Source: Strigamia acuminata
Lineage: Eukaryota
Assembly: GCA_949358305.1 (NCBI GenBank)
Contig: OX442314.1
Span: 28,334,001 to 28,398,000, forward strand
Direction of reading: 5' to 3'
Length of the DNA stretch: 64,000 nt
Shown here: positions 1 to 64,000 of the stretch, piece after piece
Layout: each line of letters starts with the position of its first letter
Numbering within the stretch: the first letter of the stretch is position 1
Made by a program: the position numbers and the translations under genes
Notes under the pieces: generated by a model
Seen by the model: only the letters and a program-made list of their open reading frames with translations
What the model was told of the DNA's origin: nothing
Databases searched by the model: none

Positions 1-522
1 AACCTGATTTTTGAAGGTTTTCACAAATCCTTCGACGGCACCATTTGTTGCGGGGTGGTACGGCGGCGAAAGAGTGTGACGAATACCGTTGACAGCCAAA
101 AATTTACGAAATTCTTGTGACGTGAACTGAGGTCCATTGTCGGTGTGGAAATGCAACAGCAATCCATGGGACTCGAACCAAGACTTCACAATATGAGGCA
201 ATTTAGCACCATCCGAGCGCGGGCGCAACTGATCCACGTGACGGCTCCAAACAACGTCCAATGCGACCTCGATGTCGTACGTAGTTGAGGACGTTTTACG
301 ACAAACAATTCCAGGAACCCAACGTTTGGTACCTCGATAATCACGAGCGAACACCAAGTCGTTTACTTCGAAATGTCGTGGCGTTTTGGTTTGTCCAGTG
401 TCGGGCAACAACCTCGGGTTTAAAAGATGCAACCTGGAGCGCATTTCCCGATTTGTAAACGCCAAAGCAGCTGAAATGTTAGTTGTGGCATGCGGAGTGG
501 AGCGATATGAAGCAAGAAAATG

Positions 523-1079
523 CTACACAGCGTCCGACAACGAAAAACTTACAGCCAACAACTTGTCAACCTGATTTTTGAAGGTTTTCACAAATCCTTC
601 GACGGCACCATTTGTTGCGGGGTGGTACGGCGGCGAAAGAGTGTGACGAATACCGTTGACAGCCAAAAATTTACGAAATTCTTGTGACGTGAACTGAGGT
701 CCATTGTCGGTGTGGAAATGCAACAGCAATCCATGGGACTCGAACCAAGACTTCACGACAGCAATGGTGGCAGCAGCTGTGGTGGTAGACATCGCGCGCA
801 CTTCACACCATTTGGATTTTGCGTCAACGGCCAGTAGAAACATCGAGTTGTGGAAAGGACCAGCAAAATCCAGGTGCACTCGACCCCACACCTGATCAGG
901 GACAGGCCATTTAACGGTGTTAGTCTTTGGGGGAGCGGGCAGGCTTCGCTGGCAAACATCACAACTTTTGATCGTGCGCTCGATATCTGCAACGATTCCA
1001 GGCCACCAAACCGTGGCGCGAGCCAACGATTTAGTACGGACAATACCGTAGTGACCAGCGTGGAGTTCGATGAGAACCG
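523..1079 (-). pseudogene. Gypsy integrase (H2C2 and rve core)
   Basis: LHAGHYG..VWWPG..CDVCQ, HLDFAGP, TDNGPQF, HPATNGAVE. Confidence 0.9.
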
Positions 1080-1655
1080 TGTGACTGGTATGGTCTCGCC
1101 AATGTAACTAGGGGACTAATAACACTGGGTAGGGACGCATACATCACGTAATAATAACGAGACTCCCACAATATTGGTTGGTTGGCCTTTATTGTCGTTG
1201 TCTAGGGGTATGGGGAATCCTGCTACCCGTTGCAGGGGTGCTCGAAGGCACGCCGCACCGGCAACCGACCCGTCACACACTGGGCATGAGTCCAATGTGT
1301 GACGTGGTCGGTTCAACTTTACATTCATGCTGTACTTACCTACAGCCCGCAGTGACCACTCATGGAGGCTGTATTGGGTGGAGAACCCAGATACTGAGCA
1401 TCGCTGTGGTGAATGGGAAGGAGATGCAGAGTCCTCACAGCCGGGACAACCTTGTCCCCTCGATGACTACAACTGGAACTCTTACCACACGACCGTCCTG
1501 GTCGGTGTCCGCACTCTCTCTACATCTCCTCCCACACCACTCCGCTCCCTCCTTCCCCCGGGCTAGATCACTTTCCCCAATCAGGGGGTGATCTTGGGGC
1601 CGCACGGTGGTGTGTGGCAGTGACGTGGGTCACCCCAGGTGGCCAGACGGTCACA
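1080..1655. mobile_element. Solo LTR inserted in the Gypsy pol gene
   Basis: TGTGAC..GTCACA ends with 4-bp TSD ACCG. Removing it restores IPSAVQRSVLIELHAGH. Confidence 0.85.
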
Positions 1656-1691
1656 ACCGAGCGCTGAACAGCAGAAGGAATCACCAATCTG

Positions 1692-2522
1692 TCAGATAAA
1701 AATAAAAAAATTGTCGTAAGTAGAAAATGATTCACGGTGCTTGAAATATAAATTCAAGTTCGATGATTTCGATTCCCATCCAGTTCGAACGTGGTGCAAT
1801 ACGGATTGCAGAACCTCGTCAGCTGCTAAAGCAGCTTTCAATGAAGCGGTGGACATTGGAAAATCTGTAATGGAGGTCGAAAATATCGAATTAATTCCAA
1901 TGTCCAAATCCTCTTTGCCATCAACAACTGGTTGCGGATTCCGGGACAAGCCGTCAGCGACAGCATTGTCTGCAGCGGGCACGTGCTCGATAACGTAATC
2001 GTAGGCAGAGAGAAAAACTGCCCAGCGGTGTAGCCTCGCTGCCACAACCTGGTTGCACCTCTTCTTATCTCCAAAAATTGAGACAAGGGGTTTGTGGTCG
2101 GTGCGCAAGAAGAATTTACGACCAAACAAATAGTGGTGGAACTTGCGAATGGCATAAATAATGGCCAAGCCCTCACGCTCTATTTGTGCGTAATTCTTCT
2201 GCGCAGCCGACAACAACGAACTGGCAAAAGCTATCGGTTTGTGGACGCCATCTGAACCTAAATGGGAGAGAAAAGCACCAACTCCAACTGGAGAGGCGTC
2301 AACCGTTAGAAACAACTTTTTGGATTGGTCAAAATGCGCCAGTGCCGATTCAACAGACACTGCGACTTTAACCGCTTTCCAAGCCGACTCATGCTCCTCT
2401 TTCCATTCCCATTTGATGTCATCTCGAGTCAAGCGGTACAATGGCTCAAGCAGGGTGGAAAGATTCGCGATGAAGCGACCATAATAATTTACAAGGCCCA
2501 AAAAAGATTTCAACGACAACAC
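1692..2522 (-). pseudogene. Gypsy RT connection and RNase H
   Basis: SFLGLVNYY, VDASPVGVGA, YAQIEREGLA, TDHKPL, NAVADGLSR. Confidence 0.9.
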
Positions 2523-2642
2523 GTCGGATGGGTGAGTCGCCTCACGTAAAGGGGCGAGTTTTGAATCGATGGGGGAAATACCATTCTTCGAAATATTAAA
2601 ACCAAGGAATTGTACAACCTGTTAGAGAAAACGACACTTCCT

Positions 2643-4625
2643 TCAATTCAGGGTCAAACCGGCTTTCAGGAACGTGTGTAGAAACTTGTCCAAGTTTTTT
2701 AAATGCACTGCATTTGTTCCGCCGGTCAGCGCCGAATCATCGATAAAAGGTTGTGTGCTTTCAATCTTAGCAGTCAGGATGTCCATCTCCCTCTGGAAAA
2801 TCGCTGGAGCGGACGAAATGCCGTAGAATAGCCGGTTGACCCTGAAAAGACCAAGGTGGGTATTAATTGTACAACATAATTGGGATTCAGGATCTAATTC
2901 GATTTGGTTGTATGCCGAAGTCATGTCAAGAATAGAATAAGTTTCCCCCCCGGATAACTTAGTGGTGATATCAGCAAACAAAGGAAGCAGGTAGGAGTTT
3001 GGGAGAATAGCTTTGTTGATTGTTCTGTTGTAGCAACCAGCCAACTTAATTGTTCCATCTGACTTCTTGACGTGCATCACTGGAGTTGCCCAACGTGATG
3101 ACGCGACCGGTGTGATTATGCCCAGCGACTGGAGTCTCTCCAATTCGGCCTCGACAAGCGACTTCATGGCGATAGGGACTGGATACGCTTTCAAGAAGAT
3201 AGGCTGCACGGCAGGATCGATGTCGATGTGGGCCTGTGACGTGTTCAAGCAGCCAATTTTGTCCCGGAACACGCGTTCGTATTTCAGCAGTAAGGCGTCC
3301 AATTCTGATTGCGTGGCGGCATCGAGGACAGCGGCTTCGGGAGCGATCATGTCCACTTTATTTATCTTAGCGCCAACAGCTTCTGCAGCTTTCGACAGCA
3401 AACCAAACATGCAGAGCCAACCTCGTCCCAACAGCGGTACAGGACCATCCCGTGCGATGCAGAGCGGCAAAAGGAAATTACGATTCTTGTACGTGACTGG
3501 AACCTCGATCACTCCCTCCATCGGAATTTGATGTCCAGTATACGTCGTCATGCCGCACGGAATGGTCTGCAAGGGGAAACGAGAGAAAAATTTTAAATAA
3601 GTGTCCAAATTAATAATTGATGCGCTGGCACCCGTATCCAACTCCATGTCCAAGTCCACACCGTCGATACGTACGGTGACAAAGACTGACTGCACTCGAG
3701 GCAAATGGACCGAGTTTACCACCTGCTTGTGCTGAGTCTGGACACGATAGAATGTCAAATCGTCCAAAACGTCTACTGAATGAGTTGGAGCGTGGTTCTG
3801 GACTGGTGCGCGACAGATAGGACGAATGTGTCCCGTTTTGCCACAACCGTGGCACTTGGCGTCTTTGAAACGGCACGTCTCGCGAGAATGGTCATTCCTG
3901 CCGCACGATGCACACGCAGAAGCATTTCCCTGCTTTCGGGATGATTGCTGCGGGGCCGTGAACGATGAGGTGCCCTTCGTCGAGCGTTTTCCACCCCACT
4001 TCTTGTTGTTATTGTGGCGTGGTCTGGAATCGTTGACTTTATTCACTTGTGCAGATGAAGCTGGTTTCGCAGCAATTTCGGAAAACTCCTTGTGTGAGAT
4101 CTCCGCCGACGCCGCAAATTCAACCGCCTCATCGAAAGTCAAATTCTCCTTCAAGGTGAGAGCTTGCTGGACCTGCTCATTTTTTAGTCCACACAAGAAA
4201 CGATTCCGCAATTCATCCGACTTATTTGCGAACTTGCAATTTTGCGCCAATTCCTGCAAAGCCATTGAATACTCCAGCACCGTCTCGCCCTGTAGTCGAT
4301 CGCGATGGTGGAACCGTCGGATTTCAGCCAGAACGAGCGGCTTAGGACGTGCATTTTTCTGCGTTAGGGCGATTAGATCCGCGTATTTGACTTCATCAGG
4401 TCTCTTCGGAGCGGCTAGGGTAACCAACTGCTTGAAAGTCGGCATACCCACGTACGATAGCAGCGTATGGACTTTCTCTTCATCGTCGACAATTTTATTG
4501 CACTTAAATATGCTATTCATCCGCATACAGTACAGTTCCCAGTCGTCTGCTGGGTCGTACTCTTTCGGTGTGCCTTTAAGCGACGACATATTGGTCAAAA
4601 GGCGATCACGAGCACGAAAAATCAA
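2643..4625 (-). pseudogene. Gypsy Gag-protease-RT
   Basis: 660-aa ORF ending in a premature TGA. The frame continues (KCRFL*QVVQFLG) into the RT/RNase H ORF. Confidence 0.9.
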
Positions 4626-5326
4626 AAAACAGGCAACTAGGCCTAACGAGAAGACGCGTGGTCAGCGATGGTCCGAAGTTGGTCAAAAAGTTCGCAAAGT
4701 TCTCAAAAAAGCACAAATTTCACATTTACCGCATGGATTGTTGTAGATCGAATCATACTCGTCGCCAATATTGTGTTCTTTAAGTTGATTGTTGTGGATA
4801 TGTCGGAGTAAGAAGAAAGACGGCCATGTTGGTTAAGGAAATTAACATAAGTGATTTATTCAAAAAAGATAAAAATAGGTGGCGCTGAGAACAGCGCATC
4901 ATAACAAATAAAATGGTCGATTGACCAATGGAGTCAAACACTCCAGAAAGCACTGACATAAGCCCCTTGCTTAAAGTTAATCAAAATAAATGGACTACTT
5001 AATAAAATACGTCGTAAATTACGTCATGTGCGAAATACATGGTCAAACAGATTTTTCTAAACTAATTTGAAACCACCTACTTAAATTTTAAATGATTAGA
5101 CAGGCATTAAAATTCTAACTATTTCCCTACATTATATTAAACAGTTAAAACTATTCTAGTTTTTCTAGAGGCAACACAGAGAAGTGTTAAACACCAAAAC
5201 GAAAGGTGTTGTACTATAAAACTGTAGCTATTTTTATCTACAGATTGTTTCAGTCACTGAAACTAGATAAACACTGTGCAAGTGCAGTAAATGATACTCC
5301 GTAATTAATAATTGGAAAGCTGCATT

Positions 5327-8300
5327 TTAGGTAACTTCAGATTTGATGCTCTCAATTAGCATCTGGCTTTTTTAACTCGAGAATATGATAAGAAGTGTTA
5401 TTTTAGATTAATTCTGAGTACCATAAACTGATTTACTATCTTTTGCAAGAATTGAAAGACCAATCATTAGTGCAAAAGAATTTCCAACATCGCAACACAA
5501 TGCAACTGCAGTGTAGGATAATATTTGTGTGATCTGTTCAATTATGTTATTCAGTGGACTTATAGCAAGAACATTGAGTAGATATGCTTTAGGATGTTGA
5601 AAGTAAACGTAAGTGTCAAATATTTGTTCTTCACAAGGAGGATGACATCCACAGTCTTTTGTTACGTCAACTTTTAAGGAATTCTTCATGAATAGTCGTA
5701 ATGAAGAAATTGCTTCTTCAGCATTTGCACATGAATTACTTGTTACATTATCCAAAAATGGTAGTCTAAAATTATAAAGACTTATTACAACCCGGTGCAG
5801 TAACTCATGGTGTCATCCCCTTCAACTTTTCCCATGGACCTCCTCCGAGTCCTCTTGTACCAACCTAAACAGACTCTTTAGTTATGTTTGTAAATTTAGA
5901 TTCTAAATTTACAAATGACTAAAAAAAAGGACAATAGAATTTGAGATAGACACACGACAATCTTATTTTGCATTCTGATTGAATGGTGTAAGCCAGTGCA
6001 GTCCATACTCCCTGAACTCTGGGAAAGAATTTTTATTTTTAACTATAGAACTCCTGGATGCAATTATACAGTATTACAATGTATTTTGAAATGGATTAAC
6101 TTTTACAATACATGATTGGTAATGCATTTTCTAATACATTTTTGCATGCTGTTGGTTGGAAATAAGAATACATTTTTGAAAATGTATTTTTAACTATTCA
6201 CATGTTAAGACTAAATTAACGTTATGCCAATTCTGCAATATTCTCGTCTGGTTTTTTGCATAAAGCTCCAGAAGTCCTGGATTTTGAGGGCCCAACCGGC
6301 AACATGCTCAAATTCAATTGTGTGAAAAAGTTACAACTCACTTGCATCGAACAGAATTATAAATATTTTTTTCATAACATTCATCCTGGCATCGTTTGTA
6401 TTTGTCAGGGTCAAGACAAGGTTGTGCTCGTAAGTTTAATCGAACTGTCTAAAATAGAGCCAAAGTTTCAACAGTTTATACAGTATGTAATAATCTGATT
6501 ATTACTTTAAGCATTTTAAATGTAATAATGATGAAAGTGTTATCGACAACACTTCTTCTACTTCTGAGAATTGATGGTATTTGAGCATCATTTTGTTGAA
6601 AGTATATCTATGAAAAAAATTACGATTTACCACAATTTCTACATTTATACTCATAAGTAAAAATATGAGCAGTTCCTGTGTGCTATTTACACCCGTGAAA
6701 CAACCATCCATGTTCATTTACCATAACATGACTTTCCTTAAAACTATCATTACCGTAGTTATGTTATGATTACCAAATACTCAAAGTGGTTAAAAAAATT
6801 TGAAAACTATTTGAATAATGAGTTAGTTGCTACTATTCTTGACAAAAGTGTTAATTGAAACGTGATAGGTGCATTAATTGACGTGTACACGAATTATACA
6901 TTACTTCATACTCATGCTGATTACATATTTGATCCTGCAATGGTAGCAGCTTGAAAAATATTATTGAGGCAAGTCCGGTAAATTTCATTGGAGCTGTAAC
7001 ATGCTCATATTAATATTGTAAGTACAATTTATCTAAAATGACAATTTATGTACCGATGTCAGATTGAAAGCATGTTCCAGTTGGCATAGCTATTTTACTC
7101 CACGTTACATTAGTTCTTACTCCAGCAGCCTGCGGAAACATTTATGATCAACTTTCACATAAATAACACAGGTTTGTAGATTAAACAATTCTATTTATTA
7201 AAAAGTGCAACCTGATTTTGAAACCTTCTCAAAAAATTAATTCTGTTATGTACAGAAAATGTAACCCACTGTAACCCACTAAGAAAATAACATCCCAGAA
7301 CAACAGAATTTACCTTAATTATGTTATTATTATTTTCTCTTCTACATTCTGCCTAACACATCCACTTCATTAGTATAAATTTTATTTGGTTTATAAACCT
7401 TTCGTGATTTGACGATACGTTATGTGTTTTCATGATGGGTCCACACTTGCGGAACATCGCGATTTTGAGGCAAGTATCCGCAATGTATATGCAGATGTGA
7501 ACCCATCTTTAGTGGAATACTTACCACAGTAGCAGTGCTCATTGCTACTTTATCCATCACAGGCGTTTGGAATCGCCACACATCTTCTATTGACAGTTTT
7601 TTATGATTTTTAGTTATGTTCATTAAATTAATAAAATGAATCTTGCATTCATTCATGCCTATTTCTTTAGCATATGTGTGCCTGTACTTAGTCATTAATG
7701 GTCCATCCATACATGCTATTAAATTAGGTAAATACAATGTGTGATTTTCTTGAATAATTACCACATATCTTGTCGGCTCACGTATATATAATGTGATTCT
7801 TTCTTTGCTTACATAAACTGCCAATATCGCAGAAGTAACTATAAGAATTAAATTCAATGTAGATTGCAGTAGAAGTTTTTTTTGTGGCCGCTGCATCACA
7901 CCTCGTGAATCACCTTTCTTTTTGTCGATGACCAAATGCATTTGTTTAGTAGTTTTCTTTTTTATGCTCCCTTTAAGTTGAGCAGGTCTGATGTATTTAG
8001 ACAAAATGAGAAGAAACATTTGTGCAATTTCAATTAAAGACAGAAGAGAAAATCCCAAAGAGAATCCCAAATTGCCCCCAAAATCAATCAATAAGTTTGG
8101 AATGGTGTAAATGTAGGTTTCTGTCATTCTGACAAACAATTCTTCCAATACTTTAAAATTGAGACTTATTAGATCTTTGCCATTTAGTTCATCTTGAAAA
8201 TCTAACTTAAAACATAATAATTTTGAGAATTATGCATAAACATAGAAGATATTATTGTTTAACTTGTATCAGAATAGGCTATAAACAAATAAACATTCTG

Positions 8301-10951
8301 TTCACAAGGTCTCAAGCAACCACATTCATACGATGGCAGTGTATTCTTTTCATGGAAAAGTGCTTCCTCATACATTTCAGCCACAATTGATTTGTTTGAC
8401 TCTAAACTGCAATCCATCAAATTTTTGTTGGACATAAAAGGCAACCTGGTAAGCCAAAAATCTATGAGTTTATCAATATTTAGATGGTGCATGCATTTAG
8501 ACCTGCATCGTTGATCAATTTTTTTTCTCACACAATCTTCGTAGCATTGGGTTTCCTTTTTCTTATCCGGTTCACAATAGGGAAATCTCGAAGCTAAAAA
8601 TTTATACTACCAAGAAACATATGCAGCATTACACTTTTGGTGATCCATCACAATAACAAGATTAAAAAGCTGATATCTGATATATTCCAACTTATAGACT
8701 TTTGTGATGCGCTACAAATTTTACAATAAGGGGAATCAGAAAAGAAATTTAAATACTTAACTGGTTAAGTACTAAAGTGTGGATATGCAACTGAGCATGC
8801 CCAGAACATTTTTTAAAGTTTGTTTTTACACACTAACTTAAAACACAGGCTGCTAAACACTTAAGCAGTTAAGTGTTTAGCAGCAAATACAAATACAACA
8901 GCTTACACTTCGAATAAAAAATTGAGTTTGAGATTCAAATCCTGACGTCACCACGAAAGTGAATTGGTAAGACATAACGCTAATTATCGTTATCGCCTAA
9001 TATTTAATTGTGTAAAAATAAAAGTATAAGTTACAAACTCCAATAAAATAGTAAATGATGAGATTCTTACCGAAATCTGTGGATTGACACAGTTGGTTCT
9101 ATTCGTTTTATAGAGTATGTGAAATTTCATATTGGGTGCTAATTTTCGATCTATAGATTCAGCCAAAAATATTAAAACTTCAAAATTATTTAATTTTGTT
9201 TTTATTTCTAACCAGAAGTAAAGACCAAAGATCGTCCAATTACATCATTTCGATAGCTTAGTGAAATTTCTGTCTTATCCTTTCTAGAAATTCCTTCCTT
9301 AATTGTTGTTTCATGCAATACAGTTTTGCCCTGAAAAGTTATACGATTACAGATGTAATTCAGCAGATTACTTGTTGTGACCCCAAATGTCCTTTTTTAT
9401 TGGAATATGTTGAGAATAAGAAATTAATGATTTAATTTTCTGATGTGTTAAATGAATTGTTTTACAGTCCCTTTAATTATTTGGAAATGCTGGAAGTGAC
9501 TAATTTGAGGAATCTATTTATTTTAGTGTTTCTAACAAGTTATTGGATCTTTTCATTGTATAATAGTGTTTAAAATAATTTATATTTGTTCTGCACCGGT
9601 TGTGCTTTTGGGCAATTTGCACAAAAGCCGTTGCCACTGCCCTGGTAATTTGAGCCCTGGATTGGGAGGTTGCTAGGGCAAAACTCCAATTTGCACCGTT
9701 TCTAGGGCCAAAGCGTGCCGCGCAGCCCCCCCTTGTTAGCCCTTCTTAGGAATTAAACCTAGGTTTTTGTGTCGCTAAAATGACATGTTTGCTAAAATGG
9801 TGTGTCGCTAAAGTAAAATCGCTAAAATGAAATCGCTAAAATGAAGTACATCCGTGCCGAGATACGATCTGCACTTGGCTTTCACGTTGTGGACAAGAAC
9901 AGGGGAAAGAATAATTTTTATTCCCCATACTATAAAAAAAATTATACCACCATGTCCATGAATTTACTGTCATTTACTGTCATCTCCATGAATAAAATTG
10001 AACAATTCCGGTCCTACTAACATTTGCTTTGAATTGTTATTTTTCATAATAATTTTTACAAGGGTGAATACTTGTGATGACAACTGTAGGATTCTGGGTT
10101 TCAGCATCAGTGACCAATTCCCTGGCATCCCATCCTTGCCCAGAATATGGAATAATTCAGACACGAGCTCATGATTTAGTGTCTACAGTAACTTCACTGC
10201 TTGTTTTACACAAGAGAGGTCTTGTTGCTACTATCTAACAGAGGAGCAACTCTTTATTGTTTCTTTCCCTGGCGAACCGTTGCTAAAGAAAAAATATGAA
10301 ATTTGCATGAAGACATCAGTGACTGTATTGGTAGCAATATAACCCTAACTTTTATCATTACAGACTAACAATTACATGAACCATTTCATGTGGTGACAAT
10401 ACATAATATCAACATAATATCCCACCCAGTATTAAAAAAATAATAGGATTAAATACCTGTCTTATCTTGACGTGCAGTAAATTGCTTGAAATGTTGCTTT
10501 TTAACCAAAGATCTGTATAATTCTCAATTTTCACTGCTGCAGAAATCATTCCTCGCAGTGGCAAAATACAAACATGTAATCTTTCAAATATGCCTTGCAC
10601 TGTAGAATCTTCTGGCATTTTTTCCCAGTATTCGGACAAAGATCCGGTATCGAGACCAAAGAACCTTATTTCTGGGAACGTCATTTCACCTATTGGAACA
10701 TATTCAATTTCAACTTTGAAATGTCCATCAAAGTAGAATTAGATTCTTTCCGTTGTTTGGTAACAACAAATGGTGCCACAAACGATCAAAACAACGAACC
10801 AAACTGCCCGGACTAAACTTCTTTTTTTTTTGTTGAAAACATTATCAATAAACTTCAAACTATCATTGCCGGACAGGGAAGTTTGCATTTCTTGCCGTAC
10901 AAAACGACGAATATGGCTTCGACGAAGCCTAAGAACTTTCACCACAGTCAT
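5327..10951 (-). pseudogene. Double-domain DEG/ENaC gene, copy A, pseudogene
   Basis: CAA>TAA stop at codon 71 (10739-10741) where paralogs have ERIQFYF. 17-bp frameshifting deletion near 5448 in TM2 of domain 2. Last acceptor CAG changed to GAG. Confidence 0.85.
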
Positions 10952-12335
10952 TTTGCATCAAATTCTACTGTGATAATGAGAATGACAACCTCGGACAAAC
11001 TCGTGTCTACGCTCAAACTATAATTTTTCAAACTATAATTTTTAATTATAGTTCACATTTTTCAAAGTATAATTTTTAATTATAGTTTACATCTCTATGA
11101 AAATCAATTGGTGTCTTTTGCATAAAGAAATCAATGAATATAAATAATTCATTTCTTTTAAAATTCAGCTGCATTGAGAACATGAATTGAAAATTCTTAG
11201 GATTGATTTTTTTTATAACCAGTACATGAATTACTAAGAAACCGTATTTCTTCGAATTAAAGTCGCCCTCGATTACAAGTCGTGACAAAAATTCAGTATG
11301 TGGAATACATGTCGCTATCGATCTTAATATTCAAAGAATTTCACAAAAACAATTTCTTACTGCTTCATGTAATATCTTTTGAACGCAAAATTTATTTAGG
11401 TATTTCAGCTGTAAAATACAAGTACAATAAAACAGAACTTGTTGATAATAAAAAAACGTGCCAATTTTGAACAACATGTTAACATAATTTCCACATTGGC
11501 GCTCTGAAGCTGCGTCCACAGAACGGACGCACCTAACAATTTCAACTAAAAGTCAACCTCGATTAGAACTCGTGGCAAAAAATTGCATTTCCAATTATAA
11601 GCCGTAACTTTTAATCAAAAGAAATACGGTACTAATAAGTGCGTTCAATTTTTTAAAGAAGAAGACGTATCTACTTTTTTCCCTTTCAGATAAACGCATA
11701 ATTTGTCAACCAAATGTCCTTTATTAACTAGGCTGGCCATCAGTCATAAAAGACCACGTTAAAAAATTTGATTTAAAGAATTATTTGTTATAACAAAACA
11801 AATAATTTTATGATACACTCTAATAAGTCCTTGTTCTGATCAATTTTGATCACACGACTCAAAATTGATGTCCTTATTTAGGCTGCTGAACCGGAAAGCA
11901 ATTTTGAAAAATACTACTAGTTTTTACTTGAAAAACAGCGTGTATTATGGTCACTACAAAGTAAAAAACACAATTTTATTAATTTTAGTGTGCATAACGT
12001 GTATTATAGCGTGTATTACAGACGTATAATTTATCCAGTGATCGGTTCTTTATGAAATTTTAATGAATTTTTTTTCTGTAAGAAAATGTTGTTATGTTGC
12101 TAAGAGAACGAATGTGATATGCACGGAACGACTTGGAGAGAACTGATTTTATTCAAATAAACATGTGGGTTATATACACAAAATACATGGAAACGTCACA
12201 TGGACGTTTCCGGTCAGTTTTGACCAATGGGGTCAACATCCAACACACCCACTCAACACGGATGTATCGTGGACGTTTTGTAGCGATGCGGGAATGTTTG
12301 ATATTCCAACACACCCACTCAAACTTTCACGCTCT

Positions 12336-15100
12336 TTATTCAATCCGAACAAGTCCCATCATTAAAAGGAACTTCTCGTGTTTAGGTGCAAATAAACCTT
12401 TAGTTAACACGTCCGCTGGCATCTCACCTGTTTGTAAATATTCGACTCGAATGTGTCCATTTTCTTGGACTTCACGGATGAAATGGTAGCGGATGTCGAT
12501 GTGTTTGGTTCGAGAGTGGTTTACCGGATTTGCTGCTAATCGTTTTGCTCCTTGATTGTCATTATAAATAATTACAACTGGTGGTACTGATTTTTTGCTG
12601 ATTTCTTCAATGAATCTTTTTAGGCAAATAGCTTCTCGTGAGCAGTCCGATATTGACATATACTCGGCCTCAGTGCTCGATAAGGCAATTGTTTTTTGTT
12701 TTTGAGCAGTCCAGCTAACTGCGCAGCCCGCCAATTTGAACACGAATCCAGTGTGTGAGTGGCGACTATTTAAATCACCTGCCCAGTCGGCATCGGCGTA
12801 TGCGACGAGATCTTCTCCGGTTTTCTTGAACATTAATCCTAAGTTGATCGTCTCGTGGAGGTATCGTAGAACTCGTTTTCCTGCGACAATGTGCTGTGAA
12901 TCAAAGTCATTGTTATACTGACTCAATGCGCTCACGGCATATGCGAGGTCGGGACGAGTCATTACGGCCAAATACATTAGGGACCCGACCAAACTTTGAT
13001 AAGGAAATTTTCGTGTTTCCGGTTTTCGATCTTCGAGTTTAACACCTGATCGCCTCAATTTAGCGTTTGCGTCCAGTGGGGTTGCGATCGGTGTGCACTG
13101 GTCCATATTAAAACGTTTTAACACGTCGAACGCGTATTTTCTTTGGCACATCGTGATCGTATTTTTTGCGAGATTCTGAGCAAATTCGATTCCGAGGCAG
13201 TAACCAATGGCACCCAAATCTTTCATTTCGAATTCGCCTTTTAACGATTTTTTCAGGTTTTTGAACGATTTTTCATTGTTGAATGCGATAATTAAATCGT
13301 CGACGTAGATTCCGATGATCGTGTATTCGGTTCTGGTTTGTTTGATGTATACGCATGGGTCGAAATTCGATGGTTTAAAACCAAACTTACGCAATTTTTG
13401 GTCGAGCTTGATGTACCATTGTCTCCCGGACTGTTTTAAACCGTAAATCGATTTCAAGAGTCGCAACACTTTGTCGTTCTTCGTTCCGGTGACTTCATCA
13501 AATGATTCGGGTTTTTCCATATAAATTTCCTCCTCGAGTTCGCCGTTAAGGTATGCGGTGACTGCATCCAACTGTTCTACAGTCAGATTTTTCTCGACGG
13601 CGATTGCCATAATCATGCGAATAGAATTGGCACGAGCAACTGGTGCGAACGTTTCATTGTAGTCGACTCCAAAGCGTTGCGTGAAGCCCTTCGCTACAAG
13701 GCGCGCCTTCCGTCTTTCGATGGTTCCGTCCGCTCTGTATTTAGTTCGTAGGACCCATCGGCTGCCAATCGTTTTTTGTTTCTTGGGCCGTTCCACTTCT
13801 TCCCACGCACCGTTTTTAATCAATGCGTCGTATTCCGATTTTAATGCGGCTCTCCATTCGTTCGCGTGGTCGCTCTCGAGAGCCTCTCTAGCGGTCACTG
13901 GATCATCGCACTCAACGAAGTTCGCAAAGATTTCGTCCTCGTCTTCACTCTGATCCGGAATGGTAGGAACAGTTTGGTAAACTTTCCTGGGTCGCCCTCT
14001 CTTTCCGGTCTTGACGAGTAATGGACGTCCGGGCCCCCTTTTACGCTGGGGTGAGTCGGGGACGACATCTGCGGCTTCCGGTATGATTTCGGGGATTTCG
14101 TTCTCGGACTCGGTTTCACTTGAAACTTCGGTTTTAGTTGTTTCGATGACTTGGTTCGTTTGAATTTCCAAAAAATCGTATTCGTTTTCGTCTTCATCTT
14201 CGTCTCGGAACTCGGGTTCGATTCTGGCGTCTTCGTTTACGAACTTAACGTCCCGTCCTTTGAAAAACCTGCATTTTTTAACGTCGTAGAGTCGGTATGC
14301 TTTTGAATCTTCGTCGTATCCGGTGAAGATGCACTCGAATGATTTCGCGTCAAACTTTCCAAGATTTGAGCCTTTATCGAGGCAAAAGGCCTTCGATCCG
14401 AACTTTTGAAAGTAACTGATATCCGGTTTTTTTCCTTTCCAAATCGAATATGGAATTTCACCATCTAGTGACTTCGAGGGGCAGCGATTTCGAATATGAT
14501 TTGCGGTGAATATCGACTCGGCCCAAAATGATTTCGGTAAATGTGAATTCAAAATCTGGCATCGTGCCATTTCGACCAGCGTCCGGTTACGTCTCTCGGC
14601 GACGCCATTTTGTTCTGGCGTGTATTCGACCGTTAATTGACGTTTAATACCATTGTCGGACAGGAAATCGTCGAAATTTCTATTTACGTATTCCCTTCCG
14701 TTATCGCTGCGAAAAGCTTTAATTCGTTGTCCAGTTTGATTTTCTGCATACCGTTTGAACTCTTTAAAAGCGTCCAAAACTTTGGATTTTTTCGAGAGAA
14801 AAAATATGGCGCCCCATTTCGATTTATCGTCGATGAATGATACGAAATATCTGGAACCGCCGGGAGATTGAACACGCATCGGGTCGCAAACATCGGAGTG
14901 GACCAAATCTAGTAAGTTTTCACTTTTCGATTTGCTCTTTTTCGGGAACGATTTTTGGGTTAGCTTCCCTTTAATACAAGTTTCACATGGTTCGAGCTTG
15001 TCAGATTTCTTGATCGTTATCCCGCTTACGAGCTGATTGTTGACGAGTTTTTTCAAGTCGGATTCGTTTAAATGGCCAAGTTTTTCGTGCCATTGTTGAA
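12336..15100 (-). CDS. Copia Pol (integrase, RT, RNase H), out of frame with Gag
   Basis: WHEKLGH, HSDVC..SDNGREY..NGVAERRNR, LDAVTAYL, YVDD, YADADW, ADVLTK in ORF 12336-15275. Confidence 0.93.
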
Positions 15101-16006
15101 TTTTGTTTGAATATGGGAAGTTGTTCCACTGTCCAACACCCATTCGTTGGAACTTTCTCGTGCAAGGTTCGATTTTTCGGTGTTTTTTCCCGGCCTTATG
15201 TCTGCAAGGAAAGATCGTAAATATGATGAGTCTTCGAATTCCGCGGCCTTCTGTTGTTTTTTCAGTAAAAAACATTCCGAAATGTTGTGTCCGAGCTTTT
15301 TACAGTGGTCGCACTGTTTTCCGTTGGATTTTCGGACGGTATTCACACGATCGTTTTTAGATTTCGGTTTTCTGTTTTTGGCAAACATTGCGTTATCGTC
15401 CGAATCTGTTCGATCCTCGACATTTTTTCGGCTTTGCCAATCGTCCGTCACCTTTTTAAGGACTTTTTCGAATGTTGGCATGGTCTTTTTGGTCCGAATG
15501 GCAGCTCGTATTGCGGTGAAGCTTTCGGGTAGGCTTAGCAAGAATATCGCAGTGGTCAGTTTATCGGGCGTAAGTTTTGTCGAGTTTTCTTCGAGACTTC
15601 GAAGGGTTTCGGAAAAGAATATCGAGTGATTTTTAAAATCGTCGTCTGATTTTAGTTTTTTCATGATCATTTCGGTCAGCATCGATGTGATTTTTATGTC
15701 GCCCGTATCGTCGTAGACTTCCTGGAGTTTTTTGTACATATGAAATGCACTCGGTTGGCCGTCCACGTGTCGCATTTGATCGAGTGAGATCGCGGTTAGT
15801 AGATCGCTTTCGGCTTTGCCGTTATTTTCGTTCCATTCTTCTAGTTCGGTTTCTGATTTTTTATCGCCGGCGATTACGGCTGGGCGAGGATGTTCGGTTT
15901 CAATCCATTTCCAGGTCTTTCGTGCATAACATGCGGCTTTTAGCTGCAGTTTCCACCCACGATAATTGGTGTCGTTTAGTTTCTCCACTCTGGTATGATC
16001 GGTCAT
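15068..16006 (-). CDS. Copia Gag with CCHC knuckle and start of protease (truncated)
   Basis: LNDTNYRGWK, CDHCKKLGHNISEC, WVLDSGTTSHI, after which homology stops. Confidence 0.9.
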   Translation of the reverse strand: MTDHTRVEKLNDTNYRGWKLQLKAACYARKTWKWIETEHPRPAVIAGDKKSETELEEWNENNGKAESDLLTAISLDQMRHVDGQPSAFHMYKKLQEVYDDTGDIKITSMLTEMIMKKLKSDDDFKNHSIFFSETLRSLEENSTKLTPDKLTTAIFLLSLPESFTAIRAAIRTKKTMPTFEKVLKKVTDDWQSRKNVEDRTDSDDNAMFAKNRKPKSKNDRVNTVRKSNGKQCDHCKKLGHNISECFLLKKQQKAAEFEDSSYLRSFLADIRPGKNTEKSNLARESSNEWVLDSGTTSHIQTKFNNGTKNLAI

Positions 16007-16090
16007 TTTCGATTTATTTCGAATATTTCGGACGGATTTAACGAGATTTAGTTTACGTGGAACGAAGCGATTACGATTGCCAATTAGTTT

Positions 16091-16120
16091 GCGCAGTGGA
16101 AGCGTGCTGGGCCCATAACC
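16091..16120 (-). promoter_or_regulatory. Extended half-tRNA-iMet primer-binding site
   Basis: Plus strand GCGCAGTGGAAGCGTGCTGGGCCCATAACC equals nt 10-39 of arthropod initiator tRNA-Met as I recall it, and directly abuts the LTR. Confidence 0.88.
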
Positions 16121-16209
16121 TGTTGTTATGTTGCTAAGAAAACGAATGTGATATGCACGGAACGACTTGGAGAGAACTGATTTTATTCAAATAAACATGT
16201 GGGTTATAT

Positions 16210-17577
16210 CATAATAGTAGAAAGGGAAGTAGCGAAACTCCCTATTTCGGGTGTTGGTCCGCATGGTGGCGCCACTGTCTTTAGGGCTGGACACGGTTAA
16301 ATTTAACATGTCTACAAACATGTTTTTGGATTTGAATTTTGAATTTAATTTTTGATGATTTATTGAAGATTTAGTATTATTTAGTCTTTGTTTATAAAGA
16401 TTTAGTGTTATTTTGTCTTTGTTTATAAAGATTTAGTGTTATTTTGTCTTTGTTTATTAAATTTAGTGTTACTTTTTATTTATAAAGATTCAATGTTTTT
16501 TATTTATTTATATGGGGATATAGTTTTTTGTTTAATTTATTTATTACTTTGTAAGAAAGATTTAATTTAATTTTTCGTTTTATTAAATTTTAATATTATT
16601 CTTCATCTATATTTTCATTTAGTTTTTAAATGATTTTAAAAGGCTCCGTGACAAGTAACTAAAACACAATACAATGATACAATTGGTTTGTTATTTATTC
16701 TTTTTATATTACCAGGGCTGGACTGGATGCAAATTTAGTATTGGGAAAACTGGATGAGTCGGGCCACAAGGACGGGCTACGGTGGGCCACAGGGACGACG
16801 GGATACGGTGGGCAACAGGGACGGGCTACGGTGGGCCACAGGGACGGGCTACGGTGGGCAACAGGGACGGGCTACGGAGGGCAACAGGGACGGGCTATGG
16901 TGGGCAAGAGGGACGGGCTACGGTAGGCAAGAGAGACGGGCTACGGTGGGCCAGGAAAGGGTCACGGTGGGCCCGGCACAGGCCACCGAGAAATTCCCGG
17001 TAGCCCGCCGGGCCAGTCCAGCACTGTATGTTATCTACAGCTTCAAATTAAAGCTTCAAACTTCAAACTTCTAAACACCAGATGTGAATGTGCCTCCAAT
17101 AGGGATGCGCACTAAAAATAACTATTTATTACCTAAAAGCATTCAAAAAATGACAAAATTTAGTTCACCTAAAGGAAAATTAAATTAGATTTCAAAAAGG
17201 TGTTCAAACAAAATATAGAACATCAAAATAAATAAGTCAAACCTTTAAAGTTTACATGTAGCAGACGCGTGGGCTTTAAATCCCCAGCCCTATTGACTGC
17301 AGCGCCAATTCGCAAGTTTTTTCCGCGGAAACTCTTACTGGATTCGCTCACCAACACACTGTTGTGATTTTAATTAGCAATAACTAAACAAATACAGAAT
17401 TAAGACTGAAGTTTTAAATGAAAAGTAAAATATTGTTTATTTCGTTGTGTAAATTCATCGGTATTTTAATTATTTTTCATTTCACATTTGAGAATTTGAG
17501 CTTTTTCCCGACCTATGTCGTGAACTGGGAAGGAGGCGGAGCTTAGGAGTTTCGCTACTTCCCTTTCTACTATTATG
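16210..17577. mobile_element. Non-autonomous DNA transposon, P-element-superfamily-like, inside the copia 5' LTR
   Basis: Perfect 32-bp TIR CATAATAGTAGAAAGGGAAGTAGCGAAACTCC and 7-bp TSD GTTATAT, confirmed against the uninterrupted 3' LTR. Superfamily inferred from the CAT..ATG ends and TSD length. Confidence 0.85.
16713..17026. mobile_element. hAT-like MITE containing a 23-bp minisatellite
   Basis: TIR CAGGGCTGGACTGG / CCAGTCCAGCACTG. Internal array of GGGACGGGCTACGGTGGGCAACA (about 8 units, 16770-16950). Degenerate 8-bp flanks tatattac / tatgttat. Confidence 0.7.
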
Positions 17578-18089
17578 GTTATATACACAAAATACATGGA
17601 AACGTCACATGGACGTTTCCGGTCAGTTTTGACCAATGGGGTCAACATCCAACACACCCACTCAACACGGATGTATCGTGGACGTTTTGTAGCGATGCGG
17701 GAATGTTTGATATTCCAACAGAAAAGTTGAAAATAATAATTATAAGCTAAAGTTCATGTTTTAATTTTGTCACAAACATCGTCGCTAATTATATAGTGCA
17801 GGCACGCTTTATTAATAAATTGCAAAACATTATTAAATATTCAAAAAAATATTTTCAGTATATGTAAATTAAAAATATTTCCAATAACTACAACAACGAT
17901 CTCAACAGTATGCATTCACAGGAAATGTGAAAACGTGTTTAGTATGAACGGTTTGTGAGATAAAAAAAAAAAGGCCTGGTTAAATTCAAAAGTTCTATTT
18001 AAATGTATTTAAGATTTCTGTTACAACTAATAGTTGTGATTTGCAGACCATTTGATAAACTAGAATTATATAATATGAAAATTTTGCTA

Positions 18090-18771
18090 ACTAATGGCTT
18101 GGGGATGGTTTCTCGTATGGGCATCGGTCTAAATCATCAAATTACGAGTCTCATGGGCCAATATACTTACAAAAAAGTATTGGAGGATTTTTATGCTTCC
18201 ATTTGCAGATGATAAACTGTCTTTGACATGGATATTTCAGCAGGATAATGATCCTAAGCATAAAGTCATGTCGGTTACTCAGTGGTTACAAACCCATCAC
18301 ATTGAGGTTTTGACTTGGCCTGCACATTCGCCAGATCTAAATCCTACAGAAACAGTGTGGAACGATGTTGAGAAAGGAGTAAAAAATGCAAAACCTGCAA
18401 ATTTGTCGGAATTATTTGACATTATCGAGGTGAAATGGGAAAACATTCCTCTCGAACGCTGTATTCGTTTAGTTCACACAATGAATAGATTATTCAAATA
18501 ATAATTATTCAAATAAACAATGAATTTCTCAAGAAGCAGGGTTTTTTTGTGCTTTTTTGAATGTGCTGCTAAACTTATGTGCAGCAACAAATTGTACACA
18601 AACACTAAAAGTTACAATTGGTAATTACAATGTATGATTTGTTTAAATGTTTTTGCATTTTCTAAAAGCAGAATTTAATGCCAAATTCATATTTTGTATC
18701 AGAAAGACTTTTTGACAAAACACAAAATAGTGCAAATGACAGTAGTGGTGCTAAACTTTTGACCACCACTG
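18090..18771 (+). mobile_element. Tc1-like transposon 3' remnant
   Basis: WIFQQDNDPKH..WPAHSPDLNPTETVW (DD34E region). Ends in ACCACCACTG followed by TA. Left boundary approximate. Confidence 0.88.
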
Positions 18772-19761
18772 TAAATTCACTGCTTAGCTAAAAACTTACT
18801 TCGCGACATAATAAGTGATGATTAACGGTAGTCCGCATTCCGCCATCGTCACAAGTGTCTTTCTTCCGTTTTTGATCTATTAACTGCTTGATATAGCTCC
18901 ATTCACAACACTCATTACGAGTTTGCTTGATTTTCTGCGCTGTTCATATTTAAAATTAAAATTATTTTTGAACTTTGAAATTCTGTTTATCAAATTTTAT
19001 GATGTAATTTTACCTGCGGAATCGTTTCTTGGTGTTAGTCTGGGATAGTCTTGAGTTTTGACCTCCCATTCCTTTGTTTTCAGCCGTGTTTAGAGACCAA
19101 TCGTTCGAGCTTTCAAACCAAGGCAACCATTGCTTTCTCGATGACGTCACTTCTGCAAAGAGTTATAAATATTTATTGATTATAAGAATTTCAATGCTTA
19201 AGAGGATTAATTAATTAATTCTAAATATATTTATGACAATCTTTACTCTCTAATGTGTATAATTCAGAATTTTATCATTTAACTTGAGAAATAACGAAAT
19301 ATAAGCTCTGTGATTGGTTGATTTTTTTTATTTCACTAACAAGTAAGTGACTGGAACAACATTCATTTTTAAGGTTTCTGGAAGTGCTGAATTGTAATTT
19401 AAATATATTCCTAGTGTTTTAGAAGTGATTATGACCTGAAATCTCTATTTTTTTAATGACTATTCTCGCAGCCGGATTTATAACGGCTGTCTCTAGTTAC
19501 CTTAGGCTGTCTGGATGCTTGCGCGGATACGGCCTACTCGTAAATTCTTGTGGTAGCAAGATTGCTAGAGAAGTATCAAATATACTTACTCAACTGTATC
19601 GTCTATCGCTCCAATTTGGTTTAAAGTTGGCCTGATGGTTGAAGTTTTGCTGTGATCTGTTGTATAGTTTGGTAAGTTCTCTCCAAAGGTGGGAAATCCC
19701 CAAGGTTTATACAGTGGGGCCACGTGACTGCTCGGGGTGCACACCTGCCCTTCCAGGAATT

Positions 19762-20010
19762 CAATTTTAATTTGATAAAATTTAATTTAACATACAATTT
19801 TAATTTGATAAAATTTTATGCAATATTCAATTAGATAGAATTTTATGCAATATTCAATTAGATAAAATTTTATGCAATATTCAATTAGATAAAATTTTAT
19901 GCAATATTCAATTAGATAAAATTTTATGCAATATTCAATTAGATAAAATTTTATGCAATATTCAATTAGATAAAATTTTATGCAATATTCAATTAGATAA
20001 AATTTTATGC
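19762..20010. repeat. 27-bp AT-rich minisatellite, about 8 units
   Basis: Tandem TATTCAATTAGATAAAATTTTATGCAA. Confidence 0.95.
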
Positions 20011-20384
20011 CAGTGGCTACGGCGACAATGCCTTTGAAAACTGGCACCAGGGGAATCGGAGTTACATTAGGCGCCTAGTTGAAGGGTCTGACTAGGATCG
20101 CAGTAGGGCAGGGGCAAAAGGTATGGAGGGAACTGACCCAGTTTACAGTAAAGCGGGGGCAGAGGGGAAATAGGGCACATTAGATGCCAAAAATTAGCTT
20201 AGCTTGGCTAATAAATTCTTTTATTACATATTCTGAACCTATACACAATACACATGCACCAAATAACAGATTTGAATTCTACTGAATATTACACAGCCCA
20301 ATAACCTGTCAAATTAATGGGAAAAAAATTTCATAACTCTTAAATGAAGCCTAGCCCATGCTAAAAAGCTGTTTGTTTGTCGCC

Positions 20385-20682
20385 GATGGTCACATCCTCC
20401 ATGAATGGCTGCGTGGGTCGTAGGTGAGTACGACATGAATGTTATGTTGAACCGACTACGTCATCCGTGGGGCTCACGCCCTGTGTGTGACGGGTCGGTT
20501 GGCGGTGTGGTGTGCCTGACTGGCACCCCTGCAACAGGTGACGGGATTCCGCAACCCCTAGACAAACGTAGTAAAGGCCAACAACCACTAATATGGAGTT
20601 TCTCGTCATTTCACGTGAGTATCCGTCCCACACCAGGATAACCAGTCCCCGGGTTACCTTGGCGAAGACCATACCAGTCACA
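20385..20682. mobile_element. Diverged partial copy of the 1080-1655 LTR, in opposite orientation
   Basis: Shares gtgtgtgacgggtcggttg, cacccctgcaac and the terminal accataccagtcaca. Left boundary approximate. Confidence 0.75.
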
Positions 20683-21454
20683 ACCTTTAAGCAGAATAAT
20701 GAAAAGAAAGTGATTACAATAGTACCGACAATGTTCAAGATTTAAAAGATAAATTGAACTCGAACTTAAATGTTAACAATTCAATTCATCAAAAATAGTG
20801 AATTTATCAAAATGAAAGAGTAAATAAATGCAATAAGTAGTTTAAGATTAGCATAAATGTAATGTGACTCTAAACAAACATTCAGCAAGTCTAAATTGAT
20901 GAAAGAAACCACGTTTTTTAGTTAATTAACAGAAGAAGAAAAATCTATCAAACGATGAAGAAATATACAAGTGAGTAATTATGTGTTTAATATCATTCAA
21001 TAAGGAATTACAAAGAGCATTCAAATTGGTTAGGCAAATGCCTGAAGTTTTCTTTAATGAAAAAAGGTAAGTGAAAGGACTGCCATAACCCCCTTGCTTA
21101 AAGTAAATCAAAATAAATGGATTACTTGAGTAAAATACGTCGTCAATTACATCATGTGCGAAATACATGGTCAAGCAGATTTTTCTAAACTAATTTGAAC
21201 GCACCGACTTAAATTTTAAATGATTAGACAGGCATTAAAATTCTAACTATTTCCCTACATTATATTAAACAGTTAAAACTATTCTAGTTTTTCTAGAGGC
21301 AATACAGAGAAGTGTTAAACACTAAAAAGAAGAGTCATGTACAATAAAACTGTAGCTATTTTACCCTACAGATTGTTTCAGTCACTGAAACTAGATAAAC
21401 ACTGTGCATGTGCAGTAAATGATACTCCGTAATTAATAATTGGAAAGCTGCATT

Positions 21455-24400
21455 TTAGGTAACTTCAGATTTGATGCTCTGAATTAGTATTTGAGTTTTT
21501 TAACTCGAGTATATATAATGGGAGATGTCCGTATATAATTATTCCGAGTACCATAAACTGATTTACTATCTTTTGCAATAATTCTGGAATTGCAAGAATT
21601 GAAAGGCCAAGCATTAGTGCAAAAGAATTTCCAATATCGCAACACAATGCAACTGCAGTGTAGGATAATATTTGTGTAATCTGTTCAATTATGCTATTCA
21701 TTGGACTTAAACCAAGAACCTTGAGTGGAAATGCTTCAGGATGTTGAAAGTAAACATAAGTGTTAAATATTTGTTCTTCACAAGGATGGTAACATCCACA
21801 GTCTTTCGTTATGTCAACTTTTAAGGAATTCTTCATGAATAGTTGTAATGAAGAAATTGCTTTTTCAGCATTTGCACAGATATTATTTGTTACATTATCC
21901 AAAAATGGTAGCCTAAAATTATAAAGACTTATTACAACCCAGTGCAGTAACGCATGGACCTCTTCCGAGTCCTCTTGTACCAGCCCATACAGAATCTTTA
22001 GTAATGTTTGTAAATTTAGATTCTAAAATGACCAAGAACTTGAAAAAAAATATAATTTGAGATAGACACACGACAGTAGGTGCATTCAATAAGTGTAAAA
22101 CGTATGCAAAACTCGTTTCGTGTTTGCACGTGACGTCATTCCCATTGAATAACATGTTATTCAATTCGAATGGGAATGACGTCACGTGCAAACACGAAAC
22201 GAGTTTTGCATACGTTTTAGACTTATTGAATGCACCTAGTCTTATTTTGCATTCTGATGTCACCCTGATTGATGGGGTCAGCCCAGTGCAGTCTGCACTC
22301 CCTGAACTCTGATAAAGAATTTTTATTTATAACTCTAGAACTCCTGGATTTTGAGGGCCCCAGTAACTTAGCAACATTCAAATCTGTGAAGAATTACGAC
22401 TCACTTGCATAGAACAGAATTATAAATCTTTTTTTCATAACATTCATCCCGGCATCGTTTGTATTTGTCATGGTCAAGACAAGGTTGTGCTCGTAAGTTT
22501 AATCGGACGATCTAAAATAAAGCAAATGATTCAACAGTTTATATGTAATAATCTGATTATTACTTTAATCATTCTATATGTAATAACGACTAAGGTGTTA
22601 TCCACAACACTTCTTCTACTTCTGAGAATTGATGGTATTTCAGCATAATTTTGTCGAAAGTACACCTAAGAAAAAATTACGATTTACCATAATTTTTACA
22701 TTTATACTCTTGAGTAAAAATATGAACACTTCCCCTTTGCAATTTACACCCGTATAACAACCATCCATGTTCATTTACCGTAACAATGACTTTCCATAAA
22801 ACTAACATTACTCGTAAGTGATGTTTTCCAAATACTCAAAGTGATAAAAAATATTATAAAACTATTTGAATAAAGAGTTAGTAGGGATTGCAGTACCGGT
22901 TTCAGTATCGGTTCCAGTACCGGTATTGGTACCGGGATTCAGTACCAGTCTTGGTACCGAGGTTTTTTTTCTGTCGGTACTGAGGGCCGGTACTAGTACC
23001 GTAAGCTTTTCTTGGTACCGGAACCGTCCCTCACACCGGAACCGGAACCGGTACTTTCCATCATCACAAACAACACAACAACGCCAACTACTACCAGCAT
23101 TTCTAATGATGTAGGAGGTGACAAATTTTATTTCACTCGTTATTTACTCTTTTTAAATTAACTTGGAAATAGTAATAATGGCAAATGGCTGAACTAGAAC
23201 AGCAAGCTTTTGAATCTGACACAAAAAAGACTTGTACTAAATTTCCAAATCTGGTGCCACAACTTCAAACCCCAATATCTCAACAACCAGACCACGGATT
23301 TTTTTATTTCCAAAACCAAACGATATAGAGGACCTTCTCCTCTACAAACCCTAAAAGGCAGAACACTCTATCCCTCTTGGTTTTTGAGCGGCGACCGTTT
23401 GAATTTGGCGCAACTGAAATTACAAAACCCAAATATTCCAAGTTTTTAGCATTTTTGATTTCAGCGTTTTTGATTTCACGGTTTTTGTTTTCCTCATTTT
23501 TGTAATTCAGCGTTTTATGTTTTCAGCGTTGTTGCATTTCAGAGTTTTTGATTTCCATGCTTGCTACACGAAGGATCCCCGAAGGATCGCCGAAAGCTCT
23601 CCTGCAGGCTCCCCAATGTTTAAGTGTCCGCCACTCGAAAACTAAGAGGGGTAGAGTGTTGTACCTTTCAGGGTTTGTAGAGAAGGTCCTCTATATCGTT
23701 TGGTTATTTAAATAAAAAAATCCGTGATCAGGTTGTTGAGATATGGGGTTTGAAGTTGTGGCACCAGATTTGGAAATTTAGTAAAAGTCTTTTTTGTGCC
23801 ATGCTTGCTGCTCGAAAATTAAGAGGAGTAGAGACTTGTGCTGTTCACGGTTTGTTTAGGAGTAAGTCCTCTATCTTTTCGTGTAAAAACCATTGAAATC
23901 CGTGGTAACAAAAATTGGGATTTGTTCTATCTGTAGTTGGGCAAATGTGAATGTGGTGCCAACTTCAGCCTGGTGAATAAATTGCAGTACTACAGTATTA
24001 TCTAATTATACATGACAAATAAATATTTTTGTTGAAAAATAGACTGACTTTCCAGAACCGGTACCAATACCGGTGCCAGTACCGCTTTCGGTAGTAGTAC
24101 CGGCCCAATACCGGTGCCCATTTTTCATTGGGAACCGGAACCGAATATAGTACCGGAAAAAAATTTCAGTACCGAATACCGGTACCATGAAAACCGTCCG
24201 GTACTGCAATCCCTAAGAGTTAGTTGCCACTATTCTTGACAAAAGTGATAATTGAAACTTCATATGTGCACTAATTGACGTGTAGACAAATCATACATTA
24301 CTTCATACTCATGCTGATTACATAATTGACCTGCCAATGGTCGCAGACTAAAAAATATTAGTGAAGCAGCTCCGGCATATTTCAGTGGTGCTGCAACAAG

Positions 24401-27400
24401 ATAGTGCTCGCATTAATATTTTATATACATTTTATATATAAAATGACAAGTTATGTACCGATGTCAGATTGAAAGCATGTTCCAGTTGGCATAGCTATTT
24501 TACTCCATGTTACATTAGTTCTTACTCCAGCAGCCTGCAAAAACATTTATGATCAACTATGATCAACCTAAGTTACGTTTGGTATATAGCACATCCTCAA
24601 TTTACGACCATCCAAAATTTCAGAAATACCAACTACAAATTAGTTTACGTTGTTGGCACTAGGATAAGCTCAAAACTCACGCTCTTATTGTTTTTTAAAA
24701 TAAACCATTTATTTATTTAATAGACAAAAATCATAAAAAAAAATATGATTTAAAAATGTTTTATTTTAATTATTGGGGTGAACAATTTTTTCACTTTTTA
24801 CATCCTTGAACAATTTCTAGGAACCGTATTAGTACTAGTTCGAAAGTTGAGGACCTGCTGTATACAGGGTGTCCCAAAAGTCTGAACCTTCCCAAGTAAT
24901 TTCCAAAATACTTGAGATATCAGAAAACTGAAAAAAAAAACTCATACAGGAAATCATTCATTGCAAATCTGATGGCATCCTCAAATTTGACCTCAAAGGT
25001 TATTTTCAGGGTCATTCCCTTGCTAACTTCTAAACCAATCAGGTTAGAGCAAAATTTCCAATTAGAAAGTGGTAGAGCATGGCCTAATTAGTCTAAAAAC
25101 ATGATTTACTAAAAGTATTTTCCTAAAAATTTTTTGAAAAACCTACTAAAATTGTCTCTACAGCTGCATGCTGAAATTAAGGGCCAATAATAAAACGCCT
25201 CCCCAAAAACTCTGATTTCTCCCGCAAAATAAAATACAATACCCCCCACTTTTGAGACCCCCACAAAAATATCCACTTTACCCCCCTTTAAACTAGATTT
25301 CCTCCCCATTTTCCTAAACCCCCAAAACAAGGTATTTAAGCCTCGATACGTCGCACGTACATACCGGTTCTGTGGTTGGCACGTGGGCCATTGCGTAGGA
25401 TCTCCCTGCACTAATAACGGATTAGAGGCTACAAACAATGTCATCAAGTCGCACCACACATTCTGTAATAGACAGCCCATGCACTGTTTCATTCCGATTT
25501 TAAAAGAAATGGTCCGCAATTGGTCCAGTGAACGAAAACCCGATTGTGTAAACGCCAAACTGTTTGCCTGCACCCCTACGCTTACTCTAAAACAGATCAC
25601 GGAGGCTTATAACTGGAAGCAGTCGATGCCAGTAATTAAAATCGGGATAGAAGACACTAAGCGGTATTTCGTTGTTCCTGCTATGAAAAAGACACTGCGC
25701 GAAAATGACATCGACAAGTGGTGAGAAGCTATACTCTGTTTCGCTTGAGGCAAAAAATGTTCCTCTAGGAGAAAAAAGAAAACGTGGCAGGCCGTCTAAG
25801 GCTAAAAAGGCACTTGTAGTGCAAGAACTGCCACGTATTATGCTTATTTTGGGGGTAATTGAGTGATTTCTGATATTTCTGTTTGGGGGGAATTCAGTTT
25901 TTAGGGGGTCCAAAAATGTTTTTTGGGGGACTAACTAGATTTTCCTTTTTAGTTTTATTTGGGGGGCCAAACAAATACTTTCAGGGGGGGGGGGAAACCC
26001 GTTATTTCAGGGGATCGTTAATTGCAATCTGAAATTAAGTAAACACAGTAAATAAGCTTTACCAAAATTTTACAAAGTTATGAAAATAACCTGCAAACAT
26101 TAGATTTTCTATAATCTAAAAAAAGTAAATGAAAACAAATTAAACAAGTAAAGCATCTGTTTGATTAGCTTGTTGCTAATCAAGCTGTAGAGACAATTTT
26201 AGTAGGTTTTTTTCAAAAATTTTGTAGGAAAATATTTTTAGTAAATTATGTTTTTAGACTAATTAGGCCATGCTCTACCACTTTCTAATTGGAAATTTTG
26301 CTCTAACCTAATTGGTTTAGAAGTTAGCAAGTGAATGACCTTGAAAATGACCTTTGAGGTCAAATTTGAGGATGCCATCAGATTCGCAATGAATGATTTC
26401 CCGTATGAGTTTTTTTTCAGTTTTTTGATATCTCAAGTATTTTGGAAATTACTTGGGGAGGTTCAGACTTTTGGGACACCCTGTACCGTACTGCCTCATT
26501 TAAACGCCCGGATTTATTCAAACGCCGGGCCCGTTTTAACGCCTGGCAAGCGTACACAAAGCAGGTTATAGACGCCGGCCTCGTATTAACGCCGGTTTTC
26601 AAATTAGCGCCGGGTAAACGCGGAAATGGCCATTTACGTAGCCAAAACGTTTCGGAAATGCCGTACACGTAACGTACGATACTCTTCCCGGTCGATGAAG
26701 TATTTAAGTACTTAAGTATTTAAGTGTTGGCACTTCCAATCCGGGTGCCTTTGCTATTTCTGATCTCTTATTAGCTCAATGGAATGTCTTTTATCATAAA
26801 TAAAAATTTATTTCCAAAAAAAATATTTTTCTGCTACTTTGTTTTCCCGATAACTTATTTTTGACTATTTTTCTGACTAAACGCCTGGCTCAAATAAACG
26901 CCTGGTTTCAATTTACCGCCTGGCTGTAGGCCCTAAAAAAAATTTAAACGCCCGGGCGTTTAAATGAGGCAGTACGGTATATTGTTACGCGCCCGGACCA
27001 TGTTGTGAGGCAGCCGGTACAAACACTGTGGTTTAAGTGCAAGTTTGTGAAACTTTCACTACGTGGCGCTAGATGAGCTATGCACTCGGCACCACCGGGA
27101 CTGTTAACTTTGGCTTAACGGGAGAAAGGTAGTTTATCTGATTAAAGATAGAACTGACTTAACTCAGTTCTGCTTTAGATTTCAAACCATCATTTACTCC
27201 AGTTTGATGCTCAAACCTTTTCCTTTTGAGACAGGCGGATAAATGATAAAAATAAAGGAAATAAAATAAAATAAAGTAATGTCACGTATTAATTTTAGAT
27301 GTTAGAATTAATGGGACTTGAATTCGCGCAAATGTGAATTTAGCGCAAATAAGTGGGCTCGTTCGCAGATTTACTCGTAAATAACCGCCGTCAAGTGTGG

Positions 27401-30400
27401 ACATCGGGCGAGGAATAAACCTAAACTCGCTGTAACACACATTATTTATATTCGACGAGATTCAAACTCACGTTATGGGTGTTGTATGTAAAAGAATGAG
27501 TAAGCGCAATGTAATTCCTTGAGCGGGAGGGCGAGGAACGTCACAGGCATGCAAAATAAAATATGGGCAAAAAGAGGCGCTATTAGGGCTAGATAGAAGT
27601 GCGCTGTTTAGAACGCAGTGTTAAACTAAAGATGACATTCTTATGCTCAATCTAAGAGGTGTGACCTGGTTGAGAGAGGTGTGAGAAGTGATATTAATCA
27701 GGAAAAAGGTGACTAAGTAAACTTGAGTCATGTGGTCAGGTTTATGAAAGTGGGTGAGGGGGTGAAAAATATAAAATAACTTCGATTGTTGAAAATAATG
27801 TAATGCGCGAGGTGAAGCTGCGCATACATTTAGGAAGATGGATCATCACACTTAGATGAGAAGATAAATTGGGAAAAACTGGGAAAAATAAAGATGGGTA
27901 AAACCAAGTGGAAAATAATACAAAAAATAGGGTGGGTAGCCTGCCTGTGACAGTAATAAATTTGGAATTAGGCAAAAATGAAATAATTTCGGGAAACTAA
28001 AACAATTTTCCAATAAAAATGGGAAAAATCAGGGAAAAGGCGCAAAATGCGCTCAAAATTTCAAAAATTTCCACTGTCTAGAGTCAGGACCGTGACAAGG
28101 TACACACAGATTGTTGCAATATTAAATGTGAAGGATTGTTATGTGATGCTGAATGAGATCCTGAAATAATTTCATTCCATAAACAGCCAGCAATGTAAAC
28201 AATGAGCTCAAAGTTTGCACTATTTTGTCTGTGTATTTATCCAATCTGAGCAATCAGGCCTAGTGGATGAATGGGACGCTATTCCACGCGCGACATTGGT
28301 TAGCCCGACGTCGCGATTATGGATGTGTGAAACATTAGATGTCGCATGTCGCGCCAGCCAATGTTGTGCTTATTCGATGTGGCGACGTCGTGACAACGAA
28401 TAACGTACGTATTTGCTGGCGAGACGCACGTATTGTTTATGCTTTTATCGTTGTGCTAAGCTCGGGAATTTTCTCCCATTTAGCAGGAGGAAAACCATTG
28501 AATAATTGTGTTTTAATCAATGTTTCAAAAAAATGTACGAGTGGGAAATGTCGGGCCAATTGTTATGGCACTTCCAGGTGAAGCATCCATCCACCAGCGA
28601 TTTTACGCGTATTATAATGCCCCGAACTACAACAGAAACCCGCGTACTAATTACAGATTATAAATTGTCCTCGTTCTTTACTAGAGTCTCTCAGTTTAAT
28701 GGAGACCAGCACACAATAAGAGGAAATACAGTCTGCACCAAATTCAAACAATTCTATTTTTTTCACACGAAAGCACAAAAATCTAAAATCGTTTACTGCA
28801 CACACATCATTTAACCCTTCCAACCCGAAAGTATTTGTCTCCCTTTTCTCCCTAAGATGGGCATTTTTTTTTACCCAGATTCTGCACATGCGCAAAATCC
28901 GGGTTTTAGGGAATTCCTATTAGGAATTCCCTAAAACCCTAACATGTAGCCAATGGGGTTAGATTGTAGTGAACGCCATATGGACGTGGTAGGCATGATT
29001 GACATTAGCGGAGCCTGCTGATGATCATTATTTTTGTCCTTTGGACTCCTAAGATGTGTCTTTTTTGACCCAGTTAAACTTTGAGTTCAAATTATAGAAA
29101 AACTTGAGAAAGTAAAAAAATTTCAACTGTGGTATAGTGTCTGGTGATGTTTCAAAGAAATAGTCACCAAAAATCAGATAAAAAAAAATTATTTTTTATA
29201 AAAATAATGATTTTTTTAAAACGGGGTCACAAAATGACCCATCTCAGGGTTGGAAGGGTTAATCGTGTCGCACAAAGCGGAATAAACGTGTCGCGCCACG
29301 TAATCCTTACACGTCGCGCCACTTATACTTATATGTCGCGCCACGTAATACAATTGCGGTTAAACATCATGATGTCGCGCTAGGTCATACGACCGACATG
29401 CTTAATAGCGACGTCGCTCTAAATCATCTGTTACGCAACTACCCAGATACGTAGGTGCGAATTTGCGTGTCGCGCCAACCCATGTCGCTTGTAGTACTCA
29501 TCACCGTATGAATACTGTAGGTGACAAAGTGTAAAAAAAATAGTTCCAAGATCCAAGTTGAATTTTATCATTTGAGATTCAATGATGTCATGACATCAGA
29601 ACTTTGTTCACCAACATGACTGCCTGCATGAAGACAATAATAGTTTGTAGTGGTGGTCCAGTGGTTAAGGCAATGGACTAGTTATCTTTCCACACAGGTT
29701 CAAATCCTGTTGTCTATGAAAATTTTTAATTTTATTTTTAATTCATTTTTAGCAGTAATTTTAATGTTTGTAATTTTATATTTGTTTTATTTTTTTAACA
29801 AATATAAAATAGTGCAAACTTTAATCTCATTATTTTCATTGTTGGCTGTTTATGGAATAAAATTATTTCAGGATCTCATTCAGCATGACATAACAATCCT
29901 TCACATTTAATATTGCAACAATCTGTGTGTATCTTATTCATGTGCTTCCCTTGTGAGTGCATTCGTACTCAATCCTTGATATTGGCGCCCTCTTGCAACC
30001 ACTGGTGCCAATACTGTTTAATTTACATACAATGACAACTAAATTCACTTTTGAGTGATATTTGTCATTGGTGCTCAAAATTTTATTTGGTTTATAAACC
30101 TTTCGTGATTGGACAATACGTTATGTGTATCATGATCAGTCCACACCTGCGTACCGTAACATCACAATTTTGAGGCAAGTATCCGCGATGTAAATGCAGA
30201 TATGAACCCATCTTTAACGGAATACTTACCACAGTAGCAGTGTCCATTGCTCCTTTGTTCATTGATGGCGTTTGGAATCGCCACACTTCTTCTATTGACG
30301 GTTTTTTCTTTCGGATGGTCATGTTCATTAAATTGATAAAATGAATCTTGCATTCATTCTTGCCAATTTCTTTAGCATATGTCCTCCTATAGTGAGTCAT

Positions 30401-33400
30401 TAATGATCCATCCTTACACGCAATTATATTGGGCAAATACAATGTGTGATTTTCTTGAATAATTATCACATATCTTGTTGGCTCAATCATATACAATGCG
30501 ATTCTTTCTTTGCTCACATAAACAGCCAATATTGCAGAAGTAAATATAAGAATTAAATTCAATGTAGATTGCAGTAGAAGCTTTTTTTGTGGCTGCTGCA
30601 TCAAATCTTGTGAAACATCTTTGTTTTTGTCAATGACCAAATGCATTTGTTTAGTAGTTTTCTTTTTTATGCTCGCTTTAAGTTGAGCAGGTCTGATGTA
30701 TTTAGATAAAATGAGAAGAAACATTTGAGCAATTTCAATTAAAGACAGAAGAGAAAATCCCAAAGAGAATCCCAAATTGCCCCCAAAATCGATCAATAAG
30801 TTGGGAATGGTGTAAATGTAGGTTTCTGTCATTTTGACAAACAATTCTTCAAATACTTTAAGATTGAGACTTATTAGATCTTTGCCATTTGATTCATCTT
30901 GAAAATCTAACTTAAAACATAATAATTTTTAGAATTATGCAAAAACATAGAAGATATTATAGTTTAACTTGTATCAGAATAGACTATTAACAAATAAATA
31001 TTCCGTTCGCAAGGTCTCAAGCAACCACATTCAAATGATGGCAGTGTAGTCATTTCATGGAAAAATGCTTCCTCATACATTTCAGCCACAATTGATTTGT
31101 TTGATTCTACACTGCAATCCATCAAATTTTTGTTAGACATAAAAGGCAACCTGGTAAGTCAAAAATCTATGAGTTTATCAATATTTAGATGTAACATGCA
31201 ATTAGACCTGCATCGTTGAGGAATTTTTTTCCTCACACAATCTTCGTAGCATTGGGTTTCCTTTTTCTTATCCGGTTCACAATAGGGATGTCTCGAAGCT
31301 AAAAATTGATACTACCAAAAAACAATAATGCAGCATTACTATTTTTGGTGATCCGTCACAATAAACAAGATTGAAAAGCAGATATCTGATATACTCAAAC
31401 TTATACACTTTTGTAATGCACTTCAAATTTAACAAAATTAATTGGGCTTACACTTCGAATAAAAAATTGAATATCAGATTCAATTCCTGACGCCACCGAG
31501 AAAGTATATTGGTAAGTCATGACGCCAACTACCGTTGTTATCTAATACTCAATTGTGGAAAAATAAGTTACAAACTCCAATAAAATAGTAAAAGGTGAGA
31601 TTCTTACCGTAATCTGTGGCGTGACACAGTTGGTGCTATTCGTTTTAAGGAGCATGTGTGCTTTCACATTTACTGCAAATTTTCGATCTATAGATTTAGC
31701 CAATAATATTAAAAGTTCAAAATTATTTTATTTTGTTTTTATTTCTAACCAGAAGTAAAGACTAAAGATCGTCCAGTTACATCATTTCGATAGCTTAGTG
31801 AAATTTCTGTGTTATCCTTTCTAGAAATTCCTTCTTTAATTGTTGTTTCATGCAATACAGTTTTGCCCTGAAAAGTCATACGATTATCGATGTAATCCAG
31901 CAGATTACTGTATGCATATAGAATGCACACTACGCATACATTTGACGCCAATAATCAAGTAGAGGGCACCTGTGCCGAGTTACAATCTGCATATGATTTT
32001 TATGTTACATGTCCCTTTATTAAAATGCTTTCGCCAAATGTATGGACATAAACAGACCAATGGCCCAGAGATAAGCCCTATCCTACCATACAGTGATCCG
32101 ACCCAGTAAGGCAGAGGAGAGGGTTGAGTAGAGTTGTGGGAGTCCAGTTGTGGACAAGAGCAGGGGTGACAATAATTTTTATTCCCCATACTATAAAAAA
32201 ATTAAGGCACCATTTCCATGAATTTACAGTCATTTACTGTCATGTCCATGAATCAAATTGAACAATTCCGGTCCTACTAACACTGCATTGTTTTTTAATA
32301 ATTCTTACAACCGTCTTGTGGTGATCTCAAACTGTTTCACCACTTAGGAGAAAAATATTAATTATTTCCTAATTAATTTGGCTTGGCACACGCCAAGTCA
32401 GATCATGTGACCGAGGGCAGAAATCTTCCCTAGGCACATATCACCCCAGGTTGGCCGGGGTGAAAACGGTAATTAACCGTTATGGTGCAATAATCCCTTG
32501 TTGCACCAGTTTTAGCTAATTGCGCAGATTATCTGCGCAATATTGAAGGGTGCCGGGCTCGCACCCTCGCTTCAATCGGGACTCTTAAAAATACATCACA
32601 ACCCTCAACATCACTGCTTATTCTCTCCGAAAAGTATTGACAGAGTCACGTGAGTAATTTAAGTTTCACCAAGCTTTCCTTGTGCAACACCGTGCAAGGC
32701 CAGCTTATCCGCGAGAATTAGCCGCAGCTAATTTCCCGCATCGAAGTGAGAAGTTCCCAATCGACGTGAACTATCGCCATCGCAAGTGCGCGAACACTTG
32801 CTATCGCCATCGTACGCTGACCGGACGCCTATCCGACGTGAACCACCACCATCGTGCAGTCGTACACCGAGTGGAAGAACCCACGAGAACCATCGTCGCA
32901 GGACCATCGTTCGTGAGTTAGAGGAAGGCAACCGTCTTCCTAACAACTTTGAGTTGTAAAGCGCCATTAGGACGCTTTTGTCTCACAACGGTCGTTGCGA
33001 GAATTTCCATCGTTCTTTCCCGCATTATTTCGCGACTTGTCGCTTTCATTCTCGTATATTAATCGTATTATTATCCATTTTTATTGTATTATCCGAATAA
33101 ATATAAAGTGTGCTTTGAATTGAAAAACTTTGTGTTTTTATTTTCCTATTAAATTAACCCTAGATAATTTAGGCCGCGATATAAGTCCTTCGTGGCATTC
33201 ACCTGCGGTTTTAGGCTTATTTATTAGAAATAAGCGTGATAAAACCCGGATTGCAGCAGTCTGAATAATTCTGATGACAACTGTAGGATACTGGGCTTCA
33301 GCATCACAGTGACCAATTCCCTGGCATCCCATCCTTGCCCAGGAGATGGAATAATTCAGACACGAGCTCATGATTTAGTGTCTAACTTCACTTCTTGTTT

Positions 33401-34144
33401 TACACAAGAAAGGTCATTTGTTGCTACTCTTTAACAGAGAATCAACTCTTTATTGTTTATTTCCCTGGCCAACCGTTGCTAAGAGAAAAATATGGAAGCT
33501 GCATGACGACATCACTGATTGTATTGGTAGCAAGACCCCTCCCCCCAACCCAACTTATATCATTAAAAACTAACAACTTCATGTGATCACTTTACATAAT
33601 ATCAACATAATATCCCATCCAGTATTACGAAAATAATAGAATTAAATACCTGTCTTATCTTAACGTGCTGTAAATTGCTTGAAATGTTGCTTTTTAACCA
33701 AAAATCTGTATAATTTTCAATTTTCACTGCTGCAGAAATCATGCTTCTCACTGGCAAAAGACATTCACGGTATCTTTTGAGTTTGCTTTGCACTGAAGAA
33801 TCTTCTGGCATTTTTTCCCAGTATTCGGACAAAGATCCGGTATCGAGACCAAAGAACCTCAATTCTGGGAACGTCATTTCACCTATTGGAACATATTCAA
33901 TTTCAACTTTGAAATGTCCATCAAAATAGAATTGGATTCTTTCCATTGTTTGGTAACAACAAATGGTGCCACAAACGATCAAAACAACGAACCAAACTGC
34001 CCGGACTAAACTACTCTTTTGTTTGTTGAAAACATTATCAATAAACTTCATACTATCGTTGCCTGACAGTGAAGTTTGCATTTCTTGCCGTACAAAATGA
34101 CGAATATGACTTCGACGAAGCCTAAGAGCTTTCACCGCAGTCAT
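21455..34144 (-). CDS. Double-domain DEG/ENaC gene, copy B; coding exons open, many intronic transposons
   Basis: Exons homologous to copy D (ORFs 33602-34144, 31745-31951, 30964-31149, 30092-30844, 21465-21902). The small exons checked by eye keep frame and GT-AG sites. Ends QFM|SIKSEVT-stop. Confidence 0.8.
22078..22237. mobile_element. 160-bp palindromic MITE in intron 11 of copy B
   Basis: AGGTGCATTCAATAAG..CTTATTGAATGCACCT, almost fully self-complementary. 3-bp TSD AGT defined by the empty site cgacagtctt in copy D. Confidence 0.92.
22882..24215. mobile_element. Non-autonomous hAT-like element in intron 9 of copy B
   Basis: TIR TAGGGATTGCAGTACCGG, 8-bp TSD AGAGTTAG, many subterminal GTACCG motifs, internal inverted repeat of about 165 bp. 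Confidence 0.92.
24865..26483. mobile_element. TA-flanked DNA transposon with TIRs of about 310 bp and an internal MULE-like transposase fragment
   Basis: TIR begins CAGGGTGTCCCAAAAGTCTGAACC, TA on both sides. Internal TNNGLEATNNVIK..T and AKNVPLGEKRKRGRPSKAKKAL. Confidence 0.85.
26486..26977. mobile_element. Tc/pogo-like MITE
   Basis: TIR CCGTACTGCCTCATTTAAACGCCCGG, TA flanks, subterminal AAACGCC repeats. Confidence 0.9.
28815..29258. mobile_element. piggyBac-like MITE
   Basis: TTAA-CCCTTCCAACCC..GGGTTGGAAGGG-TTAA. Confidence 0.88.
29647..29712 (+). other. Degenerate tRNA-derived (SINE-head-like) sequence
   Basis: A-box-like TGGTCCAGTGGTTAAGG and B-box GGTTCAAATCC at tRNA spacing. No convincing acceptor or anticodon stem. 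Confidence 0.5.
32317..33258 (+). mobile_element. Solo LTR (942 bp) in intron 1 of copy B
   Basis: TG..CA ends, 4-bp TSD GTCT, AATAAA near 33096. Absent from the same intron position in copy D. Confidence 0.85.
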
Positions 34145-35309
34145 TTTGCATCAAATTCTACCGTGGTAATGACAATGACAACCTTGGACAAACTCGTGTC
34201 AATGCTCAAACTATAATTCTTAATTATAGTTTACATCTGTTTGAAAAGTAATTGGTGTCTTGTGCATAAAGAAATCATGAAACTAAATAATTCATTTCTT
34301 TGAGATTCAGCTGCTAGCGTGGGAATATTAGTTGAAAATTCTCAGGATTGATTTTTTTTTATAACCGGTACATGAATTACTAAGAGACCGTATTTCTTCG
34401 AATTAAAGTCGCCCTCGATTACAAGTTGTGATAAAAATTCAGTATGTGGAATAGAAGTCGCTATCGATCCTAATATTCAAAGAATTTCACAAAAACAATT
34501 ACTTTAATTTCTTTTGAACGCAAAAATTATTTAGGTATTTCGGCTGTAAAATACCGGTACAATATAATAGAACTTGATAATAAAAAAGTGCCAATTTTGA
34601 ACAACATGTTAACATAATTGCCACATTGGCGTTCTGGAGCTGCGTCCACAGAACGTATGCATCTAAACGATTTGAATTAAAAGTCGCCCTCGATTAGAAG
34701 TCCTGTCCTTATTTAGGCTGCTAAACCGGAAAGCAATTTTGAAAAATACTACTCCGCGTACTATTTTTTACTTGAAAAACATAGCGTGTTTTATGGTCAC
34801 TTCAAAGTAAAAAGCACAATTTTATTAATTTTAGTGTGCATAACGTGTATTATAGCGTGTATTACAGACGTATAATTTACTCAGTGATCGGTTCTTTATG
34901 AAATTTTAATGAATTTTTTTTCTGTCAGAAAAGTTGTAAATAATAATTATACGCTAAAGTTCATGTTTTAATTTTGTCACAAACATCGTCGCTAATTATA
35001 TAGTGCAGGCGCGCTTTATAAATAAATTGCAAAACATTATTAAATATTAAAAAAAATATTTTCAGTATATGTAAATTAAAAAAATTTCCAATAACTACAA
35101 CAACGATCTCAACAGTATGCATTCACAGGAAATGTGAAAAAGTGTTTACTGGTAGTATGAACGGTTAGTGAGATAAATAAAAAAAAAAGGCCTGGTTAAA
35201 TTCAAAAGTTCTATTTAAATATATTTAAGATTTCTGTTTTAACTAATAGTTGTGATTTGCAGACCATTTGATAAACTAGAATTATATGTAACATGAAAAT
35301 TTTGCTAAC

Positions 35310-36028
35310 TAATGGCTTGAGGATGGTTTCCCATGTGGATATCAGTCCGAATCATCAAATTAAGGGTTTCATGGGCCAATATACTTATAAAAAAGTATTG
35401 GAGGATTGTTATGCTTCCATTTGCAGATGATAAACTGTCTTTGACATGAATATTTCAGCAGGATAATGATCCTAAGCATAAAGTCATGTCGGTTACTCAG
35501 TGGTTACAAACCCATCACATTTAGGTTTTGACTTGGCCTGCACAATCGCCAGATCTAAATCCTACAAAAACAGCGTGGAATGATGTTGAGAAAGCAGTAA
35601 AAAATGCAAAACCTGCAAATTTGTTGGGATTATTTGACATTATCGAGGGGAAATGAGAAAACATTCCTCTCGAACACTGTATTCGTTTAGTTCACTCAAT
35701 GCCTCGTAGGTGTGCTACGGTCATACAAAATTTTAGTTATCCAACAAAATATTGAATAGATTATTCAAATAAACAATGAATTTCTGAAGAAACAAGTTTT
35801 TTATGTGCTTTTTTGAATGTTGTGCTAAACTTTTGGTGTAGCAACAATTTGTAAACAAACACTAAAAATTACTATTGATAATTACAATGTATGATTTGTT
35901 TAAATGTTTTTGCATTTTCTAAAAGCAGAATTTAATGCCAAATTCATATTTTGTATCAGAAAGACTTTTTGTCAAAACACAAAATAGTGCAAATGACAGT
36001 AGTGGTGCTAAACTTTTGGCCACCACTG
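35310..36028 (+). mobile_element. Tc1-like transposon 3' remnant, segmental duplicate of 18090-18771
   Basis: FQQDNDPKH..WPAQSPDLNP..SMPRRCATVI..YPTKY with several stops. Same flanks as the first copy. Confidence 0.88.
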
Positions 36029-36999
36029 TAAATTCACTGCTTAGCTAAAAACTTACCTCGCGATATGATAAGTGATGATTAACGGTAGCCCGCCATCCGC
36101 CATCGTCACAAGTGTTCTTCTTCCGTTTTTGATCTACTAACTGCTTGAAATAGCTCCATTCACAATACTCATTACGTGTTTGCTTGATTTTCTGCGCTGT
36201 TCATATTTAAAATTAAAATTATTTTTGAACTTTGAAATTCTGTTTATCAAATTTTATGATGTAATTTTACCTGCGGAATCGTTTCTGGGTGTTAGTCTTG
36301 TATAGTCTTGAGTTTTGACCTCTCATTCCTTTGTTTTCAGCCGTGTTTAGAGACCAATCGTTCGAGCCTTCAAACCAAGGCAACCATTGCTTTTTCGATG
36401 ACGTCACTTCTGCGAAGAGTTATAAATATTTATTGATTATAAGAATTTCAATGCTTAAGAAGATTAATTAATTAATTCTAAATATATTTATGACAATCTT
36501 TGCTCTCTACCGTGTATAATTCAAAATTTTATCATTTAACTTGAGAAATAACGAAATATAAGCACTGTGATTGGCTGATTTTTTATTTCACTAACAAGTA
36601 AGCGACTGGAACAACCTTCATTTTTAAGGTTTCTGGAAGTGCTGAATTATAATTTAAATATATTCATAGTGTTTTAGAAGTGATTACGATCTGAAATCTC
36701 TATTTTTAATGACTATTCTCGTAGCCGGATTTATAACGGCTGTCTCGATGCTTGCGCGGATACGGCCTACTCGTAAATTCGTGTGGTAGCAAGATTGCTA
36801 GAGAAGTATCAAATATACTTACACAACTGTATCGTCTATCGCTCCAATTTGGTTCAAAGTTGGCCTGATGGTTGAAGTTTTGCTGTGTTCTGTTGTATAG
36901 TTTGGTAAGTTCTCTCCAAAGGTGGGAAATACCCAAGGTTTATACAGTGGGGCCACGGGCCACGTGACTTCTCGGGGTGCCCACCAGCCCTTCCAGGAG

Positions 37000-37165
37000 T
37001 TCAATTTTAATTTGATAAAATTTAATTTAATATTTAATTTTAATTTGATAAAATTTTATTTAATATTCAATTTTAATTTGATAAAATTTTATTTAATATT
37101 TAATTTTAATTTGATAAAATTTTATTTAATATTCAATTTTAATTTGATAAAATTTTATTTTAATT
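37000..37165. repeat. 33-bp AT-rich minisatellite, about 5 units
   Basis: Tandem TTTTAATTTGATAAAATTTTATTTAATATT(C/T)AA. Confidence 0.93.
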
Positions 37166-37692
37166 CAGCGTTTTTATGTTCAGCCAGTGGCTTCGCCAAC
37201 AATGCCTTTGAAAACTGGCGCCAGGGAAATTGGAGTTGCATTAGGCGCCTACCGGTAGTTGAAGGGTCTGACTATAGGGTCCAAGAGGGTCGCAGTAGGA
37301 CAGGGGCAAAAGGTATGGAGGGAACTGACCCAGTTTGCAGTAAAGCAGGGGCAGAGGGGAAATAGGGCACATTAGATGCCAAAAATTCAAAAATTTGTCA
37401 AATTTCATTGAAATTTTGTACAAGATTTTCAAATATTGCTAGAAATTTACCGTAAAATCGCTTGCAACACCACAACCCTTTTTGATGTCATTCAGTTTAT
37501 AGAAACGGTAAAAACTGTCAAAATAGAAGGCGCCTACTGTTTCCAAGCAACCAGCTACAATGTTTAAATTTGGTCTCATTATTACATCAATGCAAATTAT
37601 TGCCAGCATAAGTTATGTGAGGAATACATAGCGCAACGCACATGTACAATACTGGTCATAAAAAGGGGGGGGGGGAGTCAACAATAATTATA

Positions 37693-37768
37693 CAGGGTGT
37701 CCCAAAAGTCTGAACCTCCCCAAGTAATTTCCAAAATACTTGAGATATCAGAAAACTGAAGAAAAACT
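37693..37768. mobile_element. Isolated TIR fragment of the 24865-26483 element
   Basis: TA-CAGGGTGTCCCAAAAGTCTGAACCTCCCCAAGTAATTTCC. Confidence 0.8.
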
Positions 37769-38226
37769 TCCTACTCAATTAGGACACTTTATTGGGTCAT
37801 ACTTGTAAGTAGAAGAGAGGAAACACAAAAGAAAGGAAATAATTTATTTTGGAAATACATTCCACATGATAGTTTTAAGTTACAAAGCTGAGTAGACTAA
37901 CATTTCAAACCTTTTTTTCTCAAAACACGTCACGTGCAAAAATACATAGTCAAGCAGATTTTTCTAAACGCACCTACTTAAATTTTAAATGATTAAACAG
38001 GCATTAAAATTCTAACTATTTCTCTACATATTAAAGTTAAAATTATTCTAGTTTTTCTACAGGCTATACAGAGAAGTGTTACACACTAAAAAGAAGGATG
38101 TTGTACGATAAAACTGTAGCTATTTTTACCTTCAGAATGTTTCAGTCACTGAAACTAGAAAAACACTGTGCAAATACAGTAATTGATAATTAATAATTGG
38201 AAAGCTGCATTTCAGGTAACTTCAGA

Positions 38227-41200
38227 TTAGATAGCCTGAATTAATATCTTTTTTTTTAACTTTTTTAACTCGAGAATATAATAAGAGGTGTTCTTTTATA
38301 TTTATTCTGAGTACCATAAACTGATTTACTATCTTTTGCAATAATTCTGGAATTGCAAGAATTGAAAGGCCAAGCATTAGTGCAAAAGAATTTCCAATAT
38401 CGCAACACAATGCAACTGCAGTGTAGGATAATATTTGAGTAATCTGTTCAATTATATTATTCAGTGGACTTAAACCAAGAACCTTGAATGGAAATGCTTC
38501 AGGATGTTGAAAGTAAACATAAGTGTTAAATATTTGTTCTTCACAAGGAGGGTGACATCCACAGTCTTTCGTTATGTCAACTTTTAAGGAATTCTTCATG
38601 AATAGTTGTAATGAAGAAATTGCTTCTTCAGCATTTGCACAGATATTATTTGTTACATTATCCAAAAATGGTAACCTACAAATATAAAGACATATTGCAA
38701 CTCATTGCAGTAACTCATTGTGTCGCCCCTTTCGACTTTCGCCGTGGACTTCCTCCTAGTCCTCTTGTACCGGCCCATACAGAATCTTTAGTAATGTTGC
38801 TCACATGCTCACATGCTCACATTCAATTCTGTGAAGAATTACGACTCACTTGCATCGAACAAAATTATAAATCAATTTTTTGTAACAATCATCCTGGCAT
38901 AGTTTGTATTTGACGTGGTCAAGGCAAGATTGTGCTCGTAAGTTTAATCGAACGGTCTAAAATAGAGCAAATGTTTCAAGAATTTATACGTAATAAACTG
39001 ATGTACGAGTATTACTTTAATCATCTTAAATGTAATAACAACTAAGGTGTTATCTACAACACTTCTTCTACTTCTGAGAATTGATGGTATTTCAGCATCA
39101 TTTTGTCGAAAGTATATCTACAAAAGAAATTACGATTACCAAACAATTTCTACATTTATACAAATAACTAAACGAAACCACAGTACAAGTAGTTCACCTG
39201 CACAATTTACACCTCTGAACCCATCCATATAAGCAGTTTACCATTAACCATAACTTTCCCTGATACATACATTACGTTACGTTTTCCACATATTCTGAGT
39301 GGTGAAAAATATTATAAAGAACAGTCACCATAGCCAATCTGTACTACAGGACTATTACACAATTGATCAAGACATACAAGATGGCATAAAAGGTGGGCCA
39401 CTGATGTGTTTAGTCTTGTATGTGGGTCTAAAGACCATTTATTTGATCGATGTCGAATGTTTCTGATGTCAATTTAGCGTTTTATTTCACACGATGTAAA
39501 CTTTTACTGCTTTAGAATCAAATGCGGTATTTGTATTTGCTTTACGATTGTTCCGTACGAAATTCCGTACGATTTATGTATCTACTAATGAGATTTGTTC
39601 TATTTTTCAATGTTAATGTTATTATCTGGCACTAGAGTGCCACACTTGTTTTCCTTGCAAAATCCAAGATGGCGCAACACACGGGCGTGTGTTGCCCTGA
39701 CTGTTTATCCACATCAAAGTAATGTATTTTCGTTTAATTAAATTGTTTTTAGTAGTTTTAACAATTGTACTTACTTTAAAGCACCTTCTGTGCTCTTTTG
39801 TGCGCGAATAAGCGGCCTTAAGCCGCGCGCTTGTTACGAAACGTATTGCGACGTATCGCAAACGTTCGCGTCGCAGACCGACGCCATTACGGCAATTTGC
39901 CGCACGCTTCTCGGCGATATCTCGCCGATATCTGCGCCCCTCTGTTCTACATTTGGTAGCAGAGGGTGGTTGCTGCCTAATTCCACGTTTATTTCGTTAA
40001 TTTTCGACGTATTTGTCGCGAAATTCGCGACTTGTGCGCCGAAATTCGTTTATTTTCAGGTACCGACGATCCTCGCCTCGTCAGTTTCGTTTTACGAACG
40101 TCTACGACGTACCGCCGACGTTCCACACAGCCAGGGCTGTTTATCCTACGATCATTTGACTAATTTTGTCCAAATTCTCGCGGGTTTCGCGGTTTTTGAG
40201 GCAAATTTATTTATTTTTGCAGATTTTTCGACAAAACTGGATTTTCGACACTGCTTAGCACGAAGCGGCAGTTCCAACGAGAACCGAACACTAGATTGTT
40301 CGCCGCTTAGTTCCCCGGTGAACGGCGGTTATCACCGATCTGTGCAAGTGGACGAAGAGCCTCGATTTATTCGAGAAGATTTCGGATTTCACATCCGAAA
40401 TAGCGCTTTCTCCAGCTTTTCGAGAAAGCTGCGCCGTGCCTTCATTTGCACGAGGATCGCATCCGCGATTGATTCGTCTATTTCTCCTTCTTTCGACTTT
40501 ACCTTTGTTAGAATTAAGGGTATTTTGGTGTGGGACCTTATTAGATTCGACACAGCTCTTCGGGCATTCCGTCCACCGCTGTGTTTGTATTTTGTGACAA
40601 GGCTGAGCCCTGCGCCACCTAGCATTCCCGTGACCCCAGGAGGTCGTAAAGGACGCTAGGGGGACACTTGTCACAAGCTATCAGCTGATTGTAGCATCGG
40701 CTCCCCCTTTGAAGGTTTCCGCCTCGAAAGTGTGTGTGAAGTGCTTCAGTTCAGTGCTCCGAATCGAAGTCAGCATTTGTGCAGTGCTCCAGTATTTAAC
40801 GTACCATTCCTTGAGTCAGTGTGTTCGTCGCGTTGTGTCGAGTTTTCCACTCCACAATGAAGAAAGCGTCGGAATTATCGGGCGGAACGGTTCCCGTACT
40901 CACCGTTGGGAACTATGAATCCTGGCAGCGCTCGATGCGCATGCTTCTAAAATCCGAAGGTTTATGGAGACACGTGACCGAGGAAAAGGAGGCCGAGCAC
41001 CTTGCAACTTTAAATGAAAAGGAAAAGGACCGTTATGCTGTGAAAAAGGACAAAGCACTTGGTCACATATATATTCACGTCAGTGAAGCGAAACGATCGG
41101 CCCTCGACGCTTGCAATACACCTAAGCAAGCATGGGACAAGTTGGCCACCATTTATGCACCGAGTTCCAGGGCCAGACGAGCGGCCATGAGATGGGAATT

Positions 41201-44200
41201 TTTGAGCCTCCAACTCAAACCTGGTGAAGACATGCCTGATTTCATCGGTCGTGTGGACCATTTTGTTCAACAATTAAAAGACGTTGGTGAAAATGTCTCA
41301 GAAGAACATCATTCTTTCCAATATCTCAAGGGTTTACCACCGGAATATTCCCAGGCCACGTTTGCAGTATACCACTGGCCCGACGCAAACTTTACTCCAA
41401 CCAAAGTGGCGGAACAGTTATTGTCCGAGCAGATGCGTTTAAAGGCAATGGGATTGACTAACCAACCGTCTGCACATACCTCGAAAGGACAGTTTCGCCA
41501 GCGTAATCAATCTCGCGGACCTCGAGATTTGTCTAAAATCAAGTGTTTTAACTGTGATCAAATGGGTCACTACGCTAATCGTTGCCCTCAACCACCACGT
41601 GGAGACGGGAATCAGTCCACAGCTTCTGTTCAGCGTTCGTCGCGAAGTAAAAGCCGCAGACGTAATAAAAATGCCGCTGCCAAAGTTGAAGACAATCGCC
41701 CACGCGGAAGTTCACGTCCGAAGCGAGAGGGGACATTCTTTTGCAGTGCTCCGCAGATTATTGAGCGTCCTACGGTCCATTTCATGCAATCCAATGAATG
41801 GATCGTGGATTGCGGGGCAACAGATCACGTTTCCCACGTGCGTGACTGGTTTACAGACTTTTCAAATATCCAGCCATTTGATATTGCGTTAGGCCAAGGC
41901 AAATCACAGGTGACAGGACGAGGGACAGTTCAATTGCTCACGTCGGTCGATGGCGCGGATTGCACCATCAATTTGAAGAACGTTCTCTTTGCGCCGAATT
42001 TCGAAGCCAATTTGATTTCGGTGTCAAAGATTGACAAGACCAATCACCATGTGCATTTCTTTAATGGAGAGGTGAATGTTTATCAGACAGACTTCCGTTC
42101 ACCTATTATTCGTGCGAGAGAACGCGGTGGATTATATTATTTGGACGGTTTATGCTCAACGCATCTTGTGACGCCAACTGTTTCAACAATTACTCAACCG
42201 CCAGTCCAGATATCACTCCAACCTGTGCAAACACTTGTCACAACAGAAGTAGATTTCGACAACGTGCCAAAGCCAAAGAAGGGCAAATCAAAACTACGGG
42301 AAATTTCAGACTTTCGCATAACTTTGCCTGCTATCGAACCAGCGAAGCAAATGCCAGTTCAGCAAACTCCTAACCCTCCTTTACCTGCACAAGTCACCAT
42401 TCCACCGCCTACCCAGAAAAATCCCAATATCCAATCCTATGTTGACATCCTAAAGTCCTTGCCACATGCCTTTCTACCCAGCGAAACCTCTAATCCAAAA
42501 CAGAAGGTTGTTGCTAATCCTACTACAGTGAAGGATGCAACTGGTTTGTGGCACAGTCGTCTTGGCCACCTTCATACGAACGCCATGAAGTTGTTAGCGG
42601 CCAATGAACAAGTCCATGGAATGGAGCCAGCAGAAGTCCGTCAGGAGTTAGCCTGCAATGACTGTCGTATTGCTAAATCTACGAGGGCTTCTCACAAGCC
42701 GGACCCACATCCCATGACTTCAAAGCCATTAGATCTTTTACACATGGATTTGTGGGGGCCAGCCCCAATCACTTCCTTGGGCGGCTCGGATTATGTATTC
42801 ACCATAATTGACGATGCAACACGCTACACCTGGATTTTTCCTCTGACACATAAATCTCAGACATTTGCTGCATTTAAAGACTTCGTCGCCAGAGTTGAGC
42901 GGGTTCAGAACACTACCGTAAAAGCAATCAGATCCGATAGGGGCGGCGAATTCATGTCAAATGAATTCTTGCATTATCTTCAAGAAAAGGGTATCCAGGG
43001 ACAGCGAACTAACCCCGCATCGCCACAAATGAACGGGACAGCAGAAAGGATAAACCGGACAATGGCCGACAGTGTCCGATCGATTATTTCAGAAACAAAG
43101 CTCCCTGATGCACTCTGGGCCGAACTCGCTGTTACCTTCGGGTATATAAAGAATAGGAGCCCACATTCCAGACTGAAACATCAAGTCCCATACATTCTTT
43201 GGCGACAAAGAGATTTATCATTACGCCACCTACGTAAAATAGGATCCAAATGTTGGGTGCATTACACTGCACCGGGACGCAAGAAACTGGAAGCGCGTGC
43301 TTGGGAAGGATATCTTGTTGGCTACGCCACCAGCACTCGCGGCTACAGAGTCTGGAATCCAGTCGAAGACAGAGTATATGAATCTATTCACGTTAAAATC
43401 GACGAACATCAATCTTATCGGAAGTCTTTGCGAGGTTCAACGCAAAGACCTGATGAAACATTCCTTGAAAACGGCAATGGACAACAATCCGTATCATTTG
43501 ACGATAATGTCAGATATCATCGTTGGCCGAAAGGGTCTGATTCTGATCGCTCTGATAACAGCGATAACGATGATGACAATGGCAATGACAACCAGACTTC
43601 AACATCTGCGTCAATGCATACACCTCTTGTCTACTTGCCGCCTCCGACGACACCTGAGCAGCGATTATTGGATGCATGTGCGTTGGAGTTACCAAGCTCA
43701 GCTAGTTTGAGACAATCTCAATCGTATCCTATTCTATGGATTCCACCAGATGAGGACGATACAGATGCCGATATTAATAAAATAGATGAACTTTCAATTT
43801 ATCCTGGAACATCTGAATTCACTGGCACGTCGCCCGAACAATCGCCATGTCAAACTCCACCACCTTCACCTGCTCGGTCGCATCGCCAAACTCCACCAAC
43901 TTCGCCTGACCGATCACATCATCAATCTGAAGCGTCAGCTGGACAGTTGGCTCATCAATCTCCGCCCGGTTCGCCAGCACGATATATCACGTATCGTCGT
44001 AAAGGGCGTGGAGCAGACTCAGGAAGTCATACTGTACCAGTATTCGATGACACCCCAATGTCTCCTGCTCCGATTCCTCCCATAACAGGAACTGAAGTTC
44101 CGGCAGCGACTGAGCGTCATACAGCACATATGTGGCGACTTGTCGGCGGGAATTCCGAATGTAGTAATTGGAGACGCGAAGAGCATCTTAGAAAAGATCA

Positions 44201-47200
44201 AGTACCTGGGAAGATTAGGACCGACGTTTACTATTTTCCAATGCCTGGAATCAGACTCAGATCACCGAAAGACATTGAAGAATATTGCATGCTCAACAAC
44301 ATAGACTATGAGCCTGAACTTTTCACGTTCCGCAATATTGAATACACGTTGCCAATTATCCCAGGACCCCAACATGCAGCCCATCTTTGTCGAACGGAAC
44401 CGGCCTCTTATGCCGAAATACCCAAATTCACGGACGCTCCGAAATGGCGCGAAGCCATCGATGAGGAGCTGGGAACGTTCGTCGAGAGAGAGGTCTATGT
44501 AGAAGTCCCTAGACCACCTAACACTACCATCTTGGGCTGCAAGTGGATCTTCAAATTGAAGACGGATGTAACCGGCACCATCACACGATACAGGGCCCGT
44601 CTAGTCGCGCAGGGATTTCGTCAAACGCTGGGCGTGGATTATGATGAAGTTTTCAGCCCAGTGGTGAATTTCGTTTTAATTCGCCTATTCTTCTGTCTCC
44701 TGGTTGTGTTGCGTGGTTGGAAGGACGCCCATCTTGACATTAAATGTGCGTACCTGTATGGTGAGTTAAAACACAAGGTTTACATGAGGATCCCTGCAGG
44801 TGCCACATGCTCCGACCCCAACAACGTTTGGCTACTCGTAAAATCGCTCTACGGACTGCACCAATCAGGAAGGCAGTGGTTTGAAAAGCTGGATGAAGCC
44901 CTTCGAGATCTTGGATTTAAGAAGATGCCGGCATGTAACTGTGTTTACACATTTGGGAATTCTGCCGTAATGTTGATCTATGTGGATGATATTGTTCTCT
45001 TTTATGCTTCAGACAGCATTTTCAGCCAGTTACTTGCCCTCATTAGTTCAAAGTTCCAGATAGTTAATCTTGGTCCAATCACGAGACTACTGGGCGTTGA
45101 GTTCATCCGTGACGCAGGGCGCACGTTCATCACACAACGTGCGTACATCGCAAAACTTGTGAAGAAATTTGGTATTGCAACCAACAATCGCATCAAGGTT
45201 CCCGTGACTCCCGGCACCACACTCGTGAGAGGGTCAACCGAAAATCTGGCAGACTTTCCCTACAGGTCACTCATTGGATCATTATTATTCCTGGCGTCAA
45301 GAACGCGCCCCGACATTCTTTACTCAGTGATTGCTCTGGCACAATTCAACACATGCTACAATCAAACGCATATCCGTGCATTGCTACAGGTCATGCAATA
45401 CGTCGCCAACACTGCGGACTTGTGCATTGAGTTGTCCGGTTGCACATCATCACAACTGTGGGCATTCACTGACGCGTCGTGGGCAAGCGATCCAGAAACA
45501 TCCTTGAGCTTCGGTGGCTACATCACCTATGTTGGAAACGTACCGATCGGCTGGTCTTGCCGAAAACAGTCAACCGTGGCATGCTCAACAATGGAGGCGG
45601 AGTTTATCGCCCTTGTTGAGTGTGTCAAGGAGCTGTATTGGTTGAATCACGTGTACACCCAGTTTCCAGCTTTGAATCGCCTATCTCGACCCGTCGTTTA
45701 TTCCGACGCCCTGGCCAGCATACAGTTCACCTCAAACGATGTGGAGAACTCGAAGACTCGACATATCCGCGTTCGTTATCACTGGCTCAGGGAATGGTTC
45801 ACGGCGGGACGCTTTGATCTCCGAAAAGTGGAAAGCGAGTTCAATGTCGCGGACATTTTCACGAAATGGCTCAGTTCGGAGCGTCTACGATCGCTGATTG
45901 CCAACATCTTCAGATCATAGACCTGCACTACCTTCAATAATGACATTCCTAAGTTATTTTTCCCAAAGTTGAGGATAATCGAGTTCAGTGGGAATCCTCG
46001 GGCTTCCTTAGTGAAGAGTTCTTCAATATCAGTACCCGGCTTGATTATTCGCCTATATTATTTGTTTTTCTGAATATAACACACTGTAATTCCAGCATCT
46101 GTTAGCTATCTCCCCTGTAATTATTCACCATCGAAGAGGGGATTTGTGGGTCTAAAGACCATTTATTTGATCGATGTCGAATGTTTCTGATGTCAATTTA
46201 GCGTTTTATTTCACACGATGTAAACTTTTACTGCTTTAGAATCAAATGCGGTATTTGTATTTGCTTTACGATTGTTCCGTACGAAATTCCGTACGATTTA
46301 TGTATCTACTAATGAGATTTGTTCTATTTTTCAATGTTAATGTTATTATCTGGCACTAGAGTGCCACACTTGTTTTCCTTGCAAAATCCAAGATGGCGCA
46401 ACACACGGGCGTGTGTTGCCCTGACTGTTTATCCACATCAAAGTAATGTATTTTCGTTTAATTAAATTGTTTTTAGTAGTTTTAACAATTGTACTTACTT
46501 TAAAGCACCTTCTGTGCTCTTTTGTGCGCGAATAAGCGGCCTTAAGCCGCGCGCTTGTTACGAAACGTATTGCGACGTATCGCAAACGTTCGCGTCGCAG
46601 ACCGACGCCATTACGGCAATTTGCCGCACGCTTCTCGGCGATATCTCGCCGATATCTGCGCCCCTCTGTTCTACATTGTAGTCAGTTTTATTGTTTATAG
46701 AGGGATTAAGATCTGGAATTTCAGATATTAATACGGTAGCTAATGGTTCTCTTGATTTTTTGAATTGAATATTCCATCTTTTCATTGTTATCTTTACCGT
46801 ACGGACTACTTAAAATTGCAATAACATTTTCCCGTTCTATTTTAACTGAATTGAAGCTAAATAATGGTAGAATGTAGAATCATATCTTAACACCATATGT
46901 TATGTTTAAAAAATTGTATGAAAATTGGTCATGACATGAACTTAATTTTGACCAATATTCTACTTATTTGGCAAGAAGTTGTACATTACTTCATACTCAT
47001 GCTGATTACATATTTGATATCGCAATGGTAATGGTTGTAGACTAAAAACTATTAGTGAGGCAGTTCCGGCATATTTTAGTGGTGCTGCAACAATATAATG
47101 CTCGTATTAATATTTTATGTACAATTTATATAAAATGTCTATTTATCTACCGATGTCAGATTGAAAGCATGTTCCAGTTGGCATAGCTATTTTACTCCAA

Positions 47201-50200
47201 GTTACATTAGTTTTTACTCCAGCAGCCTGCAAAAACAGTTATGATCAACTTTCAGTTAAATAACATACGTTTGTTTATTAAATGATGGGTCCAAACAGGC
47301 GTGACATCGCAATTTTGCCACAGGGATTTTGAAGCAAGTATCCGCGATGTATATGCAGATGTGAACCCATCTATTGCAGAATACTTACCAAATAGGCATT
47401 GTCCATTGCTAATTTATTTATCAAAGGCGTTTGGAATCGCCACACATCTTCTATTGACGGCTTTTTAAGAATATTAGTCATGTTCATTAATTTGATAAAA
47501 TGAATCTCGCATTCATTCTTGCCAATTTCTTTAGCATATGTGCGCCTGTACTTAGTCATTAATGGTCCATCCATACATGCAATTAAATTGGGTAAATACA
47601 ATGTGTGATTTTCTTGAATGATTACCACATATCTTGTCGGCTCACTTATATATAATTTGATTCTTTCTTTACTCACATAAACTGCCAATATTGCAGAAGT
47701 AAATATAAGCATTAAATTCAATGTAGATTGCAGTAAAAGTATTTTTTGTGGCTGCTGCATCACACTTTGAGAAACATCTTTCTTTTTGTCGATGACCAAA
47801 TGCATTTGCTTAGTAGTTTTCTTTTTTATGCTCGCTTTAAGTTGAGCAGGTCTGATGTATTTAGACATAATGGGAAGAAATATTTGAGCAATTTCAATCA
47901 AAGACAGAAGAGAAAATCCCAAAGAGAATCCCAAATTGCCCCCAAAATCGATTAATAAGTTTGGAATGGTGTAAATGTAGGTTTCTGTCATTCTGACAAA
48001 CAATTCTTCCAATACTTTAAGATTGAGACTTATTAGATCTTTGCCACTTGGTTCATCTTGAAAATCTAACTTAAAACATAATAATTTTGAGAATGATGCA
48101 TAAAAATAGAAGATGTTATAGTTTAACTTGTATCAGAATAGGCTATAAACAAATAAACATTCCGTTCACAAGGTCTCAAGCAACCACATTCAAATGATGG
48201 CAGTGTAGTCGTTTCATGGAAAAATGCTTCCTTATACATTTCAGCCACAATTGATTTGTTTGACTCTAAACTGCAATCCATCAAATTTTTGTTGGACATA
48301 AAAGGCAACCTGGTAAGTCAAAAATCTATGAGTTTATCAATATTTAGATGTTGCATGCAATTAGACCTGCATCGTTGAGGAATTTTTTTCCTCACACAAT
48401 CTTCGTAGCATTGGGTTTCCTTTTTCTTATCCGGTTCACAATAGGGATGTCTCGAAGCTAAAAATTGATACTACCAAAAAACCAATGCAGAATTACTATT
48501 TTTGGTGATCCGTCACAATTAACAAGATTGAAAATCTGATATCTGATATACCATATTCAAACTTATATACTTTTGTGAAGCACTACAAATATCACAATAT
48601 GTTTAACCTAATTGAGCTTACACTTCGAATAAAAAATTGAATATCTGATTCAATTCCTAACGCCACCGAAAAAGTGTATTGGTAAGACATGACGCTAACT
48701 ATCGTACTCATCTAATATTCAATTGTGCAAAAGTTACAAACTCCAATAAAATAGTAAAAGATGAGATGAGATTCTTACCGAAATGTGTGGCATTTGGCAG
48801 TTGGTTCTATACGTTTTAAGGAGCATGTGTGATTTCATATTTAGTGCTAATTTTCGATCTATAAATTTAGTCAATAATATTAAAAGTTCAAAATTATTTT
48901 TTGTTTGTTTTTAATTCTAACCAGAATTAAAGACCAACGATCGTCCAGTTACATCATTTCGATAGCTTAGTGAAATTTTTGTGTTATCCTTTCTAGAAAT
49001 TCCTTCTTTAATTGTTGTTTCATGCAATACAGTTTTGCCCTGAAAAGTTATACGATTATAGATGTAATTCAGCAGATTACTGTATACGTATTTTGATGAT
49101 CCTGATTTCATTTTCAAATAAAATTGTTATCACCACTAAAGAATTATCTGTAATCAATTACTCTGGCTTGGCACATGCCAAAACTAGCCAAGTGTGTCTG
49201 GAGGATCAAAACTCCCAAGGCACACTTCATCCTAATTTAGCTAGGGTAATTTGCAGAAGCAACCGTTTTGGTGCAACAATTTCTTTGTTGCACCAAAACT
49301 AGCTTATGCGCACATTTATTGCGTGGGACCGGAGTGTGCTCTGCCCCAAATTTTGGAGCTTGAGCCTCGGCTTGAGCCCACTATCAACATCAACATCAAA
49401 TTGGAAACACATCGTCACTGCCTTGGAAAAAATTCAGGTATTGATCGTGTTTGTTTGATTAGTTGAGTCTCTGCTGCTTTAAATACATTTAGTGAAATTA
49501 GCCACTTGCCTCTGTGTGTGCTAAATACCATTTAGCACACGGACTTTGCGATCTTTGGGTAAGGGGCCGTCCATAAATTACGTAACGCCTGGAGGGGGGG
49601 AGGGGGTTTCAAATTTTGTTACGGGTTTGTTACGACGGGGAGGGGGGGGGGGTTCTTAATAACTTTTTTTTTAACATTTTTAAAATTTTTTTTTAAATTT
49701 TTGAAAATTTTTAAAAAATTTTGAAATTTTTAAAAAATTTTGAAATTTTTGAAAATTTTTTGCAAAATTTTTGAAAATTTTGAAAACTTTTGTATTATAA
49801 GCTTGTATCAAATTTTTTTTTTTGGGGGGGGGGGGTGGTGAGTTTTGTTACGTAATATAATATTCTAGGGGGGGTTTGTGGATTTGTTACGACCTTGTTA
49901 CAAGGGGGGAAGGGGGTCTAAAAATCGAAAAATCAGCGTTACGTAATTTATGGACGGCCCCTAACGCCCAAAGCCTTGCGCTCGTCGCCGACCATCGTGA
50001 GCCGCCATTGAGCTTGCTCTGGCGCTCGCCAACGCCGCCCGAGCAACCTTACGTTCGTTGCTGCCATCTCGAATCACCGTTGAGCGTGCTCCGGAGTTCG
50101 CCTTCGCTGCTCGAGCGATCTGTTGTGCAGAATTCGTTCACTCCATATTTGCGCACAACAATCTGTTGTGCGCCTTTCTTTGTTTCCTTTTCATTTTATT

Positions 50201-52120
50201 GTTTCGTAGTTATTCCTAATTTACCGGTATTAATACTATAATTATTTGTATTTAACCGAATAAGGGGCCGTCCATAAATTACGTAACGCTCCAAGGGGTG
50301 GGAGGGGGTTTTAGATTTTGTTACGGGTCATTAGTAAGGGAAAGGGGGGGGGGTTCTGAATGATGTTACGGTTACGGTCCATGAAAAAAATTTTTTTTCA
50401 TGTTTTAAAATTGAAAATATACGCAGTTTTGAGACTCAATTTTGAAAATTTTTTGGGGGGTGATTTTAGTTTTATTACGTAATTAGGGGGGTGGGGGTTT
50501 GGGAATTTGTTACAGCCTTGTTACAGAGGGGGGGGAGGGGGTCTAAAATGCCCAAAATTGGCGTTACGTAATTTATAGACGGCCCCTAAAATATAATCTG
50601 TTCTGTTTTATATTTAACCAATTGTTTTATATGAGTATGCACACCAGGGGGTCCAGTTGTGGACAAGAGCAGGTGTGTGAATAATTTTCATTCCCCTTAC
50701 CATAAAAAAATTATGACATTATGTGCATGAATTTACTGCCATTTACTGTCATGTCCATGAATAAAATTGAACAATTCCGGTTCTACTAACACTTGTTCTG
50801 CATTGTTTTTTAATAATAACAATTTTTACAAGAATCTGAATACCGGTACTTATGATGACAACTGTATAAAATAACCGGACTCAAAAATCATTGGTCGAGC
50901 CAGTTTACTACTAACTCCAGACTGTAAACTACTACTAAGAGAAGTAGTTTTGATTTTTATTTATCTTTGAGATGGTTATGACTACTACAGTTAATGTAAT
51001 TTTGATTTTTCTTATTATAAAATGTTATTTCCATCATTTAAATGAAGTTTTACGCATATAAAAATGTCAAACTCATGTTTGTTATGTTTATTGGTTACTT
51101 CGTCTGGAATTTTGAATTTTTGGCTGTTGCCTAGGCAATCGATTACAATGTCTGTACATTGTAATGCAATTCTGGTGTTTGGGTCTACTTTTCCGGATCA
51201 CTACACCAGTAAACTGGCTCGACCAATGGGACTGTTGTTGATTTTTGAGTCCGGTTACAGGATGCTTCAGCATCGTACTAACCAATTTCCTGACATCCCA
51301 TACTTGCCCAGGAGATGGAATAATTCAGATAGAGCTCATGATTTAGTGTCTAAATTCATTTCTTGTTTTACACAAGAAAGGTCATTTGATGCTACTCTCT
51401 AACAGAGAAGCAAATCCTTATTGTTTCTTTCCCTGACCAACCGTTGCTAACGGAAAAATATGGAAGCTGCATGACGACATCAGTGATTGTATTGGTAGCA
51501 ATACTTGTACAAGCCTAACTTTTATCATTAAAAGCTAACAATTACTAGAACAATTTTATGTGGTGACAATACATAATATCAACATAATATCAACATAATA
51601 TCCCATCCGGTATTAATAAAATAATAAGATTAAATACCTGTCTTATCTTGACGTGCTGTAAATTGCTTGAAATGTTGCTTTTTATCCAAAAATCTGTATA
51701 ATTTTCAATTTTCACTGCTGCAGAAATCATTCCTCTCAGTGGCAAAACACAAACACGTAATGTTTCATACATAGAACCTTCTTTCATTATTTTCCAGTAT
51801 TCGGACAAAGATCCGGTATCGAGACCAAAGTACCTGAATTCTGGGTATGTCATTTCACCTATAGGAACATATTCAATTTCAACTTTGATATGTCCATCAA
51901 AATAGAATTGAATTCTTTCTATTGTTTGGTAACAACAAATGACGCCACAAACGATCAAAACAACGAACCAAACTGCCCGAACTAAACTACTCTTTTCTTT
52001 GTTTAAAACATTATCAATAAACTTCAAACTATCACAGCCGGACACTGAAGTTTGAATTTCTTGTTCCACAAAACGACGAACAAGACTACGACGAAAACGC
52101 AAACTTTCTAATTCTTTCAT
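38227..52120 (-). CDS. Double-domain DEG/ENaC gene, copy C; coding exons open, 7.26-kb copia in intron 9, solo LTR and MITEs in intron 1
   Basis: All 13 exons recognisable by homology to copy D (ORFs 51590-52120, 48917-49117, 48123-48308, 47371-48012, 38222-38665) with splice sites retained. N-terminus is diverged (MKELESLRFRRS). Last exon is shortened to AI-stop. Confidence 0.78.
39954..39971 (+). promoter_or_regulatory. Primer-binding site complementary to the 3' end of initiator tRNA-Met
   Basis: TGGTAGCAGAGGGTGGTT just after the 5' LTR. Animal tRNA-iMet ends in CUCUGCUACCA. Confidence 0.88.
40857..45920 (+). CDS. Copia Gag-Pol polyprotein (about 1687 aa): Gag, CCHC knuckle, protease, integrase, MBD, RT, RNase H
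   Basis: CFNCDQMGHYANRC; WIVDCGATDH; WHSRLGH; HMDLW..SDRGGEF..AER; WRREEHLRK..RTDVYYF..GIRLRS (MBD-like); LDIKCAYL..YVDD; TDASW..EAE..ADIFTK. Uninterrupted. Confidence 0.96.
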   Translation: MKKASELSGGTVPVLTVGNYESWQRSMRMLLKSEGLWRHVTEEKEAEHLATLNEKEKDRYAVKKDKALGHIYIHVSEAKRSALDACNTPKQAWDKLATIYAPSSRARRAAMRWEFLSLQLKPGEDMPDFIGRVDHFVQQLKDVGENVSEEHHSFQYLKGLPPEYSQATFAVYHWPDANFTPTKVAEQLLSEQMRLKAMGLTNQPSAHTSKGQFRQRNQSRGPRDLSKIKCFNCDQMGHYANRCPQPPRGDGNQSTASVQRSSRSKSRRRNKNAAAKVEDNRPRGSSRPKREGTFFCSAPQIIERPTVHFMQSNEWIVDCGATDHVSHVRDWFTDFSNIQPFDIALGQGKSQVTGRGTVQLLTSVDGADCTINLKNVLFAPNFEANLISVSKIDKTNHHVHFFNGEVNVYQTDFRSPIIRARERGGLYYLDGLCSTHLVTPTVSTITQPPVQISLQPVQTLVTTEVDFDNVPKPKKGKSKLREISDFRITLPAIEPAKQMPVQQTPNPPLPAQVTIPPPTQKNPNIQSYVDILKSLPHAFLPSETSNPKQKVVANPTTVKDATGLWHSRLGHLHTNAMKLLAANEQVHGMEPAEVRQELACNDCRIAKSTRASHKPDPHPMTSKPLDLLHMDLWGPAPITSLGGSDYVFTIIDDATRYTWIFPLTHKSQTFAAFKDFVARVERVQNTTVKAIRSDRGGEFMSNEFLHYLQEKGIQGQRTNPASPQMNGTAERINRTMADSVRSIISETKLPDALWAELAVTFGYIKNRSPHSRLKHQVPYILWRQRDLSLRHLRKIGSKCWVHYTAPGRKKLEARAWEGYLVGYATSTRGYRVWNPVEDRVYESIHVKIDEHQSYRKSLRGSTQRPDETFLENGNGQQSVSFDDNVRYHRWPKGSDSDRSDNSDNDDDNGNDNQTSTSASMHTPLVYLPPPTTPEQRLLDACALELPSSASLRQSQSYPILWIPPDEDDTDADINKIDELSIYPGTSEFTGTSPEQSPCQTPPPSPARSHRQTPPTSPDRSHHQSEASAGQLAHQSPPGSPARYITYRRKGRGADSGSHTVPVFDDTPMSPAPIPPITGTEVPAATERHTAHMWRLVGGNSECSNWRREEHLRKDQVPGKIRTDVYYFPMPGIRLRSPKDIEEYCMLNNIDYEPELFTFRNIEYTLPIIPGPQHAAHLCRTEPASYAEIPKFTDAPKWREAIDEELGTFVEREVYVEVPRPPNTTILGCKWIFKLKTDVTGTITRYRARLVAQGFRQTLGVDYDEVFSPVVNFVLIRLFFCLLVVLRGWKDAHLDIKCAYLYGELKHKVYMRIPAGATCSDPNNVWLLVKSLYGLHQSGRQWFEKLDEALRDLGFKKMPACNCVYTFGNSAVMLIYVDDIVLFYASDSIFSQLLALISSKFQIVNLGPITRLLGVEFIRDAGRTFITQRAYIAKLVKKFGIATNNRIKVPVTPGTTLVRGSTENLADFPYRSLIGSLLFLASRTRPDILYSVIALAQFNTCYNQTHIRALLQVMQYVANTADLCIELSGCTSSQLWAFTDASWASDPETSLSFGGYITYVGNVPIGWSCRKQSTVACSTMEAEFIALVECVKELYWLNHVYTQFPALNRLSRPVVYSDALASIQFTSNDVENSKTRHIRVRYHWLREWFTAGRFDLRKVESEFNVADIFTKWLSSERLRSLIANIFRS
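49563..49961. mobile_element. PIF/Harbinger-like MITE
   Basis: TIR GGGGCCGTCCATAAATTACGTAACGC, TSD TAA. Confidence 0.9.
50264..50586. mobile_element. PIF/Harbinger-like MITE, second copy
   Basis: Same TIR with one mismatch, TSD TAA. Confidence 0.9.
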
Positions 52121-52444
52121 TTTGTTGTGACTATTAACTAAACGTGTCCTCTTGTTAAGTAGAGTTTACTGACTAAAAGTGTAAGGAGCAGCAAGAGAGG
52201 AAAAAAAACTTCAAAATGGCAAATGCAGACAAAGATATCAGTTGGCTTTTCAAAAAATTGCTAAATTGATCGAGAAAACGTCAAAGCTTGTTTCAAAATT
52301 GAAAATGTAGGAAAAACTGGCAAAACTTAAAAAAAAATTGTATTTACCGTTTTCAGTGTGTACAGTAGTTTGACGCGAGAAGTCTAATCATACAGACAGG
52401 TGCTAACAACTTTTGCTGCAAAAAGTATGGATTAACTGTCTGTA

Positions 52445-52522
52445 ACTATCATTGCCTGACAGTGAAGTTTGCATTTCTTGCCGTACAAAACGACGAAGCC
52501 TAAGAGCTTGCACCACAGTCAT
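52445..52522 (-). pseudogene. Truncated extra copy of the exon-1 start of the DEG/ENaC gene
   Basis: Reads MTVVQALRLRR-FVRQEMQTSLSGNDS. The sequence upstream (52523 to about 52740) resembles the upstream flank of copy D (62666 to about 62870). Confidence 0.75.
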
Positions 52523-53146
52523 TTTGCATCAAATTCTATCGTGGTAATGACGCACCTTCGACACCTAGCTGAACTCGTGTCTCTGCAAAAATACAATTTT
52601 TAATTAAAATTTATAATTTTTATATGAAAATCCAGTATCGGATCGCCACTCCCCATGTGACAGTCAGAAAACAAATTCAATAAATTTCAATTAGTTTCAG
52701 CGAGACTGCGAGAGTATACCGGTATGTAATTTAGGTCTTGGTCGGTTGTTTACGAAAAATTTAAATTAAAAATGGAATCTATTTTCATTAATTTTCATAT
52801 TCAATTTCTATGAAAATAAATAATAATTAAAAAGCACAAGCGCATAATTTTAATAAGTAATTTCAATTTTTAAATTTTGTCACAAACATTGGTGATGATA
52901 ATTATACTGCAGCAAGTTATGAAAATAAATTGAAAAAATTGGTTGGTTGTTTACGAGAAATTTACATTAAAAATGGAATCAATTTACATTAATTTTCAAT
53001 GAACATAAATAATAATTAAAAAGTCCCAATGCATAATTTATATAACTTATTTCAATGTTTAATTTAAATTTTGTCCCGAACATTGATAATTATAGTGCAG
53101 CACGTTATTTAAATAAATTGAAAAAATTATTGAGTTTGTGACTGCT

Positions 53147-53880
53147 TGTGGTGACCCTGAAGTGTTTTTATTTATTTATTAAATAAATGTATCACCACTT
53201 AAGAAATTGTATATTTTTATTTCATTTTGGTTTGGCAAATGCCAAACCAAGTCATGTGATTAGAGGGAGAAAACTCCCCAAGCACATTTCACCCCAATTT
53301 GGCTGGGGTGAACCGTTAATTAACCGTCTTGGTGCAACAAATCCTTTGTTGCACCATATTGAGGTAATTACGCAGATTTACTGCACAAATCCGAAGTGTG
53401 CTAGGATTGCATTTTGCAAAATTGGCTCACTCTTGAATCGAACACCAAACCAAAAACAGACCTTGTCATTGCTTTGATTCGGGACTTCTGCTTTCTTTGT
53501 GCCACTTGCATAAAGACAGCACTTGGATTTGCCACTGTTGTGTGCATTCGTCTTGAACCATCGCCGTCGCAGGAGCCACCGTGATTTCATCCAGAGTTTC
53601 TGCCATCGCCGTCGCAGGAGCCACCGTGATTTCATCCAGAGTTTCTGCCATCGCCATCGTACGAACGAGAGTGAGGAGAAGACATCGTCGCCATTTTCGT
53701 GCAGCAACCAGCCGTTGTTGCGTATCACGTATCGTTTTTTCATTGTTCTCTTTTTCCTACCTATTTATCCCTAGTTCAGTGTTTCATTTAATCTCCCTTG
53801 CGTGTGCTTCACACTGTTTGTCACACGCGCAGCCCACGTTCGTTGCCGCTGTCACGAACCACCGTTGAGCGTGCCCGCAC
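53147..53880 (+). mobile_element. Truncated LTR of the same family, with an internal 45-bp tandem duplication
   Basis: Starts TGTGGTGACCCTGA and shares ttggtttggca..gccaa and tggtgcaa..ttgcacca motifs. 45-bp duplication near 53560-53655. Right boundary approximate. Confidence 0.7.
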
Positions 53881-54911
53881 ACAATTAGAGGATTAACAGT
53901 CCATGTGTCCGAAAAAATAAAGCTACTGCATACATACACCAACAACTCGAAATTATTAGTTTAGTAGATACTGAAGATGGGGTTAACTTGGTTTATGATA
54001 CTTTATGAAATAATAATCATATTTTCAGAGCAGAGTGTTATGTTATAGGGCAGTGCTTCTCAAAATGTGGTCTGCAAGGCAACAGGCTAGTGGTTCGAAA
54101 TAAGCTTGGTAAAAGAAGCCAGGTGATTAATTACAAAGTTAAGAAAACCCCATTTAATCTCGTACACTCTAAATTGCAAAAAAATTGGGTATGTTTGAAA
54201 TAATATTACCTAGTCCAACAAAATTTCACAACAACTGAATGCGATAGAACATTCGGACAAAAAATATAAAATATCTTTTTTGGGCCTAAAAAGTAGAGGT
54301 TTGTACATAGAATTGCTTTTTTGGGGCTAAAAAGTACAGCCTTGTACATAAAATTTATCTTTTGGGTCTAAAAAGAACAGGTTTGTAAGCTTACATAAAA
54401 ATTCACAGTTGGCAGTGTAGAAATGCTGCGAAAAAATCAACGTTACATTAATTTTAACGAGTTCCAATATATAATTTAGTTCGTGATCAGTTTTTAATGA
54501 AAAATTTAAATTAAAAATTTATTTTTTTGTGAATAAATAATAATAATAATAATAATAATGAGCAAAAGTGCAAACTTTGAAAATATTAATTTAGTTATTG
54601 ATTAAATTTTACTCACAAGCAGCGGCATGAATCAGAAAAGCGCAGAAACGTTCATCACTTAAAAGCACAAAAACACCCCAAATTCAAGAGCGGTGCGGCT
54701 GCCCCGTGTGAGTTATTTATTCTTTCTCTTCTCTGTGGAGACTTCCATAGCACGAAGGATGCCGATCGCGACGGCAAGAAATCAAACATGGCGCATATTT
54801 TTATTTACTGCACTTTCGTGGCATTTGTTTCGAGGGTATGCCAAAAACACATGCTGATACATATGCTGAGCATGCGCAATGACATTCCCACGTTTCCCTT
54901 TTTGATGCATT

Positions 54912-56217
54912 TGTTGCGATCCGGGAATTTATTCACGAAATACTTACCTTGTTCGTGAATATCTCGCAATTGAGATGCCGTTTATAGGCCTTATACTCGG
55001 CTGCCTGTAAAATGGTGTCTAGGGGTATTTTTATGAAAGGAAAACAGCAGTTGAACTGAGTAAAAATGACAAATAGATTTTATTTGGTCTAAAATTACAG
55101 GATAATTTTGAGAAATATAATAACTGAATTTATTATAGACTTAGCGGTTAAAATCAAGAAGAATAAATGAGGAAGAGTTGGAAATGATACGAGTGAGCGG
55201 CAAGACTCACTCGAAACAAAGGAAAGGCGCTAACAACGACGGTTAATCGTTGAGCGCGAATATTTGGCACGCAACAAACGGCCGTTTGTTGCGCTGGAAA
55301 AATGGCGAGTCAGACTCGCCTGAGAAATTATTCTCGTTCGTACGATGGCTTTTATCTGTGAACTCCGGAGGAAGCTCGCGGTGGTTCACAGATTCGGCGA
55401 TGGTTCACGGCGAGAGTTTTGCAGGTGTCGACGACGGCGTGCCCGGAACAAGTCACGGAGCACACGATAATCAACAACGAGCGGTACAAATCTCCTTTAC
55501 TCGTTCGATGGCGATCAACTGTAAACTCCGGAGGAAGCTCGCGGTGGTTTACAGTCTTCTCACGATGGTGCACGAGCAACGGTTTGCTCGATCGGCGATG
55601 GCGAATCTATAGGAGACTCAGCGATGGCCGACGGTGAGCGGTTTTTCTCGGGCGTTACCCGAGATTCGTAGTCAGAGGTCAAATGTGGCTGGTTCCACCC
55701 ATAAAACGGTGGAAACAGCAGAATCTCAACTCACCAAAACGTGTAACACGGTCAGCACTAGAATCTTTTTGTTTGAAGTTCTCAGCGATGATCATTTGTG
55801 TTGTTGTTGTTGGTGTGTGTGTGTCAAGAGTGAGCCAAACCGCCAAAATTTGGGGTTTTATGCACTCTCGAAATCTGCGCACCAAATATGCGCAGAGTGT
55901 TGATTTTGGTGCAATACAGGATGTATTACATCACCATCATCACTCTGATGTAATGCTTTGGCCCAAAGAGGGTAAAGTGTGCCTGGGGGATTTCCGCTCC
56001 CAAGTGTAGCAATTCTGCACCTGCAGGCCTGGCACACTTTGGATTTTCCCCAAATAGGGGTGAAAATATGAGAGGGCAGTTCTCCTCTCCTCATTATGTA
56101 ATTTGGTTTGGCGTGCGCCAAACCAAAATAAAATGAAAATATACAATTTCTTCCGTGGTGACTATTTATTTAATAAAAGCACACAAAATTACTAAATAAC
56201 GACTCAGGGTCACCACA
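54912..56217 (-). mobile_element. Solo LTR (1306 bp), same family as 32317-33258
   Basis: On minus, TGTGGTGACCCTGA..CCCGGATCGCAACA, with 4-bp TSD CATT. Confidence 0.85.
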
Positions 56218-57161
56218 CATTTTATCAGCAGTTCCTCTCTATTCTGAGCCCTCCTAATCGCGCAACTAGCGATTTAGTTCGTAAACCACCTACTGTGAAA
56301 AGAATTTCAAAACAGAATTAAGTTTGAAGTTTTTATTTGTCTGAAAGTGCGCCTAGAGCCTAGGAATAAAATGTATTCTATCTTTTTAATTATATCGGTT
56401 CCACAAGTGCCATATTATTGTACTAAGTAGAATAATTAAAGGAAAGTGATTACAATTTTTAAAAGCTCATTTCAATTATCACAAATTGTGAATATTTCAA
56501 AATGAAAGAGTAAACTTATTCAATAAATAGTTAAAGATTAGCATAAATGTAATGTTACAAACAAACATTCAGTACATCGAAATTGATCAAGTAAACAACG
56601 TTTTTAAGTCAATGAACAGAAGAAGAAAATTCAATCAAAAGATGAAGAAATAACATATGGAAATATACAAGTTGATAATTAATAAGCATTCAATGGAATT
56701 ACTAGGTGCATTCAGATTGGTTAAGCAAATACTTGAAGTTTCTTACTTTCATGAATAAAAAGGTAAGTTTAAAGACAATTACTGACAAGACCCCTTGCTT
56801 AAAGTCAATCAACATAAATGGACTAACTTAAGCAAAATATGATGTAAAAAACACCATATCCGGATATAAAAAACGAAGTTATCAACTGAGGGCAGTCAAG
56901 CAGATTTTTCTGAACCAATTTGAACTACTAAAATTTTAAATGTTTAGACAAGCATTAAAATTCTAAAAGTTTCTCTAAATATTAAACAGTTTAAACAACA
57001 TTCTAGTTTTATAGACATAATTCAGTGAAGGGTCCCTACTTCAATAATAGTGTGTTGTACTAAAAATATAGTTATTTCTACATACAGATTGTTTCAGTCA
57101 GTGAAACTACTAGATTAACAGTGTGTAAATAATTGATAATTAATAATTGGAGAGCAGAATT

Positions 57162-60100
57162 TTACGTAACTTCAGATTTGATGCACTGAATTAATATTTT
57201 TGAATTAGGTTTTTTTAACTCGAGAATATGATGGGAGATGTGCTTTTATATTTATTCCGAGTACCATAAACTGATTTAGTATCTTTTGCAATAATTCTGG
57301 AATTGCAAGAATTGAAAGGCCGAGCATTAATGCAAAAGAATTTCCAATATCGCAACACAATGCAACTGCAGTGTAGGATAATATTTGTGTAATCTGTTCA
57401 ATTATGTTATTCATTGGAATTAAACCAACAACCTTGAATGGAAATGCTTCAGGATGTTGAAAATAAACATAAGTGTTAAATATTTGTTCTTCACAAGGAG
57501 GATGACATCCACAGTCTTTCGTTATGTCAACTTTTAAGGAATTCTTCATGAATAGTTGTAATGAAAAAATTGCTTCTTCAGCATTTGCACAGGTATTATT
57601 TGTTACATTATCCAAAAATGGTAGCCTAAAATTACAAAGACTAATTACAACACAGTGCAGTAACTCGTAGTGTCACCTCCTTCGACATTCCCCATGGACC
57701 TCCTCCGAGTCCTCTTGTACCTGTTCATACAGAATCTTTAGTAATGTTTGTAAATTTAGATTCTAAATTGACCAAAAACTTAAAAAAATATATAATTTCA
57801 GATAGACACACGACAGTCTTATTTTGCATTCTGATGTCACCCTGATTGATGGTCTAATCCAGTGCAGTCCGCACTCCCTGAACTCTGGTAAAGAATTTTT
57901 ATTTCTAACTCTAGAACTCTTAGATTTTGAGGGCCCAAGTAGCAATATTCAAATCTGTGAAGAATTACGACTCACTTGCATCGAACAAAATTATAAATCA
58001 TTTTTTTATAACAATCTTCCTGGCACTGTTTGTATTTGTCATGGTCAAGACAAGGTTGTGCTCGTAAATTTAATCGAACGGTCTAAAAAAAAGCAAATGT
58101 TTCAGAGTTTATATGTAATAAACTGATGTATTACTTTAATCATTTGAAATGTACTAATGACAAAGGTGTTATCTACAACACTTCTTCTACTTCTGAGAAT
58201 TGATGGTATTTTAGCATCATTTAGTCGAAAGTATATCTACAAAAGAAATTATGATTAACTACAATTTCAACATTTTCACATGTAACTAAACACAACCACA
58301 GTACAAGCAGTTCGTCTGGGCAATTTACACCTCTGAACCCATCCATCTAAGCAGTTTACCATTAACCATGACTTTCCTTAAACGTACATTACGTTACGTT
58401 TTCCACATACTCTCAGTAGTCAAAAATATTATAAAGAACAGTCACCATAACCAATCTGTATTGAAAGACTAGTACACAATTGATCAACAGCAGAAAAGTT
58501 GGCACGCTAATGTGTTTAGTCTTGTAGTCCGTTTTATTGTTTAGAGAGATTAAGACCTGGAATTTCAGATATTAGTAGATACTATTCTACCAGATTTTTT
58601 GAATTTAATATTCAAACTTTTTATTGTCAATTTTACCATATGGAATACTTAAAATTTAAAAAATTTAAAATTTACGATTTTCTAGTTCTCTTTTAACTGA
58701 ATTGTAGCTGAATATTGGTAGAATGTAGAATGATATCTTAACACCATGATTCATTCCTTTATTTTATCTTTAAAAAATTGTATGAAAATTGATCATGGCA
58801 TAAAATAAGTTTTGACCAATATTTCATGTATTAGGCAAGGAGTTGTAGATTACTTCATACTCATGCTGATTACATATTTGATCTTTCACTGGTTGTAGAC
58901 TAAAAAATATTATTGAGGCAGCTCCGGCATATTTCAGTGGTGCTGCAACAAGATAATGCTCGTATTAATATTTCATGTACAATTTATATAAAACGACAAG
59001 TTATGTACCGATGTCAGATTGAAAGCAAGTTCCAGTTGGCATAGCTATTTTACTCCATGTTACATTACTTCTTACTCCAGTAGCCTGCAAAAACATTTAT
59101 GATCAACTATAATCAACCTACATTACGTTTGATATATAGCAGATCCTCAATTTACGAACATCCAAAATTTCAGAAATACCAACTACAAATTAGTTTACGT
59201 TGTTGGCACTAGGATAAGCGCAAAACTCACGCTCTTATTGTTGTTTAATATAAACCATTTATTTATTTATAATAGACAAAAATCATAAAAACAATATGAT
59301 TCAAGAATGTATTCTTTAATTACTGGGGTGAACAATTTTTTCACTTTGTACATCCTTGACCTAAGAACAAGTTCTTGCAACAGTACTTGTTCGAAAGTTG
59401 AGGACCTGCTGTGTATATGCAGAATGCTGGGTGCATTCGTACTCAATCCTTGATATTGGCGCCATCTTACAAACACTGGTAACAATACTGTTTAATTGAC
59501 ATACAATAACAACTAAATACATTTTTGAGTGATATTTGTCATTACTGCTCTAAATTTTATTTGGTTAATAAACCTTTCGTGATTGGACGATACGTTATGT
59601 GTATCATAATGGGTCCACACCTGCGTAACATCGCGATTTTGAAGCACGTTTCCGCTATGTTATACAGATGTGAACCCATCTTTAGCGAAATTCTTACGAA
59701 AGTAGCAGCTTTCATTGCTACTTTATCCATCACAGGCGTTTGGAATCGCCACACATCTTCTATTGACGGTTTTTTGTTGTCGATAGTCATGTTCATTAAA
59801 TTGATAAAATGAATCTTGCATTCATTCTTGCCAATTTCATTAGCATATTTCCTCCTTTTCGTAGTCATGTAGGGTCCATCCATACATGCAATTAAATTAG
59901 GTAAATACAATGTGTAATTTTCTTGAATAATTACCACATATCTTGTTGGCTCACTCATATATAATGCGATTCTTTCTTTGCTCACATAAACTGCCAAATT
60001 TGCAGAAGTAACTATAAGAATTAAATTCAATGTAGATTGCAGTAGAAGTTTTTTTTGTGGCCGCTGCATCACACTTTGAGAAACGTCTTTCTTTTTGTCG

Positions 60101-62665
60101 ATGACCAAATGCATTTGCTTAGTAGTTTTCTTTTTTATGCTCGCTTTAAGTTGAGCAGGTCTGATGTATTTAGACAAATTGAGAAGAAACATTTGAGCAA
60201 TTTCAATCAAAGACAGAAGAGAAAATCCCAAAGAAAATCCCAAATTGCCCCCAAAATCAATCAATAAGTTTGGAATGGTGTAAATGTAGGTTTCTGTCAT
60301 TCTGACAAACAATTCTTCCAATACTTTTAGATTGAGACTTATTAGATCTTTGCCATTTGGTTCATATTGAAAATCTAACTTAAAACATGATAATTTTGTA
60401 AATTATGCATAAAAATAGAAGATATTATAGTTTAACTTGTATCAGAATAGAATATAAACAAATAAACATTCCGTTCACAAGGTCTAAAGCAACCACATTC
60501 GAACGATGGCAGTGTAGTCGTTTCATGGAAAAATGCTTCCTCATACATTTCAGCCACAATTGATTTGTTTGACGCTAAACTGCAATCCATTAAAGTTTTG
60601 TTGGACATAAAAGGCAACCTGGTAAGTAAAACATATATGAGTTTATCAATATTTGATGTTGCATGCAATTAGACCTGCATCGTTGAGGAGTTTTTTTCCT
60701 CACACAATCTTCGTAGCATTGGGTTTCCTTTTTCTTATCCGGTTCACAATAGGGATATCTCGAAGCTAAAAATTGATACTATAAAAACAAATGCAGCATT
60801 ACTATTGTTGGTGATCCATCACAATAAACAAGATTGAAAAACTGATATCTAATATATTCAAACGTATAGACTTTTGTAATGCACTACAAATTTCACCTAT
60901 TATACAACAGATTAATTGAGCTTACACTTCGAATAAAAAATTGCATATCAGATTCAATTCCTGACGCCACCGTAAACGTATATTGGTAAGACATGACGCC
61001 AACTACCGCTGTCATCTAATATTCAAGTGTGTCAAAATAAAAGTCTACGTTACAAACTCCAATAAAATAATAAAAGATGAGATTCTTACCGTAATCTGTG
61101 GGTTGACACAGTTGGTTCTATTCGTTTTAAAGAGCAAGTGTAATCTCATGTTTAGCGCTAATTTTCGATCTATAGATTTAGCCAATAATACTAAAGGTTC
61201 AAAATTATTTTACTTTGTTTTTATTTCTAACCAGAAGTTAAGACCAAAGATCGTCCAATTACATCATTTCGATAGCTTAGTGAAATGTTTGTGTTATCAT
61301 TTCTACTTGTAGAAATTCCTTCTTTAATTGTTGTTTCATGCAATACAGTTTTTCCCTGAAATGTTACACGATTATAGATGTAATTCAGCACATTACTGTA
61401 TACGTATAGAATGCACACTACACATACTGTACATTTGACGCCGATAATCAAGTAGAGGGCACCTGTACCGAGATACAATCTGCGTTTGGTTTTTATGTTA
61501 CATGTCCCTTTATTAAAATGCTTTCGCCAAATGTATGGACATAAACAGACCAATGGCCCAGAGATAAGCCCTATCCTACGATGGGGTGATCCTACCCAGT
61601 AAGGAAGAGGAGAGGGTTGAGTAGTGCAGTTGTGGGAGTCCAGTTGTGGACAAGAGCAGGGGTGAAAATAATTTTAATTCCCCATACTATAAAAAATTAA
61701 GGCACCATGTCCATGAATTTACTGTCATTTACTGTCATGTCCATGAATAAAATTGAACAATTCCGGTCCTACTAACTAAATGTTTTTTAATAATTTTTAC
61801 AACTGTCTGAATACTTAAGATTACAACTGTAGGATGCTAGGTTTCAGCATCACAGTGACCAATTCCCTGGCATTCCATCTTTGCCCAGAAGATGGAATAA
61901 TTCAGACAGTGCTCATGATTTAGTGTCTAACTTCTTGTTTTACACAAGAAAAGTCATTTGTTGCTACTCTTTAACAGAGAATCAACTCTTTATTGTTTAT
62001 TTTCCTGGCCAACCGTTGCTAAGAAAAAAATATGAAAGCTGCATGAGTGATTGTATTGGTAGCAACACAACCCAACTTATATAATTAAAAACTAACAATT
62101 TCATGTGGTCACAATACATAATATCAACATAATATCCCATCCAGTATTGCGAAATAATAGAATTAAATACCTGTCTTATCTTGACGTGCTGTAAATTGCT
62201 TGAAATGTTGCTTTTTAACCAAAAATCTGTATAATTTTCAATTTTCACAGCTGCATAAATCATGCATCTCACTGGCAAAATACATTCATGTAATCTTTCG
62301 AGGTTGCCTTGCACTGAAGAAACTTCTGGCATTTTTTCCCAGTATTCGGATAAAGATCCGGTATCGAGACTAAAGTACCTAAATTCTGAGTATGTCATTT
62401 CACCTATTGGAACATATTCAATTTCAACCTTGAAATGTCCTTCAAAGTAGAATTGGATTCTTTCTATTGTCTGGTAACAACAAATGGTGCCACAAACGAT
62501 CAAAACAACGAACCAAACTGCCCGGACTAAACTTCTCTTTTCTTTGTTGAAAATATTATCAATAAACTTCAAACTATCATTGCCTGACAGTGAAGTTTGC
62601 ATTTCCTGCCGTACAAAACGACGAATATGACTTCGACGAAGCCTAAGAGCTTTCACCGCAGTCAT
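57162..62665 (-). CDS. Double-domain DEG/ENaC (pickpocket/ASIC-like) channel gene, copy D; 13 exons, about 836 aa, apparently intact
   Basis: Hand-built GT-AG exons: 62665-62171, 61355-61232, 61169-61090, 61015-60926, 60778-60675, 60618-60437, 60374-59698, 59084-59009, 58942-58854, 58236-58135, 58082-57976, 57625-57265, 57185-57162 (2511 nt, all phases compatible, no internal stop). Domain 1: TM1 RAVWFVVLIVCGTICCYQTIERIQFYF, Cys-rich thumb YCEPD..QCYEDC..RCRLPF..DC..ECGCFRPCE, TM2 LLIDFGGNLGFSLGFSLLSLIEI. Domain 2: TM1 followed by ERIALY.EPT..LYLPNLIAC, GTCFQ, PCLD..QCQEDC..RCKLPF..DCGCHPPCEE, TM2 LCCDIGNSFALMLGLSILAIPEL. Confidence 0.85.
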
Positions 62666-63039
62666 TTTGCATCAAATTCTACCGTGGTAATGACATAGCT
62701 TCGACAGCTAGCTTAACTCGTGTCTCCGCAAAAAATCCAATTTTTAATTAAAATTTACAATTTGTATATGAAAATCCAGTATCGAAACGCCACTCCCTAA
62801 GTGCGAGTCAGGAAAGAAAATTCAATAAATTTAAATTAATTTCAGCGAGAGTATACCGATATGTAATTTAGGTATGTAATTTATGTAAATTATAGTGCAG
62901 CAAGTTATGAAAATAAATTGAAAAAATTATTGAGTTTCTGTCTCCGCAAGAAATACAATTTTTAATTAAAATTTATAATTTTATATGAAAATTCGAGAAT
63001 GGGTTGCTGTAGCGACGCAAGATAGCGATGCAAGATAAC

Positions 63040-63700
63040 GACTGTCCTGGGCCTAGCCCTCGACCCTCACCTGACCTTCGCTTTACACATTCTGAACCTA
63101 ACTACATTTTTAGCCAGGACCGTTTATATTGTCACTCTCATCCGCAAAGTCCTGTCCAAGCTCGAATTGACATCTTACATTAAATCCAAAGTCCACCCCG
63201 CTATCTCCTATGCTTTCCCTGTCTGGAACTCAACACCCCGCCGCTTCTTGATCCCCCTCCAGTCGGCTTACTACCGAATCCTCCGTGCCTCTTATAAAAT
63301 CCCACCTAGATCCCGTCTCACTCTTTACTGCAACACCCATAAACTCCTGACCCTCTCCAACTTGCTGCGGCTTAATGACCTATCGTCCCTCGCCGATGCC
63401 ATTAGGGACCCTGGACACCCCGCGCCACTCATTCGAGATTAACACCCGTGTCTCCACTTACCGATCCAGAACATTCCCTTATCGCTGTACGAAGATGTGG
63501 AATCATCTCCCGATGGACATCCGTGCTGCCATGCTCGATTGCCCAGCCTTCAATTGTCGCTTCCACTGCTGCCACTTTCATCGCCGCCTAAAAAATTTCC
63601 TGTTGCTCACTCAATGTAATAATTAATCACTCGCTGTCACTCAGCATCACACTGTATTTACTCCCCAGGAGTGCTTGAAAATAAACTAAACTAAACTAAA
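63040..63700 (+). mobile_element. 5'-truncated LINE (CR1/L2-like) 3' end
   Basis: RT C-terminal motifs LGLALDPHLTF..HI, YIKSKVHPAISYAFPVW, SRTFPYRCTKMWNHLP. Tail AATAAA followed by (CTAAA)3. Confidence 0.8.
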
Positions 63701-64000
63701 AGATACACTTTAGCGACGCCTGACGACGCTAAAGTGACCCCCCCCCCAAACAAAAATGAGTTTTGGCAAGAGCACATCGAGTCTGATTTGCATTTTACAT
63801 GTCACAACATTAGTTTCAGGTTTGTTTTATGGTTAGTCCCAGCAGCAGTACATGCAGGGCTTCATTCAAGCCCAGGCCCAACTGATGGTTGCTGCCAACG
63901 CCAATGCCAACGCCATCATCCAACCAGTACAACCTGCGCCGAGTAATCCGCCCAGGCCTCCGCCCAGGCCCCCTCCGAAGGCTACCTGTCGCTAAAACAT

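Follow-up and report, generated by a model that had tools for sequence, protein, structure and literature searches.

A young copia retrotransposon of Strigamia acuminata with a predicted methyl-CpG-binding domain between integrase and reverse transcriptase

What might a methyl-CpG-binding domain (MBD) do in the polyprotein of a retrotransposon? The question is raised by a copia element in the 64,000 nucleotides of Strigamia acuminata contig OX442314.1 analysed here (the window). Such elements, named CopiaMBD, were described in Strigamia maritima and Stegodyphus by de Mendoza, Pflueger and Lister in 2019 (accessible portions of PMC6673714). The preliminary description of this DNA was right to treat the class as known, and the finding itself repeats the 2019 discovery; its value lies in the material that it provides for the question of targeting.

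The element is a 7,255-bp Ty1/copia LTR retrotransposon with one intact open reading frame (ORF) of 1,687 amino acids (Table 1). It has the LTR pair with TG...CA ends, the primer-binding site (presumably for initiator Met tRNA), the polypurine tract and the 5-bp target duplication of an LTR element, and the gag-PR-IN-RT-RNase H order and RVT_2-type reverse transcriptase (RT) of Ty1/copia. No Pfam match to RNase H was obtained in the ORF. A chromovirus was rejected, since Pfam gave neither the Ty3/gypsy order (RT before integrase) nor a chromodomain. Along the ORF the SH3-like C-terminal domain of the integrase (aa 785-854) is followed by the spacer, the MBD and RVT_2 (aa 1212-1451). This domain order agrees with the earlier placement of an MBD inside a copia polyprotein between integrase and RT, and the peptide quoted at that time is present in the window, in frame within the stop-free ORF. 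The Ser/Pro-rich spacer noted ahead of the MBD contains 13% Ser and 13% Pro, and its 238 residues make it the longest among 27 relatives with a measurable spacer. A chance match, a frame artefact and a nested host gene were rejected, as the ORF is continuous and 34 of 150 representative matches contain this domain in the same position.

Table 1. Features of the element and its host locus (positions in the window)
Feature	Position	Strand	Evidence
Unit of a host ASC (DEG/ENaC-like) gene array with four units in tandem	38222-52165	-	Pfam ASC on exons
Left target-site duplication, TTGTA	39416-39420	.	same 5 bases at 46676-46680
5' LTR, 531 bp, TG...CA	39421-39951	+	identical to 3' LTR
Primer-binding site, 2 bases past 5' LTR	39954-39969	+	sequence
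Single intact gag-pol ORF, 1,687 aa, gag-PR-IN-MBD-RT-RNase H	40857-45920	+	ORF and Pfam
Gag (Retrotran_gag_2) and CCHC zinc knuckle	40935-41591	+	Pfam
Aspartic protease region (Pol_BBD)	41799-42041	+	Pfam, 66 bits
Integrase: HHCC region, rve core D-D(35)-E, SH3-like C-terminal domain	42498-43418	+	Pfam gag_pre-integrs, rve, SH3_retrovirus; motifs
Ser/Pro/Asp/Thr-rich spacer, 238 aa	43419-44132	+	composition
Predicted MBD with short N-terminal extension	44133-44336	+	Pfam, PDB sequence matches, model fold
Reverse transcriptase (RVT_2), YVDD motif at 44979	44490-45209	+	Pfam, 193 bits
RNase H region	45459-45917	+	position, motif, homology to copia relatives
Polypurine tract just 5' of 3' LTR	46133-46142	+	sequence
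3' LTR, 531 bp	46145-46675	+	identical to 5' LTR
Right target-site duplication, TTGTA	46676-46680	.	matches left copy

The Pfam profile PF01429 covers aa 1104-1160 (44166-44336). Its match is borderline: 21.2 bits (E 2e-4) against a cut-off of 21 on a 107-aa piece, 19.5 bits on a 203-aa piece and 17.7 bits (E 0.003), under the cut-off, on the whole 1,687-aa protein. In a PDB sequence search with the MBD, 13 of 14 matches were to MBD2, MBD4 or MBD1 (best E 0.005). An AlphaFold2 model from an alignment of 41 sequences, used instead of the single-sequence model (pLDDT 45), has a pLDDT of 87-97 across the MBD. Among the Foldseek matches listed for it (ranks down to 37) all are MBD or TAM domains, with a best E of 0.02, none at E≤0.001, and an rmsd of 1.7-2.6 Å over 57 columns for the closest. 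The top three ESM Atlas clusters are also MBDs (0.90, 0.89, 0.87). Because these lines agree, the borderline profile match is more than chance. When long proteins were searched by word index with the MBD region, no match came up, a blank that is uninformative since an exhaustive search found the relatives.

The four residues that contact methyl-CpG in MBDs (accessible portions of PMC12466977 and PMC3159451) are present as R1112 (44190), D1123 (44223), Y1125 (44229) and R1135 (44259), including both arginines singled out beforehand, and all four are kept in 31 of 40 aligned relatives. The MBD signature first read from the letters stands at these contact residues; it fails before W, where N replaces G, and after the RS motif, where P replaces K. 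The residue following RS is variable across the CopiaMBD family. Behind the first arginine, the loop exceeds that of MBD2 by one residue and lacks its conserved glycines; the beta1-beta2 loop, one residue longer, carries an Asp and a Pro, and the equivalent loop touches DNA in other MBDs. By profile, predicted fold and contact residues, the domain between integrase and RT is an MBD. The profile search and the structure prediction, both named as possible refutations in the preliminary description, upheld its identification.

The closest named relatives are two Strigamia maritima proteins. T1IY17 shares the domain order of the element and is identical in 36 of 66 MBD residues and in 62% of the C-terminal part of the integrase. 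T1IGT7, a rearranged gene model with an RT/RNase H piece ahead of the MBD, is 53-65% identical over RT/RNase H pieces. Two Strigamia rows in the accessible part of Table S3 of PMC6673714 have an N-terminal extension and a WRREEH motif in common with our element, and the closer one is identical in 33 of 69 MBD residues (counted by eye). Trees were made with FastTree (SH supports) from T1IGT7 and spider sequences, without the RT rows of PMC6673714 itself. In the RT tree, all 20 MBD-bearing sequences form one clade (SH 0.999) that contains none of the 35 MBD-less ones; in a larger tree of RT plus RNase H, a single clade (SH 0.944) unites 28 of 28 and takes in 1 of the 35 MBD-less sequences, and our element is sister to T1IGT7 (support 0.992). 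The RT tree, also proposed as a check, therefore groups the element with MBD-bearing copias. Since the clade also has members with a degenerate MBD (P0172, P0176, P0178, P0097) and one without it (P0182), some lineages can do without the domain. In relatives with a complete RT start, 14-69 residues lie between the end of the MBD and RT. Of 30 relatives looked up, 11 are named, and each of these comes from a centipede or a spider; UniProt already names some of the spider proteins MBD-containing. Judged by its RT clade, nearest relatives and common motif, the element belongs to the published CopiaMBD family, as had been proposed, and not a new class. A literature search, centipede genomes included, found no later paper on MBD-bearing copias.

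Among the differences listed between copies, 19 of 27 in the MBD are silent versus 26% expected (p 2e-6), a count that rests on 40 of 87 difference rows. Three of the eight non-silent differences lie within the beta1-beta2 loop, and the four contact residues show silent differences only, among the copies listed. These counts indicate that the MBD is under purifying selection among copies.

The insertion is very young: the 531-bp LTRs are identical, the 5-bp target duplication is present, and an empty allele with a single TTGTA was found in contigs from three public runs. TTGTA is also single-copy at the paralogous empty site (58522-58526). The depth of element contigs exceeds that of the flanks about 25-fold (X1), 20-fold (X2) and 5-fold (X3); depth is not copy number, and these values hint at many near-identical copies. 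In another run, X6, next to nothing of this stretch is present. The element lies antisense within an intron of an ASC unit, with exon ends flanking the site on both sides in the paralog alignment; a second ASC N-terminus was looked for inside the middle host exon without confirmation. A search with the ASC exons among longer proteins gave no match. The LTR has 7.3 CpG per 100 bp (observed/expected 1.79) versus 2.0 in the host units, and the 5' region has an observed/expected ratio of 1.39. At this one site, the 300 flanking bases hold 5 CpG, exactly the host-unit median, or 1.7 per 100 bp compared to 2.0 in host units and 3.6 as the window mean. Between host paralogs, CpG transitions (123/1,060) are 1.7-fold higher than other C transitions (586/8,579), a hint of germ-line methylation at the ASC locus.

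On balance it is probable that this is an intact, young CopiaMBD whose conserved MBD stays on the integrase, binds methylated CpG and biases insertions to methylated DNA. Protease cleavage at a presumed point between MBD and RT would likely leave the MBD on the integrase C-terminus, although a protease site in the 238-aa spacer, which would part the two, could exist. The domain itself likely binds methylated CpG, as three other Strigamia CopiaMBD domains did in DAP-seq on methylated DNA (PMC6673714, in part); those three keep the canonical loop glycines, and the subfamily of our element is not among them in the accessible portions. Tethering of the integration complex by the integrase-bound MBD would then bias insertions to methylated host DNA. 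Such targeting is likely; in the accessible text of PMC6673714 insertion sites are biased in two species, and there too targeting is a hypothesis without proof. CopiaMBD insertions in Strigamia are described in that text as intergenic and in CpG-dense regions. Our single site, intronic and of ordinary CpG content, is unlike this pattern and fits that of spiders.

An unlikely alternative is that the MBD binds methylated CpG with a role outside target choice. It might sit on the methylated, CpG-rich LTRs of the element itself in competition with silencing by host MBD-NuRD, or it might prevent self-integration by letting the integrase distinguish the chromosome, which is methylated, from the element's cDNA, which is not. 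The CpG richness of LTR and 5' region and an insertion site that is not CpG-dense agree with such a role, as do published domains that bind methylated LTR elements, CopiaMBD included; competition with host MBD proteins was raised by the authors of PMC6673714, who argued in the accessible text that it would require much protein. Targeting is favoured instead by the bias of insertions published for two species and by the fixed position beside the integrase, like that of chromoviral chromodomains. Quite unlikely is a fold kept with methyl selectivity lost, leaving a general DNA or chromatin tether like SETDB, BAZ2/TAM or MBD3-type domains. The divergent loop, RS-P instead of RS-K, the borderline Pfam score and the degenerate MBDs of the same clade would suit it, and the fold matches include BAZ2A/B TAM and SETDB2 with rmsd as low as MeCP2 and MBD4. 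But MBD subfamilies are not separable by fold scores, the residue after RS varies across the family, and the contact residues, including the Tyr absent from MBD3, are kept and differ only silently among the copies listed.

Very improbable, and already largely refuted, is independent capture of an MBD in a copia lineage unrelated to CopiaMBD, or a functionless domain that is carried along and decaying. Capture could draw on the modest RT/RNase H identity to the nearest named pieces, the rearranged T1IGT7 model and the absence of the published RT rows from the trees; against it stand the single RT clade holding all MBD-bearing copias, Strigamia and spider members alike, the motif common with the two published Strigamia rows, and T1IY17 with its matching order and integrase. 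Decay is contradicted by the dominance of silent differences listed in the MBD.

Compared with CopiaMBD as accessible in PMC6673714, the element is alike in its in-frame MBD between integrase and RT, kept contact residues, predominantly silent differences and RT clade. It differs as a separate element with about half of the MBD residues identical, 53-65% identity in RT/RNase H pieces, a longer spacer, an altered loop, identical LTRs, a segregating empty allele and an intronic site at ordinary CpG density. The host proteins MBD2/3, MeCP2 and MBD4 have the same fold, two arginines, Asp and Tyr, whereas here the domain, with its different loop, sits in a retrotransposon polyprotein without a repression or NuRD-recruiting domain. 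In chromoviruses (Ty3/gypsy), too, the C-terminal part of the integrase carries a domain that reads chromatin and would direct integration, an analogy drawn in PMC6673714 (in part), but superfamily, domain order and reader fold differ, and the MBD would read a DNA mark, not a histone mark. The parallel, by analogy, is one of similar working only and not of membership.

In the 2019 study, as far as its accessible portions go, methylation at CopiaMBD sites was measured only after insertion. A young family with empty alleles permits measurement of methylation before insertion. We suggest, tentatively and with more doubt than belief, a still-moving CopiaMBD subfamily with segregating insertions and a remodelled DNA-binding loop, landing in gene bodies that are methylated and ordinary in CpG density. 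If so, methylation before insertion, missing from that study, could be read at its empty alleles; together with the broader range in spiders and with lineages whose MBD is lost or degraded, these alleles would permit a first clean test of methylation-read targeting. MBD-bearing copias are also present in the spider genera Araneus, Trichonephila and Parasteatoda, which, with the losses and degenerate forms, widen a family found in two genera only in the accessible text of PMC6673714.

The preliminary description placed a methyl-CpG-binding domain (MBD) inside a copia polyprotein, and this has been borne out. The MBD peptide lies in frame in a single stop-free ORF of 1,687 aa (40857-45920), in which Pfam orders the domains as copia gag, zinc knuckle, protease region, integrase HHCC region, rve core, SH3-like domain, MBD and RVT_2. 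The Pfam MBD match is borderline, with 21.2 bits (cut-off 21) for a 107-aa piece and 17.7 bits for the whole protein. In a PDB sequence search, 13 of 14 matches were MBD2, MBD4 or MBD1 (best E 0.005). A structure model built on 41 sequences has an MBD-like strand pair and helix, with pLDDT of 87-97 across the domain. Its Foldseek matches listed to rank 37 are MBD or TAM domains only, with probability reaching 1.0 and no E-value below 0.02, and the top-placed clusters in an Atlas search are MBDs. Since these independent lines agree, the identity of the domain is settled despite the borderline score. R1112, D1123, Y1125 and R1135 line up with those residues of MBD2 that passages of two papers (PMC12466977; PMC3159451) identify as touching DNA; R1112 and R1135 are the claimed methyl-CpG-contacting arginines.

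As claimed earlier, the class is not new: CopiaMBD is reported from Strigamia maritima and two Stegodyphus species in PMC6673714. Two Strigamia rows of its Table S3 share the N-terminal extension and WRREEH motif of the present MBD, the closer with 33 of 69 identities, counted by eye. The top MBD match is S. maritima T1IY17, with 36 of 66 MBD residues identical and 62% identity over the C-terminal part of the integrase, and T1IGT7, a rearranged gene model from the same species, is 53-65% identical over RT/RNase H pieces. An exhaustive protein search with the MBD and RT start as query gave 150 proteins among the matches listed; phmmer matched the MBD in 32 of them and a profile made from the matches did so in 34, while Pfam alone called it in 33 of 41 aligned sequences. 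Organisms are named for 11 of 30 representatives (six Araneus, three Trichonephila, one Strigamia, one Parasteatoda). Judged by its nearest relatives, the host is most plausibly a myriapod, although transfer of LTR elements between species does occur; a search with the host ASC exons among longer proteins gave no match.

The sequences for the trees were collected by searching with the element itself, a choice that favours its relatives, and supports are FastTree SH values. Among 71 RTs with at least 200 aligned residues each, all 20 MBD-bearing RTs form one clade (0.999), together with five truncated sequences and none of the 35 MBD-less ones. In an RT+RNase H tree of 186 sequences, the 28 whose MBD is intact or degenerate again fall into one clade (0.944), which includes 112 truncated sequences and one of the 35 MBD-less, and the element is sister to T1IGT7 (0.992). 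The element is a new member of the described CopiaMBD family. Independent capture of the domain, or its decay, is a very improbable reading beside these clades; all four contact residues are retained in 31 of 40 relatives. Loss and degeneration do occur inside the clade, and the evidence for them is new here: the MBD-less copy, Araneus P0182, stands beside an MBD-bearing Araneus sister, P0153.

In a subclade near the element (P0172, P0176, P0178, P0097), the domain at the MBD position lacks the Asp, the Tyr and the second Arg and retains the hydrophobic pattern; it is possibly a reader with an altered ligand. Lysines replace both arginines in P0078 (Trichonephila), P0131 and P0133. The wider spider range of MBD-bearing copias is also new. 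Such proteins (P0047, P0076, P0078, P0130) come from Trichonephila clavipes and Parasteatoda tepidariorum. By synonymy, we take the Nephila entry in the list scanned in 2019 to be T. clavipes. Both that entry and P. tepidariorum are given as negative in the paper (PMC6673714). In the open literature, as distinct from subscription papers, queries with the family name and related terms found only that paper, and a centipede-genome query found nothing on CopiaMBD.

The two LTRs are identical over 531 bp, with a primer-binding site two bases past the first and a polypurine tract ahead of the second. TTGTA flanks the element on both sides; the matching place in a paralogous host unit has one TTGTA. 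In contigs of three public runs from two studies, 39415 is joined directly to 46676, in one contig with no further difference across 372 bases; therefore an empty allele exists, and the best-matching run may be the source sample. Because of the identical LTRs, the TTGTA duplication and the empty allele, this copy is very young and has not reached fixation. Many near-identical copies are hinted at by contig depths, which give no count; around 42437-42958, copies about 8% different occur in one public run.

The MBD is probably a targeting module at the integrase C-terminus, as first proposed, and would direct integration to methylated DNA. The protease would cleave at a hydrophobic stretch between MBD and RT, found at the same position in relatives, and the MBD would remain on the integrase C-terminus via a long flexible tether, where it could keep the integration complex on methylated DNA. 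According to PMC6673714, the DNA bound by other CopiaMBD MBDs in DAP-seq is methylated and dense in CpG, and young copies show a bias to methylated regions, which lie between genes in the centipede and within introns in the spider. The three domains tested there differ from the present one in belonging to other subfamilies. The paper's authors find targeting the more consistent reading and allow alternatives. A role in anti-silencing or cDNA discrimination seems unlikely here.

The divergent loop between the first two strands counts against targeting; this loop contacts DNA in other MBDs, according to passages of PMC3159451 and PMC8811898. It holds three of the eight non-silent MBD differences among the rows listed for related contigs (the 40 best supported of 87, each difference scored singly). 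By this rough measure, 19 of 27 listed MBD differences are silent, where 26% would be expected under transition weighting (p 2e-6), and none changes a contact residue. Loss of methyl selectivity by this MBD is unlikely. The insertion site, within an intron of an oppositely oriented ASC-family gene, also counts against targeting: the five CpG in its 300 flanking bases equal the local median, although one site is too few for a bias test. CpG transitions are 1.7-fold in excess among the host paralogs (counts not independent), which hints, from sequence, at a methylated gene body; such a body would match the spider-type pattern. With a young segregating copy, the targeting question becomes testable.

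Features of the window and of the CopiaMBD polyprotein (aa, Pfam)
Feature	Position	Strand	Remarks
5' LTR	39421-39951		531 bp, TG...CA
3' LTR	46145-46675		531 bp, TG...CA
SH3-like domain	aa 785-854
MBD	aa 1104-1160
RVT_2	aa 1212-1451
Pro/Gln/Thr-rich stretch	42140-42540		~130 aa, unusually long; between protease and integrase HHCC region
Divergent ASC (DEG/ENaC-like) gene	4900-63000	minus	four tandem units, ~80-90% alike
Second copia element	12336-16186	minus	two ORFs, no MBD
Gypsy-type element	1-4661	minus	gag, protease, RVT_1, RNase H- and integrase-like ORFs; several frames, broken
Tc1/mariner DDE_3 fragment	18133-18501
Inverted-repeat-bounded elements (3)	24863-26485; 28097-29935; 53192-56161
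27-bp tandem array	19745-20064

Each ASC unit has one recognised N-terminus and two exons resembling the ASC C-terminus, the first continuing in frame for about 170 aa that include a hydrophobic stretch. A second N-terminus was looked for within the units and not confirmed; a unit may encode a channel of two fused subunits, or it may consist of two genes lying end to end. The RT of the second copia element falls outside the MBD clade. The inverted-repeat-bounded elements are likely DNA transposon relics, and part of the gypsy-type integrase is apparently repeated at the window start.

What the first reader, a model, noticed from the sequence alone, without database searches (positions are those of the whole stretch)
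57162..62665. Natural concatemer: two DEG/ENaC subunits in one polypeptide
Seen: in all four paralogs one stop-free stretch (exon 7; 59698-60374 in D; ORFs 7420-8148, 30092-30844, 47371-48012) runs from TM2 of a first DEG/ENaC subunit (DFGGNLGFSLGFSLLSLIE), through a roughly 44-aa Lys-rich linker, into TM1 and the post-TM1 motif of a second (ERIxLYxxEPT..LYLPNLIAC). The second unit has its own Cys-rich thumb and TM2 (DIGNSFALMLGLSILAIPE). Established: DEG/ENaC/ASIC/ppk subunits have two TM helices and assemble as trimers. Inference: this is a 4-TM, two-subunit protein that cannot form a simple homotrimer. It would need a third free subunit (fixed 2+1 stoichiometry), link two trimers from three chains, leave one domain outside the pore, or be cleaved. 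I do not know of a characterised family like this, but cannot search to confirm novelty.
Basis: partly seen in the sequence, partly recalled or inferred. Interest (0 to 1): 0.92.

Follow-up and report, generated by a model that had tools for sequence, protein, structure and literature searches.

The report
Two channel subunits in one chain
This gene, probably from a centipede, joins two sodium-channel subunits head to tail in one reading frame, so the predicted protein would supply two of the three parts of a DEG/ENaC channel and likely needs a third subunit, a natural design that we did not find described.

Summary
Confirmed. A 12-exon model (62665-57205, minus strand, all introns GT-AG) gives an open 848-aa protein with two complete DEG/ENaC units and four membrane helices. 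One 677-nt exon carries TM2 of unit 1, a 43-aa basic linker and TM1 of unit 2. The five introns of unit 2 match five of unit 1 in place and phase, so the gene arose by whole-gene duplication and fusion. The four local copies are recent, and copy A is broken, so they are weak support. The strong support is external: 26 of 34 homologues carry the same junction, 18 of them named Strigamia maritima proteins, mostly at 23-37% identity (one at 63%). First and second units sort into separate clades. Shrimp and a midge have independent three-unit chains. Unit 1 keeps a canonical pore helix; unit 2 has lost the gate glycine yet stays under purifying selection. Best reading (0.45): a sensory cation channel with a built-in 2+1 make-up. 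Rivals are two linked trimers from three chains, a peripheral second unit, or cleavage. No transcript, current or true structure was available. Ten literature searches found no natural multi-unit DEG/ENaC.

The parts
62171..62665 (-). Copy D exon 1: start codon, cytosolic N-terminus (no His-Gly motif), TM1 of unit 1 (62533-62468), start of the ectodomain
   Evidence: Pfam ASC 12-59, E 2e-4
61232..61355 (-). Copy D exon 2 (unit 1 finger/beta-ball region)
   Evidence: GT-AG borders, present in 4 of 4 copies; intron phase matches unit 2
61090..61169 (-). Copy D exon 3 (unit 1)
60926..61015 (-). Copy D exon 4 (unit 1)
60675..60778 (-). Copy D exon 5 (unit 1 Cys-rich thumb, first half)
   Evidence: the 56-nt intron after it absorbs a 1-nt indel in D and a TGA in B and C
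60437..60618 (-). Copy D exon 6 (unit 1 thumb, second half)
59698..60374 (-). Copy D exon 7, the fusion exon: TM2 of unit 1 (60258-60178), 43-aa basic cytosolic linker (60177-60049), TM1 of unit 2 (60048-59986), start of the unit 2 ectodomain
   Evidence: junction shared with 26 of 34 homologues
59009..59084 (-). Copy D exon 8 (unit 2)
58854..58942 (-). Copy D exon 9 (unit 2)
58135..58236 (-). Copy D exon 10 (unit 2)
57976..58082 (-). Copy D exon 11 (unit 2 thumb, first half)
57205..57625 (-). Copy D exon 12: unit 2 thumb second half, TM2 of unit 2 (57351-57274), short tail, stop codon
   Evidence: Pfam ASC 314-453, 28.0 bits
38222..52120 (-). Paralog C, open 855-aa two-unit model; fusion exon 48065-47389; copia element in intron 9
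21465..34144 (-). Paralog B, open 855-aa two-unit model; fusion exon 30906-30230
5408..10951 (-). Paralog A, two-unit gene broken by TAA at 10741-10739 and a 17-nt deletion in the last exon (likely pseudogene); fusion exon 8201-7525

Best explanation
The gene joins two complete DEG/ENaC subunits in one reading frame, and the predicted uncut chain likely fills two neighbouring places of one trimeric cation channel, with a separate third subunit completing the pore (2+1). Shown: two units, four TM helices, a cytosolic linker, origin by whole-gene duplication in which the last exon of copy 1 and the first exon of copy 2 became one exon, and long separate evolution of the two units. Inferred: both TM2 helices line one pore. 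Unit 1 supplies a canonical gate (Asp398, Gly401, Gly404, GFS). Unit 2 supplies an odd face (Asn804 and Ala807 for the two glycines) that would be tolerated once per pore. The fast-changing finger regions would set what the channel senses. Inferred by analogy with centipede BRTNaC1 and PDPNaC1 and the mite ENaC expansion: an expanded family of sensory receptors in which fusion fixes subunit order and make-up. The third subunit is not identified; it could be a single-unit centipede DEG/ENaC.
For: Architecture. Intron phases 0,1,0,0,2 sit at profile positions 130/160/183/220/256 in unit 1 and 133/156/185/220/256 in unit 2, 5 of 5 unit-2 introns. 26 of 34 phmmer hits carry a TM2-to-TM1 junction; 18 of these are named S. 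maritima (30 of 34 looked up). The TM2-Asp to post-TM1-Pro distance is 90-116 aa in 17 of 17 aligned homologues and 103 here, so linker length is held. First units form a clade (10 rows, 99/98), 6 of 7 second units group (80/88), and a recent local duplication of the window's two units is rejected (p-AU 0.008). Both TM2 regions have dN/dS 0.12-0.13, against 0.70-0.96 in the fingers. The lower-gate Gly (PDPNaC1 Gly375; passages of PMC12714832) is replaced in unit 2 of the window and of 4 of 5 S. maritima doubles, while the gate Asp and the filter Gly stay. AlphaFold2 on the S. maritima double P0019 gives two DEG/ENaC folds, pLDDT 63, pTM 0.61, closest to BRTNaC1 and PDPNaC1 (E 7.8e-18 and 1.7e-16). 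A unit1+unit1+unit2 trimer of P0019 scored 0.36 against a best control of 0.00, rated weak support. At 0.60 or under, only 5 of 78 solved complexes passed, against all 4 mismatches that passed of 180. The runs agreed in at least 70% of contacts, partner pLDDT was about 60, and solved homologous trimers exist, so the score may come from memory. Decapod three-unit chains show that fused units diverge at the same pore positions. Engineered head-to-tail ASIC1a dimers gave currents (passages of PMC4529235).
Against: No transcript or protein of this gene was seen. No single-unit partner was found in the window or among the S. maritima hits, though the query favoured junction-bearing proteins. The complex test used a distant proxy, cut into separate chains, and fits the two-linked-trimers rival equally well. 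I could not inspect how the two units sit in the AlphaFold model. The S. maritima homologues are gene predictions whose junctions could include predicted introns. dN/dS comes from 6 non-independent pairs with few changes, and the linker value (0.45) is not clearly below neutral. The engineered ASIC dimers were partly cleaved, so their currents do not prove that an intact dimer works. Weak donor-like sites lie in the linker (score 3.8 in 4 of 4 copies and 4.4 in D and C, against 4.2-8.8 for true donors).
Confidence: 0.45

Rival explanations
1. Three uncut chains build two covalently linked trimers (unit1-unit1-unit2 plus unit1-unit2-unit2, or a unit-1 trimer tied to a unit-2 trimer): a double-barrelled channel that needs no partner.
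For: No partner gene in the cluster. Both TM2s are under purifying selection. The weak unit1-unit1-unit2 score fits one half. A 43-aa linker could reach a neighbouring trimer (inference).
Against: It needs two different trimers to be functional, one of them with two or three Asn at the gate glycine position. Some linkers would have to span much further than others. It could not be modelled: over the 1000-residue limit.
Confidence: 0.2
2. Three chains form one pore from their first units only, and the second units hang outside as accessory sensor or clustering domains.
For: Unit 1 has the canonical GGNLG and GxS pore (invariant Gly-Gly-Asn in 17 of 17 rows); unit 2 is degenerate and more variable across the family.
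Against: Unit 2 keeps the gate Asp, one Gly and the filter Gly, and its TM2 is as constrained as that of unit 1. That is unexpected for a lipid-facing helix. DEG/ENaC ectodomains normally fold against neighbouring subunits (recalled).
Confidence: 0.12
3. The chain is a precursor: the basic linker is cut, or alternative splicing or an internal start yields separate subunits that assemble like ordinary heteromers; the fusion only ensures co-expression.
For: The linker is basic and variable in sequence across homologues. Engineered ASIC concatemers were partly cleaved. Weak donor-like sites and in-frame Met codons lie in the linker.
Against: Linker length is held to a narrow range over 17 diverged homologues. 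No shared cleavage motif is seen in the aligned linkers. There is no AATAAA or ATTAAA in the junction part of exon 7 in 4 of 4 copies. Unit 2 has no separate N-terminal domain like that of unit 1.
Confidence: 0.15
4. The fused frame is an artefact or a dead end: two neighbouring genes merged by assembly or annotation, or a cluster of decaying copies.
For: Copy A is broken. Overall dN/dS is 0.61. The four copies are recent, and the linker would be open by chance in 4.5% of shuffles.
Against: The junction lies inside one exon. 3 of 4 copies are open over 848-855 aa. Independent short-read contigs list no indel between 60000 and 60230, and one 174-nt contig spans TM2 into the linker without gaps. 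An orthologue in another centipede has the junction at 63% identity. The first and second units have separate deep lineages.
Confidence: 0.05

Closest known systems
Centipede BRTNaC1 (PDB 8ymr; heat-activated) and PDPNaC1 (PDB 9jf7; proton-dissociation-gated), Scolopendra subspinipes mutilans
   Same: Best sequence matches in the PDB (E 8e-8 and 5e-4 for the last exon) and best fold matches. Compact units of about 400-430 aa. PDPNaC1 also lacks His-Gly. BRTNaC1 has seven exons, the number implied by the six introns of unit 1.
   Different: They are single-unit chains with two TM helices. PDPNaC1 is a homotrimer (PMC12714832). Here two unlike units share one chain, and unit 2 lacks the Gly375 and Gly378 equivalents.
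DEG/ENaC superfamily (Pfam ASC PF00858): ASIC, ENaC, pickpocket, FaNaC
   Same: TM1, post-TM1 proline motif, Cys-rich thumb, TM2 with Asp gate and GxS in each unit. Heterotrimers with unlike pore faces are known in ENaC (recalled) and in ASIC2a/3 (PMC10329638, passages).
   Different: The family is described as two TM helices per subunit and three subunits per channel (PMC9822975). This chain has four TM helices and two ASC domains.
Engineered ASIC concatemers (2x, 3x and 4x ASIC1a; ASIC2a/3 trimers)
   Same: Same head-to-tail C-to-N cytosolic link; functional in oocytes.
   Different: Man-made, with full native tails kept, and partly cleaved. Here the link is natural and old, the second N-terminus is trimmed, and the units have diverged to 28% identity in their best-aligned part.
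Uncharacterised database proteins with 2-3 ASC domains (S. maritima T1JD34, T1ITL7, T1IPM9, T1J963; Halocaridina KAK7028032.1 and KAK7013173.1; Penaeus XP_069977668.1; Polypedilum KAG5672929.1)
   Same: Same TM2-linker-TM1 junction. The S. maritima doubles are the same family as the window gene.
   Different: Named only 'uncharacterized' or 'hypothetical'. The three-unit forms group apart from the centipede units (100/98) and could complete a channel alone.

Membership tests
DEG/ENaC (Pfam ASC) | ASC profile match above the curated cut-off | tested here: met
   37.8 and 28.0 bits against 23.6 on two separate exon ORFs of D; two full units with a homologue-built profile
DEG/ENaC (Pfam ASC) | Large ectodomain between two TM helices, with a Cys-rich thumb | tested here: met
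   Four hydrophobic peaks in D; 8 thumb Cys in each unit
DEG/ENaC (Pfam ASC) | TM2 gate Asp and GxS motif | tested here: met
   D398 and GFS; D801 and GLS. Unit 2 has Asn and Ala for the two glycines equivalent to PDPNaC1 375 and 378
DEG/ENaC (Pfam ASC) | Pre-TM1 His-Gly motif | tested here: not met
   Absent before both TM1s. Not strict for the family: absent in PDPNaC1 and present in 43.4% of insect PPKs
DEG/ENaC (Pfam ASC) | One unit with two TM helices per polypeptide | tested here: not met
   Two units and four TM helices; hence filed as a variant, not an ordinary member
DEG/ENaC (Pfam ASC) | ASIC/ENaC fold | tested here: met
   On the proxy P0019 only: Foldseek E 7.8e-18 and TM 0.70 by target length to BRTNaC1; the spliced window protein was not folded
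DEG/ENaC (Pfam ASC) | Trimeric assembly | tested here: inconclusive
   Weak predicted support on the proxy, 0.36 against control 0.00
DEG/ENaC (Pfam ASC) | Cation conduction, gating stimulus, amiloride block | not testable with these tools
   Needs expression and recording
Insect pickpocket subfamilies | Placement inside a PPK clade | not tested
   No named PPK was in the trees; the midge units lie outside the centipede clade

The most novel reading that the evidence does not exclude
Arthropods have repeatedly turned the trimeric DEG/ENaC channel into natural concatemers: three-unit single-chain channels in decapods and a midge, and in centipedes a large family of two-unit chains in which three chains build two covalently coupled pores, a double-barrelled channel with no known counterpart.
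Probability: 0.2. Interest if true: 0.95.

Novelty: new variant of a known kind. Interest (0 to 1): 0.8.

Why it matters
DEG/ENaC channels are described as three separate two-helix subunits, and concatemers exist as laboratory tools. A natural two-unit chain does not fit three-fold symmetry, so it must use a fixed partner, link pores together or be processed; each answer is new for the family. These chains and the three-unit shrimp proteins are natural experiments on which pore and gate residues each of the three positions needs. They also point to a large, unstudied sensory receptor family in soil centipedes. Gene surveys that expect one ASC domain would split or discard such genes.

Tried and rejected
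No whole genome is held for the window, so partners elsewhere in the genome could not be sought. No RNA holder was listed; this is no evidence either way. The two runs laid are contigs of unknown kind from one study and may be the window's own source. Word-index protein searches were nearly blank: none among longer proteins, only the seed itself, only P0001. AlphaFold2 of the three-unit protein P0027 failed (pLDDT 39, pTM 0.29) and was not used. The atlas search returned only single-ASC clusters of 376-485 aa; small clusters are not searched. I first read a frameshift in D and stops in B and C in the unit-1 thumb as gene breaks and rejected that: they fall in a 56-57 nt GT-AG intron whose place and phase recur in unit 2. 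A third unit or an extra exon in intron 1 was looked for and not found. Rows left out of the trees: P0010 (internal repeat) from both, units under 200 aa, and for one search also P0002 unit 2, P0015, window copies A and B and most outside rows. The first tree is a quick tree, and long branches meet in the second. The supplements of the S. maritima genome paper were mostly not searched (50 of 57 files unread) and may mention these genes. The scan's earlier notes held no look-alike.
Full report
OBSERVATION. The window holds four tandem minus-strand copies (A-D) of one gene among retroelements. Aligning the copies gave one 12-exon model in which all 44 of 44 introns are GT-AG. D gives an open 848-aa protein; B and C give 855 aa; A has a stop at codon 71 and a 17-nt deletion in the last exon. 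Exon 7 is 677 nt in 4 of 4 copies and runs without a stop from TM2 of a first unit through a 43-aa basic linker into TM1 of a second. Pfam ASC passes its cut-off on the exon-7 and last-exon ORFs of D. A profile from 42 non-window units finds exactly two near-complete units in each model and no third unit in the window.

THE MODEL CHECKS ITSELF. The two units are only 28% identical over their best-aligned 174 columns (E 2e-15). Yet all 5 introns of unit 2 have a unit-1 intron of the same phase within four profile positions. Unit 1 has one more intron, just before TM2. This supports the small exons, and it shows the origin: a whole gene was duplicated, and the last exon of the upstream copy and the first exon of the downstream copy became one exon. 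Short-read contigs list no indel between 60000 and 60230, and one contig spans TM2 into the linker; these runs may be the window's own source.

HOW MUCH THE FOUR COPIES PROVE. Little on their own. They are 83-86% identical, six short introns differ by 7-13%, and a shuffled linker is open in 4.5% of trials. Selection is uneven: dN/dS is 0.13 and 0.12 in the two TM2 regions, 0.45 in the linker, and 0.96 and 0.70 in the finger regions (6 non-independent pairs). A conserved pore with a fast-changing outer domain is what an expanding sensory receptor family would show (inference).

HOMOLOGUES. A phmmer search with exon 7 gave 34 hits; 26 of 34 carry a TM2-to-TM1 junction. I looked up 30 of the 34. 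Among the 26, 18 are Strigamia maritima, 3 Halocaridina rubra, 1 Polypedilum vanderplanki, 3 unnamed (one clustering with a Penaeus vannamei protein), and 1 was not looked up. The best hit is a S. maritima fragment at 63% identity, so the window is probably from a related centipede (inference). The TM2-to-post-TM1 distance is 90-116 aa in 17 of 17 aligned homologues and 103 here. In the unit tree, first units form a clade (10 rows, 99/98), 6 of 7 second units group (80/88), and all centipede units stand apart from the outside rows (100/98). A local origin of the window's two units is rejected (p-AU 0.008), with the caution that long branches meet. Merged neighbouring duplicates would give the opposite pattern, so the two-unit design is old. 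The decapod proteins have three units, each with its own clade. Some are encoded on 3.4-4.5 kb contigs that hold the whole 1001-1029 aa frame, which looks like mRNA but was not proven to be.

PORE ANATOMY. By PDPNaC1 numbering (PMC12714832; first ninth of the text and passages read), unit 1 keeps the gate Asp, Gly375, Gly378 and GxS. Unit 2 keeps the Asp and GxS but has Asn and Ala for the glycines. Gly375 is also replaced in unit 2 of 4 of 5 S. maritima doubles. Neither unit has His-Gly, nor does PDPNaC1. Unit 1 has Ile at the degenerin site; bulky residues there are frequent in insect PPKs (PMC8438182, passages).

STRUCTURE. The spliced protein could not be folded, so the S. maritima double P0019 served as a proxy. 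AlphaFold2 gave two DEG/ENaC folds, pLDDT 63 and pTM 0.61, closest to BRTNaC1 and PDPNaC1. A unit1-unit1-unit2 trimer cut from it scored 0.36 against a best control of 0.00. The tool rates this weak: more often wrong than right unless likely beforehand, and open to memory of solved trimers. The three-unit fold failed.

MECHANISM. Most likely (0.45) the uncut chain takes two neighbouring places of one trimer, and a third, separate subunit completes it. Reasons: both TM2s are constrained; unit 2 carries a pore face that suits one copy per pore; linker length is held; and three-unit relatives show the same kind of position-specific divergence. In ASIC structures the lower half of TM2 lies beside TM1 of the neighbouring subunit, so a short link suffices (recalled, no call). 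Rivals: two linked trimers from three chains (0.2), cleavage or alternative products (0.15), a peripheral unit 2 (0.12), artefact or decay (0.05). Engineered ASIC1a dimers gave currents but were partly cleaved (PMC4529235, passages), so they do not separate these cases. The sensory role rests on analogy with BRTNaC1 (PMC9974506, passages), PDPNaC1 and the clustered mite ENaC expansion (PMC5203786, passages).

NOVELTY. Ten full-text searches (listings and abstract starts seen) found no natural multi-unit DEG/ENaC. The phrases 'two ASC domains', 'tandem ASC' and 'double ASC' scored zero in all 25 papers listed (of 426 hits). Term look-ups in PMC9822975, PMC10424705, PMC10148893, PMC7067487, PMC13372173 and PMC8438182 (passages only) showed no fused forms. 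The last notes 46 insect PPKs with three to five predicted TM helices and does not use the word fusion. The library lacks most subscription papers, and 50 of 57 supplements of the S. maritima genome paper went unread. The proteins sit in databases unnamed. Each domain is plainly DEG/ENaC; the one-unit-per-chain rule is not met, so I file it as a new variant.

VERDICT. Observation confirmed, reading supported and widened, mechanism open. Interest 0.8.

Noticed in passing
P0014, P0026, P0020 (Halocaridina), P0032/P0036 (Penaeus cluster), P0027 (unnamed): Three-unit DEG/ENaC chains with six TM helices and position-specific clades; the middle unit shrinks to 212-225 aa in P0020, P0027 and P0032. 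Candidate single-chain channels.
   Followed up: partly
P0006 (Polypedilum vanderplanki, 1460 aa): Three similar full ASC units in one predicted protein, in a clade of their own; a real triple or merged tandem genes.
   Followed up: partly
P0002, P0005, P0015, P0017 (S. maritima): A separate clade of closely related units chained with two junctions in P0002 and P0005, so chains of three or more units may also exist in centipedes.
   Followed up: partly
window 39421-46677: Copia-type LTR element in intron 9 of paralog C, on the opposite strand, with 533-nt terminal repeats 100% identical and a 1701-codon open frame: a recent insertion.
   Followed up: partly
window 12087-16209 and 526-4661: A second copia-type element between copies A and B, and a gypsy-like reverse transcriptase/RNase H element below copy A; a DDE_3 transposase fragment at 18133-18498.
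   Followed up: no
window 58180-58194 (copy D exon 10): An RSRR furin-like motif in the unit-2 ectodomain in 4 of 4 copies; it appears to fall on a beta-strand and was not seen in the aligned homologues.
   Followed up: no
window 59950-60200, loose ends: Loose contig ends, read by eye, continue in frame as TM1 or TM2 of more diverged paralogs, so the family extends beyond this window in the same organism.
   Followed up: no
window 61362-62161: A contig joint in both runs skips most of intron 1, which suggests a paralog with a short first intron and no hidden exon there (side only 22 letters; weak).
   Followed up: no

What the first reader, a model, noticed from the sequence alone, without database searches (positions are those of the whole stretch)
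57265..62171. The two halves share five intron positions and phases (0-1-0-0-2)
Seen in the hand-built model. Domain 1: RQ|GKT (0), GRSLVLTS|D (1), PQIT|MT (0), FIRS|YQFL (0), RC-R|LPF (2). Domain 2: ATF|ATG (0), GTCFQSDI|A (1), EYE|IYF (0), MIK|TVRL (0), RC-K|LPF (2). Inference: the gene arose by an old DNA-level tandem duplication and fusion of one intron-containing ancestor. The halves have since diverged almost beyond recognition, so the fusion long predates the recent four-copy expansion.
Basis: partly seen in the sequence, partly recalled or inferred. Interest (0 to 1): 0.72.

Follow-up and report, generated by a model that had tools for sequence, protein, structure and literature searches.

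The report
Centipede double-subunit ENaC channel gene
This gene, likely from a soil centipede, is predicted to encode two DEG/ENaC ion-channel subunits joined end to end, with four of five predicted introns at matching spots in both halves; the double form likely comes from one old fusion shared by a whole centipede gene family, which is odd because these channels are normally built from three separate subunits.

Summary
Observation largely confirmed. The gene (62665-57205, minus strand) models as 12 exons and 848 aa, holding two complete DEG/ENaC units; 44 of 44 junctions in the four tandem copies are GT-AG. No RNA holder was listed, so splicing is unconfirmed.

Interpretation partly supported. 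The fusion is old: 17 Strigamia maritima gene models span a similar subunit-to-subunit junction, and first halves and second halves form separate clades. But the introns look clade-wide, so they cannot show self-duplication; trees lean (not significantly) to fusion of two already separate paralogs.

The larger point: a natural two-subunit chain in a trimeric channel family, nearest to the centipede sensors BRTNaC1 and PDPNaC1, with an intact pore helix in half 1 and altered pore glycines in half 2. It most likely fills two seats of a trimer. Ten literature searches found no description; the scan's notes hold no look-alike on other DNA.

The parts
57205..62665 (-). Copy 4 of the two-unit DEG/ENaC gene: 12 exons, 848 aa, open frame
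   Evidence: Model translates without internal stop; 11 of 11 introns GT-AG
62171..62665 (-). Exon 1: N-terminus, TM1 and finger of half 1
   Evidence: Pfam ASC 12-59, E 2e-4, under the curated cut-off; hydropathy peak 45-63
61356..62170 (-). Intron 1, phase 0 (1-3 codons off its half-2 counterpart, intron 7)
61232..61355 (-). Exon 2 (124 nt; 118 in the other copies; 76 nt in half 2)
61170..61231 (-). Intron 2, phase 1, same position as intron 8
61090..61169 (-). Exon 3
61016..61089 (-). Intron 3, phase 0, six codons after a Cys as in intron 9
   Evidence: weaker
60926..61015 (-). Exon 4
60779..60925 (-). Intron 4, phase 0, same position as intron 10
60675..60778 (-). Exon 5: first half of the thumb
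60619..60674 (-). Intron 5, phase 2, same position as intron 11
60437..60618 (-). Exon 6: rest of the thumb of half 1
60375..60436 (-).
   Evidence: 62 nt, GT-AG in 4 of 4 copies; acceptor matches a break in the S. maritima model P0001
59698..60374 (-). Exon 7, the fusion exon: TM2 of half 1, basic linker of about 40 aa, TM1 and finger of half 2, one open frame
   Evidence: 677 nt in 4 of 4 copies; 18 of 38 library hits span it; DNA contigs cover it
59085..59697 (-). Intron 7, phase 0
59009..59084 (-). Exon 8
58943..59008 (-). Intron 8, phase 1
   Evidence: break in P0001 at this donor
58854..58942 (-). Exon 9
58237..58853 (-). Intron 9, phase 0
   Evidence: matching breaks in P0001, P0039, P0014
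58135..58236 (-). Exon 10
58083..58134 (-). Intron 10, phase 0
57976..58082 (-). Exon 11: first half of the thumb of half 2
57626..57975 (-). Intron 11, phase 2
57205..57625 (-). Exon 12: thumb, TM2 of half 2 (Asn and Ala in place of two pore glycines), stop
   Evidence: Pfam ASC 333-453, E 2.3e-6; motif
38222..52120 (-). Copy 3, intact, same 11 introns; intron 9 holds a 7.2-kb LTR element
21465..34144 (-). Copy 2, intact (855 aa), same 11 introns
5408..10951 (-). Copy 1, likely pseudogene: stop at codon 71 and a frameshifting deletion in the last TM2

Best explanation
The gene is predicted to encode two whole DEG/ENaC subunits in one chain, likely made by a single old DNA-level fusion of two neighbouring, intron-bearing genes of a centipede ENaC clade, and the chain likely fills two adjacent seats of a three-seat sensory cation channel. 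Shown in the DNA: two ASC units in one frame, joined inside one exon, with matching introns. Inferred origin: the introns are the clade's inherited pattern, so both halves carry them; the two genes had probably already separated before joining (about 60:40 over self-duplication). After the fusion the double gene radiated, and recently this lineage made at least four tandem copies. Inferred mechanism: TM2 of half 1 runs through a basic cytoplasmic linker of about 40 residues into TM1 of half 2, like an engineered concatemer; half 1 keeps a standard pore helix, half 2 has lost the glycines that form the gate and a selectivity site in PDPNaC1 and so likely works only beside other subunits and tunes the pore; the third seat is most likely filled by a single-unit relative (about 0.4), less likely by half of a second chain. 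The stimulus is untested; heat, protons or a chemical cue is the guess from the nearest characterised relatives.
For: Model and introns. Junction conserved: 18 of 38 hits span TM2-linker-TM1, 17 of the 18 are Strigamia maritima models, one is unnamed; the stretch from the first TM2 Asp to the Pro after the next TM1 is 90-116 residues in the two-unit type. One fusion: half 1 clade 98/99 and 98/96, half 2 clade 94/94 and 97/96. Introns family-wide: breaks in models P0001, P0039, P0014 and single-unit P0024 fall on the same sites. Both halves kept: 8 thumb cysteines in each; dN/dS 0.65 and 0.59, intervals below 1; AlphaFold model of the relative P0009 (pLDDT 73, pTM 0.69) shows the same order of elements twice, and its half 2 matches BRTNaC1 at Z 20.5 (rmsd 6.5, 334 aligned) and PDPNaC1 at Z 20.3 (rmsd 4.0, 316 aligned). 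Pore: half 1 keeps the Gly matching PDPNaC1 Gly375 in 14 of 14 relatives and Gly378 in 12 of 14; of 6 relatives' half 2, none keeps both (numbering; roles from PMC12714832). ASIC1a concatemers tolerate in one or two subunits pore changes that are non-functional in all three (PMC5449180).
Against: No RNA evidence for any junction or for a single transcript. Intron 1 is not exact and intron 3 is exact only by anchors, the relatives-only profile and 1 of 3 MAFFT modes. The order 'paralogs first, fusion later' is not significant (AU p 0.38, 0.14), rests on only two single-unit relatives, and branches are long. Model breaks are indirect evidence of introns, picked by eye from four pairs. TM1 of half 2 did not pass the hydropathy cut-off in copy 4 (3 of 4 expected helices found). 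dN/dS is only moderately below 1. No partner is identified; nothing here tests assembly or gating.
Confidence: 0.6

Rival explanations
1. One reading: one intron-bearing gene duplicated in tandem and the two fresh copies fused; all divergence between halves came afterwards.
For: Four of five introns exact; an exclusive half 1 + half 2 clade is not rejected; the repeat-type Strigamia models P0002, P0003, P0017 and the Polypedilum model P0015 do show units that are each other's nearest kin, so this route occurs.
Against: Half 1 + half 2 in 47 and 9 of 1000 bootstrap trees versus 841 and 871 for half 2 with single-unit and repeat-type relatives; intron 5 shows through in single-unit P0024; intron 6 and the intron 1 offset differ between halves.
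Confidence: 0.35
2. Same origin, other assembly: three chains build two tethered trimers (or larger arrays), with no single-unit partner.
For: Two-unit models outnumber single-unit ones among the Strigamia hits (the query favours them); nearest characterised relative PDPNaC1 is a homotrimer (PMC12714832 abstract).
Against: Nothing tested it; a trimer rich in half 2 would carry two or three altered pore helices.
Confidence: 0.2
3. Half 1 forms an ordinary homotrimer and half 2 is a tethered accessory or ligand-binding unit outside the pore.
For: Pore glycines are kept in half 1 and altered in half 2; TM1 of half 2 is weakly hydrophobic in copy 4.
Against: Half 2 keeps the Asp, Gly-x-Ser and Glu of TM2, all thumb cysteines and a cysteine pair that half 1 lost, and is under the same constraint.
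Confidence: 0.15
4. Two separate neighbouring genes or an assembly or annotation artefact, not a fusion.
For: No RNA support; relatives are automated gene models, many of them broken.
Against: The junction lies inside one 677-nt exon, open in 4 of 4 copies, covered by DNA contigs of two runs of one study, and is 59% identical in the S. maritima model P0001.
Confidence: 0.04
5. The intron match is chance or parallel gain at favoured sites.
For: The phase string alone is weak (about 0.007); halves aligned alone match only intron 5.
Against: Three or more exact matches arose in 1 of 2,000,000 random placements; four are exact on an independent profile.
Confidence: 0.01

Closest known systems
BRTNaC1, heat-activated channel of Scolopendra subspinipes mutilans (PDB 8ymr, 8ymw, 8ymx; PMC9974506)
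   Same: Best solved match of the two-unit family profile, E 1e-45 over a whole unit; fold match Z 20.5 to half 2 of relative P0009
   Different: One unit of 431 aa per chain; here two units about 18-23% identical in one chain
PDPNaC1, proton-dissociation channel of the same centipede (PDB 9jf7; PMC12714832)
   Same: E 1e-43; Z 20.3; lacks the His-Gly motif, as both halves do; half 1 keeps its pore glycines
   Different: 421-aa homotrimer with eight introns (positions not seen); half 2 here has Asn and Ala at its Gly375 and Gly378
DEG/ENaC superfamily, Pfam PF00858 (ASIC, ENaC, FaNaC, insect pickpocket)
   Same: Two TM helices, cysteine-rich thumb, TM2 Gly-x-Ser motif in each half
   Different: Described members carry one unit per chain; pickpocket 26 scores far lower than the centipede channels (E 1e-10 versus 1e-45)
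Engineered ASIC1a concatemers (PMC5449180)
   Same: Subunits joined tail to head give working channels and tolerate pore changes in one or two positions
   Different: Artificial, three units, identical subunits; here natural, two units, highly diverged
Channels with fused repeats, such as two-pore-domain K+ channels, TPCs and four-repeat Nav/Cav (recalled, no call)
   Same: Internal repeats with fixed, unlike positions around one pore
   Different: There the repeat number divides the four-fold symmetry; two does not divide three

Membership tests
DEG/ENaC (PF00858) | ASC domain match | tested here: met
   Exons 7 and 12 pass the Pfam cut-off (37.5 and 27.4 bits versus 23.6), exon 1 falls just under (21); 3 of 6 exons tested gave no ASC match. 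Each spliced half matches a relatives-only profile at E 2e-47 and 2e-73
DEG/ENaC (PF00858) | Two transmembrane helices flanking a large extracellular domain, per unit | tested here: inconclusive
   3 of 4 expected helices pass the hydropathy cut-off in copy 4; the fourth aligns with TM1 of relatives and is helical in the relative's model
DEG/ENaC (PF00858) | Cysteine-rich thumb | tested here: met
   8 cysteines on the same states in both halves
DEG/ENaC (PF00858) | TM2 with Asp, Gly-Gly, Gly and Gly-x-Ser | tested here: inconclusive
   Complete in half 1 (D398, G401, G404, G408, S410, E416); half 2 keeps D801, G811, S813, E819 but has N804 and A807
DEG/ENaC (PF00858) | Pre-TM1 His-Gly motif | tested here: not met
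   Absent in both halves (sequence); also absent in the functional PDPNaC1 (PMC12714832 section 10), so not required for membership
DEG/ENaC (PF00858) | One unit per polypeptide | tested here: not met
   Two units in one frame; this is the variant
DEG/ENaC (PF00858) | Trimeric, cation-conducting channel | not testable with these tools
   No assembly or current data
Centipede BRTNaC1/PDPNaC1 group | Nearest by sequence and fold | tested here: met
   Top PDB hits for the family profile and for the relative's model
Centipede BRTNaC1/PDPNaC1 group | One clade with them in a tree; heat or proton gating | not tested
Insect pickpocket subfamilies | Falls in a ppk subfamily | tested here: inconclusive
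   Groups apart from the one insect protein in the tree; ppk26 scores far lower; ppk subfamilies were not sampled
Internal duplication of one gene | Halves are each other's nearest relatives | tested here: inconclusive
   47 and 9 of 1000 bootstraps; AU p 0.38 and 0.14

The most novel reading that the evidence does not exclude
Soil centipedes run a large sensory receptor family on a '2+1' plan: an old, fused, asymmetric DEG/ENaC dimer with a silent or tuning second pore helix, completed by a swappable third subunit; arthropods have fused DEG/ENaC subunits several times independently, up to natural single-chain trimers in a shrimp and a midge.
Probability: 0.35. Interest if true: 0.82.

Novelty: new variant of a known kind. 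Interest (0 to 1): 0.62.

Why it matters
DEG/ENaC channels are trimers of separate subunits, and subunit order and stoichiometry are hard to fix experimentally; labs build concatemers to do it. A natural, old and expanded two-unit family gives ready-made asymmetric channels in which each seat evolved on its own, and poses a clear symmetry puzzle (two units, three seats). It sits next to the two known centipede antennal sensors, in a lineage reported to lack known photosensory genes, so it is a candidate sensory repertoire. The intron match itself is real but ordinary: it marks homology, not the route of fusion.

Tried and rejected
No genome was held for this window, so no tree with single-unit genes of the same genome. 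No RNA holder listed; the two runs laid behave as DNA, cover the introns and show no splice joints; their summed depth and many variant contigs hint at more paralogs but give no copy number. The word-index search with the fusion exon found nothing among 1176 candidates; with family alignments it found only 3 and 5 proteins. Aligning the halves without relatives matched only intron 5. The first AlphaFold run (6 sequences) gave pLDDT 40 and was discarded. No third ASC unit lies in the window (that profile included window rows). No alternative in-frame splice site near introns 1 or 7 removes their offset. The exon map of PDPNaC1 is in an appendix too large to be read; a review likely to list ENaC introns is not held; a search for intron positions in ASIC/ENaC returned 0 papers. 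ESM Atlas returned only single-unit-sized ASC clusters. No complex prediction was run: the spliced window protein cannot be submitted and a distant stand-in would pass by likeness to solved trimers. Earlier scan notes: nothing by place or sequence, three unrelated notes by words.
Full report
Setting. The window is AT-rich eukaryotic DNA with four tandem copies of one minus-strand gene, separated and interrupted by LTR elements. No genome was held. The nearest named proteins are all from the centipede Strigamia maritima, the best 59% identical over 312 aligned residues, so the source is likely a geophilomorph centipede (inference).

Gene model. Copy 4 models as 12 exons from 62665 to 57205 and gives 848 aa with no internal stop. 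The exons map onto the other three copies with nearly the same lengths, and 44 of 44 introns are GT-AG. Copies 2, 3 and 4 are open and 84-85% identical; copy 1 has a stop at codon 71 and a frameshift in the last TM2. An eleventh intron (phase 1, 60436-60375) lies in half 1 only. Exon 7 carries TM2 of half 1, a basic linker and TM1 plus finger of half 2 in one frame, so the fusion does not depend on a predicted splice. No RNA holder was listed and the two runs laid behave as DNA: the junctions remain a model, supported by conservation.

Do the introns match? The halves aligned alone match only at intron 5. With relatives, introns 2, 4 and 5 are on the same column in 3 of 3 MAFFT modes, intron 3 in 1 of 3, intron 1 in none but within 1-4 residues. 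Profile-profile alignment gives posteriors 0.87, 0.97 and 0.999 for introns 2, 4, 5, places intron 3 two residues off at 0.2, and leaves intron 1 unaligned. The cleanest test is a profile of 23 domains of relatives with no window rows: introns 2-5 land on identical states in both halves in 3 of 3 intact copies, intron 1 on states 148 and 151. Counting from conserved residues gives the same picture. Chance is negligible (1 of 2,000,000 for three exact matches). Verdict: four exact, one near, one extra.

What the match means. Of 38 proteins found with the fusion exon, 18 span the junction; 17 are S. maritima models and one is unnamed. Those aligned are only 20-27% identical to P0009. In a tree of 42 domains, first halves form one clade (98/99) and second halves another (94/94); a mixture model on 27 of those rows agrees (98/96, 97/96). 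Left out as too partial or redundant: copies 1 and 2, P0001, P0005, P0013, P0019, P0022, P0029, P0039. So one fusion preceded a deep radiation, and the four copies are its latest twig. Four of the 18 (P0002, P0003, P0017, P0019) look like a separate repeat type; the three placed in the tree have units that are each other's nearest kin. Breaks in automated models reveal introns indirectly: P0001 breaks at introns 6, 7, 8 and 9, P0039 reads through a short intron six codons after the same Cys as intron 9 and breaks at intron 4, P0014 ends at intron 9, and the single-unit P0024 resumes at the site of intron 5 (four pairs, read by eye). The sites therefore look clade-wide. I also recall that vertebrate ASIC1 has introns at or near the sites of introns 4 and 6; this is from memory and no call confirmed it (one search found no paper). 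Shared introns thus exclude a retrocopy but cannot tell self-duplication from fusion of two paralogs. The trees lean to the second: half 1 + half 2 in 47 and 9 of 1000 bootstraps, half 2 + single-unit and repeat-type relatives in 841 and 871, but AU tests do not reject the first (p 0.38, 0.14), branches are long and only two close single-unit genes were sampled.

Anatomy. Both halves keep eight thumb cysteines; half 1 of this lineage lost both members of another cysteine pair that half 2 keeps. Both are under similar moderate constraint across the three intact copies (dN/dS 0.65, interval 0.47-0.90; 0.59, 0.42-0.85), with the finger and beta-ball of half 1 near 1. The closest solved structures are BRTNaC1 and PDPNaC1 (E 1e-45 and 1e-43, next family 2e-14). 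An AlphaFold model of the relative P0009 from 34 sequences (pLDDT 73, pTM 0.69) repeats the full order of elements twice around a low-confidence linker; its second half matches BRTNaC1 at Z 20.5 (rmsd 6.5, 334 aligned) and PDPNaC1 at Z 20.3 (rmsd 4.0, 316 aligned). An earlier run with 6 sequences failed. Half 1 was not matched separately and packing could not be measured. In PDPNaC1, Asp372 and Gly375 form constrictions and Gly378 sets selectivity (PMC12714832). Half 1 keeps the Gly375 position in 14 of 14 relatives and Gly378 in 12 of 14; of six relatives' half 2, none keeps both, and the window has Asn and Ala. Against: TM1 of half 2 missed the hydropathy cut-off in copy 4.

Mechanism. Inferred: the chain inserts with four TM helices and acts as a natural concatemer, filling two neighbouring seats. 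ASIC1a concatemers tolerate in one or two subunits pore changes that are non-functional in three (PMC5449180), which would let half 2 drift. The third seat is open: a single-unit relative (about 0.4), tethered double trimers (0.2), or half 2 outside the pore (0.15). PDB titles list human ENaC beta-gamma dimers, so dimer intermediates exist in the family (titles only). A sensory role is a guess from the nearest characterised relatives and from the expansion pattern described for mite ENaCs (PMC5203786).

Novelty. Ten searches found no description of natural two-unit DEG/ENaCs; a slash spelling of the family name could not be searched and most subscription papers are not held. What I saw of each paper: keyword passages of PMC5203786, PMC9974506, PMC8438182, PMC9822975, PMC11152070, PMC5449180, PMC10507113, PMC7067487; zero ENaC hits in the main text of PMC4244043 and PMC5850775; passages, section 10 and a keyword search of readable supplements of PMC12714832, whose appendix with the exon map could not be read. 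PMC8438182 notes 46 insect PPKs with three to five predicted TM helices without, in the passages seen, calling them fusions. Unseen supplements of these papers may list the Strigamia models. The models themselves are public but named 'uncharacterized'.

Verdict. Real feature; the intron claim is about four-fifths right and is ordinary as evidence of homology; the inference of self-duplication is unproven. The value lies in the architecture: an old, expanded, asymmetric two-subunit DEG/ENaC family. New variant of a known kind, interest 0.62.

Noticed in passing
window 39421-46675 (+), inside intron 9 of copy 3: Full-length Copia-like LTR element: identical 531-bp LTRs with TG..CA ends, 5-bp target duplication, open 1701-aa frame; a very recent insertion that leaves the host exons intact.
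   Followed up: partly
P0023 and P0033 (Halocaridina rubra models): Three ASC units per chain; first, second and third units each pair by position between the two proteins, suggesting an old natural single-chain trimer. Gene models only.
   Followed up: partly
P0015 (Polypedilum vanderplanki model, 1460 aa): Three ASC units that are each other's nearest kin: an independent internal triplication, or merged neighbouring genes.
   Followed up: partly
P0002, P0003, P0017, P0019 (Strigamia maritima models): A second multi-unit type with similar repeats; P0002 and P0003 show parts of at least three units, all with intact pore glycines.
   Followed up: partly
window 5408-10951 (-): Copy 1 is likely a pseudogene: stop at codon 71 and a frameshifting deletion in the last TM2.
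   Followed up: yes
window 12087-17720 (-) and 1-4661 (-): Further LTR-retrotransposon frames, Copia-like and Gypsy-like by inspection of the translations, next to copy 1.
   Followed up: no
window 57000-62800, runs X1 and X2: Many variant contigs with other intron interiors suggest more close paralogs than the four in the window; depth gives no copy number.
   Followed up: no
copy 4, residues 98 and 201: Half 1 of this lineage lost both cysteines of a pair kept in half 2 and in most relatives' half 1; its finger and beta-ball evolve at dN/dS near 1.
   Followed up: partly
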